The notes below the pieces were generated by a model. It did no database searches, had not been told where the DNA came from, and saw only the letters and a program-made list of their open reading frames with translations. Of a DNA stretch of 64,000 bases, positions 1-64,000 are shown piece after piece; the stretch's first letter is position 1, and the number at the start of each line of letters is the position of its first letter. A program made the translations under genes and the position numbers. The DNA comes from an uncultured virus (IMG/VR IMGVR_UViG_3300031555_005587) (taxonomy: Duplodnaviria > Heunggongvirae > Uroviricota > Caudoviricetes): the IMG/VR virus record IMGVR_UViG_3300031555_005587, positions 1 through 64,000 of that record. One strand, written 5' to 3'.

Positions 1-511
1 TTACATATGTTTTTACAATCATTTCCTGAATGATATCAAGACCAACAGCACCTGTACGAATAATGTATCTCTCATTAGTAAAGAATGATGCAGGTAATTG
101 TGTAATAGTTTCACATCTAGAAATATCAAAACGGTTTTCACAATCGAAATGAATACAGTTTGCGAACTTGTACTGTCTAATAATATTAGCTGCAATCTGA
201 GCAGCTAGGGTAGTTTTGCCACTCCCAGAATTGCCTATAATTAGGTTAAATGTACCAGCAGCTTGTCCTACTCTAGGTTCCTGTTTAATAATTTTTCCTA
301 AATCATCGTGGATGTTAATTACAGACCCAAAATAATAATCAAACAGATGAAAACCAGTCTTTAGGAACGCAGTAGTAACATTTGTTTGAAAAAGGTTTTT
401 CTTATCATTTTCTCTTAGTGCTGAAATTAGAGGATTATATGTTTGACGTTTATCCATCTGATCAGCAATTTTATCGAGAACATCTGTCTCGTTTTTCTTT
501 TTAGTTGCCAT
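1..511 (-). CDS. RecA/UvsX-like recombinase, N-terminal part (runs off the window edge)
   Basis: Hand translation from ATG at 511: MATKKKNETDVLDK...FLKTGFHLFDYYFG...FNLIIGNSGSGKTTLAAQIAAN...CIHFDCENRFD. Walker A GNSGSGKT plus RecA-like TG..lD..lG and fiD.E motifs. Absent from the ORF track. Confidence 0.75.
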   Translation of the reverse strand, partial: MATKKKNETDVLDKIADQMDKRQTYNPLISALRENDKKNLFQTNVTTAFLKTGFHLFDYYFGSVINIHDDLGKIIKQEPRVGQAAGTFNLIIGNSGSGKTTLAAQIAANIIRQYKFANCIHFDCENRFDISRCETITQLPASFFTNERYIIRTGAVGLDIIQEMIVKTYV

Positions 512-558
512 ATAAATAAGCTCCCTTCTTTTTATAAAGTGTTTATCTCATCAGGTTC

Positions 559-571
559 AGAATATATAAGT
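559..571 (-). promoter_or_regulatory. Candidate phage early promoter motif ACTTATATATTCT (about 10 related copies)
   Basis: The identical 13-mer also lies at 6793-6805(-) and 57295-57307(+). ATATATT(A/C)T variants lie at 16400, 19010, 29355, 43021, 46307 and 48865, mostly upstream of apparently non-structural genes. Confidence 0.55.
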
Positions 572-582
572 TAAGAATATTT

Positions 583-613
583 ATATGAGGATGGGAACTT
601 CCCATCCTCATAT
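583..613. terminator. Perfect palindrome, probable intrinsic terminator
   Basis: ATATGAGGATGGGAA-C-TTCCCATCCTCATAT directly after the stop of 616..1464. Confidence 0.7.
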
Positions 614-615
614 TC

Positions 616-1464
616 TTATATACTAACTCTTGGAAGAAAATTTGTAGATGTATAAATCATATTTGGTTTTTCTAACACGATATGCGGAACTTGATTATGT
701 GTAAAACAATTGTTATTTTCCAATGGAGTAACTTTTGTTACAACTACTTGGAAATGTGGATCAAGTTTTAAAACAGTTCTATCAGTATCAATCATCTTTT
801 CAATATAATCAATTTCATAAAAGAAACCAGGATAATATTTAAAATGACTTTCCACTTGTAATTTCCACATATTTATTTTATTAGCACGATAGATATTAGA
901 TTTAATTCCCATTGAAGCTAACAATTTTTGAATCTGTTTAAATTTATCAAATTTTACATCAAATAATGATACTTCATCTGGAGATAGATATGGTGAATAA
1001 GCTGTATCAAAAATTCCTCTAATGAATTGTCTTCTATCTTTATAACTCTGATACATATAATCATCAAAGATAATATCTTGACCTTTATACCAATTTATAC
1101 CAGCATCGTATGGATGTAAATTATTACTTCTTTTAAAATGTCTTGAATCGAAAATAACTGGAAATAAATGTAATGGAAAATCTCCAGTAACTTTACATTC
1201 ACAAGAAGGAAAATGTCTAGGAGATAAAATATCATCTAAATATAAAGCTTCATTAGAAGTTAAGAATTCTACTCTACCATCACTGTATGTTATTTCATAC
1301 ATATTTTCATAATTCATCATCCAGATGTCTTTAATTTCTAATAGTCGACTAGTTCTCCACTCATATACATAGTCACCGATATTTACTTCAGATATCTTTT
1401 TAATACCTTTATTTGTTAGAATTTGTCTGTTATAGATTTCTTTAGAAATATTCATATCACTCAC
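616..1464 (-). CDS. Free-standing degenerate intein-like protein (Hint domain plus LAGLIDADG remnant)
   Basis: Block A-like ILTNKGIKKISEVNIGDYVY, block B-like MYEITYSDGRVEFLTSNE, LAGLIDADG-like RRQFIRGIFDTA, block H-like IQKLLASMGIKS, block F/G-like HIVLEKPNMIYTSTNF. No N-terminal Cys motif, no terminal HN, no exteins. Confidence 0.65.
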   Translation of the reverse strand: MSDMNISKEIYNRQILTNKGIKKISEVNIGDYVYEWRTSRLLEIKDIWMMNYENMYEITYSDGRVEFLTSNEALYLDDILSPRHFPSCECKVTGDFPLHLFPVIFDSRHFKRSNNLHPYDAGINWYKGQDIIFDDYMYQSYKDRRQFIRGIFDTAYSPYLSPDEVSLFDVKFDKFKQIQKLLASMGIKSNIYRANKINMWKLQVESHFKYYPGFFYEIDYIEKMIDTDRTVLKLDPHFQVVVTKVTPLENNNCFTHNQVPHIVLEKPNMIYTSTNFLPRVSI

Positions 1465-1559
1465 CTCTATTTTAATTCATAATATTAACCATCAGTTTTT
1501 AAACAGGCTTATTAATGGTTAGATATTCGTAATCTACTACTCGAAAGGAGATAATTAAC

Positions 1560-2681
1560 ATGGCTAAAGTTACAAACACAACCTCAGAAGACGTAAGAGC
1601 TTCGATAGGTTCTATTTATGCTGATCTTCTAAGTAAACGACGTATTGAAAAAGAAGCGAAAGCTGAACAGAAACGAATGGAAGAAGAATTACGCAAGGCT
1701 GAAAAAGAAGAAAAGAGTACCAAAGAAGATGGTACTAAAATGACTAAGAAAGAAAAAAGAGAAAAGGAACTAGATAATTGGAAGACTATTGTAGTTGGTC
1801 TTACTGGTGACGATCTCGAATATTCTGGTAAGAAGAATAAGAAAAAAAAGTATCGTAAATGGATTGATGAAGAAGATACTGGAACTGTTATCGATCGTAA
1901 ACCTAAAAAACATAAAAAGAGAAACTATAATAAAGAATTTGAACCTGAGTTAAATATGTTGAAAACATTGGTCGCAGAACAAAATCGATTCACTGCTGAT
2001 TTACAGAGAAGATTCCAACATGCAGCTGGACCTGCTACTAAAGATGCAGCTCCTCCTAATAAAACAATGGTTGAATTAGCTTCTGCTATCACTAGTGGTA
2101 GAACTAATTCTCTTGGTATGCTTCGAGAGATCGGTAGTTTGAAGAAAACTATTGCTGATCTTTATATGAAACAGAAGAAGTTAGATGCTGATTTGGCTGG
2201 TGGATCTACATTTACTGATACTGGAGATTTAGCTCTAATGGGATCTAATATTGCTGCAAGTATGTTTGGAAATAGTAGCGTCGGCTTTACACCATCAATC
2301 CAAAGTTCTGATGTATATGGATCTCAATCTCAGATGATGGCACCTATTATGCAAAATAACGGACAGTCTGTACAATCAGTTCAGCAAGTTCCTGTGAATG
2401 ATGTACCTGTTTATCAAGCAACTGCATTTGATCCAGAAACTTGGGAAGGACCTCAGTTATCTAACACATTTACAGAATATGAAAATGTCCCTCATACAAT
2501 CGTTGTAAAACGTAGTAAGGATACCGGTGATATGCGTTTTGCAGCTATCCGTAATGATAATGGTGAAGAAATTACAGGATGTAATATCCCTACCAGTGAT
2601 CCTAATAAATTAAATATCAATGAAAAAGATATGACTGTAAAAGGTCAATTTGATGAGGTATACAGAATAGTTGAAGTATAA
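1560..2681 (+). CDS. Hypothetical protein (Lys/Glu-rich N-terminus, coiled coil)
   Basis: 373-aa ORF with RBS AAAGGAG; no recognisable family. Confidence 0.8.
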   Translation: MAKVTNTTSEDVRASIGSIYADLLSKRRIEKEAKAEQKRMEEELRKAEKEEKSTKEDGTKMTKKEKREKELDNWKTIVVGLTGDDLEYSGKKNKKKKYRKWIDEEDTGTVIDRKPKKHKKRNYNKEFEPELNMLKTLVAEQNRFTADLQRRFQHAAGPATKDAAPPNKTMVELASAITSGRTNSLGMLREIGSLKKTIADLYMKQKKLDADLAGGSTFTDTGDLALMGSNIAASMFGNSSVGFTPSIQSSDVYGSQSQMMAPIMQNNGQSVQSVQQVPVNDVPVYQATAFDPETWEGPQLSNTFTEYENVPHTIVVKRSKDTGDMRFAAIRNDNGEEITGCNIPTSDPNKLNINEKDMTVKGQFDEVYRIVEV

Positions 2682-2699
2682 CCAAGGAGGTGATTCACT

Positions 2700-5600
2700 G
2701 TGAGTAAATCAACTAAACAAAATGGACCACTTCAAAACTTATTTGTAGATATAAAAAAGATTCTTGATTTTACTGAATTTAAAGATCTAGCAGCTGCAAA
2801 GGCTGCTGAAACTGAACTTAGTAAAGGTATGGCAGAAGTTTGGATGAATGCTATTGTTAAAAATGATAATTATATCACCTACAAAAAATGGTGGACAAAG
2901 GCAATGTTTCAAGAAATATCAAATAACATTAAGACTCTTGAATATAATTATTTCATAAATAATCCATTCAATGTTCCATTAAAATATAGAGAGAATCTTC
3001 TAATTAAAGGCAGAGAAGCTTTCTTGAATCAATATGTAGAACAGAACGATTATTATAGAAAGCTTAGTGGTTTACCACCTTTTGAAACTCCTGAATCTGA
3101 TTATATTTACATGAGTGAAGAATTGCGAGAAAAACTTCATGTAGAAAATATTCCAGTTCATGAAATGAATGTTTATATTCAAAATAATTACATGAATACA
3201 GAAGAGTATCAGAATGTTTTAAAAAATAATCCAGAAAAAGAATACTTGAAGTATCTTGGCAGATATAAAATTGATATTTATACAGCAAGAAAAGCTAAAG
3301 ATTTTGATATTATAAGATATCCTTCAAATAGAGCAGATATCAATCCAAACGTATTATCAGCATTTGCATCATTGTATACAGATTATCGTGAGTATGTAAT
3401 GGTAGTATTATATAATTCCAAATTGGAAGAAACTCATGTAAACTATCGTACCTTTATGGGTGTTTTAATTATTTCATTTGCTTTATTACAAATTGGAAAC
3501 AAAGCTTTGGAATCTGTAAATAATCATAAATATCTTGATGATGCTGTTTTACACACAATTCTCTCAATGTATGGAATTCCAGAATCTTTATTGCTAACAC
3601 AAGATGTTAGACGAGATCTTGCAGCTAATATCTTAAAACTCGTACGGAATAAAGGTACTGAAGATGTTTATTATGATCTAATGAGAATTCTTGGATATCA
3701 GGATGTGACAATTAGTAAGTTGATGCTTATGAAAGGACAAGAATTCGATTCTGAAAATAATAATGCTGCTTTATCAAGTGTAAATCCGTACTTTTTACAG
3801 CTTGATTTGAAAGATGATAATCCATATGAAACCATTGCTTCTGGTAAGGCACATATATTTGATTATCATTCAATTATCGATAAAGATCCTACATGGTGGG
3901 ATTTACCAGATGTTCAGAAAATTCTTAAAGAAAGTGCATACACATTAACTGATTCTAAATATATAATGATTGAATCTGTAGTGCATCAGATGAAATATGT
4001 TTTTGAGTCAATTTATTTTACGAGAATGATTCTGGATAATAAAACATTGACAGATGAATTCAATATTGAAGTTCCTGAATTATTTGGTAAAGAAATGATT
4101 TCAGTTTATGATCTGATTTTATTCGTGATATGTGCAACATGTATGACGAATGGATTATCAGGATTAATTAATACAGAAACTGATAAATTGTTAGCTACAG
4201 CTGGTTTTAACTTTGATTTAGATATAGATTCATTTATTGAATTTCTAAATACTACTCGATATGTTGATAAAAATAGAATTATGAAATTTCTTGATAATTT
4301 ATCAATGAATAATATCGATGATATTAATAGAATCTTTAATGATGTAATGTATCCAATGAGAGAATGGCTACAAGAGAAAATATCTTCATCTACTATACGA
4401 GAAGAATATGTGGAATATGAAAGTATCTACAGAGCTTTATATACATATGATTTTTCTCGAAATAAATTTCTTGATGATTTTGAAATGCCAATTGAAACTA
4501 TCAAAAAGAAATATAATTTAAGTGATGAAGATTTATTAGCTTTTAAACATTTCTATCCTAGATCAATTGATGGAAAAGCTGTAAGTGTTACTGAATATAA
4601 TGCATCTGTAAATAATAGCAGGTATCATTATCCATTTTTATCATTGACGGAAAATATCGATTGGTATATTCATATAACACTTGATACTCCTGACGGTAAA
4701 GTTGATGATAGAGGATATTTATATTTTCATGATATCCTGAATTCTGATAATCTCTTAACTTTAACTAATCCGGACGGCACTAGGGTCTTTATGGATTATG
4801 AAGATGCTGAAATTGGTTGGGAAGTGAATAAACAAGCTGTTGATAAAGCTATTTCATTGATAAGTCAATTAGATGATAAAGCTTTAAAAAACGGATATTT
4901 CCAAGTATATACACCTATATTGAATAGTCATGGTAAATATTATTCTGATAAAGAAAAATTACCAGCTACTATTAGAAATAGCGGTATCTATAAAGATATA
5001 TTAATTGATAAAATTATTATGGATACAAATGGTCTAGCTACTCAACCAAAAACATATTTTGAGGCTCTTTATAGAAAAAATGAAAATCTTTATAATCTTC
5101 TAATGAAAGATGATAGATTCAATAGAAATAAAGATGCTTGGATGAATGATATCATGACTATTGTTATGGCTATCGAAACTGGATTGAATGTACATTTGAA
5201 GTATTTTGAACAGTCGGTATTAGGCGAAGAACTTTTCTTCAAACCATTGATTACATTAATTAAACATTTTAAATCAAAATTAGTTCAAATTGCTAAGACT
5301 GGTCTAAAATATGTTTTTGATGATAAGATAGATGTCGGTGGTAATTCAAATATGTTCAAGATGTTTGATAATGTTCAATTCTTGGTACATTTCTCTACAA
5401 TTGATCAGAAAGGTTATGATTCTCAGTTCGGATTTTATGATACAGAACGAAGAATAACTCATCATATCATAATGAAAGATAGATCGGAAATTCTACGAAT
5501 GGTTTCAGGAGAAGGATTCTTAGCTGAAACAAGAGAATCAAGAATGGGCTCAATGCGATTAGTAGATGAAGTGAAATTATCTAAGAATGGAACTCCGTTA

Positions 5601-5771
5601 GATCCTAATGGTCATTCCTCTGTATGGTTTAGTGGAGAACCTGGTACTGGACGTTGGAGTGAAGAAGATGATATTCTTATGAGAAATAGAAAATCATTTG
5701 AACGAATTCAAACAAAAACTGCTGATCTCGAAGGATGGAAAGACTTTGTAGAATCATATGTTCCAAATTAA
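2700..5771 (+). CDS. Large putative virion structural protein (possibly baseplate wedge-like)
   Basis: 1023-aa ORF, GTG start after AGGAGGT. The segment RNKGTEDVYYDLMRILGY resembles the KGT motif of baseplate wedge proteins. Function is tentative. Confidence 0.45.
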   Translation: MSKSTKQNGPLQNLFVDIKKILDFTEFKDLAAAKAAETELSKGMAEVWMNAIVKNDNYITYKKWWTKAMFQEISNNIKTLEYNYFINNPFNVPLKYRENLLIKGREAFLNQYVEQNDYYRKLSGLPPFETPESDYIYMSEELREKLHVENIPVHEMNVYIQNNYMNTEEYQNVLKNNPEKEYLKYLGRYKIDIYTARKAKDFDIIRYPSNRADINPNVLSAFASLYTDYREYVMVVLYNSKLEETHVNYRTFMGVLIISFALLQIGNKALESVNNHKYLDDAVLHTILSMYGIPESLLLTQDVRRDLAANILKLVRNKGTEDVYYDLMRILGYQDVTISKLMLMKGQEFDSENNNAALSSVNPYFLQLDLKDDNPYETIASGKAHIFDYHSIIDKDPTWWDLPDVQKILKESAYTLTDSKYIMIESVVHQMKYVFESIYFTRMILDNKTLTDEFNIEVPELFGKEMISVYDLILFVICATCMTNGLSGLINTETDKLLATAGFNFDLDIDSFIEFLNTTRYVDKNRIMKFLDNLSMNNIDDINRIFNDVMYPMREWLQEKISSSTIREEYVEYESIYRALYTYDFSRNKFLDDFEMPIETIKKKYNLSDEDLLAFKHFYPRSIDGKAVSVTEYNASVNNSRYHYPFLSLTENIDWYIHITLDTPDGKVDDRGYLYFHDILNSDNLLTLTNPDGTRVFMDYEDAEIGWEVNKQAVDKAISLISQLDDKALKNGYFQVYTPILNSHGKYYSDKEKLPATIRNSGIYKDILIDKIIMDTNGLATQPKTYFEALYRKNENLYNLLMKDDRFNRNKDAWMNDIMTIVMAIETGLNVHLKYFEQSVLGEELFFKPLITLIKHFKSKLVQIAKTGLKYVFDDKIDVGGNSNMFKMFDNVQFLVHFSTIDQKGYDSQFGFYDTERRITHHIIMKDRSEILRMVSGEGFLAETRESRMGSMRLVDEVKLSKNGTPLDPNGHSSVWFSGEPGTGRWSEEDDILMRNRKSFERIQTKTADLEGWKDFVESYVPN

Positions 5772-5777
5772 TAAAAA

Positions 5778-5823
5778 AATAAAAGATAAGGAGTGGTGTT
5801 AACACCACTCCTTATCTTTTATT
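5778..5823. terminator. 46-bp perfect palindrome between convergent genes (bidirectional terminator)
   Basis: AATAAAAGATAAGGAGTGGTGTT|AACACCACTCCTTATCTTTTATT. Confidence 0.75.
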
Positions 5824-6390
5824 ATAAACCAATGAGTGGATTTTATCACTTATAGTACCCCATATAACATATTGGAAATATTCAATACATCTTATTCTTC
5901 TACATTCATATGGAATTTTAATATTATCATTGATGAATTGTGTTATTTTATTACTATAACATGGATTCTTTTTATCTGGATAATACCATTTTGGTTTCTT
6001 CGTACTGATATAAAAATTTGGAATATCTTTGTAAAAATGTTGGAATTGACTAGATGTAGGATCTATATGAAAGTGATATCCGAGCATACTTAATTCAACC
6101 CATGTATGTTCATAGAACCATTTATTTGATTTTAATACAGGAGTGTGTTTTTGTTCACCATGTACAATTTTTATTTTTATTTTGAAACACTGATATTGCC
6201 AGTGTTCGTCTAATTGTTGATAAAATTCGTATTCAAATAATTTTGAAGCTCTATCACATAATCCAGTTAGTTTTAAATTATCAGGATTTTCAGCTAGTAA
6301 TTTATTTCGTACCCTTATTACAGCAGGTAAAATTAAATCATTTATTATTTTCTCTTTATTAGTTTTATGATTTAAATAATCATTATCCAT
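5812..6390 (-). CDS. Transglutaminase/papain-like Cys-His-Asp protein
   Basis: Motif order GLC...EHTWVEL...HIDPTSSQF matches a transglutaminase-like catalytic triad. Confidence 0.5.
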   Translation of the reverse strand: MDNDYLNHKTNKEKIINDLILPAVIRVRNKLLAENPDNLKLTGLCDRASKLFEYEFYQQLDEHWQYQCFKIKIKIVHGEQKHTPVLKSNKWFYEHTWVELSMLGYHFHIDPTSSQFQHFYKDIPNFYISTKKPKWYYPDKKNPCYSNKITQFINDNIKIPYECRRIRCIEYFQYVIWGTISDKIHSLVYNKR

Positions 6391-6585
6391 AATTCTTCTC
6401 TCCTCATATAAAAGAAAGGATTGGGGTTTATATAAACCCCAATCCGTGTTAATGGTTACTCAGTGAAATATTCAAGTTCTGTCTGTTTATTATTTTTTGT
6501 TTCAGTGATTGAATTATCTTTGATCTTTTTCTTTTCTTCCTCTTCTTTCATTTCCATAGAAAGTCGATATTTTAGATCATTATCA

Positions 6586-6777
6586 CTATTTGCTCTTACT
6601 GTCGTCTTTTCCATTTGTTAAAAACTCCTTTCCGCTCATTTTGACATTCTTATCAATTTTTACTAAATGTGAATATCTACCACATTTAATTCTACCTGTT
6701 TTAATCTGAGATATAATTGAATCTAATGAAGTATCTTTATACTCCTCATATCTGTCTTGACAACGCATAAACTTCAA
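6586..6777 (-). CDS. Small hypothetical protein
   Basis: 63 aa, TTG start with RBS AGGAGGT, downstream of the early-type motif at 6793-6805. Confidence 0.6.
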   Translation of the reverse strand: MKFMRCQDRYEEYKDTSLDSIISQIKTGRIKCGRYSHLVKIDKNVKMSGKEFLTNGKDDSKSK

Positions 6778-6843
6778 CCTCCTTCTAACTATAGAATATA
6801 TAAGTGAACTCGAAAATTAAATATTCAAATATTTTAAGAAAGG

Positions 6844-7902
6844 ATGTATAAAATGGATACAAATAATATTTTATCTCTCAATTTATGTGATAATATTATT
6901 GATGAGATATTCGGTAAAAAAGAATTTCTAGAATTCTCTTATGCACTGAATTTTTTAGATGAATACGGATCTCCAAAAACTTTTTTAGAAAAAGTTGAAG
7001 ATGAAGAGTTTGGAATGCGTAAAAAGATGTCTAGAATTGCGAAGAATACTAAAGATACAGCTAGAGAAACTATAAAAGTATATGGACAATTAACTGACGC
7101 CGGCGGTGGGTTAGTTAAAACTGGCTGGGATTTAATGATGAAATGTATTACCCTTGGTACAAAAACTATTTGGTTTATCATTAAAACAATTACAAAAATA
7201 CCTAAAGCTCTCCTGGATATCATTAATAAGATTGAACAAATTCCAAGCGATATTGTTAATAAAATCAAGGGTAATATTAAATTATACATTACCGTTGATG
7301 ATCTTGAAATGTTGTATAATAATTCTCTACTTAGACGCTTAGATGATTATATCGAAGTAATCACTGCATTAACTAAAGGAGAAATGTGGGGAACATTTTT
7401 CAATAAAATACAGCGTAGAAACGATACCGGTAAACCTTTTTCATTTAGAATCAATCAGAATGACATGAAATTATGTCGTAAGGCTGAAGCATTATATAAC
7501 ACAATAGAAAATATTAAATTTAGTCAAAGTGTAATTGAAATGAATAATCAAGAAGTTATTCAAACTTACTTTGGAAACGACAAACGAGTTATTTCATTTA
7601 CAGATCTAAAAGGTAAACAACATCAAGGGACTTATTATGAAACATTAATTCAGTTAATGAAAGATATCGAAAGTCGTAAAAGTTCATTAGAACTTATACA
7701 AACTGATTTTGGTAAAAAATATGATGATAATCAACTTGCCCAGGAATTTGCTAAGTTAGGAGTAATGGCTCAGAATAGAGTTGTAACTACTATGCAGCAG
7801 ATATCCAAAGTTTTATCTATTATAGGGAACATAATAAAATATGTTACTACTGATATCAATACTATGGATACCACTATTAAGAAACTTTTGAAATCTAAAT
7901 AA
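6844..7902 (+). CDS. Hypothetical protein, possible internal head protein
   Basis: 352-aa helical ORF with FLE motifs near the N-terminus, reminiscent of prohead-protease sites. Followed by a palindrome at 7907-7943. Confidence 0.5.
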   Translation: MYKMDTNNILSLNLCDNIIDEIFGKKEFLEFSYALNFLDEYGSPKTFLEKVEDEEFGMRKKMSRIAKNTKDTARETIKVYGQLTDAGGGLVKTGWDLMMKCITLGTKTIWFIIKTITKIPKALLDIINKIEQIPSDIVNKIKGNIKLYITVDDLEMLYNNSLLRRLDDYIEVITALTKGEMWGTFFNKIQRRNDTGKPFSFRINQNDMKLCRKAEALYNTIENIKFSQSVIEMNNQEVIQTYFGNDKRVISFTDLKGKQHQGTYYETLIQLMKDIESRKSSLELIQTDFGKKYDDNQLAQEFAKLGVMAQNRVVTTMQQISKVLSIIGNIIKYVTTDINTMDTTIKKLLKSK

Positions 7903-7946
7903 AAAAATAATACAAGGGAAGCATAATGCTTCCCTTGTATTATATA

Positions 7947-8648
7947 TTAAATATTTGGAATCTGCCAATCTATTGTATGAGGTTGTGTTTCATATAAATA
8001 TTCATTCGCTTTGATAAAGTGATTACAACCAAAGAATGCTCCTCCTGCAAGTGGACTTGGATGAGCAGCTTCTAATATTAGGTGAGTATTTGGTTGAATT
8101 AAAGAAGCTTTTCTTCTTGCATAATTGCCCCATAACATAAATATTAGACTCTGATCTTTTTGTCCTAATGAATAGATAATGTAATCTGTTAATCGTTCCC
8201 AACCAATATTGTCATGTGAACGACTCTTACCTCTTTCAACTGACAATACTGAATTTAATAGAAGCACACCTTGTTCAGCCCATGGTATTAAACAACCATT
8301 ATTTGGAATATAACAACCAAGTTCATTATGAAGTTCTTTAAATATGTTCATTAATGATGGAGGTATCGGAACTCCTGGTTTTACTGAAAATGATAAACCG
8401 TGTGCTTGACCTGGATTGATATATGGATCCTGTCCAAGTATAACGACTTTTGTATTCTCATAAGATGTTAATTTTAAAGCATTAAACATATCTTCTTTTG
8501 GAGGATATACTTCAATTCCTTTATCTCGTTCATTATCAACCCATCTTAAAAGATCTTGAATTTGTTTATCTTTGAATGCAGATTCTAATACTTGATCCCA
8601 ATCATTACCTATTAATGGAACCATTTTGATTTTACCTCCATTCTTCAA
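7947..8648 (-). CDS. ung: Uracil-DNA glycosylase (family 1)
   Basis: KVVILGQDPY, QAHGLSFSV, PPSL, GVLLLNSVL, FMLWG, AHPSPL, FFGCNHF. The true start may be at MVPLIG, slightly downstream. Confidence 0.95.
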   Translation of the reverse strand: MKNGGKIKMVPLIGNDWDQVLESAFKDKQIQDLLRWVDNERDKGIEVYPPKEDMFNALKLTSYENTKVVILGQDPYINPGQAHGLSFSVKPGVPIPPSLMNIFKELHNELGCYIPNNGCLIPWAEQGVLLLNSVLSVERGKSRSHDNIGWERLTDYIIYSLGQKDQSLIFMLWGNYARRKASLIQPNTHLILEAAHPSPLAGGAFFGCNHFIKANEYLYETQPHTIDWQIPNI

Positions 8649-9006
8649 AAGCTTCTTTAGACTTGAAATCTACAGTCATTAGAACTTCTTGATTATTCAT
8701 TCTACGATATAACTCTGCTACAAAATCATCATTGGAAGCTACTCTAATTACATTTTCTTTGAATGTTTCTGGTTTATCTTTTAACCAATTTAATATACAA
8801 ACCATTTTACCAATATTATCTAAATCTTTAACTTGTGTATCTCTATAATCTACATCTTTTCCTGTATAATGTTCAAGAAGTACCTGAATCTGTTTATCAT
8901 CACTATTATAAATGATATAATGTAAATAGGAAGCAATCTTTTCTAAACCATCATCTGTTACTTTGTTTATGATTTTATTAGCTTGCTCTAAAGTCATTTC
9001 TTCCAT
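8632..9006 (-). CDS. Hypothetical protein
   Basis: 124-aa ORF in a tightly packed minus-strand operon, with RBS. Confidence 0.7.
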   Translation of the reverse strand: MEEMTLEQANKIINKVTDDGLEKIASYLHYIIYNSDDKQIQVLLEHYTGKDVDYRDTQVKDLDNIGKMVCILNWLKDKPETFKENVIRVASNDDFVAELYRRMNNQEVLMTVDFKSKEAFEEWR

Positions 9007-9008
9007 AT

Positions 9009-9452
9009 TTATTCTCCTTTCTTTTTAATGTCTTTTGGGTTATATCCTATAAAGTCTATAAATTTACCTGTAAATATATCTAAGTTTTCGAGAACATTTT
9101 CTTCATAACATCCAATGTTTCCTCTACCAACAATGGCTGTAGAATCATATAGTTTAACTTCTTCAATTTCCCACAGATTATTATCTTGAGATGGTTTAAC
9201 TTTGATATGACCTCTTGTTGCACCTGGTACACGTAAAGCAATATAGAATTCACCTTTCACATGTATATCATCAGGATGCATCATATATGTTTTCATTATG
9301 GCTTTAGTATGTTCATCAATTCCTTCAATTTCTGGTTTGAATAAATCAAGATATTCAGTGATATAACAATGAAATTGATTAGATGTATGGCTATTGAGTC
9401 TTCCATAGGTTCTGAAAATTTGTACATCATTTATATTTTCCATTATCATCAC
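9009..9452 (-). CDS. Hypothetical protein
   Basis: 147-aa ORF in the same operon. Confidence 0.7.
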   Translation of the reverse strand: MMIMENINDVQIFRTYGRLNSHTSNQFHCYITEYLDLFKPEIEGIDEHTKAIMKTYMMHPDDIHVKGEFYIALRVPGATRGHIKVKPSQDNNLWEIEEVKLYDSTAIVGRGNIGCYEENVLENLDIFTGKFIDFIGYNPKDIKKKGE

Positions 9453-9456
9453 CTCT

Positions 9457-9819
9457 TTAATTTACTTCATTCCATATACTTCTTGCTGCAATTTCGGTTC
9501 TAGGTGATGTATTAAATTTATACATCATTTTATGACATATATCGCATTCATAATACATAGTTCTATCTAGATTCATCTTTATTGTTGGAAGAACTCCACA
9601 CTTACTGCATGGATGAAGTTCTATATCAAATATCGTTCTACTATCAAGTTCATCTGATTCTTTGTTAAACCATAATAAGATATCGTCAGGATTTGAAGAA
9701 TCTAGAAGACGTCCATCTGCATAAATTGCATTATGAGATAAATTCATATGTATCATGACTAAATCTTCGGGATTGCTACAGTTGGTAATTCTTTCAAAAT
9801 TAGTCATTCTTTTCCTCAC
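9457..9819 (-). CDS. Zn-ribbon protein with Lar (restriction alleviation)-like C-terminus
   Basis: LHPCSKCG...CDIC...EIAARSIWN follows the Lar-family pattern LkPCPfCG...CxxC...A...WN. Confidence 0.5.
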   Translation of the reverse strand: MRKRMTNFERITNCSNPEDLVMIHMNLSHNAIYADGRLLDSSNPDDILLWFNKESDELDSRTIFDIELHPCSKCGVLPTIKMNLDRTMYYECDICHKMMYKFNTSPRTEIAARSIWNEVN

Positions 9820-10513
9820 TTTCTGACTTCATAAATGTTTCTAATGAGTCTTTAACAACTTTCTCAATATTCTTTGATAAAGTATATGTGAAATCTTTTT
9901 CAGTATAAGATCTAGCACATTCAAAAACCCCATGTTTCACTAGTTCAGAAATTTCTTCTGGATGTTCTTTGATATAATTATTTGCGACTGTTTCCAAAGA
10001 CCATTGAATTGAACGTGCAAATGATTTTTGATCTTCGTCATTCACTGCAGGTAATTCCATATTGATAACTTTCTTAAAGATTACTAAGAAATCTTCTTGA
10101 TATTTGTCACCTAATCTATTGGCATAATCTTTTACAACTTCATACAGAATCTGTTGAGTAATACTGCCGTGACCATAATCAATTCTGTTTTGAAGGATTT
10201 CATCAACAAATGTTTCAATCTTACATTCGAATATTCTTTTAGCAATACTCTTCATTTCTTGTACACTGAGATAGTTAGTGATATCAAATGGAGCTTCAAG
10301 ATTAATACTACCTGGACAATATTCTCTACAATCTTCAGATTGTACGGTTATAATTAATTTATTTTCAGAATCTTCATCACTATCATCAATGATCATATCA
10401 TAGTCAATTAAACCACAAGGAAGCTGTTTGATTTCTTTAATTTCCCCAATACATCCTCTGTATTTACCTCTTGTGATGAGAAGTTTGTTTCCAACATGTG
10501 TAATAGCAGCCAT
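9800..10513 (-). CDS. Hypothetical protein with KOW/SH3-like N-terminus
   Basis: Probable start MAAITHVGNKLLITRGKYRGCIGEI at 10513 after AAGGAGG. The ORF-track extension to 10636 overlaps the upstream gene. Confidence 0.65.
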   Translation of the reverse strand: MAAITHVGNKLLITRGKYRGCIGEIKEIKQLPCGLIDYDMIIDDSDEDSENKLIITVQSEDCREYCPGSINLEAPFDITNYLSVQEMKSIAKRIFECKIETFVDEILQNRIDYGHGSITQQILYEVVKDYANRLGDKYQEDFLVIFKKVINMELPAVNDEDQKSFARSIQWSLETVANNYIKEHPEEISELVKHGVFECARSYTEKDFTYTLSKNIEKVVKDSLETFMKSESEEKND

Positions 10514-10532
10514 AACTAATAATCCTCCTTTA

Positions 10533-10859
10533 TTATGAATAAAATGCAGTAGAATAAAAGTGAATAATTTTGCCTTTAGCTTTAGCATATTCAACTTCTC
10601 TGCGAGTATCATCACCAATATAACCACCGACATCAATTACATATACAATATCGCTCATATCAATTTTCTTATCATGAACATCATGGAGATATTGAATTTC
10701 TTCATCTGTAAATTTTTCAATGTCTTCTTTATTGAAAGAGAAGTTTGGTGTAAAAACAATTTTAAATTCTTTTTGAAGTCGATTATATTCTTTCATAATA
10801 GTATCGAAGAATCTTCTGCTTCCGCATAATGTAATCACTTCATGTTTTGATGTGCTCAT
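10533..10859 (-). CDS. Small Rossmann-like phage protein (nucleoside deoxyribosyltransferase/DUF4406-like)
   Basis: VITLCGS...KIDMSDIVYVIDVGGYIGDDTRREVEYAKAKGK pattern. Confidence 0.55.
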   Translation of the reverse strand: MSTSKHEVITLCGSRRFFDTIMKEYNRLQKEFKIVFTPNFSFNKEDIEKFTDEEIQYLHDVHDKKIDMSDIVYVIDVGGYIGDDTRREVEYAKAKGKIIHFYSTAFYS

Positions 10860-10940
10860 ATAAATAGCCCTCCTATGTTATAAAATTTATTCAAGATAGT
10901 AAAGCAAACGTCATAATATAATTTAAGTCAAAGAAAGAAG

Positions 10941-12131
10941 GTGAATGTTATGAATATCACAATGGATCAATATTTAGGTCTTACACATTTAGAACAGTGG
11001 TATCGTAAATATAATCATCAATTTATTGAAATATCTGGAGTTATTGGAACAGGAGTATGGCAGATTGTCCAGAGATTCATTGATGATTTTGGATTTGATC
11101 CAAGGGAAATAATGTACCTAAGTTATGACCAAAAACAAGTATTGGAACTTGCTGCAAAACGTTATCATGCGTACTATCTTAATGGAATAATATATAAGTA
11201 TCACAGAGTTGTGAATTTAGATTCATTGCCGGTAATCAATCCTAACTCAAATGAAATCGAATATACATGGAAAAAAGAAGTACGTAAAAAGATTGATGAA
11301 AAATATAAACTAATAATCGTATTCGATTCAGTATTAATGAACCATGAGACATTAAGAGATTTAGGATCGTTCGGATTGCCTGTGATTCTTATAAGAGATC
11401 CAGCTTTAATACCATCCCCAGATTCATTTACTTATATACGAGAGCCTAATATAATATTAAATGAATTGAATGCTGATCTTATTCGTAATCCGATTGTATA
11501 TTTTGCAAATAAAGTATTACGAGGAGATAGAATTGATTTAGGTAACTATGATACAGTATCAGTAGTTCCACGAAAGCAATTAAATCTTTATAATTTAAAA
11601 TCTTCAGAAATGGTAATTACTTTGAGTGATGAACTTAGTAAAACTATGAATACTATTTATAGAGAAAAAGTAATGCATTTAAAGGATACTAAGAATATAG
11701 CTGGTGAAAGAGTAATTGTTATGAACAACATGTATGCTCATAAACTGGTCAATGAAGATGAGAAGAAAATTAAAGTTTATCTGACAAAAGGAACTGTTGG
11801 AACTATTAGTAAATGTAATAAACATGCTGAAATCACTAGATTCGTACCTATTGATTTCAAGACTGAATTTTATCATGAACCATTTACTGAGTTAATGATG
11901 GACAGACATTACCTGAACGGGGTAATGACCCCGTCCAGGCAACAAAAACCAGATGAATATATTGAATTACAATATGCATATGCTTTATCAACATCTCTTA
12001 GTAGATTATCTCATTGGGATAAAGTTACTGTCATTGCTGATAACAATGAAGAGTATGATGAAGAAACACAACGAAGATTATTATACAATGCTATTTCACG
12101 AGCGAAACGTTCTATGACATTAGTAATTTAA
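10941..12131 (+). CDS. SF1B (Dda/RecD2-like) helicase homolog with degenerate catalytic motifs
   Basis: ISGVIGTGVW (Walker A lacking K-T), IVFDSVLM, ILIRDPALIP, YAYALSTSLSRLSHWDKV and LLYNAISRAK occur in SF1 motif order. Confidence 0.7.
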   Translation: MNVMNITMDQYLGLTHLEQWYRKYNHQFIEISGVIGTGVWQIVQRFIDDFGFDPREIMYLSYDQKQVLELAAKRYHAYYLNGIIYKYHRVVNLDSLPVINPNSNEIEYTWKKEVRKKIDEKYKLIIVFDSVLMNHETLRDLGSFGLPVILIRDPALIPSPDSFTYIREPNIILNELNADLIRNPIVYFANKVLRGDRIDLGNYDTVSVVPRKQLNLYNLKSSEMVITLSDELSKTMNTIYREKVMHLKDTKNIAGERVIVMNNMYAHKLVNEDEKKIKVYLTKGTVGTISKCNKHAEITRFVPIDFKTEFYHEPFTELMMDRHYLNGVMTPSRQQKPDEYIELQYAYALSTSLSRLSHWDKVTVIADNNEEYDEETQRRLLYNAISRAKRSMTLVI

Positions 12132-13441
12132 TTTTGTTTAGAACATTTCTTCAGAACTATTTGGTGTGATGATTTCATATACTGACCAGACTCTGCCATT
12201 ATAAAATGATACGCATATGCAATACGGTAAGTAAATGAACCGTATTCTCGTTGTTTAGAGGCTTCTTCGAATACTAATTTGTATGTTTTATTTAAAGTGA
12301 ATGCATTTATATCTAAATTTTCTCCACTGATATAAATTACACATTCATTTTCTTCCATACGAGCTTGTAAAATAGATGGTGTATACTTATTGTCATCTTT
12401 ACGTGTATAACGAATATACTCATTTCGTTGATTCATAAAAGACTGATCAGCAGAAGCTGTGTCAATAGTAATATCATCAGTAATAACTACTTTAGCTTCA
12501 CTACCCATTTCTGCATTTTTAGAAATAGATGGTTTTTGTGGACTAACATTTTCTTCAGGTATATCAATATAGAAAACTTTTTCTTCTGGTTTACGTACCA
12601 TACCATTACCTGGTGTAGCTTTATCACGCACTGGAATAAGGAAAGTTGTTTCAGTCCACTCATCTTTTTCTTTAGCAGTAACTTTACCATTGGTATTGAT
12701 GATATAAAGTTTATTCAAATCATAAAATATTGAAGCTCCAAACTTATATAGTCCATAATATTGATCTAAGTATATCAATCCTTTATATGCAGGATTAGAT
12801 GGAACTAATAATTCTTGATATACCTCGTCATTTTCAATTGGACTCATTAAAACTTTTTTATGTCCAGTTTCTGTAAGTAATTCACCTACAATATCTTGAA
12901 GTGGTGCAGAAGTAAATACTTTATTAAAAGTTTTATTTGAAGCATTTAATATTTTTGGATTGAATAGATATATATCAAAAGCCTCTTGAGATGTGAAATA
13001 ATCTTCTCCTTCGAGATCATTAGAATTATATTCAGTACCAGTATCCATTTCCTCAGTTTGTTCCATAGACTTTGTGTCAATAGACTCATCGTCATCATTT
13101 AAATAGATACTAAATTCTATGTTCCAAACCTCTTCTGGTCCTGTTATAATGGTCTCAGCTTCTCTGTCAAGACCAAGTTTATCTAACGCAAATTTTACAG
13201 TGATTTCTCTTTTATTTTTGATGACCCACAATTTATGTTTAGTATCCATACGTAGTTTGACCTTTAATATGGATCTAATATTAAATTCGAAATCATCGAG
13301 TTTTTCAATTGATAAAATATTAGTGAAATCTAATTCAAATTTTTCAGTACCTTTAGCAAGTATTAACATTGGTACATTATATTTACAAAGAAATACAGAG
13401 TCTTCTTTTTCATTAACTAATTCTTTTATAGCCATAAACAA
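12128..13441 (-). CDS. Putative virion/baseplate structural protein
   Basis: 437-aa ORF with RBS AAAGGAGG; beta-rich composition. Assignment is mainly by context. Confidence 0.4.
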   Translation of the reverse strand: MFMAIKELVNEKEDSVFLCKYNVPMLILAKGTEKFELDFTNILSIEKLDDFEFNIRSILKVKLRMDTKHKLWVIKNKREITVKFALDKLGLDREAETIITGPEEVWNIEFSIYLNDDDESIDTKSMEQTEEMDTGTEYNSNDLEGEDYFTSQEAFDIYLFNPKILNASNKTFNKVFTSAPLQDIVGELLTETGHKKVLMSPIENDEVYQELLVPSNPAYKGLIYLDQYYGLYKFGASIFYDLNKLYIINTNGKVTAKEKDEWTETTFLIPVRDKATPGNGMVRKPEEKVFYIDIPEENVSPQKPSISKNAEMGSEAKVVITDDITIDTASADQSFMNQRNEYIRYTRKDDNKYTPSILQARMEENECVIYISGENLDINAFTLNKTYKLVFEEASKQREYGSFTYRIAYAYHFIMAESGQYMKSSHQIVLKKCSKQN

Positions 13442-13526
13442 TAAACCTCCTTTAAATTAGGGGATAAATAATACTATTGATTAACTTAAGTTAAATATAA
13501 AGTAACATAGAAAGGAATGAGATAAA

Positions 13527-14477
13527 ATGTCTAAATTAATTCGAATGAAAGATAAAGTATCTACAATCGATGACAAGCAAATTGGCGGATTACGTGGTGA
13601 AGTTATTTTTGGTATCGGACGTCATGATGTTCATTATACTGATCCATATGGTAACCCAGCAGTGAGATCAGAATTTGAAAAGGAACTATTTAGAAGTGAA
13701 AATATTGTTCCTATTGGGGGTTATCAATTTGCCTTCGATAAACTGTTCAATATTGGATTAGATCAGAATACTACTTTACGAGTAGGAGATCTCAATGATG
13801 AAGCTCCTCAAATGAAAATTGGTGTTCCAAGAGGTAGATATAAATCTATCCACTACAATGCTGAAACTAATATTGGGGGAACAGAAAATCTTCCAAAAAA
13901 CGGTGGAATTAACATTTCTGCGATGAATTTTGTATTTGGTTTCATGATTGGTGACGGTGGATGTAGAGAAGACAATATCACTCCTATTGCTCCTGATTAT
14001 AAAAATAGATCTTTGTATAGACCTATTCCATTTAGAATGAGCAATGATGGTTATCCATTTCCAAGAGGTAAATATTTTGGCAAATCAGATCTTTATAGTA
14101 ATAACTCAAATATTATCACTTCATATTATGTAAAGAAATTTGATAATCCAGATCCTCATATTGTTCATGTTTGGGTTACTAATCGTAATGGTGAAATGGA
14201 AATTGTTGATGATACAGTATTTTCCTCTACATCTAGTGCAGCGATTGAATCATATGTAGAAATGAATTTTTCTATTGATGAAAATGATTGTAGAGGTTTC
14301 TTTACCACTACAGATAGTACTCCTAGAGTAAGTGAATTGGCTCTTGTATCTGGTTGGTACAACTCAGAAGAAGATGATTATGAATCATTAAGAATTTTTA
14401 CTAAATATACTCGTCCAGTTATTGCATTAGCTGAAGGAGATTCAATTGAAGGTATTTATCGTCTTTATGCAAGATAA
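13527..14477 (+). CDS. Putative virion structural (baseplate/tail-associated) protein
   Basis: 316 aa. FMIGDGG...LYRPIPFR and terminal SELALVSG...IEGIYRLY resemble jumbo-phage baseplate/fibre-attachment proteins (recollection, unverified). Confidence 0.45.
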   Translation: MSKLIRMKDKVSTIDDKQIGGLRGEVIFGIGRHDVHYTDPYGNPAVRSEFEKELFRSENIVPIGGYQFAFDKLFNIGLDQNTTLRVGDLNDEAPQMKIGVPRGRYKSIHYNAETNIGGTENLPKNGGINISAMNFVFGFMIGDGGCREDNITPIAPDYKNRSLYRPIPFRMSNDGYPFPRGKYFGKSDLYSNNSNIITSYYVKKFDNPDPHIVHVWVTNRNGEMEIVDDTVFSSTSSAAIESYVEMNFSIDENDCRGFFTTTDSTPRVSELALVSGWYNSEEDDYESLRIFTKYTRPVIALAEGDSIEGIYRLYAR

Positions 14478-14600
14478 TATAAAGGAATGGGGCTGTTTTA
14501 GCCCCATTCCTTTTGTCATTTATTCAATAAAAAGTGGTTAACGTTTGAATAAAGGAATATCCTGATTGTTACAAAAATAAAGAAAAGGAGATGAGAAGAT

Positions 14601-15218
14601 ATGACACGTCCAAAAAATAAATCGTTTATAAATATTGAAACGATTCTAATTTTATCAATTGCAATCTGTATCATATTCCTCAATAGTTACACTACTACTA
14701 AAATTGCTCAATTAGAACAAGCAGGTACTGAAGCAATGTTCATTAAAGAGGGTCTTGAATTCCCAGAAAGTCAAGAACTCGAAAGTGAAATTATTAAATA
14801 CCGACCTGATGGGTGTAAAATGATTGAAATGTATAATGATGAATTTGAATTAATGTTTGCAATTCAATTTGATCAAGGTTATCATGAACATGACACTGAT
14901 ATTACACAATACTCAGAAATGATTGAGATTCTAAGTAGTAACAAAGAGGGTCAAACATCAATTAACCATGATGATTATGAAGAAGAAGTTTATTTTCAAT
15001 GGGTGACAAATGATGTCGGAGAAGATAGACTTGTAATTGTCTATAGTACGAAAGATAATGTAGAAAACATATGGGTATTTTCACTAGTATGTTATCTAGT
15101 ACTTATTCTGGTATTTGCATTACTAATTAGACTACATCTGAAAGAATACAATGCCAAAATTAATCACTATAAACAAATATCTAGCAATGCTATAGATGAG
15201 GTTAATAGAAAACATTAA
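14601..15218 (+). CDS. Two-TM membrane protein with extracytoplasmic domain
   Basis: Hydrophobic segments ILILSIAICIIFL and IWVFSLVCYLVLILVFALLI flank a ~130-aa acidic domain. Paralog of the next gene. Confidence 0.7.
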   Translation: MTRPKNKSFINIETILILSIAICIIFLNSYTTTKIAQLEQAGTEAMFIKEGLEFPESQELESEIIKYRPDGCKMIEMYNDEFELMFAIQFDQGYHEHDTDITQYSEMIEILSSNKEGQTSINHDDYEEEVYFQWVTNDVGEDRLVIVYSTKDNVENIWVFSLVCYLVLILVFALLIRLHLKEYNAKINHYKQISSNAIDEVNRKH

Positions 15219-15243
15219 AATTTCATCGAGGGGAGATATTTGT

Positions 15244-15888
15244 ATGAAGATTAATAAACCGAAATTCAATTTTAAAGATAAATTCAAATGGATACGTTAT
15301 GAAGTATTTCTGATGATTGCAATCATACTTGGTTTAATGTATATGAATCTATATGAGAATATGGTACACCATAATACATTTCTTAGTGTTTCACCAGATA
15401 CTGTTAATATTGCTATTCTTCATAATTCTGAAGATGCACGAGTGTTTGCTGAACAAGGATGGCCAATTATAGAATTCCCTCTAGATGCAACTCAATTTAT
15501 CACATTATATGATGAAAATCAAAATGAAATATCACAAATTATTCTTGGGGATATTTTCAATCTATATAATGATATTGATGGATTACAAAACTGGTGGGAT
15601 ATATTTGAAAGAAATGAATATGGATACATAAATCTCAGTTCAATGGGTTCAAATATGATAGTTAATTATCAATGGATACATTTTGATGATACATCCTATT
15701 TGTTAGTATATAATACAGATATTTCCATGAAAAACATGTTAAATGCATTTAACATTGTTTCATATGCAACTATCATTCTTTCCTTCATAGCGTTGGTGAG
15801 TGCAATATATTGGAGATATCATGGATTAACAAATACTTACAAGAAATTGAATGAAGAAGTTCAAAAAATCATTCACCAACGAGAATAA
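15244..15888 (+). CDS. Two-TM membrane protein, paralog of 14601..15218
   Basis: Same topology and shared YxQW...lvY...F.lV.Y..iil pattern. Start MKINKPK follows a G/A-rich RBS. Confidence 0.7.
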   Translation: MKINKPKFNFKDKFKWIRYEVFLMIAIILGLMYMNLYENMVHHNTFLSVSPDTVNIAILHNSEDARVFAEQGWPIIEFPLDATQFITLYDENQNEISQIILGDIFNLYNDIDGLQNWWDIFERNEYGYINLSSMGSNMIVNYQWIHFDDTSYLLVYNTDISMKNMLNAFNIVSYATIILSFIALVSAIYWRYHGLTNTYKKLNEEVQKIIHQRE

Positions 15889-15929
15889 TGTAATAGATAT
15901 TCAACCATAGGAAGGAGGACTGATGCATT

Positions 15930-16337
15930 GTGGATCAATATCTATCAACAGTTATTATTGCAATAATAACAGGTGTTTTTTCTGTGATCACATTATTGAT
16001 ACAAAAGAAACAAGATAAAGTGATTAGTAAAATCGATGAACAAACATTATTCATTGAACGAGAAAAAGCACTTAAACAAAAATTAACAAAAAAGGAGACA
16101 GAACGTGAAACATTAATTCATGAAATTATGATTCTCATTCTTGACACTAATTTATATATCATGAAAAACACCAATGCAGGTGGTGATGTAACACCTACAG
16201 ATGAAACCATGAAAGCTTCTGAGGATTTGAAGAATCGATTCAACTCCGTGTCAGATGAAATTGATGAACTCACGAAGGAATATGAAATGATTCTTGATCT
16301 CAGTAAAGAATATCAAAAAGAAGTCAAGAAGCATTAA
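15930..16337 (+). CDS. Single-TM coiled-coil protein, holin-like
   Basis: N-terminal STVIIAIITGVFSVITLLI followed by a charged coiled coil; GTG start with RBS AGGAGG. Confidence 0.45.
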   Translation: MDQYLSTVIIAIITGVFSVITLLIQKKQDKVISKIDEQTLFIEREKALKQKLTKKETERETLIHEIMILILDTNLYIMKNTNAGGDVTPTDETMKASEDLKNRFNSVSDEIDELTKEYEMILDLSKEYQKEVKKH

Positions 16338-16550
16338 CCTCCTTTAAAGTCTATCAAATGTGTAAAGGTAGGGATAATCCCTACCTTTACACATTTCTCA
16401 TTTATATATTATAGACTAAATGACTGGTAAAATATATAACTTTCACCTTTGTATTGATAAATTAAAAGTTATTTGATTATCTACTATGAGGGTAAAGTTG
16501 TGTAGCAACTGGTGATTTGCAAAAATATTATATTAAAGGAGGATTTACCC

Positions 16551-17120
16551 ATGAAGACGGTAAACGAAACACTAAGCAAGGTAAAAGGTAGCGACAAAGT
16601 TAATGACATTCTTACAGGCAAAGGCAGCTTCTCTCAGGCAGGATTTAGTGATCTTGTAAATGCAATGGTTAATGATACTACATTCAAGGTTACTACTTAT
16701 GGCAAGGATGGTAAGGCCAATGGAGAACTCTCTATCAGTGAAATGATTAGAGATGACTTGAAGAAGACTCTTGACAAGGCTAAGTATCCTCAGAAGTCTG
16801 AAGCTGATGTACTTAACAATTGTGAGATTGTTACAAACGGACTTGCAAAGGCTATTCCTCAGATTGTAATGCAGCAGCTTGCATGCGGTAAGAAGTTTGA
16901 TCTTCCTACTCAGGAAAAGATGGTAGGTAGTATCTATCTTGCTAATAATCCTGGTAAGGTTAAGGATGTACAGATTCGTGATCCTAAGACTCAGGAAAAT
17001 CTTGGTACAGCTACAATTACAACTCAGGATTCTATTCAGGTTCGTGTTAAGAGTCCTGTACCTCAGCATCTTTCCACAAAGGTTCGTAAGGATGTAAATG
17101 GTAAGGTAGTAAATCAGTAA
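16551..17120 (+). CDS. Divergent HU/IHF-like DNA-binding protein
   Basis: LACGKKFDLP...VGSIYL...IRDPKTQE parallels HU La.GekV.l..FGtF...gRNP.TGE. Basic protein, strong AAG/CAG codon bias, RBS AAAGGAGG. Confidence 0.45.
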   Translation: MKTVNETLSKVKGSDKVNDILTGKGSFSQAGFSDLVNAMVNDTTFKVTTYGKDGKANGELSISEMIRDDLKKTLDKAKYPQKSEADVLNNCEIVTNGLAKAIPQIVMQQLACGKKFDLPTQEKMVGSIYLANNPGKVKDVQIRDPKTQENLGTATITTQDSIQVRVKSPVPQHLSTKVRKDVNGKVVNQ

Positions 17121-17323
17121 TTAATCAGCATCATTAAAATACAGAGGATCCCATTCATGGGATCCTCTGTATTATTTGTTTCATGTAATATTGACATTAA
17201 TTGTTTTATAAAATTATTTTTAGTTACATGAATATACTAAAATGATAAAAGTTGCTCTATATGAGCAATGGTGAAATTTATAAGGCGTTTTTTTAATAAA
17301 AACTATTTTAGGAGGACAATCCG

Positions 17324-18112
17324 ATGTATATTGATAATCAAAATAATTTTATGAGACGTTTAATGATAATACTAATGGTCCATTTTATTATGACATTTAT
17401 ACTTGTATATGGACCAATATATTCAAATGTAACTCAGCATACTGCAATGGTTGTAAATGCTGCTGGAAATAATATTGAATATAACGGTGTTGAATATACT
17501 AATATTAATACACTAACTGAGGAACCTGCCATTGAAACTGTTACAATACTTTTATCAATGTCTGGAAGTATTACATATGAAAGTTCAATAGTAGAAGAAA
17601 TTTCTGAACCAGTAGAAATTATTGAAACACCACCTGTAGTGGAAATCGCTTCTGAATCTGAGGAAATGTCCATAATGGAGAAAACTATAGTTGATGAAGT
17701 TATCGAGGAAGAAACAACTCCAGAATTATCATATAACTTTAGTGAAGTTCCATTAAGTGAAGGAGATTTAGAAGCAGTAATTAATAATTGTGAAAACTTT
17801 GGTATACCAATACCTATTGCTTTAGGTCTTATAGATGTCGAATCTGATTTTAATACAACTGCAGTATCATCTAGTGGATGTTATGGTTTGATGCAACTAC
17901 ATCCAAAATATTTTGACACAAGTACTTCTACTCAACAACAAATCCATGACGGATTCGAATATCTATCATCACATTATAAAAAGTATGAAGACTGGATTTC
18001 TGCTCTTAATTGTTACAATGCAGGTCATTACACAGGAGATACCAAATATCCAAATAAAGTAATGAGAGATGCTGAAAAATGGTCTGAAATAACTGGAATT
18101 CCAATAGAGTAA
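17324..18112 (+). CDS. Membrane-anchored SLT-family lytic transglycosylase
   Basis: N-terminal TM, acidic linker, then ALGLIDVESDFNTTAVSSSGCYGLMQL and ALNCYNAG. Confidence 0.85.
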   Translation: MYIDNQNNFMRRLMIILMVHFIMTFILVYGPIYSNVTQHTAMVVNAAGNNIEYNGVEYTNINTLTEEPAIETVTILLSMSGSITYESSIVEEISEPVEIIETPPVVEIASESEEMSIMEKTIVDEVIEEETTPELSYNFSEVPLSEGDLEAVINNCENFGIPIPIALGLIDVESDFNTTAVSSSGCYGLMQLHPKYFDTSTSTQQQIHDGFEYLSSHYKKYEDWISALNCYNAGHYTGDTKYPNKVMRDAEKWSEITGIPIE

Positions 18113-18145
18113 TAAAATCATAAACAATAAATCAAAGGAGGTTTA

Positions 18146-18388
18146 TTGTTTATGGACGCACACGATATCGAAATTCTAAAAGAATTTTTCAAAACAGAAC
18201 CTATTCGTACCAGAGGAACTGCGGAAGGTATTATCGTAAAAGGGAGAAGAAAACAAATTAAAATTTACGATGGTCGAAATGGAACATACCAGATCCAAGC
18301 TTTTAAAAACGGATCAACAATTCCATATCTTGTAGATGAAATACCTACGTATTCTCTTAGAGAATATATTGCCCGCTTGTATGAATAA
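18146..18388 (+). CDS. Small hypothetical protein
   Basis: 80 aa, RBS AAAGGAGGT. Confidence 0.65.
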   Translation: MFMDAHDIEILKEFFKTEPIRTRGTAEGIIVKGRRKQIKIYDGRNGTYQIQAFKNGSTIPYLVDEIPTYSLREYIARLYE

Positions 18389-18406
18389 AAAGAAAGGTGA
18401 AAACAT

Positions 18407-18562
18407 ATGAACGAACACCGAGATGAATTAAAATTTCCTTGTACATATAATGAAAATAAACTTACAACAGTTTCGTTATGTATGAGATGTAAAGAATCTA
18501 ACAATTGCGATTTATATGCAACAATGTTAGATGAAGCAGAAGAATATAATAAAGATGAATAA
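18407..18562 (+). CDS. Small four-Cys protein (51 aa), below the ORF-track cutoff
   Basis: MNEHRDELKFPCTYNENKLTTVSLCMRCKESNNCDLYATMLDEAEEYNKDE; RBS AAAGGTG; ends at a hairpin (18560-18600). Confidence 0.6.
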   Translation: MNEHRDELKFPCTYNENKLTTVSLCMRCKESNNCDLYATMLDEAEEYNKDE

Positions 18563-18601
18563 AAAATAATGGTGGGCGTTATACCCACCATTATTTTTTA
18601 T

Positions 18602-18955
18602 TCATCTATCGTCATCTTTATCTTTTGATTTATGACAACTTCCACCTACAAAGATTCCCAACGCAAATGCTCCAACAATTCCAGCAATAGCGAAGTTACG
18701 ATTTCTAACGTTATTCTCGTATACACGATTTAACATTAAACCAAATTCGTCATTGTTATTCGAAGGGAACAAATCCGTAGAAATTGCAATTACATCAGGA
18801 GCTTTCTCTTGTAGAGATTCTGAAGAATGAGGTTGGTATACAGTTGCCATAACTCGATTCAGATTTTTTCTACTAGGTGGTAGACCTTTTGTAACATAAT
18901 CTACTATGTCATATTGGGTTTCGTATACTACGTTTTCTGGTTTTACTAATAACAT
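18602..18955 (-). CDS. Small protein with C-terminal TM helix
   Basis: Probable start MLLVKPEN after AAGGAGGT; hydrophobic FAIAGIVGAFALGIFVGG. Confidence 0.65.
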   Translation of the reverse strand: MLLVKPENVVYETQYDIVDYVTKGLPPSRKNLNRVMATVYQPHSSESLQEKAPDVIAISTDLFPSNNNDEFGLMLNRVYENNVRNRNFAIAGIVGAFALGIFVGGSCHKSKDKDDDR

Positions 18956-19101
18956 ATTATTTACCTCCTTATATGTGTTTTGAAGATAATTATTAATCTT
19001 CTTATTCGTATAATATATCATCTTAGCATTACCATAAACGTATATGGTAGAACGGAATTAATAAAGATATATCGTAATAAACATAAGGAGGCTTCAGGAT
19101 T

Positions 19102-21123
19102 ATGTCAGATAATACAAACCTAATGCGTGAACTTTATATCCTTGAGGATGAAAACAATCCTTATGGGTCTAGATCTAAAGGTATATGGCCACCTACTATA
19201 TTAGATCAGGTATATGATAACTTATCTCCTACAAATAAAACACTGAGAACTATTTTAGAAGAATTAAGACATGATATTCTTACTGGGGGAATTGGCAATA
19301 TTACATTTCCAGTCACAACTGTTAATGGAATGAATGGAGATGTAATTATTAATGCGAAACATTTAGGTTTAGAAAATGTTGATAATACATCTGATAATGA
19401 AAAACCATTATCAAAACCTCAACGTCTTGCAGTGATGGAACTTCTAAAAGGATTCAAATATGAAGTAGATTTAAGTGATTTATATGACCATATTAGAGAC
19501 TCAAATAATCCTCATGGAATAACTTTTGAACACATTAATCGAAATAATGAGATTGGAAATTATATCTCTCAATATATCTTGAAACATGAAAATGATCAAA
19601 CATCTCATCAAGATATTAGAAATTTAATCAAGGATATTGATTATTCTGTTAAAAATATTCACAATGATGTTGAAGAAAGAATTTCTATTGCTCTTAGAAT
19701 TTTGGATCAACATTATGCAGATGAAGGAGCACATTCACCTTTATTTGATAAAAAAGAAGATGTATTGAATAAAGTATTTGATTTTGAAAATGTTGATCAT
19801 AAACGATATCCATCCGTAAGAGCAGTTGTAGATTATGTAACATCCGTAGCTAATACTTTAAGATCTGAGATCACTACAATAGAAAACTGGATAGATGATA
19901 TTATCGTTATTAGATCAAGAGATGATTTGCCATCTGCAAGTATTAAGACTTACCGTAAAGCATATTTCATTCGTAGAGGATTAAATAATAATGATGAGAT
20001 TGCCATTTGTCGAATAAATCCTGATAATACAACTTATTCTTGGGATATTTCTACATTTGATACGTATGCAAAATTTGATGAATCTTATTTTATTAACACA
20101 GATGATGGTTTATCTCTAAATACAACTAATATAGCTGAAACATTAATCAATGAAGGAAATATGAATAAAGGTATTTCTGAAATTGTTAATTCAGTATTAT
20201 TTGAATCCACTGCAATAATCAATTTCAATATTAATGAACTAGGAGAATTAACTGTTGAATATGATGAAAGATATCCTGATCCTATTCTATATATTGATGA
20301 AAATGGTGAATTGATACTAGAAGCAGATGATGGAACTCTTTCTGAATTCTTGGTTGAAAATTGTAACTTCGAAATTGTAAATGGACGATTAATTCTTACA
20401 ACTGAAGATATTGATATTGTAAATATTGGACATGGAAAGATTGCTAATTACTATACGAAGGATGAAATCGATGAATTTTCATTCATTAATAGTATTCAGA
20501 TATTATCAGGAACAGAGAATGGAACCATTCGATATTATATAAATAACGATATATCTACAATGTCTCCTGATATTAAAGTTACTGGTATTAATAAACTCGC
20601 ATTTCTTGAAAAGGTAACTGAAAATGAAATAGAAGACAACTCAGTCCATTCTCAACACATTCTAAACAGGGCAATTCAATATCGTCATATGGGAGAAAAG
20701 GCAGTATCTGCTGAAAATATGAGAGGATCTTACAATACTATATTTGGCAATGTTGAAGATTCTCAAGGTAACACGGTTAGAGAGATTCCTTTGACATATC
20801 TTGTAGAAGTTTTTCAGCCATATATTAAAGATTTTATTGCTCAGTATTTAACATCTTCTCCTGAAATGAAGTCAATACTAAAGGATATCTATGAAGAAAT
20901 AATTGCTGAGGAAATCATGAGTGAAGCTCCTATTACATTAACCATTCAAGATGGTTCATTAATAGCAACTTATGATGAGACTCAGTATAGTGAACCTGAT
21001 ATTGAAATTGATAAAGACGGGTATTTGATTTTAAATTCATCAGATACTGCAATTGATCAATACTTGGAAAGTATTTTCTTTAATATAGTTGATTCAACGT
21101 TAGTAATGACCGTAAATGAATAA
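19102..21123 (+). CDS. Tail fibre-like virion protein
   Basis: VTTVNGMNGDV, LGLENVDNTSDNEKPLS and HIRDSNNPHGIT are typical tail-fibre motifs, also present in 30604..35121. Repeated hxIdexGxLi beta-hairpins. Confidence 0.7.
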   Translation: MSDNTNLMRELYILEDENNPYGSRSKGIWPPTILDQVYDNLSPTNKTLRTILEELRHDILTGGIGNITFPVTTVNGMNGDVIINAKHLGLENVDNTSDNEKPLSKPQRLAVMELLKGFKYEVDLSDLYDHIRDSNNPHGITFEHINRNNEIGNYISQYILKHENDQTSHQDIRNLIKDIDYSVKNIHNDVEERISIALRILDQHYADEGAHSPLFDKKEDVLNKVFDFENVDHKRYPSVRAVVDYVTSVANTLRSEITTIENWIDDIIVIRSRDDLPSASIKTYRKAYFIRRGLNNNDEIAICRINPDNTTYSWDISTFDTYAKFDESYFINTDDGLSLNTTNIAETLINEGNMNKGISEIVNSVLFESTAIINFNINELGELTVEYDERYPDPILYIDENGELILEADDGTLSEFLVENCNFEIVNGRLILTTEDIDIVNIGHGKIANYYTKDEIDEFSFINSIQILSGTENGTIRYYINNDISTMSPDIKVTGINKLAFLEKVTENEIEDNSVHSQHILNRAIQYRHMGEKAVSAENMRGSYNTIFGNVEDSQGNTVREIPLTYLVEVFQPYIKDFIAQYLTSSPEMKSILKDIYEEIIAEEIMSEAPITLTIQDGSLIATYDETQYSEPDIEIDKDGYLILNSSDTAIDQYLESIFFNIVDSTLVMTVNE

Positions 21124-21200
21124 TGGTATGGAGAGGCTTATCATAAGCCTCTCCATACTTTACTATTTTATTAATTATTCTCATTTTGGAGGGATTAAAT

Positions 21201-23507
21201 ATGCAACATTTTAAGTTAGAAAAAGATTGTGTATTGTACAAAACACAATTTGAAAAGTATATGCTTGATATATTTGGAGACCACCGTCTGGATAGATATT
21301 CTTTAGATTTAGATGGAATTTTATTTAGAATTAAATATATGACTAAGCATAAAAGAGATCTTGATAAGATTCCAGAATTACAAGAGAAATTTACTAATAT
21401 TGCAATCCAGTTAAGAAAATGCTTTGGTGAATTTCTCTTTAACTTCTTAGCTCAGATTATAACAATTCCTGAACCATTTAAACTTGACAATATTGTTGAT
21501 ATTCTTGCTCATGATGTGAAGATGGATCCGAATTATGTAAAGTTTAAAATGATATTAATTTCAGATAGTAAAGAATATATTGAATATGTAGATTCAGCTT
21601 TTCCAGATAATGAAGTATTTAATATGTTTCCAAACGAATACTTTAGATTTTATACTGATTCATACAATGATGGAATTGCTAAAGCATATCCAGAACTATT
21701 TGAAAATAAACATCAGGACAAGATTGGTGTTGGAGCTGATGGAGATGTATTCTGCCACAACTTTACTTTTCAGACAGGAGAACGTTGTTCACTGAACTGT
21801 ACGTATTGTGTTCCAGATGGTACCAAAGTTACATTACCAGATTATTCAATGAAAAATATTGAAGATATCCAAGTAGGTGATAAAGTATTGGCAGTAGATG
21901 AACATCATCCTGTTGGTAAAGAACATACATTACGAGAATCTGAAGTTACACATGTTTTCAAAAGGGAAACAAATGGTTATTTTAAGATATCTCATAGAGC
22001 TTTAAAAGAACCTATTTGTATTACTGGTGAGCATCCTGTAAAAACAGAGAGACGTGGATGGATACCTGTAAATATGTTAAGATCAACGGATAAAATTTTG
22101 ATATCTTCAATAGATCCATATGATTTTTATTCTACGAATTTTAAAAATCCATCATTTATAATGAATAAAATCTCAAATTCATATCATTACTATAAAACGC
22201 AATACATTGGTGGATTTAAACTTGAAAATATTAAAGAAAAATGTACAGTGTATAATTTGGAAACAACTGAACATACTTACGCTATTGGAAGATTATTAGT
22301 TCATAATTGTTATCAGTTTAATAAATCAGAAATGAGAATGAGTTTTGAAACTGCAAAGAAGTTTATTGATAATTTATTGACTGATCAATATGGATATATT
22401 AATCAATATAATTCTCCTGCCATCATTATGGAGTTTATTGGTGGCGAACCTTTGCTTGAAATTAATCTTACAAGAAAGATTTATGAATATTTTCTTGATA
22501 GATGTTACGAATTAAATCATCCTTGGTTTACTCTTCATAGACTTTCAATATGTTCTAATGGTATGCAATATTTCGATAAAGAAGTTCAAGATTTTTTTAA
22601 AGAATATTCTTCACAAATTTCATTCAATATTTCCATTGATGGAAATAAAGAATTACATGATGCTTGTAGAGTTCAACCAAATGGAGAAGGAAGTTATGAT
22701 ATTGATATATGTGCACTGAATCATTATAATAAACATTTTACACCAGAGAGAAATTCTAAGATGACTTTGGCTCCATCTAATATTTCATATCTATTTGATT
22801 CAGTCGTAAACTTTATTAACAACGGAATGACAGTTATTAATATTAACTGCATTTTCGAAGAGGGTTGGAACCAAGAGACTGCACGAATTGAATATTATCA
22901 GTTAAAGAAATTAGCTGAGTATATATTAGAGAATGATTTAGATCATCTTTATATAGCCATATTTAATGAACGTCAAGAAGACGTGATGCCTAAAGAACAG
23001 GATGGATCATTTTGTGGAGGTGCCGGTTCCATGCTTGCTATGAGACCTAATGGACAGTTTTATCCATGTATTCGTTACATGCCATCTTCTGTTGGTAATA
23101 ATGTAAAAGATCTTTGTATTGGAACTGTCGATACAGGTATTCATGGACGAGAAGAAGGATCTGATATCATTAGAATGTTAGATAGAATTACACGACGTGC
23201 ACAAAACAATGACATCTGTTATGAATGTCCAATTTCAAATGATTGTGCTTCTTGTTTAGCATTAGGACATACAGTATTTGGTACTCCTAATAAGAGAACA
23301 AACTTCATCTGTATCCAAATGATTGCTGAGGCGTTAGCTAATGTATTTTACTGGAATGCATTATTAATCAAACATCCAGAATATAATCTCGATGTAAGAA
23401 AAAATAATGTTCCAGATAAATGGGCTCTCTTAGTAATAGATGAAGAAGAACTTGATTATTTGAAAAAACTTGAAGCATATGCAATGATCATAAAGATGGA
23501 AAGATAA
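21201..23507 (+). CDS. Radical SAM/SPASM peptide maturase (CXXX-repeat target type) containing a mini-intein
   Basis: After intein removal: FTFQTGERCSLNCTYCYQ (CxxxCxxC), MSFETAKKFID, EFIGGEPLL, ISIDG..ELHDACR. SPASM motifs FCGG..MLAMRPNGQFYPC and CYECPISNDCASC...FIC. ~185-aa N-terminal extension. Start MQHFKL after GGAGG. Confidence 0.9.
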   Translation: MQHFKLEKDCVLYKTQFEKYMLDIFGDHRLDRYSLDLDGILFRIKYMTKHKRDLDKIPELQEKFTNIAIQLRKCFGEFLFNFLAQIITIPEPFKLDNIVDILAHDVKMDPNYVKFKMILISDSKEYIEYVDSAFPDNEVFNMFPNEYFRFYTDSYNDGIAKAYPELFENKHQDKIGVGADGDVFCHNFTFQTGERCSLNCTYCVPDGTKVTLPDYSMKNIEDIQVGDKVLAVDEHHPVGKEHTLRESEVTHVFKRETNGYFKISHRALKEPICITGEHPVKTERRGWIPVNMLRSTDKILISSIDPYDFYSTNFKNPSFIMNKISNSYHYYKTQYIGGFKLENIKEKCTVYNLETTEHTYAIGRLLVHNCYQFNKSEMRMSFETAKKFIDNLLTDQYGYINQYNSPAIIMEFIGGEPLLEINLTRKIYEYFLDRCYELNHPWFTLHRLSICSNGMQYFDKEVQDFFKEYSSQISFNISIDGNKELHDACRVQPNGEGSYDIDICALNHYNKHFTPERNSKMTLAPSNISYLFDSVVNFINNGMTVININCIFEEGWNQETARIEYYQLKKLAEYILENDLDHLYIAIFNERQEDVMPKEQDGSFCGGAGSMLAMRPNGQFYPCIRYMPSSVGNNVKDLCIGTVDTGIHGREEGSDIIRMLDRITRRAQNNDICYECPISNDCASCLALGHTVFGTPNKRTNFICIQMIAEALANVFYWNALLIKHPEYNLDVRKNNVPDKWALLVIDEEELDYLKKLEAYAMIIKMER
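21807..22307 (+). mobile_element. Mini-intein (167 aa, no endonuclease) inside the radical SAM CxxxCxxC motif
   Basis: Starts CVPDGTKVTLPDYSMKNIEDIQVGDKVL (block A), has ITGEHP (block B), and ends VYNLETTEHTYAIGRLLVHN followed by Cys at +1. Confidence 0.92.
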
Positions 23508-23564
23508 AATGATACACAGGAGAGGGATTTCCCTCTCCTGTGTTTATACACTAACTTATGATAA

Positions 23565-24092
23565 TTAAGCAGTTGTATCAGGTTCAGTTGTTTCTGTACC
23601 ATCTTCTGCAGGTTCTTCAGATTCATTAGAATCTTCTGCACCTGCATCGGTACCAGCGTCTTCATCTTCTGCATCCTTAGTATAAGTTACAGTAACTTCA
23701 ACGCCTTCAGCTACCATATCACCAGTCAATAAAGTCTGATCAGCAGTATAACCTACGAAACTAGGAGGTGCATACGTGTATTCACCGCCAACATTGAACA
23801 TTCTTTCTACAGGATCAGGAACTGTTAGATCTTCAGGACCTTCGAATGTTACTTTAAGAGCTGCACGAGCTGCAACTACATCGATGTCATTACCAGGACC
23901 TTCTTTTTCTTCAGATGCTTCAGCTTCAGGATCTTCCATTTTAGCTACAAGCTCAGGAACAATCTGTTTGAATTCCTCACGAGTGATCTGAATTCCAGGT
24001 ACACTGTTGAAAAGATAATGCAAAGCATTAAACAATTCATTTGCTGCACCGGCAGTATCACCAGCAGCAATACATTCATTAATTTTAGCCAT
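23565..24092 (-). CDS. Acidic protein with MucBP-like domain
   Basis: LKVTFEG...GGEYTYAPPSFVGYTADQTLLTGDMVAEGVEVTVTYT matches the MucBP pattern. Start MAKINE after AAAGGAG. Confidence 0.6.
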   Translation of the reverse strand: MAKINECIAAGDTAGAANELFNALHYLFNSVPGIQITREEFKQIVPELVAKMEDPEAEASEEKEGPGNDIDVVAARAALKVTFEGPEDLTVPDPVERMFNVGGEYTYAPPSFVGYTADQTLLTGDMVAEGVEVTVTYTKDAEDEDAGTDAGAEDSNESEEPAEDGTETTEPDTTA

Positions 24093-24221
24093 ATTAAAGA
24101 CTCCTTTCATGATTTACTTTTGTTTTATCCAGTTTATTTCCCAGGATTAATTATCTGTAATTAGAAAATTATGAATGAAAACGACTATTTAATTATTGAT
24201 TTCTATCGTGGAGGTGTTAAT

Positions 24222-26471
24222 ATGAATAAAGATCTTTATTCAAATCAAGAATTCACTGAATTAAAACACCGATTAAATCAGGAAATACAGAGAAGAAGTA
24301 CATTTTCTTGGTGGGATCCGCTAACAACACCATCTGTTGGAGAAGATAAATCATCTCCAATGTCATTACCTGATATCGGTCAACGAGTTTCAGTTGATGA
24401 TAAAACATATACAATCAATAATCCTTCTGAGGGATCTATTGAAAGGACTAAAAATATTCATTATCAAAATCATGGAGATAGTCCATCAGGTGATGATAGT
24501 GAATTTATTTCAACAGTTCCAAATACATCTGCAGCTAAAATGGATGCAGATGAAATGAGAAACTTTTTGGTTGGTTTATCTAAAATAAAAGATATCAATC
24601 TTTTTTATGGTAGAGATGAAATCCCAGGTCTTGCTTATAGAGATCCATCTGGAATAGAAGAAGTACTAACAAGTGCTGAAAAAGATAAATTACATGAATA
24701 TATTGTAGGTGAATATTCAAAGAATGATCCTAATAATGGAGCTAACGATCATTTAGACGGAAATTATCCTAGTAATATTCACGAAGTTCATTACGATATT
24801 GAAAATGGAATTGCTGTAATGAAATCCGGAGAATATGATGGAGAAGAATTAAACACCCATGATGGTTTAGGTCCTAATAATTTCTTTGATGATTATGGGG
24901 CAGAACCAGGAGATGGTGATTTTCATCCTTATAACAGAGGATATACTCCACAAAGTAGACGAGATTGGAAAATACATAATAATCAACGTAAAACAGAAAA
25001 GGTTTATGTTACTGAAGGAGGAATACCAACTTCTTCTTTTGGACCAAATCCTAGAAATCCAGTCCAAGGTAAAGAATATAAATCTCGTCCAGTATTTAAA
25101 GGATCTCCAAGTACTTGTCAGGTTGCTTGTACTGGTCTATGTAGCGTTACTTGTGATGATCAATGTTCAGAATCTTGTTCTTCAACATGTTGGAGTCGAT
25201 GTGGTAATGCTTGTACTTCTTCATGTGGTAATGCTTGCACAGGTTGTAGTACTTTATGTTATACATCTTGCAAAACTAAATGTGAAAACATTTCTGGATA
25301 TGCTTGTGTAACTGCTGGAGCAAAAGCTATTAAAATAACAACATCTGGTGGCACTAATGGTGTACCTGCAAAAAATGAAATCCAAGCAGAAACATATTCA
25401 TGTCAAGGATGTTCATATAGTTGTCAATTTTATCCTAATAAAAAGACAACTTGTTGGGATGCTGGATGTATGGGTAATTGTTTTATCTCTTGTAACACAG
25501 CATGTTCAACTGCCTGTACTGGTGGTTGTATTAATAATACAGCTGAAGAAGGTACTTCATATAAAACTGGTAAAGGCAGAGGATGTTCTTCTGGATGTAC
25601 ATTAAACTGTATTGGAAATTGTTCTGGGACATGTGAAGGACAATGTGTGACAACTTGTTGGCATGCATGTAAAGAAACATGTACTGACAATTGTACATTC
25701 GAATGTTCTACAAATTGTGGAAGTGGTTGTGCTAGTGGATGTAAAGATGGTTGTACAGGATGTACAGGAACTTGTGAATCTTATTGTGAAGGACAAACCG
25801 ATTCAATAGGATGTACAGGTTGTAGCACAAAAGGCGGTTGTACATCTACTTGTCAGCATGGCTGTAATAAAAATTGTGTTGGTATAGGATGTAGATCAAT
25901 TTGTGGTATTGAAGCTGCTGGAGCTTGTGAAGCTAATTGTAGAATCAATTGTATGAGTTCTAGTTGTTCAGCTATGTGTTCTAATCAATGTTCAGATCAA
26001 TGTACAACATGTGTCAATACCTGTGGATTTGGATGTGGGTATTGTTCTTCCGTATGTTCTTCTGGTTGTGATGCTGCTTGTGAAATCACGTGTAGTGAGA
26101 AGTGTGAACATTCTTGTGAAAATAATTGTGTTCAGTCTTGTAGTGAAGAATGTGGCGGATGTTCTTCATTATGCTTCTCATGTGTTGGAATGTGTATTGG
26201 AGTTTGTAGTGTACATTGTGAAAATGGATGTACCAGTTGTTCAGTAATGTGCGGATGGTGGTGTGATTCTTCATGTAATCAACAATGCTTTGCAAATTGT
26301 GACACTTTCTGTATATCTGATTGCTCTGGTTCTTGTATAACATTCTTAATGAGTAAAGCTAATACTACCATTGGACCTGAAAATAACCCTACAGCTGAAG
26401 GATATAAGTGTCCTCATCCTTCTAATAGAGAAGAGGAACGTGAATCATTTATTATTAGGAAGGATGAATAA
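24222..26471 (+). CDS. Giant Cys-rich (Cxxx)n protein, putative radical SAM substrate
   Basis: Cys-free N-terminal ~300 aa, then about 88 Cys (hand count) at 25116-26336, mostly spaced Cxxx. Start MNKDLYS after GGAGGT. Confidence 0.85.
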   Translation: MNKDLYSNQEFTELKHRLNQEIQRRSTFSWWDPLTTPSVGEDKSSPMSLPDIGQRVSVDDKTYTINNPSEGSIERTKNIHYQNHGDSPSGDDSEFISTVPNTSAAKMDADEMRNFLVGLSKIKDINLFYGRDEIPGLAYRDPSGIEEVLTSAEKDKLHEYIVGEYSKNDPNNGANDHLDGNYPSNIHEVHYDIENGIAVMKSGEYDGEELNTHDGLGPNNFFDDYGAEPGDGDFHPYNRGYTPQSRRDWKIHNNQRKTEKVYVTEGGIPTSSFGPNPRNPVQGKEYKSRPVFKGSPSTCQVACTGLCSVTCDDQCSESCSSTCWSRCGNACTSSCGNACTGCSTLCYTSCKTKCENISGYACVTAGAKAIKITTSGGTNGVPAKNEIQAETYSCQGCSYSCQFYPNKKTTCWDAGCMGNCFISCNTACSTACTGGCINNTAEEGTSYKTGKGRGCSSGCTLNCIGNCSGTCEGQCVTTCWHACKETCTDNCTFECSTNCGSGCASGCKDGCTGCTGTCESYCEGQTDSIGCTGCSTKGGCTSTCQHGCNKNCVGIGCRSICGIEAAGACEANCRINCMSSSCSAMCSNQCSDQCTTCVNTCGFGCGYCSSVCSSGCDAACEITCSEKCEHSCENNCVQSCSEECGGCSSLCFSCVGMCIGVCSVHCENGCTSCSVMCGWWCDSSCNQQCFANCDTFCISDCSGSCITFLMSKANTTIGPENNPTAEGYKCPHPSNREEERESFIIRKDE

Positions 26472-26473
26472 AT

Positions 26474-26740
26474 ATGGGAAGAATAAGTGAAGTAAAATAT
26501 ATACAAGTTGATCCAATTGATTATGATGTACATGAAGCTGCTCAACACTATTTTCATTCTAATGTAATTCCGATTCATGAAATGTTTTATGTTGGATATG
26601 AAGAATATGAATTAAAACAAAATTCTATTCGTAATAACATCACTAGAGATAATAGGGACGATAGTCTAAAATTGAATACGTCTACATTTGGGATATCGAT
26701 AAAAAATAATCAAGTCATTCTGGTAATCGATAAAGCATAA
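26474..26740 (+). CDS. Hypothetical protein co-transcribed with the Cys-rich gene
   Basis: 88 aa, starts 2 nt after the upstream stop; followed by palindrome 26744-26775. Confidence 0.7.
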   Translation: MGRISEVKYIQVDPIDYDVHEAAQHYFHSNVIPIHEMFYVGYEEYELKQNSIRNNITRDNRDDSLKLNTSTFGISIKNNQVILVIDKA

Positions 26741-26781
26741 CATTTAAGAGAGGAGCTATATAGCTCCTCTCTTAATCATCT

Positions 26782-27081
26782 TTACATCATTTCATATACT
26801 TGAATTGAATTTCCGGAAACTTCATATCCATCATAATTCCAGACATATTGAGAAAATCTAAAATGTTCAGGAACAAACTCATTTGTGATTCTGTATTTGA
26901 TAGCTTCAATTTTAGAAGTAATCGGAATAAGAGATTCTTCAAGCTTCTCAAATTTATTAGGATCATCTGCTACCTGTGTTAATACTCTCGTACGGATTGT
27001 TTCCTTTGTTAGTAATTCAGATAATTCTCTAGCAAGTTCATCAGGAATTGTAAAATTTCCTCGTAATACTTGATTGATCAT
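26782..27081 (-). CDS. Putative CXXX-repeat modification system accessory protein
   Basis: 99 aa: short beta strand, two long helices (ARELSELL..., FEKLEESL...), then WNYDG..terminal strand. Size and pattern resemble the ~90-aa CXXX-repeat-associated protein (from memory). Confidence 0.45.
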   Translation of the reverse strand: MINQVLRGNFTIPDELARELSELLTKETIRTRVLTQVADDPNKFEKLEESLIPITSKIEAIKYRITNEFVPEHFRFSQYVWNYDGYEVSGNSIQVYEMM

Positions 27082-27102
27082 GTTAATAACCTCCTCTGAT
27101 TA

Positions 27103-28101
27103 TCATATTAACTTCAGTAGTTCCCCTCTGAAACTTTTAATATTCTTAGTTTCTTTTACAACATCTGAAGCAGAAATATTGATAATATTGTTACCAGCTA
27201 GAAGAGTAATACACATGAAAATCAAGTATTCAATGTTATCAACTGCAAGTGTAGAAGGAATATAATAATAATTGATCCAATCATTTAGTAAAGTTCCTAA
27301 GTGTGCAGATCTCATACGAGGAGAAGCTGTTTTAAGTAAATCAATTAATTCACTGACCTTGTGAGGATTTGCATTATCATATTCATGAACAATTTCATTA
27401 GCTCTCATTTCATCAAGATATTTAATATGAGCTTTTGAAATTGTATTAATATTTTCTGCAGTATCATTAGATTCAAAGATATTCTCTAAGAAAAATCTAT
27501 TAATCCAATATTGAATAGTATCGAATGTGATCTTATCTGCAGCTACAGAAAATTGTCTGTTAATAATTCTCGTAAAGAACTTTGTGTAAATTTCCATCAG
27601 AATTTTCTGTAGATATTGATTTCTTGCAAGATTAGCATAATTATTCTTTAATCCATTTGCAATCAATGCACCAGTTAAAAGATCTCTCAATACAGGTGCT
27701 TGCATTGATAATACACCATCTCTGGAAACCTGAATGTACTTATCAACAAACACGTATGTTACAAATCCTCGTTTTGTTTTAAGTGTAATGAATGGAATTG
27801 CTTGTGTTAATGATAATGATTGAACGTTATTGTAGATTAAAACTACTCTTTCTTCATCAAATGCTTTCATTGCAGCTCTTGTTAGAGAATCACTAATCTG
27901 CTTGACAGCAATATATGCTGCTTCAATATCCTCATTTGTGAGGTGTTTAGCAGTTTTAATTAGATCAATAGCTTTGTCTAATGTAGTTCTACTTTTATCC
28001 ATGTGATTTATTCCACTGGATCCACTTCCATCTCCATTAAATACTTCAGAGTGTACTAATGAAGATTCCATATAACCTGTAATAGCCATAAAGTTAAACA
28101 C
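27103..28101 (-). CDS. Hypothetical protein, possibly virion head-associated
   Basis: 332-aa ORF, GTG start with RBS AAAGGAG; YMES near the N-terminus. Confidence 0.6.
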   Translation of the reverse strand: MFNFMAITGYMESSLVHSEVFNGDGSGSSGINHMDKSRTTLDKAIDLIKTAKHLTNEDIEAAYIAVKQISDSLTRAAMKAFDEERVVLIYNNVQSLSLTQAIPFITLKTKRGFVTYVFVDKYIQVSRDGVLSMQAPVLRDLLTGALIANGLKNNYANLARNQYLQKILMEIYTKFFTRIINRQFSVAADKITFDTIQYWINRFFLENIFESNDTAENINTISKAHIKYLDEMRANEIVHEYDNANPHKVSELIDLLKTASPRMRSAHLGTLLNDWINYYYIPSTLAVDNIEYLIFMCITLLAGNNIINISASDVVKETKNIKSFRGELLKLI

Positions 28102-28132
28102 TCCTTTCTATAATTAAGTTTCTGTCTTGACT

Positions 28133-28375
28133 TTATACGATTGCATTTGTAACCTTTTGAACAATCTCAGGTAGTTCATCATTTACTTCTGTTAGTTTAT
28201 AAATTATGAGCACTTCTCTATTATCATCTCTATATTGTGGATGAATGAGAGAATTAAATTTTATATCTACAATTTCTACATTGTATCTAGAATCTTCTTG
28301 TATTTTTAATAAGAATTCATTAATTCTACTTTCTAATACTTCATATTTACATTGTATAAATTTTACTTTTAACAT
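28133..28375 (-). CDS. Cse60/DUF2758-like small protein
   Basis: VKFI...LESRINEFL...IVDIKF...VLIIYK pattern. Confidence 0.45.
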   Translation of the reverse strand: MLKVKFIQCKYEVLESRINEFLLKIQEDSRYNVEIVDIKFNSLIHPQYRDDNREVLIIYKLTEVNDELPEIVQKVTNAIV

Positions 28376-28377
28376 TT

Positions 28378-29277
28378 TTATTTCACCTCAATTTTATCTA
28401 ATCTTTGTGGAAGTAATGAGAAACGCATTACATCTATCAATGAGTATAATTCTAATTCATGTATTACATCATATAGCTCATCTGGAAATGGTTCTGTACG
28501 ATATAACATATCGACAGAAAGATCTAAAAGTTTATAGTCAGTTACAATGGTTACCAGTTTTCTAGTAAATTCTATGTCTTTTTCTCCGGCTATTAATCTT
28601 TCTCGAATTTTCATTTTAATCTCAGTAAGTCTTCTATAAATAGATTCTAAAGATCCAAATTTATTCATTAATTCTAATGCAGTTCTTTCTCCAATTCCAT
28701 GAATGCCAATAATATTATCAGAACGATCCCCTTGTAAAATCTTTAATTCAATCCATTGTTCTGGAGTGAGATTATATTTTTCTCTCATAAAATCTTTATC
28801 AACGAAATCACTATTTCTAGGTGACTGAATAAAAGTATGATCTGTTACAAGTTGATACATATCTTTATCTGAAGAAATAATTATAACATCCATATCATTG
28901 TCTTCACCTAAACGTGAAATCATACCCAATACATCATCAGCTTCATAAAGTTCATTATTCAAAGTTTGAAATCCTAATAGAGCAATTAATTGAGATATGT
29001 ATCTCATTTGATCTATAATATCTTGATCATGTTTTTTACGTTGTGCTTTGTATCCTGGATACATCTTCCTTCTAAATGTACGTTTTCTACTAATATCATT
29101 AGCGAATACAATAAAGTCTGGCTCAAAAGTTTCTTTTAACATTTTTAATTTAAAGAAAAACCCTTTAATTGCATTAACATTGATACCCTTAGAGTTGACT
29201 AAGTGTTGTCCATAATAACTAGCAAATGCCACGTTATTAAAGTCAATTGCTAGTATTAATTTTCTTTTTTCTTCCAT
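28378..29277 (-). CDS. 5'-3' exonuclease / flap endonuclease (Pol I N-terminal or T4 RNase H type)
   Basis: IDFNN, FRRKMYPGYKAQR, YEADDVLG, SSDKDMYQL, GDRSDNIIGIHGIGERTA. Confidence 0.93.
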   Translation of the reverse strand: MEEKRKLILAIDFNNVAFASYYGQHLVNSKGINVNAIKGFFFKLKMLKETFEPDFIVFANDISRKRTFRRKMYPGYKAQRKKHDQDIIDQMRYISQLIALLGFQTLNNELYEADDVLGMISRLGEDNDMDVIIISSDKDMYQLVTDHTFIQSPRNSDFVDKDFMREKYNLTPEQWIELKILQGDRSDNIIGIHGIGERTALELMNKFGSLESIYRRLTEIKMKIRERLIAGEKDIEFTRKLVTIVTDYKLLDLSVDMLYRTEPFPDELYDVIHELELYSLIDVMRFSLLPQRLDKIEVK

Positions 29278-29403
29278 ATTATTTTATCCTTTCTATAAGT
29301 AAGTAAATAATAGTAATTTAGAAACGAGTTTATATTTCGTCCATAATTAATGCGATAATATATAAACAAGATTAGGAGGAGTCAATTGACTCCTCCTAAT
29401 CAA

Positions 29404-30165
29404 TTACTTATAAACTTCTATTTTGAAAGGTAGATGCTTTCCATTTACAGTTATTGATTCGATGGTGTGTTCTAATAATCCGTATGAACCTACCATATTA
29501 TGATTAGGATCGGACATATTACGAGCAATACCTATTGCAGCTACTGGATAAAAATCTGAATCTCTACGATATGATGGTAATAAAATCATTGAAGAAAATT
29601 TTGATACATTACGTTCACTGTTTATCTCATATTGAGGTAAATTATCATTTTTCTTAAACATTCTATTCCATCCAGTTACATATGGACCATATGATTCATA
29701 AACGGTATATCCTGAAATATTTATTGCAATATTATCAAACTCACAACTCATTGGATTATCATTAATATCTGAAATAGAAATAGAAGATCCATCCGAAAGT
29801 ATTGCATATAATCTTCCTATGAAAAGAAAATTACCTTCCACCTCATATTTATCTTTAGAATATTCAAATAATAAAGTTTTTGTGTTAAGATTTTCTTCTT
29901 TATCATAATGAATTTGTAAAATATTTTCAAGATCTTCATTAAATTCTAATTCAGGATACATTGGATGATGAATTTGTTTGTTCAGTAAATAAACCATACG
30001 AAAACTCATAATATCTTCAGCTTTAAAAGTCTTCTTTGGAGTATCTCTTCGCCATATACCATTTATGTTCATCCATTGTTCTGTATCTCTCCATATACCA
30101 TTAATACATGTCTGTGGATTATCTACTTCTCTCCATATGTTATTTATATTGACAGGAACTGACAT
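29404..30165 (-). CDS. Tail fibre-associated protein
   Basis: Three N-terminal xINxIWR repeats typical of fibre segments; same operon as the long fibre gene. Confidence 0.55.
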   Translation of the reverse strand: MSVPVNINNIWREVDNPQTCINGIWRDTEQWMNINGIWRRDTPKKTFKAEDIMSFRMVYLLNKQIHHPMYPELEFNEDLENILQIHYDKEENLNTKTLLFEYSKDKYEVEGNFLFIGRLYAILSDGSSISISDINDNPMSCEFDNIAINISGYTVYESYGPYVTGWNRMFKKNDNLPQYEINSERNVSKFSSMILLPSYRRDSDFYPVAAIGIARNMSDPNHNMVGSYGLLEHTIESITVNGKHLPFKIEVYK

Positions 30166-30180
30166 TTTTAGATACCTCCT

Positions 30181-30585
30181 TTAATTTGAAATATTAGGAG
30201 GTATCCAGTTACCATTTAAATATAATTGATACTCTTCATATGTCAATTGAGCAATATTTATCACATGAATATTTTCAAACTCATCCTGTGAAATAAATCC
30301 TGGCATTTTATCAACTTTTCTAGTTTCAGTTCTACTAGATATAAAAATATTATATCCTTCTGCAATTAGTGTTTTTACATTGGATTCATTTTCATAATTC
30401 ATATATGAATAAAGATGATTAGTTTTGCCAGGATTATTAAATATAGATGTAAGTTCTTTGAGATCCATATAGGAAGGATCTATTTCAATGGATAATGTGT
30501 CTCTTGTAATTCCATTGATTATTCGAGGACCTCCAAGAATGCGAATTACTTCAAGTTGAGTTGAATCATTTAATTCTAAAATCAT
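30181..30585 (-). CDS. Putative tail fibre assembly/accessory protein
   Basis: 134-aa ORF directly downstream of the long fibre gene. Confidence 0.45.
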   Translation of the reverse strand: MILELNDSTQLEVIRILGGPRIINGITRDTLSIEIDPSYMDLKELTSIFNNPGKTNHLYSYMNYENESNVKTLIAEGYNIFISSRTETRKVDKMPGFISQDEFENIHVINIAQLTYEEYQLYLNGNWIPPNISN

Positions 30586-30603
30586 TTTAAACCCCTCCTT
30601 CCT

Positions 30604-33600
30604 TTATGAATAACGGAACCAGATATCACCATTCTGTCCATCGGTAGGTCTTCTATAAGAAATAATAGTATTTCTAATAGCTCTTCTTTCAAGATCAGAA
30701 TGCTTTTTAACTGTTGTATATGCAGGTAATTCAATTTCTTGAACAAGTTTATCTCCATTGATGGATTCATCTTGCATTTTACTCATAGAAATAGATTTAT
30801 CTGCAATCTTTTCTTCTGTTACAGATTCATTTCTAATTTTACTATTATCGATAGCATTATCTAGAATATGAACTGTATTGATCATTTCTTCATTAGCAAG
30901 TTTCTGAGCACCGATTGAAAAATCTTGAATCTTATTACCTTTGATAGAATTCATTTGAATCTTATCATCATTAATACTTTCATTTTCAATCATTTCAGAA
31001 TTAACTTTAACCCAATCAACTTTACCAGTTTCTTTATTCATAGAAATAACTGTATTTGGATCTTCAGAATCCTTGAATAAATCAGGGGTTAAAGTTTCTT
31101 TTTCAACCATTTCTCCAGTTATATTTGTCCATACTGGGTCAGTATTCGCATCAGTAACTGCAAGTACTTTATTAGGTTGCTCACTAGTGAATAATTTCTT
31201 ACCTGTAACTGCACGATCGTTGATATAATCTGTAATTACAGAATCTTCTTTTAGTATTGCACCCTTTTGTTCATTATATCCATATCCAGTGATGTCAATC
31301 ATTGGTTCTGATTCAGGTTCAATTTCTCCAGTAATGATACCACGAATTCTAGATACATCAATAGGAGCAATCTCGTTTTCTTTTACTTCAAAGGAACTAG
31401 AAGCATATGTAACTTCTAATGTTCCGTCAACCATGTCACTGATATCTTTATTAGAAATACTTAGTACTTCATCACCATAGTCAGTGTACATAGATGGATT
31501 ATTTGTAACTACTTGATCATTATTAAGTATAGCATACATTGTATCTTGTGAAATAGGAATAATATAAGAGTAATCAACTCCAGAACCATTTCCACATCCA
31601 CAATTACAAGACGAACCAGAATTTCCTTCAAGAGTAAGATTAATACTACCATCTTCAGTATCTTCAACAGAAACTTCACCATCGATAATAGCACGAATTC
31701 TTTCTGCAGAAATTGGTTCTATAACAATATCACCAATTTGTGTACTTTCAGAAGATTCCTCAACAATTAATTCCTCATCAACGATAGCTTCGAGAATAGA
31801 TTCATCAATACGATCAAATTCAACGTCATTATACGTAAATGATTCATTTGAACTTGCTTCAGTTTCACCTGCAAGTATACTTAGAATGGTTTCATCACTG
31901 ATGTCATCTATGGTGATATTTCTAGTAACACTAGAACTTGAATCATTACCAGAATCTCCAGTACCTGGTGAACCACCGCTATTCAATCCACCATAACAAG
32001 GAATTCTTGATTGTAGATTAGAATTGAATTTTGCCAAATGCTCGATAATTCTATCAATAACCCACTGACAGTCCGGTATTAATTCACCATCACCATTATC
32101 ATCACTTGCTTGTGGTGCTGGACGAACTTCTACTTTCGGTGAACCAAGTAATTCAATACTTCTTACCAGCTTATCTCTGGTAATAGAAGCATTTTCAATC
32201 ATGTCCTCGACTACTTTCATATATTGAGGAGCTGAACCGGCTTCACTTACTCCAAGAATTACATTAGATACTTCCGAAGATTTAAGTTTAGATATATCTA
32301 TTAATCCATCTGGTAAAATTACTTCTCCTTCATGAGAATAATTACCCATCATAGATTTAATAGTTTTTCGCACCCAAGCAGTATCAGGAATAGAATTATC
32401 ATTTGAATATTCGGCTGGTCTATCGGCAATTCGTGTATTACCATAAAATAGTAAATCGTGTTTTAATTTAGAATGACCAATAGATCCATCTTCAATAAAC
32501 TCTTCCGTGATCTGAATAAAATCAGGTACATCTCCAATATTAACAGAACCTAATACTCTGAAAGGTCTTTCACTTCTGAATATTTTTTCACCAGTAACAG
32601 ACATATCTTCGATCATATCTGTTTGAATTTGCATCCATTTTATTTGATCACTATCTTTTCCGATACCAATAATTCTACTCTTTATATCAGGAATTGCTAA
32701 TTTGCTTATTTCTATTGAATGATCGGCAATATGTTCATTAATAATAACCTCTGGTAGAATATGCGTAGAATCAATTATCTGCTTTGCTAAATATTTAGAG
32801 GTGATAGATTCATCTTTAATGTTAGAAATGTCAAACTTAACATCTTCTCCTAACATTTTAGAAGTAATCTTCATATATTTAGCAGGTGTATTAGCATCTT
32901 CAACAGCAAGTACCATATCAGAGATACTACTACTAAATATCTTCTCACCAGTAACGGAATAATCCTCGATGAAATCTGTAGTAAGTTTCATCCATTTTGG
33001 AGTTCTATTAATTAAATCAAAACCCAAAATAGATTTATTGATATCAGGAATTGCTAGTTTTTCTTCAGTTATGGATTCATCAATAATAGCATCAGTTCCA
33101 ACAGAAGCTGTAGCCATCATTTCTCTTGTGATCTGAGAATATTGAGGGTGTCCACCATCTGGACCAACAGCTAGTACTCTATTAGGGATTTCAGATTTAA
33201 AAATCTTTTCACTAGTTACAGAAGATTCTTCAAGAGCTAATGTAGAAACAGAATCTTTATCGAGAACTCTTTTAGATACTGATCTATTCGCTAATTTTTC
33301 TTCAGTAACTGCATTAGATTTAATATTGTGGGAATCTACAGATTCATCATCCAACATATCTGAATTAATTCTGCCCCAGTAAGCATCTCCATTAACTTCA
33401 GTAACTATTAAAGCTCTATTTTTCAATGGAGAAGAAAAAAGATGTTCTCCGCTTACTGAATGCGGAGCAATATTTTTTCCAGTAATAGTAATATTGCTGA
33501 ATAACTTACGAACCCATGATGTATCAGGAATACTGTTATCATCAGATTCTAATACAGGAGATTCATTTAATTTAACATTACGCAATACTGCATATTGAGC

Positions 33601-35121
33601 AATCTTATCTCCAGTAACTGCATTTTCTCTGATGTTATTTGTATCAACTGCAGTATCTGCAATTTTTTCATGAGTTACTGATTTATCTGATAATTTGGAT
33701 GTAGATATAGCATTATCAGCAATCATCTCATTAATTACTTGCATCCACTCTGCATCTGATCCAGCTTCTTTTACAGCTAAAATCCTATTAGATATTTCAG
33801 ATGTAAATAATACTCTACCTGTAAGTGTATGAGTTTCAATATTAGAATCTTTAATAGTTCCATCTGCAATCTTTTCTGTTGTAATAGATCCATCAGCATA
33901 GTTGATGGTAGTAATTGTTAAATCAGCTATCTTATTACCAGTAATAGATTTATCGGCATACACAGAATTACCTAAAGAATTATCTAATATCTCATTAGAA
34001 GTAATGCTCTTTGGAATAATTGAAGCACTTATAAGATTTGCATCTTTATTTACTTCAATTTTGATATGGGTTCCAATTGTACCTATATATTTCTGAACTA
34101 GATTCTGAATACTGATACGCTTAGAAGATCCATTTAATTCAGTAATAACCAATTCATTAGTTTCCTGATCTACAGTAATTTCATCAACTAAACCATCAGT
34201 AACAATTGGAATAGATACGACTGAAGTATCATTAAAAGATATCAATAATCTACCTTTTGTTTGATCATAATTGATATCAATTACATATTTCAAGTCACCA
34301 TATAAACCACTAATTCCAGAAATTAATGCATTTAAATTATCTAATGCATTCTTAGTTGCTCTAGAAATAGGTTTATCAATATCGGAAGTATTATCTACAT
34401 TACTTAACCCAATCTGATCTTTAGTTACTTCATGTGGATTATTTTTATCAAGAGTATGATTTTCAAAAGTAACTAAATCTACTGCACCAATCTGTTTAGC
34501 TGTTACATGATGAGGATTTTCATAATCAGATATATGTTTAGTAATATTAACTCCGAATTGAGTAGAATCAATTTCTGTTATTATATTAGACATTTCTTTT
34601 CTAATATCAGAAATTAATTTTGTTATCGCAGCTTGAGAAACAATACCTGTTTCATCATCGCCTAATTCATTATATATTTCTGGCCTACCAACAATTGCAG
34701 TCCATAGTAATTTGGTCGTGTCATCACCAGTAGCATTTCCATTATTATCTACAAAGCCATATTTACGAAGTAATTCACCTACAGCTTTTTCTGTTGGAAT
34801 TCTATCACTTCGTTGAGAAGCTTCATCGTATGGAATTTTAGTACTAATTTGAATAGATCCAATAGCACCAGCTGCTCCACCATAAGTTACTAAATTATCA
34901 GCTGATTTAGCAGGGATAAGAGGTTGACGTCCATTCAAATCAGAATTAATTTGTTCTAATACTTCTGCTAATGTAGGACTATCCTCATCGTACATATCCT
35001 GTCGTACAGCTTTAAATACAGTAATAGGAAATGTGTTCTTATAATTTAGATTAGGTGGAGGAGTGGCGTTGGGATCTATCCACACACGTGATTGAATAAT
35101 TTCATGTCCTATTAGTCCCAT
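30604..35121 (-). CDS. Long tail fibre-like protein (1505 aa)
   Basis: NPHHVTAKQIG, NPHEVTKDQIGLSNVDNTSDIDKPIS, many (S/A)VTxxK(I/L)xD repeats, recurrent IPDxxWV, C-terminal PTDGQNGDIWFRY. Confidence 0.8.
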   Translation of the reverse strand: MGLIGHEIIQSRVWIDPNATPPPNLNYKNTFPITVFKAVRQDMYDEDSPTLAEVLEQINSDLNGRQPLIPAKSADNLVTYGGAAGAIGSIQISTKIPYDEASQRSDRIPTEKAVGELLRKYGFVDNNGNATGDDTTKLLWTAIVGRPEIYNELGDDETGIVSQAAITKLISDIRKEMSNIITEIDSTQFGVNITKHISDYENPHHVTAKQIGAVDLVTFENHTLDKNNPHEVTKDQIGLSNVDNTSDIDKPISRATKNALDNLNALISGISGLYGDLKYVIDINYDQTKGRLLISFNDTSVVSIPIVTDGLVDEITVDQETNELVITELNGSSKRISIQNLVQKYIGTIGTHIKIEVNKDANLISASIIPKSITSNEILDNSLGNSVYADKSITGNKIADLTITTINYADGSITTEKIADGTIKDSNIETHTLTGRVLFTSEISNRILAVKEAGSDAEWMQVINEMIADNAISTSKLSDKSVTHEKIADTAVDTNNIRENAVTGDKIAQYAVLRNVKLNESPVLESDDNSIPDTSWVRKLFSNITITGKNIAPHSVSGEHLFSSPLKNRALIVTEVNGDAYWGRINSDMLDDESVDSHNIKSNAVTEEKLANRSVSKRVLDKDSVSTLALEESSVTSEKIFKSEIPNRVLAVGPDGGHPQYSQITREMMATASVGTDAIIDESITEEKLAIPDINKSILGFDLINRTPKWMKLTTDFIEDYSVTGEKIFSSSISDMVLAVEDANTPAKYMKITSKMLGEDVKFDISNIKDESITSKYLAKQIIDSTHILPEVIINEHIADHSIEISKLAIPDIKSRIIGIGKDSDQIKWMQIQTDMIEDMSVTGEKIFRSERPFRVLGSVNIGDVPDFIQITEEFIEDGSIGHSKLKHDLLFYGNTRIADRPAEYSNDNSIPDTAWVRKTIKSMMGNYSHEGEVILPDGLIDISKLKSSEVSNVILGVSEAGSAPQYMKVVEDMIENASITRDKLVRSIELLGSPKVEVRPAPQASDDNGDGELIPDCQWVIDRIIEHLAKFNSNLQSRIPCYGGLNSGGSPGTGDSGNDSSSSVTRNITIDDISDETILSILAGETEASSNESFTYNDVEFDRIDESILEAIVDEELIVEESSESTQIGDIVIEPISAERIRAIIDGEVSVEDTEDGSINLTLEGNSGSSCNCGCGNGSGVDYSYIIPISQDTMYAILNNDQVVTNNPSMYTDYGDEVLSISNKDISDMVDGTLEVTYASSSFEVKENEIAPIDVSRIRGIITGEIEPESEPMIDITGYGYNEQKGAILKEDSVITDYINDRAVTGKKLFTSEQPNKVLAVTDANTDPVWTNITGEMVEKETLTPDLFKDSEDPNTVISMNKETGKVDWVKVNSEMIENESINDDKIQMNSIKGNKIQDFSIGAQKLANEEMINTVHILDNAIDNSKIRNESVTEEKIADKSISMSKMQDESINGDKLVQEIELPAYTTVKKHSDLERRAIRNTIISYRRPTDGQNGDIWFRYS

Positions 35122-35243
35122 TTTGTAATCACTCCTTCTTTATAAACTGTGATATCTTTAAAGAAGGGTTGCTCACGAATACTGAACCAAGACCATTCTT
35201 TAAAGATATGCTTGGAGTATACAAGTAAACTAAATAAAGGAGG

Positions 35244-35834
35244 ATGGCAGAAATGAGCAATAATGTATATCAATTTCTTGATGATCTTGGAACACAAGAA
35301 TTCATCGATGTTGTAAAAGAAATCGCTGAAGAAAATTTGGAAAAATCCATATGTACAGATATAGATTCTGAAAGTACGGATAATGAAATGCCTAGTGCTA
35401 AAAGTGTATTATCATTGATAGATCAGGTTATTAATGTCATTAATAATACGACTGGAGAAATTTCAGATGTCAAAAAATCTTTACAAGATGCATGTGGATA
35501 CTGTGGTATAACAGTTGCTGGTATTGGTGCTTCTAGTATTATGGAACATCTTAAGTTCAGTTTTATTACTGGTGATATCAATACATTAGTGACTAATCCG
35601 GATAGTTCAATATTATATTTCCAACATGATTCAGAAGATGATAATACATGGACAATGTATATTTACAAAGATAAATGGTTAGCTGTAGGAGAAACTAAAT
35701 ATGATCTTCTGAATTACTGGAGTAAAGATAATGATGAAATACTACAGGAAGTATATAATCGTGTAATTGGATCTATTGCATCGAATAATATAAAAACAAA
35801 AGCAACTTCAGCATATACTAAGATCGTTAAATAA
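35244..35834 (+). CDS. Fibre/decoration-like protein, paralog family member 1
   Basis: Shares FLDxxG, HLxFxxxTGDI, YxQHD, TWxMY and DLxxYWSK with the next two genes. Confidence 0.6.
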   Translation: MAEMSNNVYQFLDDLGTQEFIDVVKEIAEENLEKSICTDIDSESTDNEMPSAKSVLSLIDQVINVINNTTGEISDVKKSLQDACGYCGITVAGIGASSIMEHLKFSFITGDINTLVTNPDSSILYFQHDSEDDNTWTMYIYKDKWLAVGETKYDLLNYWSKDNDEILQEVYNRVIGSIASNNIKTKATSAYTKIVK

Positions 35835-35910
35835 CAAAGGTGAAATAGTAGGACGAGGCAATTGCCTCGTCCTACTACCTCTATATCTTTATTATATATC
35901 GGAGGATATA

Positions 35911-36774
35911 TTAGTCAAGATAAGCGTTGTCGCCAGTGTAAGGATCAGTGTTAGCAAATGCAGTAGCAACAGCAGAGCTGATGGTATCTTCTGCAATAGC
36001 TTCCATGATCAAGTTCTTCAACTCGTTAACGCTTGCATCGCTCTTATCCCAGTAATTGGACAAGGAGATGGAAGTGTCACCAACACAAAGCCATTCGTAA
36101 GTATCTTCACCAGTCTTGTTGTAGATGTAAAGGTTGTAAGTAGTGTCTTCAACCTGAGCAACGTTTGCATAGATTGCATCGTCATCAGCTACAACATCAG
36201 TAGTTACAGTACCGTCTACAACCTTGTATACAACACCAGTATCAGGATCTACGTAAGCTTCGTATCCATCACTAGCAGCATGAGAACCATCTGCAGCCAA
36301 CAGGAAACCATCGTTACCTACAGAGTAGCTAGGTTCATCATGCTGAAGATAGATCACGTCAGTCTTAGCTTCACCAGCAGGTACCTGAGTTTCGATGTCA
36401 CCAGTTACTACCTGATAAGTCAAGTGAGTAAGAGCAGAGATTTCAGTACGAACCTTTGCAATTTCACCATATACAGTAGCAGTAGTAGCACCGTCAGCTG
36501 CAGTACCAATTGCATTCTTAAGAGCCTTAACCTTGTCAAGTACAGTATTACCAGTACCGTCAATAGTAGTATCGAAGTTATCGATATTACCAATCAAGCC
36601 AAGCAATACCTTTGCAGCAAGAACGTGATTGTCATCATTGTATGCATCAGCAGTGATGCCTACAGTAGAATCAATGATACGTTCCTTGATACGAGAGTTA
36701 GCTCCACGCAGGATATAAGTCGCTAGTGCCTGCACACCAGATTCATCGAGGAAATTGAATTTTTCAACTGCCAT
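35911..36774 (-). CDS. Fibre/decoration-like protein, paralog family member 2 (high-expression codon bias)
   Basis: FNFLDESGVQAL...HLTYQVVTGDI...IYLQHD...WLCVGDTSISLSNYWDK. Confidence 0.65.
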   Translation of the reverse strand: MAVEKFNFLDESGVQALATYILRGANSRIKERIIDSTVGITADAYNDDNHVLAAKVLLGLIGNIDNFDTTIDGTGNTVLDKVKALKNAIGTAADGATTATVYGEIAKVRTEISALTHLTYQVVTGDIETQVPAGEAKTDVIYLQHDEPSYSVGNDGFLLAADGSHAASDGYEAYVDPDTGVVYKVVDGTVTTDVVADDDAIYANVAQVEDTTYNLYIYNKTGEDTYEWLCVGDTSISLSNYWDKSDASVNELKNLIMEAIAEDTISSAVATAFANTDPYTGDNAYLD

Positions 36775-36860
36775 AATTGAGTCATCCTTTCTATTCTTTT
36801 TATAGTTTTGAGATTTGTTATAATGGATATTCCACTATTACATTATTTGTTATTCTGTAA

Positions 36861-37655
36861 TTATTCTGTAGTAACCGTAGAAGTATACTCTACGTTAATA
36901 GTAGCATCTTCCTTAGGCATTACACCACTAATTACAGTTTGAGTAGTTGTGTAACCATCAACTACTGGGGATTCAACTTCATAGTCTTCACCAGAAGTTA
37001 CCTTAGCTGAATATGCTTCAGCAACAGAATTTCCTTCAGTATCAACATAGTTAATAGTTAAAGTGAACTGAGATGGGAATGCATCTGTTTTAAGCATAGC
37101 TTCATCAAGAATTGCAGTAAGTTCATCAGCTTCAATACCATTGAGATCTTCAGAACTTACTTTACCACCTACAACTTCAGCCAAAGCTTCGATGTCACTA
37201 GTAATTGTATCAATTCCAAGTGCAACACGGAGCTCAGCGATGTCTCCTTCTGATTTGGACCAGTAACCACTTAGATCAATATCAGTATTACCAAGGCAGA
37301 ACCAACTACCAGTAGTTTCTTCTTCAGTAGTATCTGTGATCCAAACGTACATCATCCAAGTTGTATCTTCTTCAGAGTCACGCTGTAGATATATGAAATT
37401 ACTAGATCTTTCAGCTTCAGGAACCTGAACATCAATATCTCCAGTGACAGTTTTAAAGCTAGTATGTTTGCTATTCTGAATAGCTTTATACACAGCTAAT
37501 GCACTAGGAGTATGATTATCATCACTAGAAGCATTTACTTCAGTAACAATACGTTCTGCAATCTTAGTATTGACACTCTGTAAGATGCCTTTAGTAAGTT
37601 CTTTCACACCTGCACGATCTAGAAATTCATATTTCATAATTTCATTGATATCCAT
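36861..37655 (-). CDS. Fibre/decoration-like protein, paralog family member 3, with C-terminal MucBP-like domain
   Basis: Paralog motifs plus FTLTINYVDTEGNSVAEAY...GEDYEVESPVVDGYT....ISGVMPKEDATINVEY. Confidence 0.7.
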   Translation of the reverse strand: MDINEIMKYEFLDRAGVKELTKGILQSVNTKIAERIVTEVNASSDDNHTPSALAVYKAIQNSKHTSFKTVTGDIDVQVPEAERSSNFIYLQRDSEEDTTWMMYVWITDTTEEETTGSWFCLGNTDIDLSGYWSKSEGDIAELRVALGIDTITSDIEALAEVVGGKVSSEDLNGIEADELTAILDEAMLKTDAFPSQFTLTINYVDTEGNSVAEAYSAKVTSGEDYEVESPVVDGYTTTQTVISGVMPKEDATINVEYTSTVTTE

Positions 37656-37703
37656 ACTTTTTACCCTCCTTCTTTCAGATTTATAGACTTGTTTCGTCTA
37701 CAT

Positions 37704-37847
37704 TTATTCTTCTAATAAGGAGGTATCTTCTTCAATATTTTCAGATTTTATGAATCGTTCATCAATTCTTGTATTTATTGCTTTAAACATCTCTTCAGCA
37801 AATTTTTGGATTTCTTCCACAGTCATGAGTTTCATAATATCATCCAT
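37704..37847 (-). CDS. 47-aa mini-paralog of the N-terminal helix of 36861..37655
   Basis: MDDIMKLMTVEEIQKFAEEMFKAINTRIDERFIKSENIEEDTSLLEE versus MDINEIMK...ILQSVNTKIAERIV; RBS GGGAGAGG. Confidence 0.55.
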   Translation of the reverse strand: MDDIMKLMTVEEIQKFAEEMFKAINTRIDERFIKSENIEEDTSLLEE

Positions 37848-37876
37848 ATGAATATTATCCCTCCCTAAATAAAAGC

Positions 37877-39307
37877 TTACTCTTCAAATGAATCTCCCGT
37901 ATCTTCATCCAGGCTTTCAAGCATTTCACTTATCCAATCATGAGAAATCGGAGCAATTACTTCTTCTAATGTTTCTGTGACTGAATCAGAAATCTCTTCA
38001 TCAATAGAATCATCGAATTTCTTTAATTCTTCAACTTCTTTTTGCAATTCATCAATTTTCTTTAATAAAGCTTTAATAAACTTAGCTTTACTAGGAGGAA
38101 TATTTGGTTTGATTGGAGGTTTTGTAGGCTTCTCAGGAAGTTCTGGAATCTCAGGATTTACTGTCTCTCCGCTTTCAGGATGTAAATCTTTAATCACAGA
38201 GACAAGTGTCTGAATACTTTCATTCAACTGATTGATGACTGTATTCTGTTCATAATCCATTTTGTTAATTCCAGATTGATTGTTCTGAGGATTACAATTA
38301 CAAGAAGTATTTCCTTGAGTTTGATAATATGGAGATTTCAAAGCTTCTGCTATATAAGAGGAATCATTTACTACAATAATGTCATTCTTCCATATAGAGA
38401 ATTTGAAAATAATTCTATGACCAGGATTGATTAAAAATGTTCTGTTCACATGAATAGTTCCACATGCCATTGCAAGTGTTTTAGTTCCCTTATGATTGAT
38501 TTCTTCTAAATGAAGAATCATATCTTTATTTTCTTCGTCATAATGGTAGAATCTATTAAAGAAAGTCCATGTAGGAGGACAAAAACTTCTTTGGAAAGAT
38601 TCATCAAACGAATGTCTTGTTTGAACCTGTTGGTGATAATTGTAAATATCAGATTCACAACCATAAAAATATTCAACCATTTTAGGATCGTAGATCATAC
38701 TCTGTTTAACTCTAGGAGTTTTTGGATCATTTTTAACACATTCATAGAACATCTGAATTGATGTAATACGAAGCATCATCGGTTCAGTACCATGAGTAAA
38801 TTGATCAATAGTTGAAACCATTGAATTACAGAAGTTTACAACAATAGCATTGTCATTAATATCACTCTGGTTAATAGCCATGAAATAATTGCGTTCAGGA
38901 ATCCTGATTGTTTCAATTGCAGAACGAAGAACTTGACCAGTTCTCTTATTTTCTAACTGATAATTTACTCTCAACATTATACCTTTACGAAACACAGGTA
39001 ACTGATGTTCAAGCATATCATAATTATTTTTAATAAGAGTAATCAAATCATTCTGTTTTGTCATATTACCAATGATATTGAGACCACCATCAGAAGCACG
39101 TTTTCCAATATCGTCAATACTAATATCAACAATAGTTCTCATACATTCAGATTGATCAATAAAGATTTCACTCTTAATGATGGAACTATCTATTTGTTGA
39201 AAAGATCTTTGATCTAGGTACTCTGCTACAAGATAAGGAATCCCATTTAAATTGAGATATGCATTTGTATGTACAGAATTCTGATCACAACACGTACAGT
39301 TGTTCAT
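37877..39307 (-). CDS. Hypothetical, probably virion-associated protein
   Basis: 476 aa, Pro-rich linker and coiled coil near the C-terminus; structural-gene context. Confidence 0.55.
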   Translation of the reverse strand: MNNCTCCDQNSVHTNAYLNLNGIPYLVAEYLDQRSFQQIDSSIIKSEIFIDQSECMRTIVDISIDDIGKRASDGGLNIIGNMTKQNDLITLIKNNYDMLEHQLPVFRKGIMLRVNYQLENKRTGQVLRSAIETIRIPERNYFMAINQSDINDNAIVVNFCNSMVSTIDQFTHGTEPMMLRITSIQMFYECVKNDPKTPRVKQSMIYDPKMVEYFYGCESDIYNYHQQVQTRHSFDESFQRSFCPPTWTFFNRFYHYDEENKDMILHLEEINHKGTKTLAMACGTIHVNRTFLINPGHRIIFKFSIWKNDIIVVNDSSYIAEALKSPYYQTQGNTSCNCNPQNNQSGINKMDYEQNTVINQLNESIQTLVSVIKDLHPESGETVNPEIPELPEKPTKPPIKPNIPPSKAKFIKALLKKIDELQKEVEELKKFDDSIDEEISDSVTETLEEVIAPISHDWISEMLESLDEDTGDSFEE

Positions 39308-39367
39308 ATCTATATCTCCTTTCTTAAAATAAATTGGAATTCAATGTTATCCATTACTGATCTGTTT

Positions 39368-40579
39368 TCAGTTAAGTCCGAGGATTTTACGCATAATAAA
39401 TATGATAATTGGTGTATAAAGATAAATATCTTTATGATATACGGAAGATATTAATGCATCTGCTGTATATAATGAAATATCAGTCATTGAAATATCTGAT
39501 TTATTAATATACTTCCAAATCAATTTTTCATATTCGTTAATAGGTTCTTCACTTGTATTCATGAAAGCATTAAATTGGACATCATCGAAATATGAATATT
39601 GAAGATGTCTATCATTGGTATTGAGAGGATGTATTACTTGAACATCATCTTCTCCCCATTCTACAAAAGAAGAATATCTATATTCAGATGCATATCGTAA
39701 ATTGAAATTAAATTTCTGAAGTAATCTTGCAGGTGCACCTAATTCCAGCCAACTGAAAATAGAATTATTATATTTAATTGGTAACATTGAATCTCTTAGC
39801 TTATCTTGTAATACTATTACTTTACCTGAATTTGAGAAGTTCATTAAACTATATTTGCCGATAAACTCATTGGCACACATATCAAACCATCGATCACCAT
39901 TTTCATCTTTGTATAAAAAACAATTATGTTTTTCATCATAGAACAATGCTCTATATGATACAATCATCTGGTTAATCATTTGAAGAATCTGACCTTTAGT
40001 CACGAAATCATCTTCTCTAATAATTGGATTTAAATTTGTACCAATGGCATTTAATTCAGTATGATATTTATCAATGACTTGATATGTTCTTAATTTCTGA
40101 ATTGATTCATGAGATGTGGTTTGTAAATGATATCTAATCTTATAAAATCCATCAGGTTTCATACTATCATAAGATACATTGGTTACCTGAAATAGATGAA
40201 TCATTTTCAAATGTTTTACGATGAAAAGGTCCATTGGTTTAGGAACTATAGTAGATGGCAATATAGTACATTCACCATCAACATTGATATCTTCAATTTG
40301 TTGTTCATCAGTATTCTCTGGATTTGCTTGTCCAAAATCATATAATGGAAAATTATCAATTTCATTATATCTGATAGGGGCATGTTTACCAAATAACTCA
40401 TCTATATCTTTTGTACCACGATCAACAGTTGAAGAGTTTTCATCTTGTGAAAAATATGTAGTAAGAATAGCACCACTACCGTGATATTTATTCATTTGAG
40501 AATTTAAACGTTCTTCAAATTTAAATATATTCCCATTAATGAGAGTACTTTCATCAAAAATTAATTGACTCATAATCAC
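39368..40579 (-). CDS. Putative virion structural protein (jumbo-phage neck/head-completion-like)
   Basis: 403 aa. ILPSTIVPKPMDLF...LFQVTNV...FYKIRY pattern recalled from phiKZ-like structural proteins (unverified). Confidence 0.45.
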   Translation of the reverse strand: MIMSQLIFDESTLINGNIFKFEERLNSQMNKYHGSGAILTTYFSQDENSSTVDRGTKDIDELFGKHAPIRYNEIDNFPLYDFGQANPENTDEQQIEDINVDGECTILPSTIVPKPMDLFIVKHLKMIHLFQVTNVSYDSMKPDGFYKIRYHLQTTSHESIQKLRTYQVIDKYHTELNAIGTNLNPIIREDDFVTKGQILQMINQMIVSYRALFYDEKHNCFLYKDENGDRWFDMCANEFIGKYSLMNFSNSGKVIVLQDKLRDSMLPIKYNNSIFSWLELGAPARLLQKFNFNLRYASEYRYSSFVEWGEDDVQVIHPLNTNDRHLQYSYFDDVQFNAFMNTSEEPINEYEKLIWKYINKSDISMTDISLYTADALISSVYHKDIYLYTPIIIFIMRKILGLN

Positions 40580-40671
40580 ACTTCCTTTCTTAATATTTCA
40601 ATAAAGTTGTTATAAGGAGGTCCGAAAATAAAAAATAAAGGATGGGAGATATATCTCCCATCCTTTATTAA

Positions 40672-40929
40672 TTATCGATTAACTACACCAACTTGATCAG
40701 CAAGGTTCATGATATTAATAGAGGATTGAACTCTAGATTTCAGCATTGAATACATTGGAATACTTGTAGGATATAACCTCATACCTTCATCAATATTTCC
40801 AATAATTTCTTCTAGAATTGATTTTCTCTTGATATAATAAACTCTACTTTCAACATTTCCAGAACTCAGTGATTTTAGCTCTTCGATTCCTTTTAATACG
40901 TTTTCATGAATTTCGTTAAATGTTCTCAT
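40672..40929 (-). CDS. Small hypothetical protein
   Basis: 85 aa, RBS AGGAGGT. Confidence 0.65.
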   Translation of the reverse strand: MRTFNEIHENVLKGIEELKSLSSGNVESRVYYIKRKSILEEIIGNIDEGMRLYPTSIPMYSMLKSRVQSSINIMNLADQVGVVNR

Positions 40930-40944
40930 AATAAACCTCCTATG

Positions 40945-41241
40945 TTAATTAATCTTTCTAAAACCAGCAAACATTGCTAAACCTGCAGATCCATCGTTAC
41001 ATTTACAAGGAACATGTAACGGTACTTGATACAAATATGGATTTCCTTGAAACATTTGATTCTGGATTACCATTCCTAATAATTCTGGTAACTTGTCATA
41101 TGGAATTTCTCGAGGATTACCTACAACAAGCATACGTCCGCAAAGTGGACATTTATAACATGGCTGATATAAAGATTTTCCAGTTTCTTGTTTTACTGAC
41201 ATTGGTGAATTATTTTCTGTTTTCTTTTTAAATAGATTCAT
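40945..41241 (-). CDS. Small Zn-ribbon protein
   Basis: YKCPLCG...HVPCKC; RBS AAGGAGG. Confidence 0.6.
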   Translation of the reverse strand: MNLFKKKTENNSPMSVKQETGKSLYQPCYKCPLCGRMLVVGNPREIPYDKLPELLGMVIQNQMFQGNPYLYQVPLHVPCKCNDGSAGLAMFAGFRKIN

Positions 41242-41313
41242 TATTATAAAATCCTCCTTTTTAAACTTTAAATATACAGAAGAGGACTAATAGTCCTCTT
41301 CTGTATATAGTTA

Positions 41314-42996
41314 TTATTTTAGCATGTTATAATATACTCCATGCTTTTCTACTAGTTCTTGATGACTTCCTGATTCTACCACTGTACCGTTTTGGATCAC
41401 ATAAATTATATCACAATTTTGTATAGTTGATAATCTATGAGCGATTGTTATTATAGTCTTTCCTTCCAAGGCATCTACTGCATCTTGAATGATAGTTTCA
41501 GATTCATTATCGAGAGCACTTGTGGCTTCGTCTAGTAGTATAATTTCCGGGTTCTTAAGAAATAATCTTGCTAAAGATATTCTCTGTTTCTGTCCACCTG
41601 ATAGTTTTAAACCTCTTGGCCCAACTTCTGTGTCAAACTTCTTGTCCAATGACAATATGAATTCTAGAATATGAGCTTTGTTGCAGGCATCTAATAATTC
41701 ATTTTCAGTAGCATGAGATGAACCATACATGATATTTTCTTTAATAGTTCCAGGAAAGATTATGTTTTCCTGATGTACAGATCCAACGTGTTTTCTATAA
41801 CTATCAAGTGTTATCTCGTTTAACGGAACTCCATCAATTGTTATTTCTCCACCCTTATGATCATAGAAACGATTCAGAAGTTTAAATAAAGTTGATTTTC
41901 CACCACCACTAGTTCCACAAATTCCTATTTTCTGCCCTTTCTTAATTTTCATATTAACGCCAGCTAATGTATTGTTAGAATTATCATATGAAAATGTTAC
42001 ATTTTTGAGATTAATTTCATCCTTAAATTCTAACAACTCTACAGACCCATCTCTCATCAAACCAGGATATTCAATAATATTTTTATATTCATCTTTCAAT
42101 GACATGTTATCAGAAATATCAGATATAAAATCAAGTATTGCTAACATTGGATCCATGAGTTTAAATACTAGCATTATTAAACTCATTGCTTGAGCTTGAT
42201 TAAGAGCTTCAAGAGAAAGCTGATAAATTGTATATCCAATTACAATAATTAATCCAACTGCTTCAACACCATCTATTGATCCATATAATATTGAATTAAT
42301 TTTTGCTTTCTTTATTTGGTTTCCGCATATTTCTTGATTTTTATTTCTTATAGAAATTCGATGTTCTTCAACTGTATTAAATGATCTAACCTCGGCAAAT
42401 CCATTAATGATGTTTTCTACTTCCTGATTCCTTTTTCTTTTGACAACTGTAAACGCTTCATCAATTTTCATATACTCTTTATAAACTTTACTGAAAATTA
42501 TCATTCCTATGAAATAAATGATGATTATTGGAATTATCATATCTCCACCAATTTGATACATTGTAAACAATGTTATGATTATCGCACAGCAACGAATGAT
42601 GAAAGCTCCGGTATTCATACCGATACTAGAAATCTTACTGAGAAATTCTTGAGCAGTATTAATTCGAGCAACCGAATATTTAGTAAACATTTTGTATTCA
42701 GCACCTAGAATTTTATCTACATATCTATTGATCAATGTAGTATACACTTGTTTGATACTAGCTGTTCGTAAATAACCAACAAGAGAACTTGCAATTATAT
42801 TCGTGATTAGTACGAATACGAGTGTGATCAAATGATTAATCCAATTTTCAATATCACCGAAAATATTGGATATCATTATCACTAAATAGTTACTGATTAC
42901 CACTGTTACAAGATTACAGATAAACCAACATAACAACATCATGCAAGCTTTCTTATCTTGTAACCATTCTTTGAAAATAAATTTCATTTTAAGCAC
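41314..42996 (-). CDS. ABC exporter, fused TMD-NBD half transporter (ABCB/MsbA-like)
   Basis: About six TM segments, Walker A GTSGGGKST, Q-loop VHQE, LSGGQKQR, ILLDEATSALD, IAHRLST. Confidence 0.95.
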   Translation of the reverse strand: MLKMKFIFKEWLQDKKACMMLLCWFICNLVTVVISNYLVIMISNIFGDIENWINHLITLVFVLITNIIASSLVGYLRTASIKQVYTTLINRYVDKILGAEYKMFTKYSVARINTAQEFLSKISSIGMNTGAFIIRCCAIIITLFTMYQIGGDMIIPIIIIYFIGMIIFSKVYKEYMKIDEAFTVVKRKRNQEVENIINGFAEVRSFNTVEEHRISIRNKNQEICGNQIKKAKINSILYGSIDGVEAVGLIIVIGYTIYQLSLEALNQAQAMSLIMLVFKLMDPMLAILDFISDISDNMSLKDEYKNIIEYPGLMRDGSVELLEFKDEINLKNVTFSYDNSNNTLAGVNMKIKKGQKIGICGTSGGGKSTLFKLLNRFYDHKGGEITIDGVPLNEITLDSYRKHVGSVHQENIIFPGTIKENIMYGSSHATENELLDACNKAHILEFILSLDKKFDTEVGPRGLKLSGGQKQRISLARLFLKNPEIILLDEATSALDNESETIIQDAVDALEGKTIITIAHRLSTIQNCDIIYVIQNGTVVESGSHQELVEKHGVYYNMLK

Positions 42997-43101
42997 CTTC
43001 CTTTTCTTTATTATACATTAATAATATATTTACATAAAAAGAAATGATGCGTTTAAAATAATATGGAGAGAGGATTAAATCCTCTCTCCATATTATTTGT
43101 A

Positions 43102-44211
43102 TTATTCGCTAACGGATTCAGATTCTTCTGTGATTGGAGGTGTTACTTCGTGTTCAGTTTCAGGTTCCTTAATGAAATCAATAAACTGATCTTCAAAAGC
43201 AATGATATTATTAAGCAGATTCTGCTTTCTTTCCTCTCTCCAAGTATTGCGGATAAATGCATCTAAAGCAATAACCATACAAACAGTCTTCACACGACCA
43301 TCATCTTCAGGATCACTTGCTTTACAATATCCACATGTTGCCATGAAATATAATAGAAGAACATTGTTAGCTTTATGATATTTCTCAGGAAGGAATCTCT
43401 GTTCAAACTGTGCAATTTCCAAAATGAACTTCTGAGAAATCTTTAACTGGGAAAGTTTTGTTCTACATCTTTCAAGCCAATATTCAATCTTCTTTGGATC
43501 TCCAAGTGCTTTGAGAATACGATCTCTTTCATCTTCTGCAAAAGGTTTAGCTAACCATCCAAGGAATTTTCGATCATAATAAAGATCGATACTTTCCTGC
43601 ATCTTAGCTTTCTTTTCAGGATCTTCTTCCTCTTCAGCCTTTGCTTTGAGAACTTCAATATTCTTTTCTTCTTCTACTTCAAGTAGTTCAAGATAAGCAT
43701 CATGAATCTGACGATATTCACGCATAGTTGTTAACCAACCAAAGAAGTCATTACAAGCAGCCTTAATTCGATCAACTGTCTGAGAGAACATAACACCATG
43801 AATAGGATGCTCCTCACCAAAGATTCTATTTACTTCTTCTTCAGTAATACAGTCAATACCATTTAAATGATCCCAGTTATTTCTTTCTTCTTCACTGATA
43901 TCTTCAGGCATAGGAGTACGATGATCATCGTTCCATTTACCAAGTTCTTTCATATGAGTATCATTAATATGTAACTCACGAGCAGAAGCACTCCACTGAT
44001 TCTGCATAATCTGAACCATCATTTCAGCCTGCTTCATAAGTTCTTCAATCTGTTTCATACTCATTTCATTAATTGGGTTTTCAGGATCCAATTCAATAGG
44101 ACCACTTTCCGCAATCTCTTCCTGAACTGCTTCTACAGTTTCGTTTTCTTTAATTTCTTCTTGTGCAGTTTCACTACCAGGAAATGCAATTACTTTACTT
44201 TCGTCACTCAT
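43102..44211 (-). CDS. Hypothetical acidic helical protein
   Basis: 369 aa, RBS AAGGAGG; in the RNAP transcription unit. Confidence 0.75.
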   Translation of the reverse strand: MSDESKVIAFPGSETAQEEIKENETVEAVQEEIAESGPIELDPENPINEMSMKQIEELMKQAEMMVQIMQNQWSASARELHINDTHMKELGKWNDDHRTPMPEDISEEERNNWDHLNGIDCITEEEVNRIFGEEHPIHGVMFSQTVDRIKAACNDFFGWLTTMREYRQIHDAYLELLEVEEEKNIEVLKAKAEEEEDPEKKAKMQESIDLYYDRKFLGWLAKPFAEDERDRILKALGDPKKIEYWLERCRTKLSQLKISQKFILEIAQFEQRFLPEKYHKANNVLLLYFMATCGYCKASDPEDDGRVKTVCMVIALDAFIRNTWREERKQNLLNNIIAFEDQFIDFIKEPETEHEVTPPITEESESVSE

Positions 44212-44234
44212 GTTAAATATCCTCCTTAAACATG

Positions 44235-44687
44235 TTAAATTTCATCTACTGTTTTTGATAGTAGATCTTTAATGGTATCCATTGTTATACGAATAATATA
44301 TGATTCGTAAAACTCTTTAGTGAATAGTGTGTCATCAAATATGATTCTATCAGCATTAATACTGTCATGTACTTCATTACTGATATCTGCCACTAAAGTT
44401 CTGATATTTTCTTTCGTTGTCATTTCAACTTTATGATTGTCAATGAAATCTCTGAAATGCAAGAAAGTTACTTGGGTTGTAAACATACGAACATATTTCA
44501 ATATATCTTCAGAATATTGAGTGTTCTTTCGTTCACTATCTTTCTTTAATTTTGCATTTAGTTCTTGTAATTCTTCTTCTCTCTTTTTTAATATGAGATA
44601 GTTTCGGAGCACACATAAAAATGCTCCGAAACTAATCAACATTGATACAGAGAGAATAGGAATAATGATTTTATAAATTTCTTCCAT
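44235..44687 (-). CDS. Single-TM membrane protein
   Basis: N-terminal IIIPILSVSMLISFGAFLCVL followed by a coiled coil. Confidence 0.7.
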   Translation of the reverse strand: MEEIYKIIIPILSVSMLISFGAFLCVLRNYLILKKREEELQELNAKLKKDSERKNTQYSEDILKYVRMFTTQVTFLHFRDFIDNHKVEMTTKENIRTLVADISNEVHDSINADRIIFDDTLFTKEFYESYIIRITMDTIKDLLSKTVDEI

Positions 44688-44704
44688 ATCATTTACCTCT
44701 CTTT

Positions 44705-47700
44705 TTATTTGCTGATAGCGAAATCTTCCAAATGAGTCTTAAACAAGTTGATTATATTATCAGTGAGATATTTCTTCTTGAATGGAAGATTTTCTACTAC
44801 ATAGTCCCAAACTTCGTCAACATCATCAATATCTCCAGGATTCTCTTTAAGATATCTTCTGTATATTTTACCAAGTTTCTTGAGATGATACATTTCATTA
44901 GATGTGCAGAAGATTGTACTATTACCTACTACAAATCCTACACTATCTTCATCGTGTTCTGCCTCACCGATATATTCATCTTCATCGATGATTGTTTCCA
45001 TACGTACTCCTAATGATTTCAGATATACCTGAAGAACTTCTACAGATCGTTGAGTAAAATTATCCGGAATATTATAATGACCATCTTCTGATAATATAGC
45101 TTCATACATATAACGTCTTCCATCAATTGAAGATCTGTATAGTGCACTAACTAATGCGAAGTCTTGAGGATCTGTAATTACAAGGAAATTAGGCGTTTCG
45201 TACTCCCCAAATCTACAAGGGATTTTCTTAACTTTCAATTTCGTGAATAGATTAGACTATATCTTCAAATAATATCTATTACCAATATTATTTGCCCTCC
45301 ATTTCCATATTGCACTATTTATCATTCCACTATAAATAGACTAATGAATTCATTAGCTGTACTCTACTGACTGTATTAGTATCGTATTTCTCGAATACTA
45401 CAGTTGGTCGATAGTCGTTGAACTTTATACTGTGTTTATTGACGTTTAACTGGTATACTATATAAACAACTAATATGTTTCCATGATCTTTTAGTATTAA
45501 TATCATAAATTAACGTTTTAGGAACATTCATAATCTCAGATATTTCCATTATTTTCACATTTGGATTTTCTAACATTTTACAAATATTATGAATTTTATC
45601 TTCTGAATATTCATTTCTAAAATTTATCGAAGGAATATTATATTCAGAAGAAATATGTGTCCATGTTTCACCTTTTCTAATATGATAAATAATTATAGAT
45701 GAAACACCTGTTAATTCTGATATTAAAGCTGGATTACTATTAGTATTTTCTAACATTTCACATACTAATCTAATTTGTTCTTCAGTATACACATTTTCTG
45801 GATGTTTAATACCTTTAATGTCTAAAAGACCAGTATCTACTGCATGTTGCATATTTTCTTGAATTGTGACCCATTCTAAGTTCCCAACCCAATTACATGT
45901 TTTAATACCATTCTTGTGATTTACAAATGGTTTATTCTCTGGATTTGGAATAAATGCTTCAGCTACTAACCTATGTATGGAACGTTTATATGGTTTTTCT
46001 TTTAGACCATAAATATTTATCATCAGATATCCAGCATTTGTAACAGCACCTTGAATAGTTTGATTTTTAACATTTATCACAACGCCTGTATTACTAATCT
46101 TATATCCTGAATCTTTACCATCAATAATCACTGGTTTCCATACAGGATTATTCAGATCATGAATGTATTGATTTAACAATTGTATTTCTGCAATTTGTAA
46201 TTCATAATCATTCTTGTTAAATAGATATTGAGAATGTTTATTTCTTTCTTCTTGTAATAATTTATCTAATTTAGATAGTTTCATATTGATTACCTCCTTT
46301 CTATATAGAATATATGATTTGATTTTAGTCAATAATATACACAGTATTTTAGCTGCGGATTATCCAATCTTATAACGTTTTTACCATCCCTAACCCATTA
46401 CAGTTAGTACTAACACTGTCCATTACTGGCAGCTGTGGTAGTTATAAGCTCTAAGGAACTTCCCGCAATTAAAAGGGTTTAAAGCCAACTAGATTTGTAG
46501 TTAATCGGCTTTGTTGATTTCCAATCTCTACCAGTTTTATTCGAGTTACTCTTCTCAGGTAGAGATTCATCACCAATGGCTCCAGAAGATCTAACAGAGA
46601 AACCTTTCTCACCGGACTGTTTAAGCATCATGATATATTGATATCCAACATAATCGTCACCAATCCAAATATCCCTTCCCCACTTTGGTTTAGGAGCAAA
46701 GATATGATAAGGTTTAATAATATCACCATACTTTTCATATATCTCTAAGATAGAATCTCGTAATGACCATTCTTCATTGAAAGGTTCCCATCTTGAATAT
46801 AATCCATTATTGGTGATAAGTAATCCATTTCTATCTACAGAGATACAGTCTTGAATGAAATGTTTCTTTTGATAATCTGATAAACCATCATAAATATCTT
46901 CTAAATCTTTAGTCTGTTTAGGATTTAAGATTCGTAATATATCGAACATAAATTCTTTTTGTTCTTCTATAGTATCTAAAGTTGCTGCATGTTTTCTAGC
47001 ACGATCTAGAATAAATGTAACTGATCCTTCATACATAACCATTGGAATAGTACGATTGATAATAGCCAATGGATTAGTTATTAAATCTACTCGTTCTCGT
47101 ACTCCTTTAGCATGTTTTACACCATATTGATCAGTTGTCATTTCTGTAGTTAAATATGGCATTTCTTCATCTGGCCATATACTACATGTCACAGTCTTGT
47201 TTCCATGCCTCGGTTTCTTACACATTGATTCGCAACATCAATGCAGCAACTTAATGCTTCTTATGCTTTCACATAACGACAGTAGAATTTCACTACTGAA
47301 GGATCTTTCGATCGTCGAGATCATATCTTTCATAGTAATTATACTATGACCGGCATTTCGATTTAAGGGATTCTCACCCACCTCTTAGACCTTATTCAGT
47401 CCTGCTTAGGCCCTACTCCTATTGATAATATTAATTTATTAATATTATCCAAGGGATGATCGTTGAACTCATATCCTGTTTAGGATACTTCGCTGCGTCG
47501 GTTGTCCCTATTTCTAACATTTTTACTATACCTTTGGAATTACCCATTGCCCCATAGTATATCACTATCTATGGTTAGTAGTTAGAACTTAACAGGAGTT
47601 TCCCGCAATTAGCACGATTTTACGTCGGCATGCATTTTACCGACTATTTTGCGGCCGACTTTGACGGTTTCTTTACTTCTAATCAGAATCTCTACCATAA

Positions 47701-48781
47701 TATTTGAAAATACAGAATCATTGAAAGCCCATTGAGCATCTGTATCCAAATAGTTCATAGCTTTACGTTTCCATCTATTGATTTCCTTGTCGATATTTTT
47801 GGAACCGCTTTTCAGAATTTTCTTACATACTTTATACACATCAGTGTAGAACCATCTTGCATCATTGTAATACTGAATAAGTTGTTTTGTAACCTTATTG
47901 GTTTTGATATTAGGATTATTGCAGTATACATTGATATCGATAATTTCAGAATCTTTAGGACAGTAATATTTAGCATCTGATTGATTGATATGATGTAAAG
48001 AAATATCTCTCATGTCAGAAAACATTCTACTTTCTTTAATCTGACGAGTAGCTGCTAAAATACCATCACTGATAATATCACCTATATTCGGAAGACCTTG
48101 ATATTCTCCTTCTTTACCATAGAGATTCAGAAGAATAGTATTTTCACTAATAGGTATGGTCTTTGATGTTACATTATTTGCTACCATTCTTTTTGCAAAA
48201 GATTCTGATAGAATAATGGCATCATCCTGTACAGCTGGATGTGCACCATATAGAATTCGACCATTTACACCAATTGAAGTATTTCCGTATTCATCATAAG
48301 ATGTAGTTGAATATAACATTGTACCTTCAGGAATAATTTCACCAACTTCTGCAGCATCAAGAAAATCATTCTTGTAATCGAAACCAAAATTCTCAGTAAG
48401 ATTTTCTACTTGATTTCTCTCTACTACTGTATACGAGTCATCCTGCCTGCAATATAAGAAGTATAAAGCAACGTTACATTTACCTTTTAGAAGGTTTTCA
48501 TATTTCTTACAGATTGCATATACTTCATATTCCTTATCTGCTCTTTTATAGAATGAAGAATGTTCACCGGTAATATTTTCTTTACCATCATACAGGAATG
48601 GAAACTCTGGATTATCTAATGTAAGATGTTGCGTATGATGTTTAATGTTCATCGTACTACGCATTACATTGTTACCTCCATAGAAATCACCTTGACCTGT
48701 TAATGCTAATTTCTTTTTCCCTTTGAGCTCTTCATTTTTTCGTTGCAGTTCTTGGATGAGGTTATACTTTTCTCTAACCAT
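44705..48781 (-). CDS. Phage multisubunit RNA polymerase beta subunit, C-terminal part (probably non-virion RNAP); three exons, 786 aa spliced
   Basis: Exons 48781-47639, 47210-46504 and 45215-44705 total 2361 nt. Splicing restores GRKIVG|RHGNKTV (beta GDK..GRHGNK) and KSTKPI|RFGEYE (beta RFGEME). Also QDDAIILSE, DEEMPY, DLITNPLAIINR. Confidence 0.9.
45216..46503 (-). mobile_element. Group I intron 2 of the RNAP beta gene, carrying an HNH homing endonuclease
   Basis: P1 AAGCCGAU/GUUGGCUU with U-G at the splice site; P10 CAAAUCUA/UAGAUUUG; core AAUUGCGGGAA, AAUCCGCAGCUAA, GUUCAACGACUA, AAGAUAUAGUCU; terminal G. Confidence 0.9.
45436..46284 (-). CDS. Intron-encoded NUMOD4-HNH homing endonuclease
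   Basis: YKISNTG, HRLVAEAFIPNPENKPFVNHKNGIKTCNWVGNLEWVTIQENMQHA, two C-terminal HTH-like repeats. Start MKLSK after AAAGGAGGT. Confidence 0.9.
   Translation of the reverse strand: MKLSKLDKLLQEERNKHSQYLFNKNDYELQIAEIQLLNQYIHDLNNPVWKPVIIDGKDSGYKISNTGVVINVKNQTIQGAVTNAGYLMINIYGLKEKPYKRSIHRLVAEAFIPNPENKPFVNHKNGIKTCNWVGNLEWVTIQENMQHAVDTGLLDIKGIKHPENVYTEEQIRLVCEMLENTNSNPALISELTGVSSIIIYHIRKGETWTHISSEYNIPSINFRNEYSEDKIHNICKMLENPNVKIMEISEIMNVPKTLIYDINTKRSWKHISCLYSIPVKRQ
47211..47638 (-). mobile_element. Group I intron 1 of the RNAP beta gene (428 nt, no ORF)
   Basis: P1 GUCGGU/GCCGAC with U-G; core AAUUGCGGGAAACUC, CGACGCAGCGAAG, GUUCAACGAUCAU, AAGAUAUGAUCU; terminal G before AGGCAU. Confidence 0.9.
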
Positions 48782-48976
48782 TTTATATCCTCCTTTTCTG
48801 TGTTGAGTGTTAATAAATTAAGACGGTGAGTGAATTAAACATTGTTGTCTTAATTGTTAAGGGCAGAATATATAAATATTTATTTGGACAAAAAATGATA
48901 CAATCCAGAGGGAATTCCCTCTGGATTGTATCTGTATATATTTAAGGAAAGGAAGTGGTAGTAAACCGTTATGGGA

Positions 48977-50053
48977 TTATTCCTGTGCAAAACCATCCCA
49001 AGAAGTTCCAGCAGATCTTCCTGGCTGACCAGCAAGTTTGCCATCAACCATACTCTTGAGACCAATGTTCTTAGTAACAGGTGCAGTAGTGGTAGTAAAT
49101 ACAGGAACGTTACCGATATTAGTACCAGTTGCACTATCAACCGGAACAGCACCAAGAGACCTATTAAACAAGTTAGCATTACCGTTTGCATATACAGCAT
49201 CACCAAGTTCAGGGTTGAAGTTCAGTGAGTTAGATACAATACGATACTGTTTTAACAAGTCATTTGCAATTGCTGTGATGATAGGAGATCTGTACACAAC
49301 GCAGTTGAAAGTAACGTCATAAGTTACGTTATCATGAGTTCCGCCCTGAGCCATATCAAGGATTGCTCCCTGATTAATTCCCTTAGGATAACAGTCTGCA
49401 AGTAATACAGCACGTTCAACTTGAGCACCGGAACGATCATGCATGATATAGATGAATTCTGCAGTATGATTTGCTTCATTGAATGCAATACCATCTGTAC
49501 TTTCACCATTACGTGCATACAAACGTTTCTCTTTACCATCTGCGTCAGTACCACCTGAAATCCAGCCACCATAAGTAGCAAGACCACTGTTCTCATCACC
49601 GATGGCGTTCATCCAACCATCAATAACAGTGAATACAGGTGCACCCACCATTTCATACAAACCAATAGTAATTTCATTGGTTGTTTCTTTAGTTACTGTA
49701 GGAGTAAAGAACTGGCGACCTGCAAAACCACCCTGAATAGGTGTAGATGCATTTTCAATTGTTTTCTCCTGGAAACCAGTAACAGATCTATTCATATATT
49801 CAAGCATGTGCTTAAATTGAATGAACAAAGAGTTTGTGTTATACAAGTCATCTCCACCAGCAAACATTTTAGCGATTGCTAAAGGAGGACGTACCATAAA
49901 TAATCGACCGAAACCATTGAGCATTGGAGAATAGTTACGTAATGCATGATGAGTTGCATTAGTACCACCAACGAACATAGAGTATTTGGTGAAGTCAGGA
50001 GCATCAAACTGACGACCTCCGGTCTGACTGGTGATTACATTTTTAAGAGCCAT
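48977..50053 (-). CDS. Tail tube protein (probable)
   Basis: 358 aa, start overlaps the sheath stop. Tube-like pattern ITIGLYE..G...IDGW...LADCYP...YDVTF; high-expression codon bias. Confidence 0.7.
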   Translation of the reverse strand: MALKNVITSQTGGRQFDAPDFTKYSMFVGGTNATHHALRNYSPMLNGFGRLFMVRPPLAIAKMFAGGDDLYNTNSLFIQFKHMLEYMNRSVTGFQEKTIENASTPIQGGFAGRQFFTPTVTKETTNEITIGLYEMVGAPVFTVIDGWMNAIGDENSGLATYGGWISGGTDADGKEKRLYARNGESTDGIAFNEANHTAEFIYIMHDRSGAQVERAVLLADCYPKGINQGAILDMAQGGTHDNVTYDVTFNCVVYRSPIITAIANDLLKQYRIVSNSLNFNPELGDAVYANGNANLFNRSLGAVPVDSATGTNIGNVPVFTTTTAPVTKNIGLKSMVDGKLAGQPGRSAGTSWDGFAQE

Positions 50054-52512
50054 TAACTTTCACCTCCATCAGAATAATCAGGTCTCTGGATATTAATTTC
50101 AAGAATGATTCTCTTAATAATATCACGGAATTTAACTACACAGTAGCAGTGCATAATCATGCGTTCCTGCTCCCACTCATTAGCTTTGAACTCAATGTTG
50201 ATATCCTGAACCATTGTACCAATCCAAGGACGATAAATCGCCATCTGAGCATCAGTATAACCCTTACGAGCTTCAGGTTCATTCCAGTTGTACAGATAAT
50301 TGCGGTTAGCCTGTTCAAGACCTTTCTTAAGTCTGTTAAGAACACGAACGTTATTCTCTTCAAGCAATGCAGAAGCATCAAGCTGACGAGTATTCTGAAC
50401 AGCACGCTGAACAATTCTACCCTCTTCACGAGTTAAGTAGTAATTGAAACGATTTGTGAACAGAAGTTCCTTAACATCCCAGTCGATAAGATCAATATCA
50501 GGTTGGAAGGTATCACGAATCATAGAGTTAGCTGCAGTAAGTGCATTATTCTTCTGAACGCAAGTTAACTGAGCAAGACCATATACGAAAGGTTTGTTCA
50601 AACCTTCATGGATGATATGATTGATCAATTCTTTAGCAATGAAGTAAGAAGTTGTAACTTTAACTCGTCTGCCAGTATAAGGATCAAAAATATCATAACA
50701 ACCCAAGTCGATAGAAGTTGCACGTCCAGTGAACTCACTAAACATTTCAATGATATCCATCAACTCAGTAGAAGCATTAACATTCTTAATACCTACATTA
50801 CCACAGTCAAGATATAAAGAACAACCAGCACCCATGTCTTCTGCAATAGTCATACCATTGCGGTTTCTGAATTCGTTAAGATCGTACATAGCACGTTTAA
50901 CGTTAATATCAGTAACATCAATGGCACCAGAACTTGCAGTAATTGCTAACTGCTGATAATCTGCATCTGTCAGGACAGTACTATTACTATATAGATTCTG
51001 GATAGAATCATCAAGTGTCAAGTCACCTTCAGAAGTCATATTATAGTTAGCATCGAACATGAAGTCAAGGTTTACTCTTGCAGGACTTAAGATCTTACGA
51101 TCCTTATATCCACGGAATGCAGAAACATATTCACGAGAGAGTAATAGTTTCATTTCTGCAGCAGTAGGAGCACGAGTTACTCCATCAACAGTAATCTCTT
51201 CGAAATCACCATCATGACCGCCAGTAAACATGATACCTCTAGAATTAGTGATATCAATACCATCGTACTGATCGTCATCAGCAGCAGCTTCTACACCTTC
51301 ATCGTATGTAATGTTTCCTGCATCAGTATCAATATGAGATACAGTATAACGCCAACGATATCCACCATTGTTTTCATCTGCAAGTACAAGTACAGAAGCA
51401 CCTACAGTTGCAGTAGCCCAATCGGATAGATTCTGAGGCATCATAGATGCATTTGCAACTTCCATATCAGGAGCAACATAAGGACCAGTGCTCTTCATTG
51501 TGTAGTTTCTGTAGTAAGGAATAATCTCGTTAGAACGAGTATTCAATACAGTACCAAACATAGGATCGAAAGTTTCTTCACTAATTGCCATAGCAATTTC
51601 AAGATCAGCTAACTGATCATCAGTAGAAGCATTCTGAGCCAAGTAAGTCTGGTTAGATTCTACAATCTTCTTATAGAAGTCATAAAGTTTCAGATAATTA
51701 TCTTCGAAAGGATAAATATATACAGGACAGCTACCAGTAGCAAACTGATCTAATACGTCACTAATTAAAGTAGACATATTGAAACGAGTTGTCTGATATA
51801 AAGAACCAGAGAAGATATTGGATACACGAGATACACCAGCTGTATTAGTAATCAAAGACCACTTATACATCTTCATCTCATATTCTTTTTCTGCATCAGT
51901 GTCTCTACGGAAACACATAGCATATTTATTACCATATTTACCACGACCGACAGAACGAACGTAAGCAAGAGGTAATGTCATATAACCAGTCTGAGCATCA
52001 GGTACTTCACTTGCAAGAGAATTAGCAACTTCAAGAATTGCCATATCATCAGTGCTACCTTCAGTCAAACGAGGTTTGCCAGCATACGCAACATCGAATT
52101 TGATTTCGAAACGTTTTAGACCAGTTTCCTGACCTAAATCATCTAATTCATTACCTTCACGATATTTCGCAAGAAGAATCATGTTTGCATAAGTAGCATT
52201 ATCAGGAAGAACGCGGCAGAACCAAACGTTCGTACTTCCGTTGAATAAAAGATCAGCCTGTAGAGAAGCCTGACCATATTTCTGGAAGTTACCCTGACCG
52301 AATAAAGCTTTCTTTGTTGGTAGATCACTTATACGAACGAAAGTATTGTCAATACCCTGATCAGCACCAGTAACTACGACTGTCGCATAAGGGAGTTCGC
52401 TAGTATCACTAGGCTGAGCAGTAGTTTCATCGTAAAAAGTGTCATCAAGAATTACCGTATGCACATGAGGATGTGCATAGTACGGAATAATTTGGACGCT
52501 AGATTCACCCAT
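50053..52512 (-). CDS. Contractile tail sheath protein
   Basis: 819 aa. N-terminal PHVHTVILD, LFG, CRVLPDNATYAN, FTGGHDG; C-terminal NNVRVLNRLK...VVKFRDIIKRIILEINI typical of sheaths. Confidence 0.85.
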   Translation of the reverse strand: MGESSVQIIPYYAHPHVHTVILDDTFYDETTAQPSDTSELPYATVVVTGADQGIDNTFVRISDLPTKKALFGQGNFQKYGQASLQADLLFNGSTNVWFCRVLPDNATYANMILLAKYREGNELDDLGQETGLKRFEIKFDVAYAGKPRLTEGSTDDMAILEVANSLASEVPDAQTGYMTLPLAYVRSVGRGKYGNKYAMCFRRDTDAEKEYEMKMYKWSLITNTAGVSRVSNIFSGSLYQTTRFNMSTLISDVLDQFATGSCPVYIYPFEDNYLKLYDFYKKIVESNQTYLAQNASTDDQLADLEIAMAISEETFDPMFGTVLNTRSNEIIPYYRNYTMKSTGPYVAPDMEVANASMMPQNLSDWATATVGASVLVLADENNGGYRWRYTVSHIDTDAGNITYDEGVEAAADDDQYDGIDITNSRGIMFTGGHDGDFEEITVDGVTRAPTAAEMKLLLSREYVSAFRGYKDRKILSPARVNLDFMFDANYNMTSEGDLTLDDSIQNLYSNSTVLTDADYQQLAITASSGAIDVTDINVKRAMYDLNEFRNRNGMTIAEDMGAGCSLYLDCGNVGIKNVNASTELMDIIEMFSEFTGRATSIDLGCYDIFDPYTGRRVKVTTSYFIAKELINHIIHEGLNKPFVYGLAQLTCVQKNNALTAANSMIRDTFQPDIDLIDWDVKELLFTNRFNYYLTREEGRIVQRAVQNTRQLDASALLEENNVRVLNRLKKGLEQANRNYLYNWNEPEARKGYTDAQMAIYRPWIGTMVQDINIEFKANEWEQERMIMHCYCVVKFRDIIKRIILEINIQRPDYSDGGES

Positions 52513-52593
52513 AATTGTACACTCCTTTACTATATTTTTTGATGAATTTAATGAGACATCTTCATTATTAATCTGGTTCTATATTTTCTATGA

Positions 52594-53307
52594 TCAATAG
52601 TGAATGATTTTCTCTAATGGTGATACAGGTTCTTCAATATTTTCGGCAGAATTGTTAATACCATTTGATATCATAGTACCGATATCTTCAAAGACCATAC
52701 CACTAAATGTTGATAGATCTTTAACTACAGATCTTACATTTCCTGTTTGATAATCATAACCATTAGGTTTTGATTGTCGAGCATAATATTGCCCATAACG
52801 TTCTTTCATATTGTTTGGATTACGATAAATGCTTGCAATGATCATTTCATATATTTTTGATGGAACTTTATAACTTACACCAGAAATTTCCAAGTTTCTC
52901 CACCAAATGTCAATCACCTTTGTATAGTTTAAAGTACGAGGAAGTTTACCAGATAACATACTATCTAGGAATGCACCTGCTACTTCTCTTCCTTTAGGTA
53001 ATGTTTGGTGGATAATATAAGAATCTTTCATGTACTGTAAAGTCATTACAGAAATAATCTTTCCGTGTACTTTAATATTTTCTACTTTAGATTCATATAC
53101 TATGAAATTTGTAATAACTGGAACATTGAAGAGTTTTAACTCTCCTTCTTGTCCATTAGGAAACGCTCGTGTATAAACAATACCGAGTGCTTCAATAGAT
53201 GCACCTCTGTTTACAGCAATTCCTGAGTTGAAATATTCCATTGGGATATATATTTCCATATAATCGTTGCAATAAATTTTTCCTGATTTTGCGTATAAAA
53301 TACCCAT
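52594..53307 (-). CDS. Putative RNA polymerase beta-prime C-terminal fragment subunit
   Basis: ISGVSYKVPSKIYEMIIASI resembles beta' QGVkIndKHiEvIvrqM. STFSGMVFEDIGTMISNGI...PLEKII resembles SFlSAasFqEttrvLt.Aa...LKEnvI. Confidence 0.5.
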   Translation of the reverse strand: MGILYAKSGKIYCNDYMEIYIPMEYFNSGIAVNRGASIEALGIVYTRAFPNGQEGELKLFNVPVITNFIVYESKVENIKVHGKIISVMTLQYMKDSYIIHQTLPKGREVAGAFLDSMLSGKLPRTLNYTKVIDIWWRNLEISGVSYKVPSKIYEMIIASIYRNPNNMKERYGQYYARQSKPNGYDYQTGNVRSVVKDLSTFSGMVFEDIGTMISNGINNSAENIEEPVSPLEKIIHY

Positions 53308-53325
53308 GTTTATTGTTACACCTCC

Positions 53326-53520
53326 TTACTCGATTTGTAGATATCTTATTACCTTTGGATTATTTTTCATATCATCCAACGCTTCTTCTATTGTATTAAA
53401 CTTACAAGGACAAATATGACCTTTCGTAGTATTTATATAACTATATCCGGATCCATCTTTGTGAGGAAGAAGTAATACTTCAATATTATCATCTTCTCGT
53501 TCTACTAAAAATTTTAACAT
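53326..53520 (-). CDS. Small hypothetical protein
   Basis: 64 aa, abuts the terminase stop; RBS AGGAGG. Confidence 0.6.
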   Translation of the reverse strand: MLKFLVEREDDNIEVLLLPHKDGSGYSYINTTKGHICPCKFNTIEEALDDMKNNPKVIRYLQIE

Positions 53521-56500
53521 TTAATATCTTCCTCCTGTTCCATTAATATCATCAAAGAACCATGAGCCTAGATCCACAGTATCAGAAGGATTAAAATCTC
53601 TATCTTCTCTAGAGTAAATTGGATCATTCATAAAAGATAAAGTATCACATAAAGTTCTAATTTGAGATTCCATTCTTGCAGAAGCATCCATAACTTCAGC
53701 GTCATATGAAACTACTTCTTTGCCTCCTGAATTAACTAATGCAGTTTCTTGAGAAGTGATTCCTCCAGCAGGAGGTTCTTCAGGTAACTGAATTGGTCCA
53801 TATAATGGATTATCACCTTTAATGATACCAAATGTTTCAAGATTATCTCCAGTATAATAAATATAGATGGCATGTAGATATGCCATTACACAGTCATCAT
53901 GTTCACCCTTATCGGCTTCAATACGTCCAGTAGATGTTTTAATCAATTTACACAAATCATCTACTAAGTATTCAGTAGTAAGAATATCTTTACATACATC
54001 GACATGTTGGAATAACAATTCAAACATTGCATCACGGACTTTCTTGCTTAAGAATGTACCGTATTTTCTATACTGTTCTGACAATGATTTCAATTCTTGT
54101 GTTCCGTCTTCTGATGTTAATTCCTCTAATTCTTGAGCTTTTCTAGACCAATACAAGTTATCTCTAATATCAGTCTCTAATAGCATCTGAATTAAATAAA
54201 TACCCATTGAGTTCTTTTCTGGAATTAATACTGCCTTAGGAATATATTCATGAACTAATTCAATCAACATTCGAACTGCATTAGGTCCAGAAATATATGG
54301 AGATTTAAATTCAGCAGCAATCTTCAAGTTAAATGGGTTAATAATATACACTGAGAAGTTATCTCCTCCGCCACCGCCAGCAGGGTCAATACCAACAAGA
54401 TACGGGATATTTTCATCAAGATCTTTAGGACGACCGAATTGGTATCCTGCTCCATGTTCGTAAAGTTTATATAACCATTTTCCACAAATCAAAAGATCAT
54501 TTGTTGATTTCTTCATATTAGAAATCAAATATTCAATATCTTCAGCACTAATTGCAGAGTTGTTAGAACCACGAAGTCTCTGTAATAAGATTTCACGACG
54601 AATTGCCATCTTATCACCAGATAATGCAAACTGATCTAATACCCAGTTATAGTCTTTACGTAACTGGAAATATTGATATTCAATATAATATACATCAATT
54701 ACTTCACGAGTTTTCTTCTCTTCTGAAGAGTGGTAATCTTCTCTGAAAGCAGATTTATATTCTTTAATCTGCTCTTCCGTCATGTCATATATTTTTTCAG
54801 TCCAAGGAATCATTGACTGAATAATAGGTAAAGCTTCACGACCCTCGCGAGTATCCAGGTTACCCGTTATATTCACACAGTTCGCAACACTGTGCAGTTC
54901 TCTAAACTCAATTCATTATATTCATATGAATTGAAAATGAACTTCCCTATCTCTCGATAGGATACTTGACTATATCTCCATCCACATACAATATTTTATG
55001 TGGAGCAATCCATTTCCATTTAAGGGATTTTCACCCACCACCATTGGCAATTGTGGTCGTACTCCTATTGCCGACTTTCACGGCTTATTTCAGGATAGTC
55101 GATGAACTTTACTCTGAATAAGATCAGAGTCTTAGCTGCGGATTGTCTGTACCATGTACCTTTTTACTATACCTTCCACATTACTGGTTGCCACTATGAT
55201 ATCACTACCATAGTTTAGTAGTACACGTTTAACCAGAGTTTCCCGAACAATTAAGATTGGAAAACTATATGTTACCATATAGCCACCCCGTTTTATACTA
55301 TAATTTCTTTAATTTCATTTTCATTGAGAAGAATACTTTCGTTTTCTTTTATGGCTTTCATTTTATTTATTTTTAGTATTCGTTTATTGATAGATCGTCG
55401 TAATAAACTATCTTCTTTAGTTCCATCATTTTTATACCAAAATATTTGTAAATTTCGTTTCTTGGTATATTAGATGAAATCATTCTAGATAACACATTTT
55501 CATCAATATTTCGTACAGTATGAGCTCTTTTTTCTGGTTTAAAATATTCTTTGCTAATCTGAGACCAAATATTTCCACTTTTAATATTACGAATAACATT
55601 CTTGTATCGTAATTCTTCCTTAGGATCATTTATAACAATTTTATTCAGTCCCAATATATCATAAATTTCATCAGTAGTTTTACCATCTACATGAAGTTTA
55701 CATATCTGATGAATTTGATCTAAAGAAAATTTACTATTTTTATCTTTTGGAAGATATTCTTTTTCAGAATTAGATGAAGTTTCATACTCATATTGTGATA
55801 CTACGTCTATCCAAATCTTTTTATGTCTAAGCCTATGAATAAGTGTATACATTGACATATCTTCTTTAGAATTATAATCAATTCGTACTTTATTCATTAC
55901 TTTACGAAAAACTTCCATATTATTCATTCCATTTACAAACATTTTGCATATATCATGAATTAAAGTTTCTGGATAGATATTCGTAGATGAATTTTCTCCA
56001 CGTGTATTATATAAACCAGTAGCATGAGCTCTACGAGTATTTTCTGCAGATGTTACCCATTCTAGATTTGTATAATGATTATTTTGTTTATTACCATCAA
56101 TATGATCAATTTGTAAACGAATATCTCTATTTTTTTAAACAAAATTCATATGCGACTATTCTATGAACTCCATAATTGTTTTTACTAAGAGCGATCCTTA
56201 GATATCCATCTGAATCAACGTGAGATGATACAAATCGTTCGAATAAAGTATCATAGACTTTGCCATATTCTGATATGAAATATCTATTTTGATCTACTCC
56301 TGGATATGTAACTTTTCTGTATTCTTCTCTTTTAGTATTTTTCATATTTTATATCTCCTTTAACATAGTATTTTCAGTTAATACCATGATATATGAAAAA
56401 TACATTTAAAATCATAGCAATTTTACTTGAGGTGTGCAAGACATAAGTCTGCAATAAGGCTTACCTGCAGCTGCAGCGTTTTCAGAAGCTGTTTTAAACA

Positions 56501-57236
56501 ATGGAGCTGAGTTAGCCATAATTTCTCCAAAGAATGGAGTATGTTCAATTTCGTCAAAATAAAGAATAGCACCAGAACCACCACGACCAAGACCCTGGGC
56601 ATGAGATAATGAAGTTGGTTTTGGATGAATTTCCAGAGTATTGTGTAACAAGTTATTCTCTAACTTTTCAGTAGCCTGACGAGATTTCTTTATTTTTCCA
56701 TCTTCTCCCATGAATCGTCTAAATTGTAACCATTCAGGAAGTAATTCAATATTACTTTTTAAATGAGCTAAGTTTCGTTTTGTATTATCAGTTTCCTTAC
56801 CAAAGAAATGCATGTGTAAGTTTTGGGATAATTGAAATGCCCATAGAATTGGTCCACCAATTGTTCCAGTAGTCTTATATGTCTGACGAGGTTCACAAAT
56901 ACAATTATCTTGATGACGTTCGAAACACCATATTACTGCAGCTAATCCACGATGTAGTGAGTAAGGTACTACACCTTTATCGGTTCTCATACGTACACAC
57001 ATACGTATGAATGCCCAAACATTATGTTGAAATTCTTGCATTAATGCTTTAATTTCTTGCTCAGTAATATTAGGTTTAAATGGATCTATATCAGCAACTC
57101 TTGGATTGTCTATTCTAAGCATGAAGTAATAATTCTTAATTCCAACAGCCTTTAATTCTTTAGCTGTAATTAAGAATGATTCATTCGACGTGCCAAAATC
57201 GTAAAAATGACCATTAATCTGTTTAATATCACTCAT
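53521..57236 (-). CDS. terL: Terminase large subunit; two exons, 716 aa spliced
   Basis: Exons 57236-56430 and 54864-53521. Walker A EPRQTYKTT, GRG, Walker B ILYFDE, spliced SCTP|GNLDTREG, nuclease motifs VGIDPAGG, PEKNSMG, HDDCVMAYL. Confidence 0.9.
54865..56429 (-). mobile_element. Group I intron in the terminase gene (1565 nt), with an endonuclease gene in the P1 loop
   Basis: Exon end CACCU pairs with GGGUG at ~55284-55288. Core UUCGGGAAACUC, AAUCCGCAGCUAAG, GUUCAUCGACUA, AGAUAUAGUC; terminal G at 54865. Confidence 0.88.
55293..56345 (-). pseudogene. HNH homing endonuclease disrupted by two homopolymer frameshifts
   Basis: HRIVAYEFCL continues in another frame as NRDIRLQIDHIDGNKQNNHYTNLEWVTSAEN across an A7 run (56130-56136). 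A second shift at an A5 run near 55430 extends the frame to TAA at 55293. Confidence 0.8.
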
Positions 57237-57355
57237 TATGTTATTTCCTCCTTTCCTATAGTAAACTTAATGTTTTAGTTTATCGACATACGCAACTTAT
57301 ATATTCTTATTATAGAAGAAACCAAAACATCTAAAATACTTAAAGAAAGAAGGAA

Positions 57356-58357
57356 ATGAAAATGTACAAAAAAGTTTTATTTACACATGATGATATGGAT
57401 GGAGCCGGTTGCCGTATCGTATTTGAATTAGCACATAGACATCTTGAAAAAGGAAAGGATTATGAGATATTCAACTGTTCAAACAATGGAGTTGATGAAA
57501 CAGCTTTATCTATTTTCAGAAATGAACAGTTTGATCCTGTGAACACACATGTTATCTTTGCTGATATATGTTGTTCTGTGCAAGCACTTGAAGTCTTCAA
57601 ATCTAAAGAAGTTAAAGTTGATATCTTTGACCATCATAGAACTAACTTCCCTGTTCAGCAGGTATATCCTGATGCACAAATTGTTCCTGAAAATGTATTG
57701 GGAGTACAGGAAAGTGGAACATCTCTCCTTTATCAGTATTTCTACAATATTGATGATTTTACTGGAGAGCATTTCAAGAATCTTGATGAAGTAATGTTTT
57801 CAAAGTTGGTAGACACTATCCGTTCATATGATACATATGAATGGAAGACTACCAATAATATTCTGGCAAAGGAACTGCAGACATTATTCTATCTCCTTGG
57901 GATGGATAAGTTCTGTGAGCGGTATATAAAGAAGATTAGTGATGTTGAAAACAAAGATAACCATTTGATTTCACTAACAGACATGGACTTTGTATCTACG
58001 AAAATTGAGAATGAACAAAAGGTAATTGACAACTTTACACCTGATGATGTATTTGAATTTATGCTTCGTGGATATAACATTGCATTCATTCTCACAACAA
58101 AGGGTGCATCTATTAGTGAACTCGGTTATCAGTTCTTGACTAAGTATCCTCAGTATGATGCAATGATCTATTTCTCTCCTTATAACGGAGGAAAGTTTGA
58201 AATGAGAACCGTGAGGGACGATATTGATATGGGTGCGATGTTTGCAATGCCTATCGGTGGTGGTGGTCATCCTAAAGCTGCAGGTGCACCATTACCTCAG
58301 TCTTCTCAGGATATGATGGTTGACATGCTGATTGACGTACTGAATGGGAGGTTCTGA
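57356..58357 (+). CDS. DHH/DHHA1 phosphoesterase (NrnB/oligoribonuclease-like)
   Basis: THDDMDG, FADI, FDHH, ESGT, YDTYEW, GGGGHPKAAG. Confidence 0.9.
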   Translation: MKMYKKVLFTHDDMDGAGCRIVFELAHRHLEKGKDYEIFNCSNNGVDETALSIFRNEQFDPVNTHVIFADICCSVQALEVFKSKEVKVDIFDHHRTNFPVQQVYPDAQIVPENVLGVQESGTSLLYQYFYNIDDFTGEHFKNLDEVMFSKLVDTIRSYDTYEWKTTNNILAKELQTLFYLLGMDKFCERYIKKISDVENKDNHLISLTDMDFVSTKIENEQKVIDNFTPDDVFEFMLRGYNIAFILTTKGASISELGYQFLTKYPQYDAMIYFSPYNGGKFEMRTVRDDIDMGAMFAMPIGGGGHPKAAGAPLPQSSQDMMVDMLIDVLNGRF

Positions 58358-58363
58358 TCTCAA

Positions 58364-58774
58364 TTGAACTATAGAGACTTGAGATACATTAAAACAGCCG
58401 CGAAAATTGCCGAGCATAGCACATATGCTCGGCATTCTATCGGTTGTGTAGTAGTCTATAGAAACACCATAATTTCAACTGGGTGCAATAAGGATCGTAC
58501 CGATCCATTGCAGAAAAAATATAATAAAGAGAGGAATATTTCTGATAATTATCCTCACAAGATACATGCAGAAGTAGATGCTATTAAACATATAATTGAT
58601 CTTGATATTGATTGGAAGAATGTTTCTATCTATATAGTTAGATTAAGAAAAGATCAACCTTATGGAATGGCTCGACCTTGTAAATCTTGTATGTCTTTAA
58701 TAAAGGACCTTGGTATCAGAAATATTTATTACACGACAAATGATGGTATCGCACATGAAAGATTGGAGGATTAA
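58364..58774 (+). CDS. Zn-dependent CMP/dCMP deaminase-family protein
   Basis: IGCVVV, HAEVDAI, ARPCKSC. Confidence 0.85.
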   Translation: MNYRDLRYIKTAAKIAEHSTYARHSIGCVVVYRNTIISTGCNKDRTDPLQKKYNKERNISDNYPHKIHAEVDAIKHIIDLDIDWKNVSIYIVRLRKDQPYGMARPCKSCMSLIKDLGIRNIYYTTNDGIAHERLED

Positions 58775-58775
58775 T

Positions 58776-59546
58776 ATGATACAAATTAACAATGAATTGG
58801 TAAAGACATTATCATACTATTATGATGTAGCAACAATATATCTTATGAATAAATATAATATTAATACAATTCAGATTCATGTATTTCCAGAAGCTAGGGG
58901 ACATTTTTTCAATGCTATTAAAAAGAAAGGAAAAAGTATTGGATTAGATATTGAATTTACTAAAATCCATGATCCAAATATTCCATTTTTGTTTGATAAT
59001 TTTCCAGATTATATTGATGAAGAAGATCGTGAGTTAGAAGATTTAATGGATATATTTAAAAAAGATACAAGTGCAATATACAACATCGATGTTCGTAAAG
59101 AATATAAAACAAAACAATCAGGTATCTTAAACGCAACATCTCAAGGATGTTTTGAGTTAATTAGAAAATGGAAAACAGAAAGGTTTGATAATACAGGAAT
59201 TAATATCGGAATTATTGGGAGAGGAACATCTGTTGGTTATATGGATCTTGCCCATAGACTAGTGGAAAATAATGATACTCTTGTATTATGTCATTCTCAT
59301 ACATTAGATACAATTCAAATGGTTAGTAAATGTGATATAATTGTATCATGTCTTGATGATGGTGATATATATCCTTTAGAAATGTTTAAAGATAAAAGTG
59401 TTATTGATATAGGATATGCATATAAAGATGCAATTCATATTGGTACCCTTACAACATCTATTTTGGTATATAGAGCATTATCGAGTATAACTGATAAAAG
59501 ATGGATTAAAGATTCTATCATGCCTTTTAAAAAGAGATACGAATAA
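58776..59546 (+). CDS. Divergent FolD-like (methylene-THF dehydrogenase/cyclohydrolase) protein
   Basis: ATSQGCFELI (cf. PCTPxGixeLl), IGIIGRGTSVG (VVIGRSxIVG), LVLCHSHT, DIIVSC, VIDIG, IGTLTTSIL (VGPMTxAML). Start MIQINN after GGAGG. Confidence 0.7.
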   Translation: MIQINNELVKTLSYYYDVATIYLMNKYNINTIQIHVFPEARGHFFNAIKKKGKSIGLDIEFTKIHDPNIPFLFDNFPDYIDEEDRELEDLMDIFKKDTSAIYNIDVRKEYKTKQSGILNATSQGCFELIRKWKTERFDNTGINIGIIGRGTSVGYMDLAHRLVENNDTLVLCHSHTLDTIQMVSKCDIIVSCLDDGDIYPLEMFKDKSVIDIGYAYKDAIHIGTLTTSILVYRALSSITDKRWIKDSIMPFKKRYE

Positions 59547-59607
59547 GAATATAAAATGCAATGGATCGTTAACGATCCATTGCATTTTATATATATATTT
59601 TTTTATT

Positions 59608-61767
59608 TTATCCTTCATATCCAGGAGGATATTGATTTACATCAATGAGTGGTCGTTCATTTGGTTTTGGAATTTTTGTATCCATTATATTTTTATAACA
59701 TTGAAGAAGTTGTGTACGCATATTCTGTAGATATGGTTTACTATGAGGAACAATATATTTCTTACTACCAACTTCAAGTAATTCAATATACCATTCAACC
59801 AATTCAATCTTAGAAATACAATATGAAGCAATCATATGTTTATCAGTTGCATCTCTAATGGATTCTGTTTCAATTGTAATATATGCTACAGTATCTGCAG
59901 GAATCTTCTTTAATTTTTTTACACCAAATTTTTCCTGTAGATATTTAACTTCAGGATTTTTCTGATTGAAACACCATTCCTTATCCAAATTTTCATGAAT
60001 AAATTTATCTTCATATTTTTGGATATCTTCAGAGTATACACCTTCAAAATATTTGTTAACTTCTTCAGGTAATGAATATAGATCTTGTAAACTTTCATTA
60101 AGGGGATCGGATGATTCTCTTATCTTTTTAATAATGTCTTCAAGATCATTGATAATACGTTTCTTTTCTTTATCAGGAGCAGCATATCTTGTATAGATAT
60201 TTCTAATGAATTTAGTTACTGTATTGATATCTTCCTGAGAAATTTTAAATGTGTTCTTATTACTCATATCAACATCATCAAAAATAAAGAGTAACTGCAT
60301 AGGTAGAGTTACAATACCACTAAGTTTAGTAGTAACTACTAAGTATTTTAACTCTCTATTCAATTTCATTACTTCATTCATGATCTTTGTAGAATAAATT
60401 TCTACTCCTGAATCATAATATTTTATTAGTGCTTTAAAGAAGTTGAAAGCATCATCAGGATTCTTCATTGTATGGAAGATACGAGGAGACATTTTAATAT
60501 GAATCTCTGGATTCTGATGTAAAAATCCATTGAGAGTTTCTCTACCGCCTACAAATCGAGACACAAAATCTTTACCCATCTTAGGGGTTTTGATTTGTAA
60601 AGTATTAAAAGACTGATAAGAATCTAATGTGATAGAAAATTTTCTATATCCCTTCGCCCATACAGGTAGTAAGTTTTTTGTAATAATATTTGCATAGATA
60701 TTTGCAGTATACTGTGTAACTTTGTAATTCTGCTTATTATTGCAATTATTAATAATATCCTGAGATAATTGTCTTAACACTTTCTTCGCTTCAGCTTCTG
60801 ACATCTCACTATTATATTCAGGCTCAGGATTATTTGATTCTAGTAGTACATTTGGAACAAGTCCTTCCATTCGGGACCATAATTTTTCTACATATACAGA
60901 ATCAAGATTTAAATGGAATAGTGCAGTATCATCAGATTCTTCATATATCAATTCTTTTGTACCATTATCTTCCATATTACATTCATTTAGAATAAGATCA
61001 ATAATCTCTTCATTGATATTCTCAGACATCTCATTGACTACTTGAATAGTTCCGGAATATGTACCATCTGAATGTCTACACAGCAAAGTATCTCCAATTT
61101 CACCATTCTCTGTAATGGAATCAGTTAATTTGGTCTTGTTTAAGATCATTTGATTAGATTCTAAAATAAACTTTTGTAATCCATATGGAAGTTCTTCCAT
61201 TTCAATAAACATAATCTCATTATGATGATCCATATCATTGACGGATTCTTTTATTGGTTTTATATTCTTTATAGGTTTATCTTCAAATAGTTCCCATAAT
61301 TCTTTTGCAACTTTTTGTTTAGTCCATAGATCTAAACCTTCAAAATGTTCCCCATGTTCTGATTCACAAGTAAGTTTCATGTCATACTTACGACGAACTT
61401 TACTTCTGACAGATACATGTACATTTCTAATCAATCCATGGAAGAATTCTTCATCTTCCGTATTACGATTATTAGTAACATGAGCAGTTAGTTGAATCAT
61501 ACAACTGTAACGTTTACCTTGTTTATAGATTCTAACTGAGCCAACTTCAGATCTGTCTGATGGTACCGTTAGAAATTCTTCCAACATAGTTTTTGCCCAC
61601 TGTTGTGTATTAAGATATTCATATTTCTTAGAATTAAACATAGTATTTGCTGTAGTAGCAACTAACTTATGTACTTCCATAACTCTAATACGGACATCTT
61701 CCGGTAGATCACCTAGATAGACATCACGTACTTGTTTAGTAGCTTTACTGATGGCCATATTATACAT
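59608..61767 (-). CDS. Putative internal head/virion protein (719 aa)
   Basis: Adjacent to the capsid candidate; repeated hydrophobic-x-E-S motifs (IKES, ILES, LLES, IRES, LNES). Confidence 0.45.
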   Translation of the reverse strand: MYNMAISKATKQVRDVYLGDLPEDVRIRVMEVHKLVATTANTMFNSKKYEYLNTQQWAKTMLEEFLTVPSDRSEVGSVRIYKQGKRYSCMIQLTAHVTNNRNTEDEEFFHGLIRNVHVSVRSKVRRKYDMKLTCESEHGEHFEGLDLWTKQKVAKELWELFEDKPIKNIKPIKESVNDMDHHNEIMFIEMEELPYGLQKFILESNQMILNKTKLTDSITENGEIGDTLLCRHSDGTYSGTIQVVNEMSENINEEIIDLILNECNMEDNGTKELIYEESDDTALFHLNLDSVYVEKLWSRMEGLVPNVLLESNNPEPEYNSEMSEAEAKKVLRQLSQDIINNCNNKQNYKVTQYTANIYANIITKNLLPVWAKGYRKFSITLDSYQSFNTLQIKTPKMGKDFVSRFVGGRETLNGFLHQNPEIHIKMSPRIFHTMKNPDDAFNFFKALIKYYDSGVEIYSTKIMNEVMKLNRELKYLVVTTKLSGIVTLPMQLLFIFDDVDMSNKNTFKISQEDINTVTKFIRNIYTRYAAPDKEKKRIINDLEDIIKKIRESSDPLNESLQDLYSLPEEVNKYFEGVYSEDIQKYEDKFIHENLDKEWCFNQKNPEVKYLQEKFGVKKLKKIPADTVAYITIETESIRDATDKHMIASYCISKIELVEWYIELLEVGSKKYIVPHSKPYLQNMRTQLLQCYKNIMDTKIPKPNERPLIDVNQYPPGYEG

Positions 61768-61899
61768 CTCCTTACTTAAATTATTCTCTGAGTAAATTCA
61801 TTATAATCTAGTCGGTTAAAATATGATATAGTAGCAGGGTTAAACCCTGCTACTATATCTGAGGAGGTATTTACATGCCAAATGTATCGTATTACATGA

Positions 61900-63777
61900 T
61901 TAGATCATGCTAGAAGCACTTGTTACCATAGTATCCCAAGGTGCACCAACTACAGGTGGACGAGTAGGAGCATCACCGTATACCTTAGCAGAGTTGAGCA
62001 TAATCAAGTCAGCCTGGATACCCTGAATTGCAAGAGTCTTGAATCGGCTAGTAGCAGTAACAATGTTGTATGCACCGCCAGGAGCATTAGGACTCTGGTA
62101 AGCAGTCTGAGACTGAGAAGTCAACAGATGAGAAGTATACTTCAAGTGACGGAAGCTAATGTGTTCAGCATCTGTAGGATAACCATAGATGTGAAGTACA
62201 AGTTCACGACAATTCTGAGTTGCACCATAAGGATCTTTAGATTCTACAGGATCAACTGTATATGCATCATACAAGTTAGTAGCAACTACACGGATGTTAG
62301 CACCCATATCAGTAGCGAAACCATATGCGTTGTTTACATCAATACCACCGATGCTTGCACCCTGCTGAACTTTCCAACCAACGAATTCAGAAATAAGCTG
62401 AGTAGCCATTGGGTTACCAACGATAACAAAGGAAAGACCTTCGATCTTAGCCATTTCAGTCAAGTGATGGATGATACTCTTAAGCTTGAACTGGATAGCA
62501 GTGCTGATGTATTTGAAAGGATCACCAGCGAAACCAGCAGGAGGATTCAAGTCAACCTTGTAAGAACGAGCCATGCTTTCAAGCTTGTATGTATCAGTTA
62601 CAACACCCTCATACTTCTTAAATTCATCATTTAAGAACTGGATAACAGTCATACATTCGTTCATTTCCTGAACACGAACGATTTCATCTACCATACGGTT
62701 GTAGTAGTTGATATCAAGCAATGCAGCAGCATCTTCAATCTCTTCGATAGAGAAAGGCATGTTATAACGAGCACCATCTTCGATAGTGAAACGAAGAATG
62801 TCACGTTTCTCACGTACAGATACATGACGAAGGTTCTTTTCATTAGAAAGGTAACCAGAGAAGATTACACCTTCAACCTGACCAGTAGTAGAAGCCATAG
62901 AGATAATACCCTTCATGAAGTCTACCTTGCCAGCAAGAACATCATCGATCTGAGTACCTTCATGTACGAAGTTCAAATCACCGTTTACAAGAGTACCACC
63001 AGTACTGAATTCAACAGTAATACCATTACCACGAAGAATAATAGTTTCACCACCAACTACGATACCGATGATCTTGAACTGGAAGCTGAGCTTATCAATT
63101 GCAGGATTACCATCTGTCAAGTTAGAGATAATGTCGAACTTGTTAAGACGACCATCTTCGAACATAACAGCTTCTTCACGAATAGGATGACCCTTAGCTG
63201 CAGCCCACATTTTCTGCCAAGTACCATCAAACATGCACTTAGGATATTCAAGCTCTTCACCAGTCTGGTTGTTAACAATGTAAGTGGTACGAATATGTTT
63301 GGTAATAGCAGGAGACTTAACAGTCTCAACTTCGATGATATCTTTAATGATAGAGCTGAAGAACTGCTTAACCAGCACAGGGAATTCTAAAGTAGCGATA
63401 GGTAGGAAACCAGTGATAGAAGCAGACTCAGTATAGCTGCGAACTTTGGTATCCCAGAATCTTTCAACATTTTCAATTACAGAAGCAACGTGAGGGTCAT
63501 TAGGGGACATCTCTCTATATGCTTCAAATACAGGAGTCAATAAATCAGTCTTATACTGCTCCATGAATGCACGGTCACTTAACATTGCACGAGAGTCACG
63601 CTTAATGTCAATACCGATCTGATTTTTGTAACTTTCATAAAGTTCCTCAAAGTGTTCATTGAAGGATTTAGTTCCTTCCTTTTGGAATGCACCGAAAGAG
63701 CTCTTATGCTCTTCATATGCACTGTTTTTGCGTTCATTAGCTGATTCATAAAACCAGCCTACACCATTCTTAGCCAT
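61900..63777 (-). CDS. Major capsid protein precursor (probable)
   Basis: 625 aa with very strong high-expression codon bias; FYES/YTES putative maturation sites; FVIVGNP; position near terminase, sheath and tube genes. Confidence 0.65.
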   Translation of the reverse strand: MAKNGVGWFYESANERKNSAYEEHKSSFGAFQKEGTKSFNEHFEELYESYKNQIGIDIKRDSRAMLSDRAFMEQYKTDLLTPVFEAYREMSPNDPHVASVIENVERFWDTKVRSYTESASITGFLPIATLEFPVLVKQFFSSIIKDIIEVETVKSPAITKHIRTTYIVNNQTGEELEYPKCMFDGTWQKMWAAAKGHPIREEAVMFEDGRLNKFDIISNLTDGNPAIDKLSFQFKIIGIVVGGETIILRGNGITVEFSTGGTLVNGDLNFVHEGTQIDDVLAGKVDFMKGIISMASTTGQVEGVIFSGYLSNEKNLRHVSVREKRDILRFTIEDGARYNMPFSIEEIEDAAALLDINYYNRMVDEIVRVQEMNECMTVIQFLNDEFKKYEGVVTDTYKLESMARSYKVDLNPPAGFAGDPFKYISTAIQFKLKSIIHHLTEMAKIEGLSFVIVGNPMATQLISEFVGWKVQQGASIGGIDVNNAYGFATDMGANIRVVATNLYDAYTVDPVESKDPYGATQNCRELVLHIYGYPTDAEHISFRHLKYTSHLLTSQSQTAYQSPNAPGGAYNIVTATSRFKTLAIQGIQADLIMLNSAKVYGDAPTRPPVVGAPWDTMVTSASSMI

Positions 63778-63837
63778 GGATCATATCTCCTTTACTTTTA
63801 AATTTTTATTAGCTTTTGCCTCAAGATTACATAGTTG

Positions 63838-64000
63838 TTACTTAATATCCTTAATCCCTTTGCTAATTCCTTTATCAAAAGAATCATTTAGTAATTTGAG
63901 TAAATTCAAGCATTTGTTAAAGAATAGTAAGTTCTTAGAATAGTTCTCATTTACGAAATAATTCTTCAGATATAGATGAATGTTTTCATCTAGCTTGGAT
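63838..64000 (-). CDS. C-terminal end of a gene entering from the window edge
   Basis: Open frame SKLDENIHLYLKNYFVNENYSKNLLFFNKCLNLLKLLNDSFDKGISKGIKDIK-stop. Confidence 0.6.
   Translation of the reverse strand, partial: SKLDENIHLYLKNYFVNENYSKNLLFFNKCLNLLKLLNDSFDKGISKGIKDIK

Follow-up and report, generated by a model that had tools for sequence, protein, structure and literature searches.

The window, that is, the whole stretch of DNA analysed, comprises 64,000 nucleotides, positions 1 to 64,000 of the IMG/VR virus record IMGVR_UViG_3300031555_005587. The full record, of 124.5 kb, contains one radical SAM gene and one gene for a protein with a cysteine ladder, and no others of either kind. 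The features of the locus are as follows.

19102..21123, plus strand: fibre-like protein, 673 aa; upstream context, outside the enzyme system
21125..21159, plus strand: terminator-like hairpin between the fibre-like gene and the radical SAM gene; 16-pair stem, then a T-rich tail
21201..23507, plus strand: radical SAM/SPASM maturase precursor, 768 aa; TIGR04115, CXXX-repeat target family
21201..21770, plus strand: the enzyme's N-terminal extension, ~190 aa; no such part in the bacterial TIGR04115 enzymes compared
21807..22307, plus strand: mini-intein, 167 aa, within the CX3CX2C motif; third cluster-binding Cys at its +1 position
22308..23507, plus strand: C-extein with radical SAM barrel and SPASM domain; TIGR04115 profile positions 14–359
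23514..23543, minus strand: terminator-like hairpin between the radical SAM gene and the convergent 181-aa gene; 13-pair stem, 8 G-C pairs
23565..24110, minus strand: acidic protein, 181 aa; sub-threshold MucBP match
24222..26471, plus strand: target (ladder protein), 749 aa; start after GGAGG, in agreement with the N-termini of homologues
24222..25115, plus strand: N-terminal domain of the target, residues 1–298; conserved motif at residues 5–34
25116..26336, plus strand: cysteine ladder, residues 299–705; 88 Cys, mostly in C-x-x-x register
26337..26471, plus strand: C-terminal tail of the target, short; replaced by extra modules in many relatives
26474..26740, plus strand: 88-aa protein
26744..26775, plus strand: terminator-like hairpin ending the unit of target and 88-aa gene, at the convergence point; 14-pair stem
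26782..27081, minus strand: 99-aa protein; last gene of a convergent operon
30604–35121: clear tail fibre; phrog_892, E 1.3e-33

The gene at 21201–23507 had been read, from the letters alone, as that of a radical SAM/SPASM enzyme, and profile searches uphold this. The 768-residue product matches TIGR04115 (rSAM_Cxxx_rpt) best, at E 2e-94 and 317 bits; this score lies below the curated cut-off of 350, and profile positions 1–13 are lost through an intein. Intein-less orthologues reach 363.1, 360.1, and 329 bits against the same cut-off, and one of them is labelled by NCBI as a CXXX-repeat-target maturase. The second-best profile is PapB at 128 bits, and phrog_1802 is matched at E 1e-43. Residues C196, C200, and C370, together with the seven SPASM cysteines (C605, C623, C673, C676, C682, C685, and C704), are invariant in all nine aligned enzymes. 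Judged by these matches, the gene encodes a member of the CXXX-repeat maturase family. The phage enzymes form a clade of their own (7/7, support 100/100).

The intein begins with Cys, ends in His-Asn, and is followed by Cys; it has weak matches to Hint families. It is missing at exactly the same point in four related loci (L005, L007, L001, and L002). Both junctions are bridged by contigs from two other runs, and contigs from four runs of four studies contain the locus with the intein; no RNA run is among those listed as containing the locus. The enzyme would be produced as a precursor in which the [4Fe-4S]-binding CX3CX2C motif is split by the intein, so that the catalytic cluster would be bound only after protein splicing. 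Ahead of the intein, the ~190-residue N-terminal extension is conserved across eight phage relatives, and sequence searches of Pfam, PHROG, NCBIfam, and the PDB returned zero matches to it. An AlphaFold2 model of an intein-less orthologue is confident over residues 1–150 (block mean pLDDT 86–97) and predicts two hairpins separated by three helices, with a further helix after the second hairpin.

The target had been described as a ~750-aa protein with cysteines mostly at every fourth residue, and this description holds. The 749 residues include 89 Cys, 88 of them in residues 299–705 and the last at residue 730; the Cys-to-Cys gap is four residues in 68 of 88 cases and three in 9. A precomputed match to PF27846 (tSAM_targ_Cxxx_rpt) is found on this very protein and on 119 of 120 listed homologues. 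Together with the TIGR04115 match of the enzyme, it bears out the assignment of two of the three proteins for which a profile check had been proposed. Nearly every ladder Cys is invariant across 49 homologues (45–67% identity, 83–96 Cys each), and none of the 18 target differences listed among independent assemblies alters a Cys (40 of the 116 differences in the stretch are shown). Column conservation in the ladder is 0.99 for Cys and 0.66 for the other residues, as against 0.67 in the N-terminal domain; the ladder thus behaves as a defined structure, unlike low-complexity filler. Its opening, C-x3-C-[TY]-G-L-C, recurs in the target of a faecal phage, in that of Segatella copri, and in 17 of 99 bacterial targets.

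What the enzyme would do to these cysteines is judged here from its relatives and from the repeat. Thioether-forming families lead the secondary matches of the window enzyme and its orthologues (PapB at 128–155 bits, CcpM, QhpD, and the SCIFF maturase), sulfatase maturases score 44–53 bits, and the solved structure nearest in sequence is CteB (E 1.1e-20). The fold leaves the chemistry unsettled, because the orthologue model (residues 181–555) superimposes on CteB 5WGG with Z 23.9 (rmsd 4.0 over 334 residues) and nearly as well on an anaerobic sulfatase maturase, anSME (Z 22.7), and on ChlB (Z 21.9). Within the tetrads, the first residue after Cys is S in 25% and T in 14%, the second and third are mixed S/G/N/T, and no acceptor residue dominates; the PapB-type C-x3-D rule is inapplicable. 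The lack of a fixed acceptor, the closeness of the modelled folds, and the failure of literature searches to turn up a characterised TIGR04115 member would all accommodate another chemistry on the ladder, such as conversion of Cys to formylglycine, as by anaerobic sulfatase maturases, epimerisation, or carbon–carbon links. Given the strong preference of the profiles for thioether formers and the CteB match, we regard such a chemistry as quite unlikely.

Enzyme and target travel together. Among 11 related loci with an enzyme gene, a ladder gene lies within 8 kb in nine. The tenth, the complete 289-kb phage G001, has its ladder gene 60 kb from the enzyme gene, so adjacency is not required; for the eleventh record, the search covered its locus only. 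A ladder protein is thus present somewhere in the record for 10 of the 11, as expected had the sequence-only reading been right that the two genes co-occur.

The 88-aa gene starts 2 nt after the target stop, with its Shine-Dalgarno sequence inside the end of the target gene, which agrees with the coupling noted earlier. In L005, L007, and L010, a homologue lies directly 3′ of the target (tblastn E 5e-16 to 6e-14), as one does in L008 by a profile row; in the complete genome of G001 the 88-aa gene likewise comes straight after the target, with the enzyme gene 60 kb off. The small ORF that L015 and L012 carry at this position is only 18–19% identical. Family searches with the 88-aa protein gave no match, and we consider it a candidate helper, translationally coupled to the target.

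The 99-aa protein had also been counted as part of the block. The ORF at 26782–27081 on the minus strand is present and conserved, but it is rejected as a member of the system: it closes an opposite-strand operon (exonuclease, 80-aa, 332-aa virion structural protein, 99-aa gene) and always follows the gene for the 332-aa phrog_21032 protein. In G001, the 99-aa domain forms the C-terminus of a 449-aa protein beside the phrog_21032 gene; the target lies 10 kb away and the enzyme about 50 kb. Comparison with a TIGR04116 member by hhalign gave a probability of 0.1. TIGR04116, the family of the expected ~90-aa partner, is matched by neither of the two small proteins (88 and 99 aa).

Other parts of the proposed setting need revision. 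The 181-aa product, called a MucBP-domain protein, reaches 22.3 bits (E 2.2e-4) against a Pfam threshold of 23. Its only homologue among nine loci searched is in L015, and unrelated genes occupy its position in other relatives; by this comparison the gene is a variable insert and no conserved member of the system. The motif ATTAATTAT stands upstream of both main genes, at 21170 and 24146, and had been taken for a late-type promoter; its six copies in the window, against 6.4 expected by chance, do not bear that view out. As for the two tail-fibre-like genes said to flank the block, the downstream one is a clear tail fibre but lies 3.5 kb beyond it, with virion structural protein and exonuclease genes intervening. 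The upstream 673-aa protein has weak matches to eight tail-fibre or minor-tail PHROG families (best E 2.3e-5), all within residues 39–115; its gene is kept upstream of the radical SAM gene in L005, L010, L012, and L015.

A link between this neighbour and the target comes from their C-termini. The C-terminal extensions of targets in relatives include a module in common with the fibre-like protein, whose last 58 residues are 38% identical to the C-terminus of the L015 ladder protein (E 6e-10, a single comparison). The opposite end of the target is more isolated. Only 27 relatives of the N-terminal domain turned up in a profile search against 1.84 billion representatives, and the domain runs into a Cys ladder in each of three distant full-architecture relatives examined (P0133, P0141, and P0144, out of six fetched). 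Residues 5–26 are 55% identical over 22 aa to the N-terminus of a ladder protein (193 aa) from an unrelated faecal phage (E 5e-5). Family and PDB searches gave no match for the domain and no detectable tie to known virion proteins.

We propose, with a probability of about one half, that the locus encodes a dedicated enzyme–substrate pair of a phiKZ-like jumbo phage with an anaerobic animal-gut host, and that the pair makes a thioether-stapled virion part. The 749-aa protein would be recognised by the spliced enzyme, probably through the ~190-aa N-terminal domain of the latter, the N-terminal motif of the target, and/or the ladder start C-x3-C-T-G-L-C. The enzyme would then travel along the ladder, most likely joining Cys sulfurs to carbons of nearby residues, as PapB, CteB, and QhpD do, with the coupled 88-aa protein as a putative helper to the target. 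The result would be a ~400-residue domain, densely stapled and resistant to reduction, on a probable fibre-like virion appendage; the sequence-only reading had offered a metal-loaded fibre as another possibility. If this is true, a stiff virus part is built by an enzyme. The thioether chemistry and the virion location are suggested by the resemblance to PapB and CteB, the gene context, and the terminal module. The virion link in particular draws on structural neighbours, as annotated by PHROG, on the recurrence of the fibre-like neighbour's module at the ladder C-termini of relatives, and on the ladder context in Cronobacter phage CR5 (see below). A precedent for thioethers on a substrate of protein size is CrpC (see below). 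Against the proposal weigh the weak matches behind the fibre character of the upstream gene, the missing TIGR04116 and TIGR04119, the enzyme score below the cut-off, the lack of a dominant acceptor residue, the similar fold scores of anSME and ChlB, the want of any tie between the target's N-terminal domain and known virion proteins, and the 60-kb separation in G001.

A modified ladder could also belong to a product outside the virion, a very large RiPP-like molecule that is released at lysis or remains intracellular; it could serve as an adhesin or matrix protein, scavenge metal, or act on the host or its competitors. Bacterial relatives of the target are exported (86 of 99 Bacteroidales targets have a twin-arginine-like N-terminus, and TatA/TatC genes stand beside the Segatella copri locus), the target's N-terminal domain resembles no known virion protein, and in G001 the target adjoins neither the enzyme nor an evident fibre gene. 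The phage target, however, has no hydrophobic signal segment after Arg-Arg, and a search of the annotated ORFs in the window and the rest of the record revealed neither exporter nor leader protease. With the structural context and the shared terminal module, this makes a non-virion product unlikely, if still a serious contender. Alternatively, the ladder may chiefly be a metal or iron–sulfur scaffold, or form disulfides after release, with few or no Cys modified by the enzyme. Eighty-nine thiols in regular register would bind metals, AlphaFold2 gives the bare chain no confident fold (pLDDT 23–40 over residues 299–707), and the authors of a study on the archaeal protein CrpA raise metal binding for that protein (PMC13692751). 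Such a scaffold would leave unexplained why a dedicated maturase from a family that modifies targets is conserved alongside the ladder, and in bacteria the homologous repeat is by definition a modification target; we find this reading doubtful.

Among the closest known systems is the CXXX-repeat system of gut Bacteroidales, in which NCBIfam assigns TIGR04114 to the target repeat, TIGR04115 to the maturase, and TIGR04116 to a ~90-aa partner, nearly as the sequence-only reading had stated; a second maturase, TIGR04119, exists besides. The enzyme of the Segatella copri locus (L002/L030) is of the same family, with TIGR04115 as top match, and the phage enzyme is 36% identical to it; the Cys-every-fourth repeat and the C-x3-C-x-G-L-C opening are common to both targets. 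In contrast to the Bacteroidales set, the phage set lacks TIGR04116 and TIGR04119, which were found neither in this record nor in G001. The phage enzyme, unlike the Bacteroidales maturases compared, has the extra N-terminal domain and the intein, and the phage target differs by a 298-aa N-terminal domain, 89 Cys, and the lack of a Tat signal. Bacterial targets are indeed typically short, as had been stated: for the 99 sampled, the median length is 129 aa and the median Cys count 16 (at most 61), and the phage target exceeds every one of them in size. As far as literature searches found, the bacterial system is defined bioinformatically only.

CteB (SCIFF/thermocellin), PapB (the ranthipeptide freyrasin), and QhpD have in common with the phage enzyme a radical SAM barrel, a seven-Cys SPASM domain, and Cys-rich substrates; the SCIFF core, too, has several C-x3-C steps. 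These enzymes act on peptides some tens of residues long, or on a small enzyme subunit, and install only a few links, whereas the phage ladder counts 88 Cys and belongs to a protein of 749 aa. The N-terminal recognition domain of CteB (chain residues 1–88) does not align with the N-terminal domain of the phage enzyme, and the phage locus, unlike these systems, has no leader protease or exporter nearby.

A protein-sized substrate is known from Methanococcus voltae, where, according to a 2026 paper, CrpC, a SPASM radical SAM enzyme of TIGR04463, puts thioether (ranthionine) links on the 28.8-kDa Cys-rich protein CrpA (PMC13692751). CrpA is repeat-bearing with a leader-like N-terminus, and the AlphaFold model of its Cys-rich part is of low confidence, as for the phage ladder (PMC13692751). 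The families differ, the phage enzyme scoring only 33.6 bits against TIGR04463 (cut-off 525); the CrpA repeat spans 17 residues and has the motif C-x-x-Q/D, the system is that of an archaeal cell, and the word "phage" is absent from the paper (PMC13692751). The earlier statement that no experimental description exists thus stands for the phage system, since literature searches returned no printed account of a phage enzyme with a giant ladder, but needs qualifying for protein-sized substrates, on which an enzyme of another family already makes thioethers (PMC13692751).

Finally, small C-x3 ladder ORFs of 130 and 133 aa, with 21 Cys apiece, occur in cultured jumbo phages, namely Cronobacter phage CR5 and numerous phages of Erwinia and Salmonella. 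They immediately precede radical SAM genes, of which there are two; in CR5 these ORFs are unannotated on their strand. The CR5 ORFs sit among virion structural and tail-chaperone genes. The two enzymes are distant relatives of the phage enzyme described here (TIGR04115 at 113 bits, 22–24% identity), and their ladders, with about a quarter of its target's Cys count, stand without the 298-aa N-terminal domain.

The genes considered here form a single block, as follows.

19102-21123, + strand, fibre-like gene of 673 aa
21125-21159, terminator-like hairpin
21201-23507, + strand, radical SAM/SPASM enzyme gene, 768 aa
21807-22307, + strand, intein of 167 aa within the enzyme gene
23514-23543, terminator-like hairpin
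23565-24110, − strand, 181-aa gene
24222-26471, + strand, Cys-ladder target gene, 749 aa
24291-24296, + strand, Arg-Arg codons (target residues 24-25)
26474-26740, + strand, 88-aa gene
26744-26775, terminator-like hairpin
26782-27081, − strand, 99-aa gene

The three hairpins define three units: the enzyme gene alone, the convergent 181-aa gene, and the target gene with the 88-aa gene. The most far-reaching reading, to which we give roughly one chance in three, is that the phage uses radical chemistry to make a portion of its particle. A rod or domain of about 400 residues in a virion appendage would be held by dozens (up to ~80) of enzyme-installed thioether staples rather than by ordinary folding, and the enzyme would be gated by an intein whose splicing has to precede formation of the catalytic cluster.

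Residues 365-717 of the enzyme match TIGR04115, the radical SAM peptide maturase profile of the CXXX-repeat target family, with an E value of 2e-94 and 317 bits against a curated cut-off of 350. The match begins only at profile position 14 because the 167-aa intein sits in the CX3CX2C motif. Natural orthologues without the intein, from the same clade, reach 363.1, 360.1, and 329 bits, so that the clade straddles the cut-off. One intein-less orthologue is assigned by NCBI to the CXXX-repeat-target maturase family. The radical SAM cysteines C196, C200, and C370, contiguous once the protein is spliced, are invariant in all nine aligned enzymes, as are seven SPASM cysteines (C605, C623, C673, C676, C682, C685, and C704). 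The enzyme has the CX3CX2C cluster motif and the seven-Cys SPASM domain that are features of CteB/PapB-type maturases. A radical SAM/SPASM enzyme had been recognized here by the sequence-only reading, and the profile match and invariant cysteines bear this out.

The best solved sequence relative of the enzyme is CteB (E 1.1e-20). An AlphaFold2 model of the orthologue from the phage relative L005 has a mean pLDDT of 79.3 and a pTM of 0.82, and in a fold search its residues 181-555 matched CteB with Z 23.9 and an rmsd of 4.0 over 334 residues. Residues ~1-190 of the window enzyme are an extra domain, kept in eight phage relatives, for which family, PDB, and Atlas searches gave no sequence match. 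In the L005 model the domain is confidently folded (block-mean pLDDT 86-97 over residues 1-150), and the CteB alignment, which begins at model residue 181 and CteB chain residue 89, lies outside it. The domain may be a RiPP recognition element, which in maturases of this type is a winged-helix, PqqD-like unit. One rival explanation is that the enzyme does other radical chemistry; the L005 model also matched anaerobic sulfatase maturase (Z 22.7) and ChlB (Z 21.9). The profiles that follow TIGR04115 are PapB, at 128 bits, then CcpM, QhpD, and the SCIFF maturase. The margin in profile score of these thioether formers over other chemistries makes thioether chemistry on the ladder the likely activity, as judged from sequence.

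The insert in the CX3CX2C motif has a Cys at position 1 (C203), a terminal His-Asn (H368-N369), and a +1 nucleophile, C370, which is itself the third cluster cysteine. The N-extein ends in C-S-L-N-C-T-Y. The insert is absent at exactly the same point from the enzymes of phage relatives L005 and L007, of faecal phage L001, and of Segatella copri (L002). Matches of the intein to the Pfam Hint models were all sub-threshold. In another relative, L015, an insert (at about L015 5421-5834) is displaced by three residues toward the N-terminus, to the second Cys, in an alignment read by eye. A single CX3CX2C motif presents two insertion points, one at the third Cys (window, L008, L010, and L006) and one at the second (L015); the L005 and L007 enzymes have no intein. 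The L012 enzyme, of 1129 aa, probably contains at least two. Hint and LAGLIDADG intein domains also occur in some ladder proteins of 1223-1259 aa (P0009, P0039, P0058, and P0115), the P0009 insert beginning near residue 322, the ladder start. The same genes, with the intein, are present in contigs of four runs belonging to four studies, and these contigs show no intein-less allele. None of the 18 listed target differences on them alters a Cys codon (the list gave 40 of the 116 differences in the stretch).

The target had been described from the sequence as a protein of ~750 aa with about 88 cysteines, mostly at every fourth residue, and this description holds. The protein has 749 aa and 89 cysteines, 88 of them in residues 299-705 and one at residue 730; the Cys-to-Cys gap is four residues in 68 of 88 cases and three in nine. 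No residue dominates between the cysteines: the first position is S in 25% and T in 14%, and the second and third are a mixture of S, G, N, and T. The target has the Cys-x-x-x target repeat (TIGR04114/PF27846). PF27846 is precomputed in the protein database for the window protein (P0001) and for 119 of the 120 homologues listed. The NCBIfam and Pfam scans run here gave no match to the target, and they missed PF27846 even in proteins that carry it precomputed (P0009 and P0041). In the Atlas, as a lead only, PF27846 is named tSAM_targ_Cxxx_rpt, and its carriers are mostly viral clusters with scores of 0.80-0.82.

Six IMG/VR relatives, at 44-63% identity, have 87-89 cysteines, and in a seventh the ladder gene is split into two ORFs. 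In an alignment of 49 sequences nearly all ladder cysteines are invariant. Mean column conservation is 0.99 for ladder cysteines, 0.66 for the other ladder positions, and 0.67 for the N-terminal domain. Since the non-Cys ladder columns equal the N-terminal domain in conservation, the ladder evolves as a defined structure and not as a loose repeat. An AlphaFold2 model of the target made from that alignment has a mean pLDDT of 44.4, with the ladder at 23-40. When this low-confidence model was searched against 48,161 chains, the top match had Z 4.0 and none reached 5, a result that is uninformative on the fold. A second rival explanation is that the ladder is a metal-binding scaffold that is little modified.

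The enzyme very likely acts on the ladder protein as its substrate. In nine of 11 enzyme-bearing loci the ladder gene lies within 8 kb of the enzyme gene; in L006 it is elsewhere in the complete genome, and L009 was searched at the locus only. The 124.5-kb record has no second radical SAM gene and no second Cys-ladder ORF. The family is a common one, with 148 target clusters and more than 3000 enzyme clusters in public data, many of them from contigs 260-300 kb long.

A profile of the N-terminal 298 residues of the target found only 27 representatives among 1.84 billion. Six of the 27 were fetched. Three (P0133, P0141, and P0144), distant and of the same architecture, run into a ladder opening C-x3-C-[TR]-G-L-C, P0134 has no ladder in its available part, and two are spurious repeat matches. 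The opening is common to the 193-aa target of faecal phage L001 and the S. copri target. Between the window target (residues 5-26) and the N-terminus of the L001 target there is a similarity at E 5e-5, the remainder of the two proteins being unrelated. A word-based search for short proteins with the target's N-terminal motif returned one fragment only, and the N-terminal domain gave no family, PDB, or Atlas lead. All 49 ladder proteins share the Arg-Arg of residues 24-25, and the L001 target has it too. In the phage target it is not followed by a hydrophobic segment, so this protein has no twin-arginine export signal. As a speculation, the phage Arg-Arg, near the same place as the bacterial twin-arginine export motif, might be a remnant of that motif, now used for recognition and not for export.

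The odds that the ladder protein is located in the virion are about even. The neighbours of the locus are structural genes, and the upstream 673-aa protein has weak tail-fibre matches. The final 58 residues of this protein are 38% identical (E 6e-10) to the C-terminal end of the L015 ladder protein, and other ladder homologues carry similar modules as insertions or extensions. In the cultured Cronobacter phage CR5, two radical SAM genes are immediately preceded by two ladder ORFs of 21 Cys apiece and by a truncated paralogue, all amid virion structural and tail-chaperone genes. The CR5 features (locus L023, NC_021531) are as follows.

2995-3387, ladder ORF, unannotated on its own strand
3399-3800, ladder ORF, unannotated on its own strand
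across both, on the opposite strand, CR5_157 (listed as hypothetical)

Relatives occur in 38 records of phages of Erwinia, Salmonella, and Cronobacter. The third CR5 paralogue, CR5_156, has lost the ladder. The rival explanation at this point is that the ladder product is not a virion part; the evidence for a virion part is one of gene neighbourhood and shared modules.

The 88-aa gene starts 2 nt past the target stop. It is directly 3′ of the target in L005, L007, L010, and L008, and also in G001, a complete 289-kb relative in which the enzyme gene is 60 kb away. Because it follows the target even there, we assign it to the target and not to the enzyme. In L015 and L012 a small ORF occupies the same position at only 18-19% identity. 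The 88-aa protein gave no family, PDB, or Atlas lead. That the gene is a split-off C-terminal module of longer homologues was ruled out, as those homologues have their own downstream 88-aa gene.

The 99-aa gene closes the opposite operon, coming after the phrog_21032 gene, which encodes a virion structural protein of 332 aa. In G001, the 99-aa domain forms the C-terminal end of a 449-aa protein (L027 433-1782) encoded beside the phrog_21032 gene, 10 kb from the target; the window gene may be a free-standing version of that domain. The 449-aa protein has repeated β-rich modules. On these two grounds, the opposite operon and the G001 fusion, we take the 99-aa gene, earlier counted as part of the system, out of it. 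A likeness of the 99-aa protein to a TIGR04116 member, seen by eye and at BLASTP E 9e-4, was ruled out by profile comparison and genomic behaviour. Neither small protein matched TIGR04116, the ~90-aa partner of the bacterial systems, at E up to 10, and hhalign probabilities were 0.1-0.5. The 181-aa gene, earlier read as a MucBP-domain gene, is present, but its MucBP match is sub-threshold; it recurs only in L015 among nine loci searched. The late-type promoter motifs attributed to both main genes did not find support.

The window has a low GC content (~30%) and strong GGAGG ribosome sites across its genes. From PHROG matches, its genes include those for a major head protein, a tail sheath, a 1505-aa tail fibre, a split large terminase, and split pieces of a phiKZ-type RNA polymerase β. 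The terminase is in two separate ORFs, 53521-54876 (−) and 56412-57236 (−), with other ORFs in between, and the polymerase gene in two pieces, 47609-48781 and 46479-47225, adjoined by an HNH endonuclease gene (45436-46332). Among the structural genes is a 560-aa ABC-transporter-like ATPase, 41314-42996 (−), matching phrog_2392 at E 4e-124. The 124.5-kb record, of which the window is the first 64 kb, is rated 46% complete; relatives reach 289 kb and have terminal repeats. Genes in the part of the record that lies outside the window include those for a phiKZ-type internal head protein (L113 1019-2074, −), a Cpn60/GroEL-like chaperonin protein of 619 aa (L112 286-2145, −), ThyX, dCTP deaminase, and thymidylate kinase. 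Searches (E up to 1e-5) of the 45 ORFs there that are 110 aa or longer found no gene for flavodoxin, ferredoxin, SAM synthetase, or Fe-S assembly.

The names Lachnospiraceae and Ruminococcus are attached to the bins of two homologues. Of the words sampled from the stretch, 50% or more are present in each of 11 DNA runs from animal faeces or gut, including goat gut. We infer a Clostridia-type gut anaerobe as host. No RNA run contained the locus among the matches listed, and a DNA search of a phage database found no near relative.

If the enzyme staples the ladder, RiPP-type radical chemistry makes a viral structural protein. Such an appendage would be a structural material proof against reduction and proteases. 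Stapling would also account for the means by which gut phages could toughen exposed appendages in surroundings that are reducing and rich in proteases. The target would be the largest known RiPP-type substrate and, as a virion protein cross-linked by an enzyme in this way, the first of its kind. The pair would also offer a testable system for processive protein cross-linking and a first functional handle for the bioinformatically defined TIGR04115 family.

Family definitions of this kind are said to have originated with Haft and Basu in 2011.

A literature search returned no description of a CXXX-repeat system or of a phage Cys ladder. The nearest published work is on CrpC-CrpA (PMC13692751). 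Its Supplemental Data set 1, described there as covering RS-associated Cys-rich proteins from all domains, may include viral or TIGR04115 cases. The window enzyme is not a member of the CrpC family, scoring 33.6 bits against TIGR04463, for which the cut-off is 525.

The locus is real and conserved, and it is a phage variant of a system so far defined only bioinformatically, its function being a prediction. The S. copri locus contains a target with a Tat signal, TIGR04115, TIGR04119, TIGR04116, and tatA/tatC. A CXXX ORF lies within 5 kb in 74 of 80 Bacteroidales loci, and 86 of 99 Bacteroidales CXXX ORFs have a twin-arginine-like N-terminus. The phage target has no Tat signal. The bacterial system also has TIGR04116 and TIGR04119, whereas the phage set, in the 124.5-kb record and complete G001, lacks both: six-frame searches of the two genomes found no TIGR04116, and for TIGR04119 only the enzyme's own SPASM part matched, scoring 27-32 bits where the cut-off is 150. 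In the enzyme tree, from which two bacterial rows with internal stops were left out and in which the long CR5 and L001 branches are unplaced, the phage enzymes form a clade (7/7, support 100/100) separate from that of the Bacteroidales (9/9, 99/100). For the 99 Bacteroidales ORFs the median length is 129 aa and the median Cys count 16, and the largest of these bacterial targets has 61 cysteines, against 89 in the phage target.
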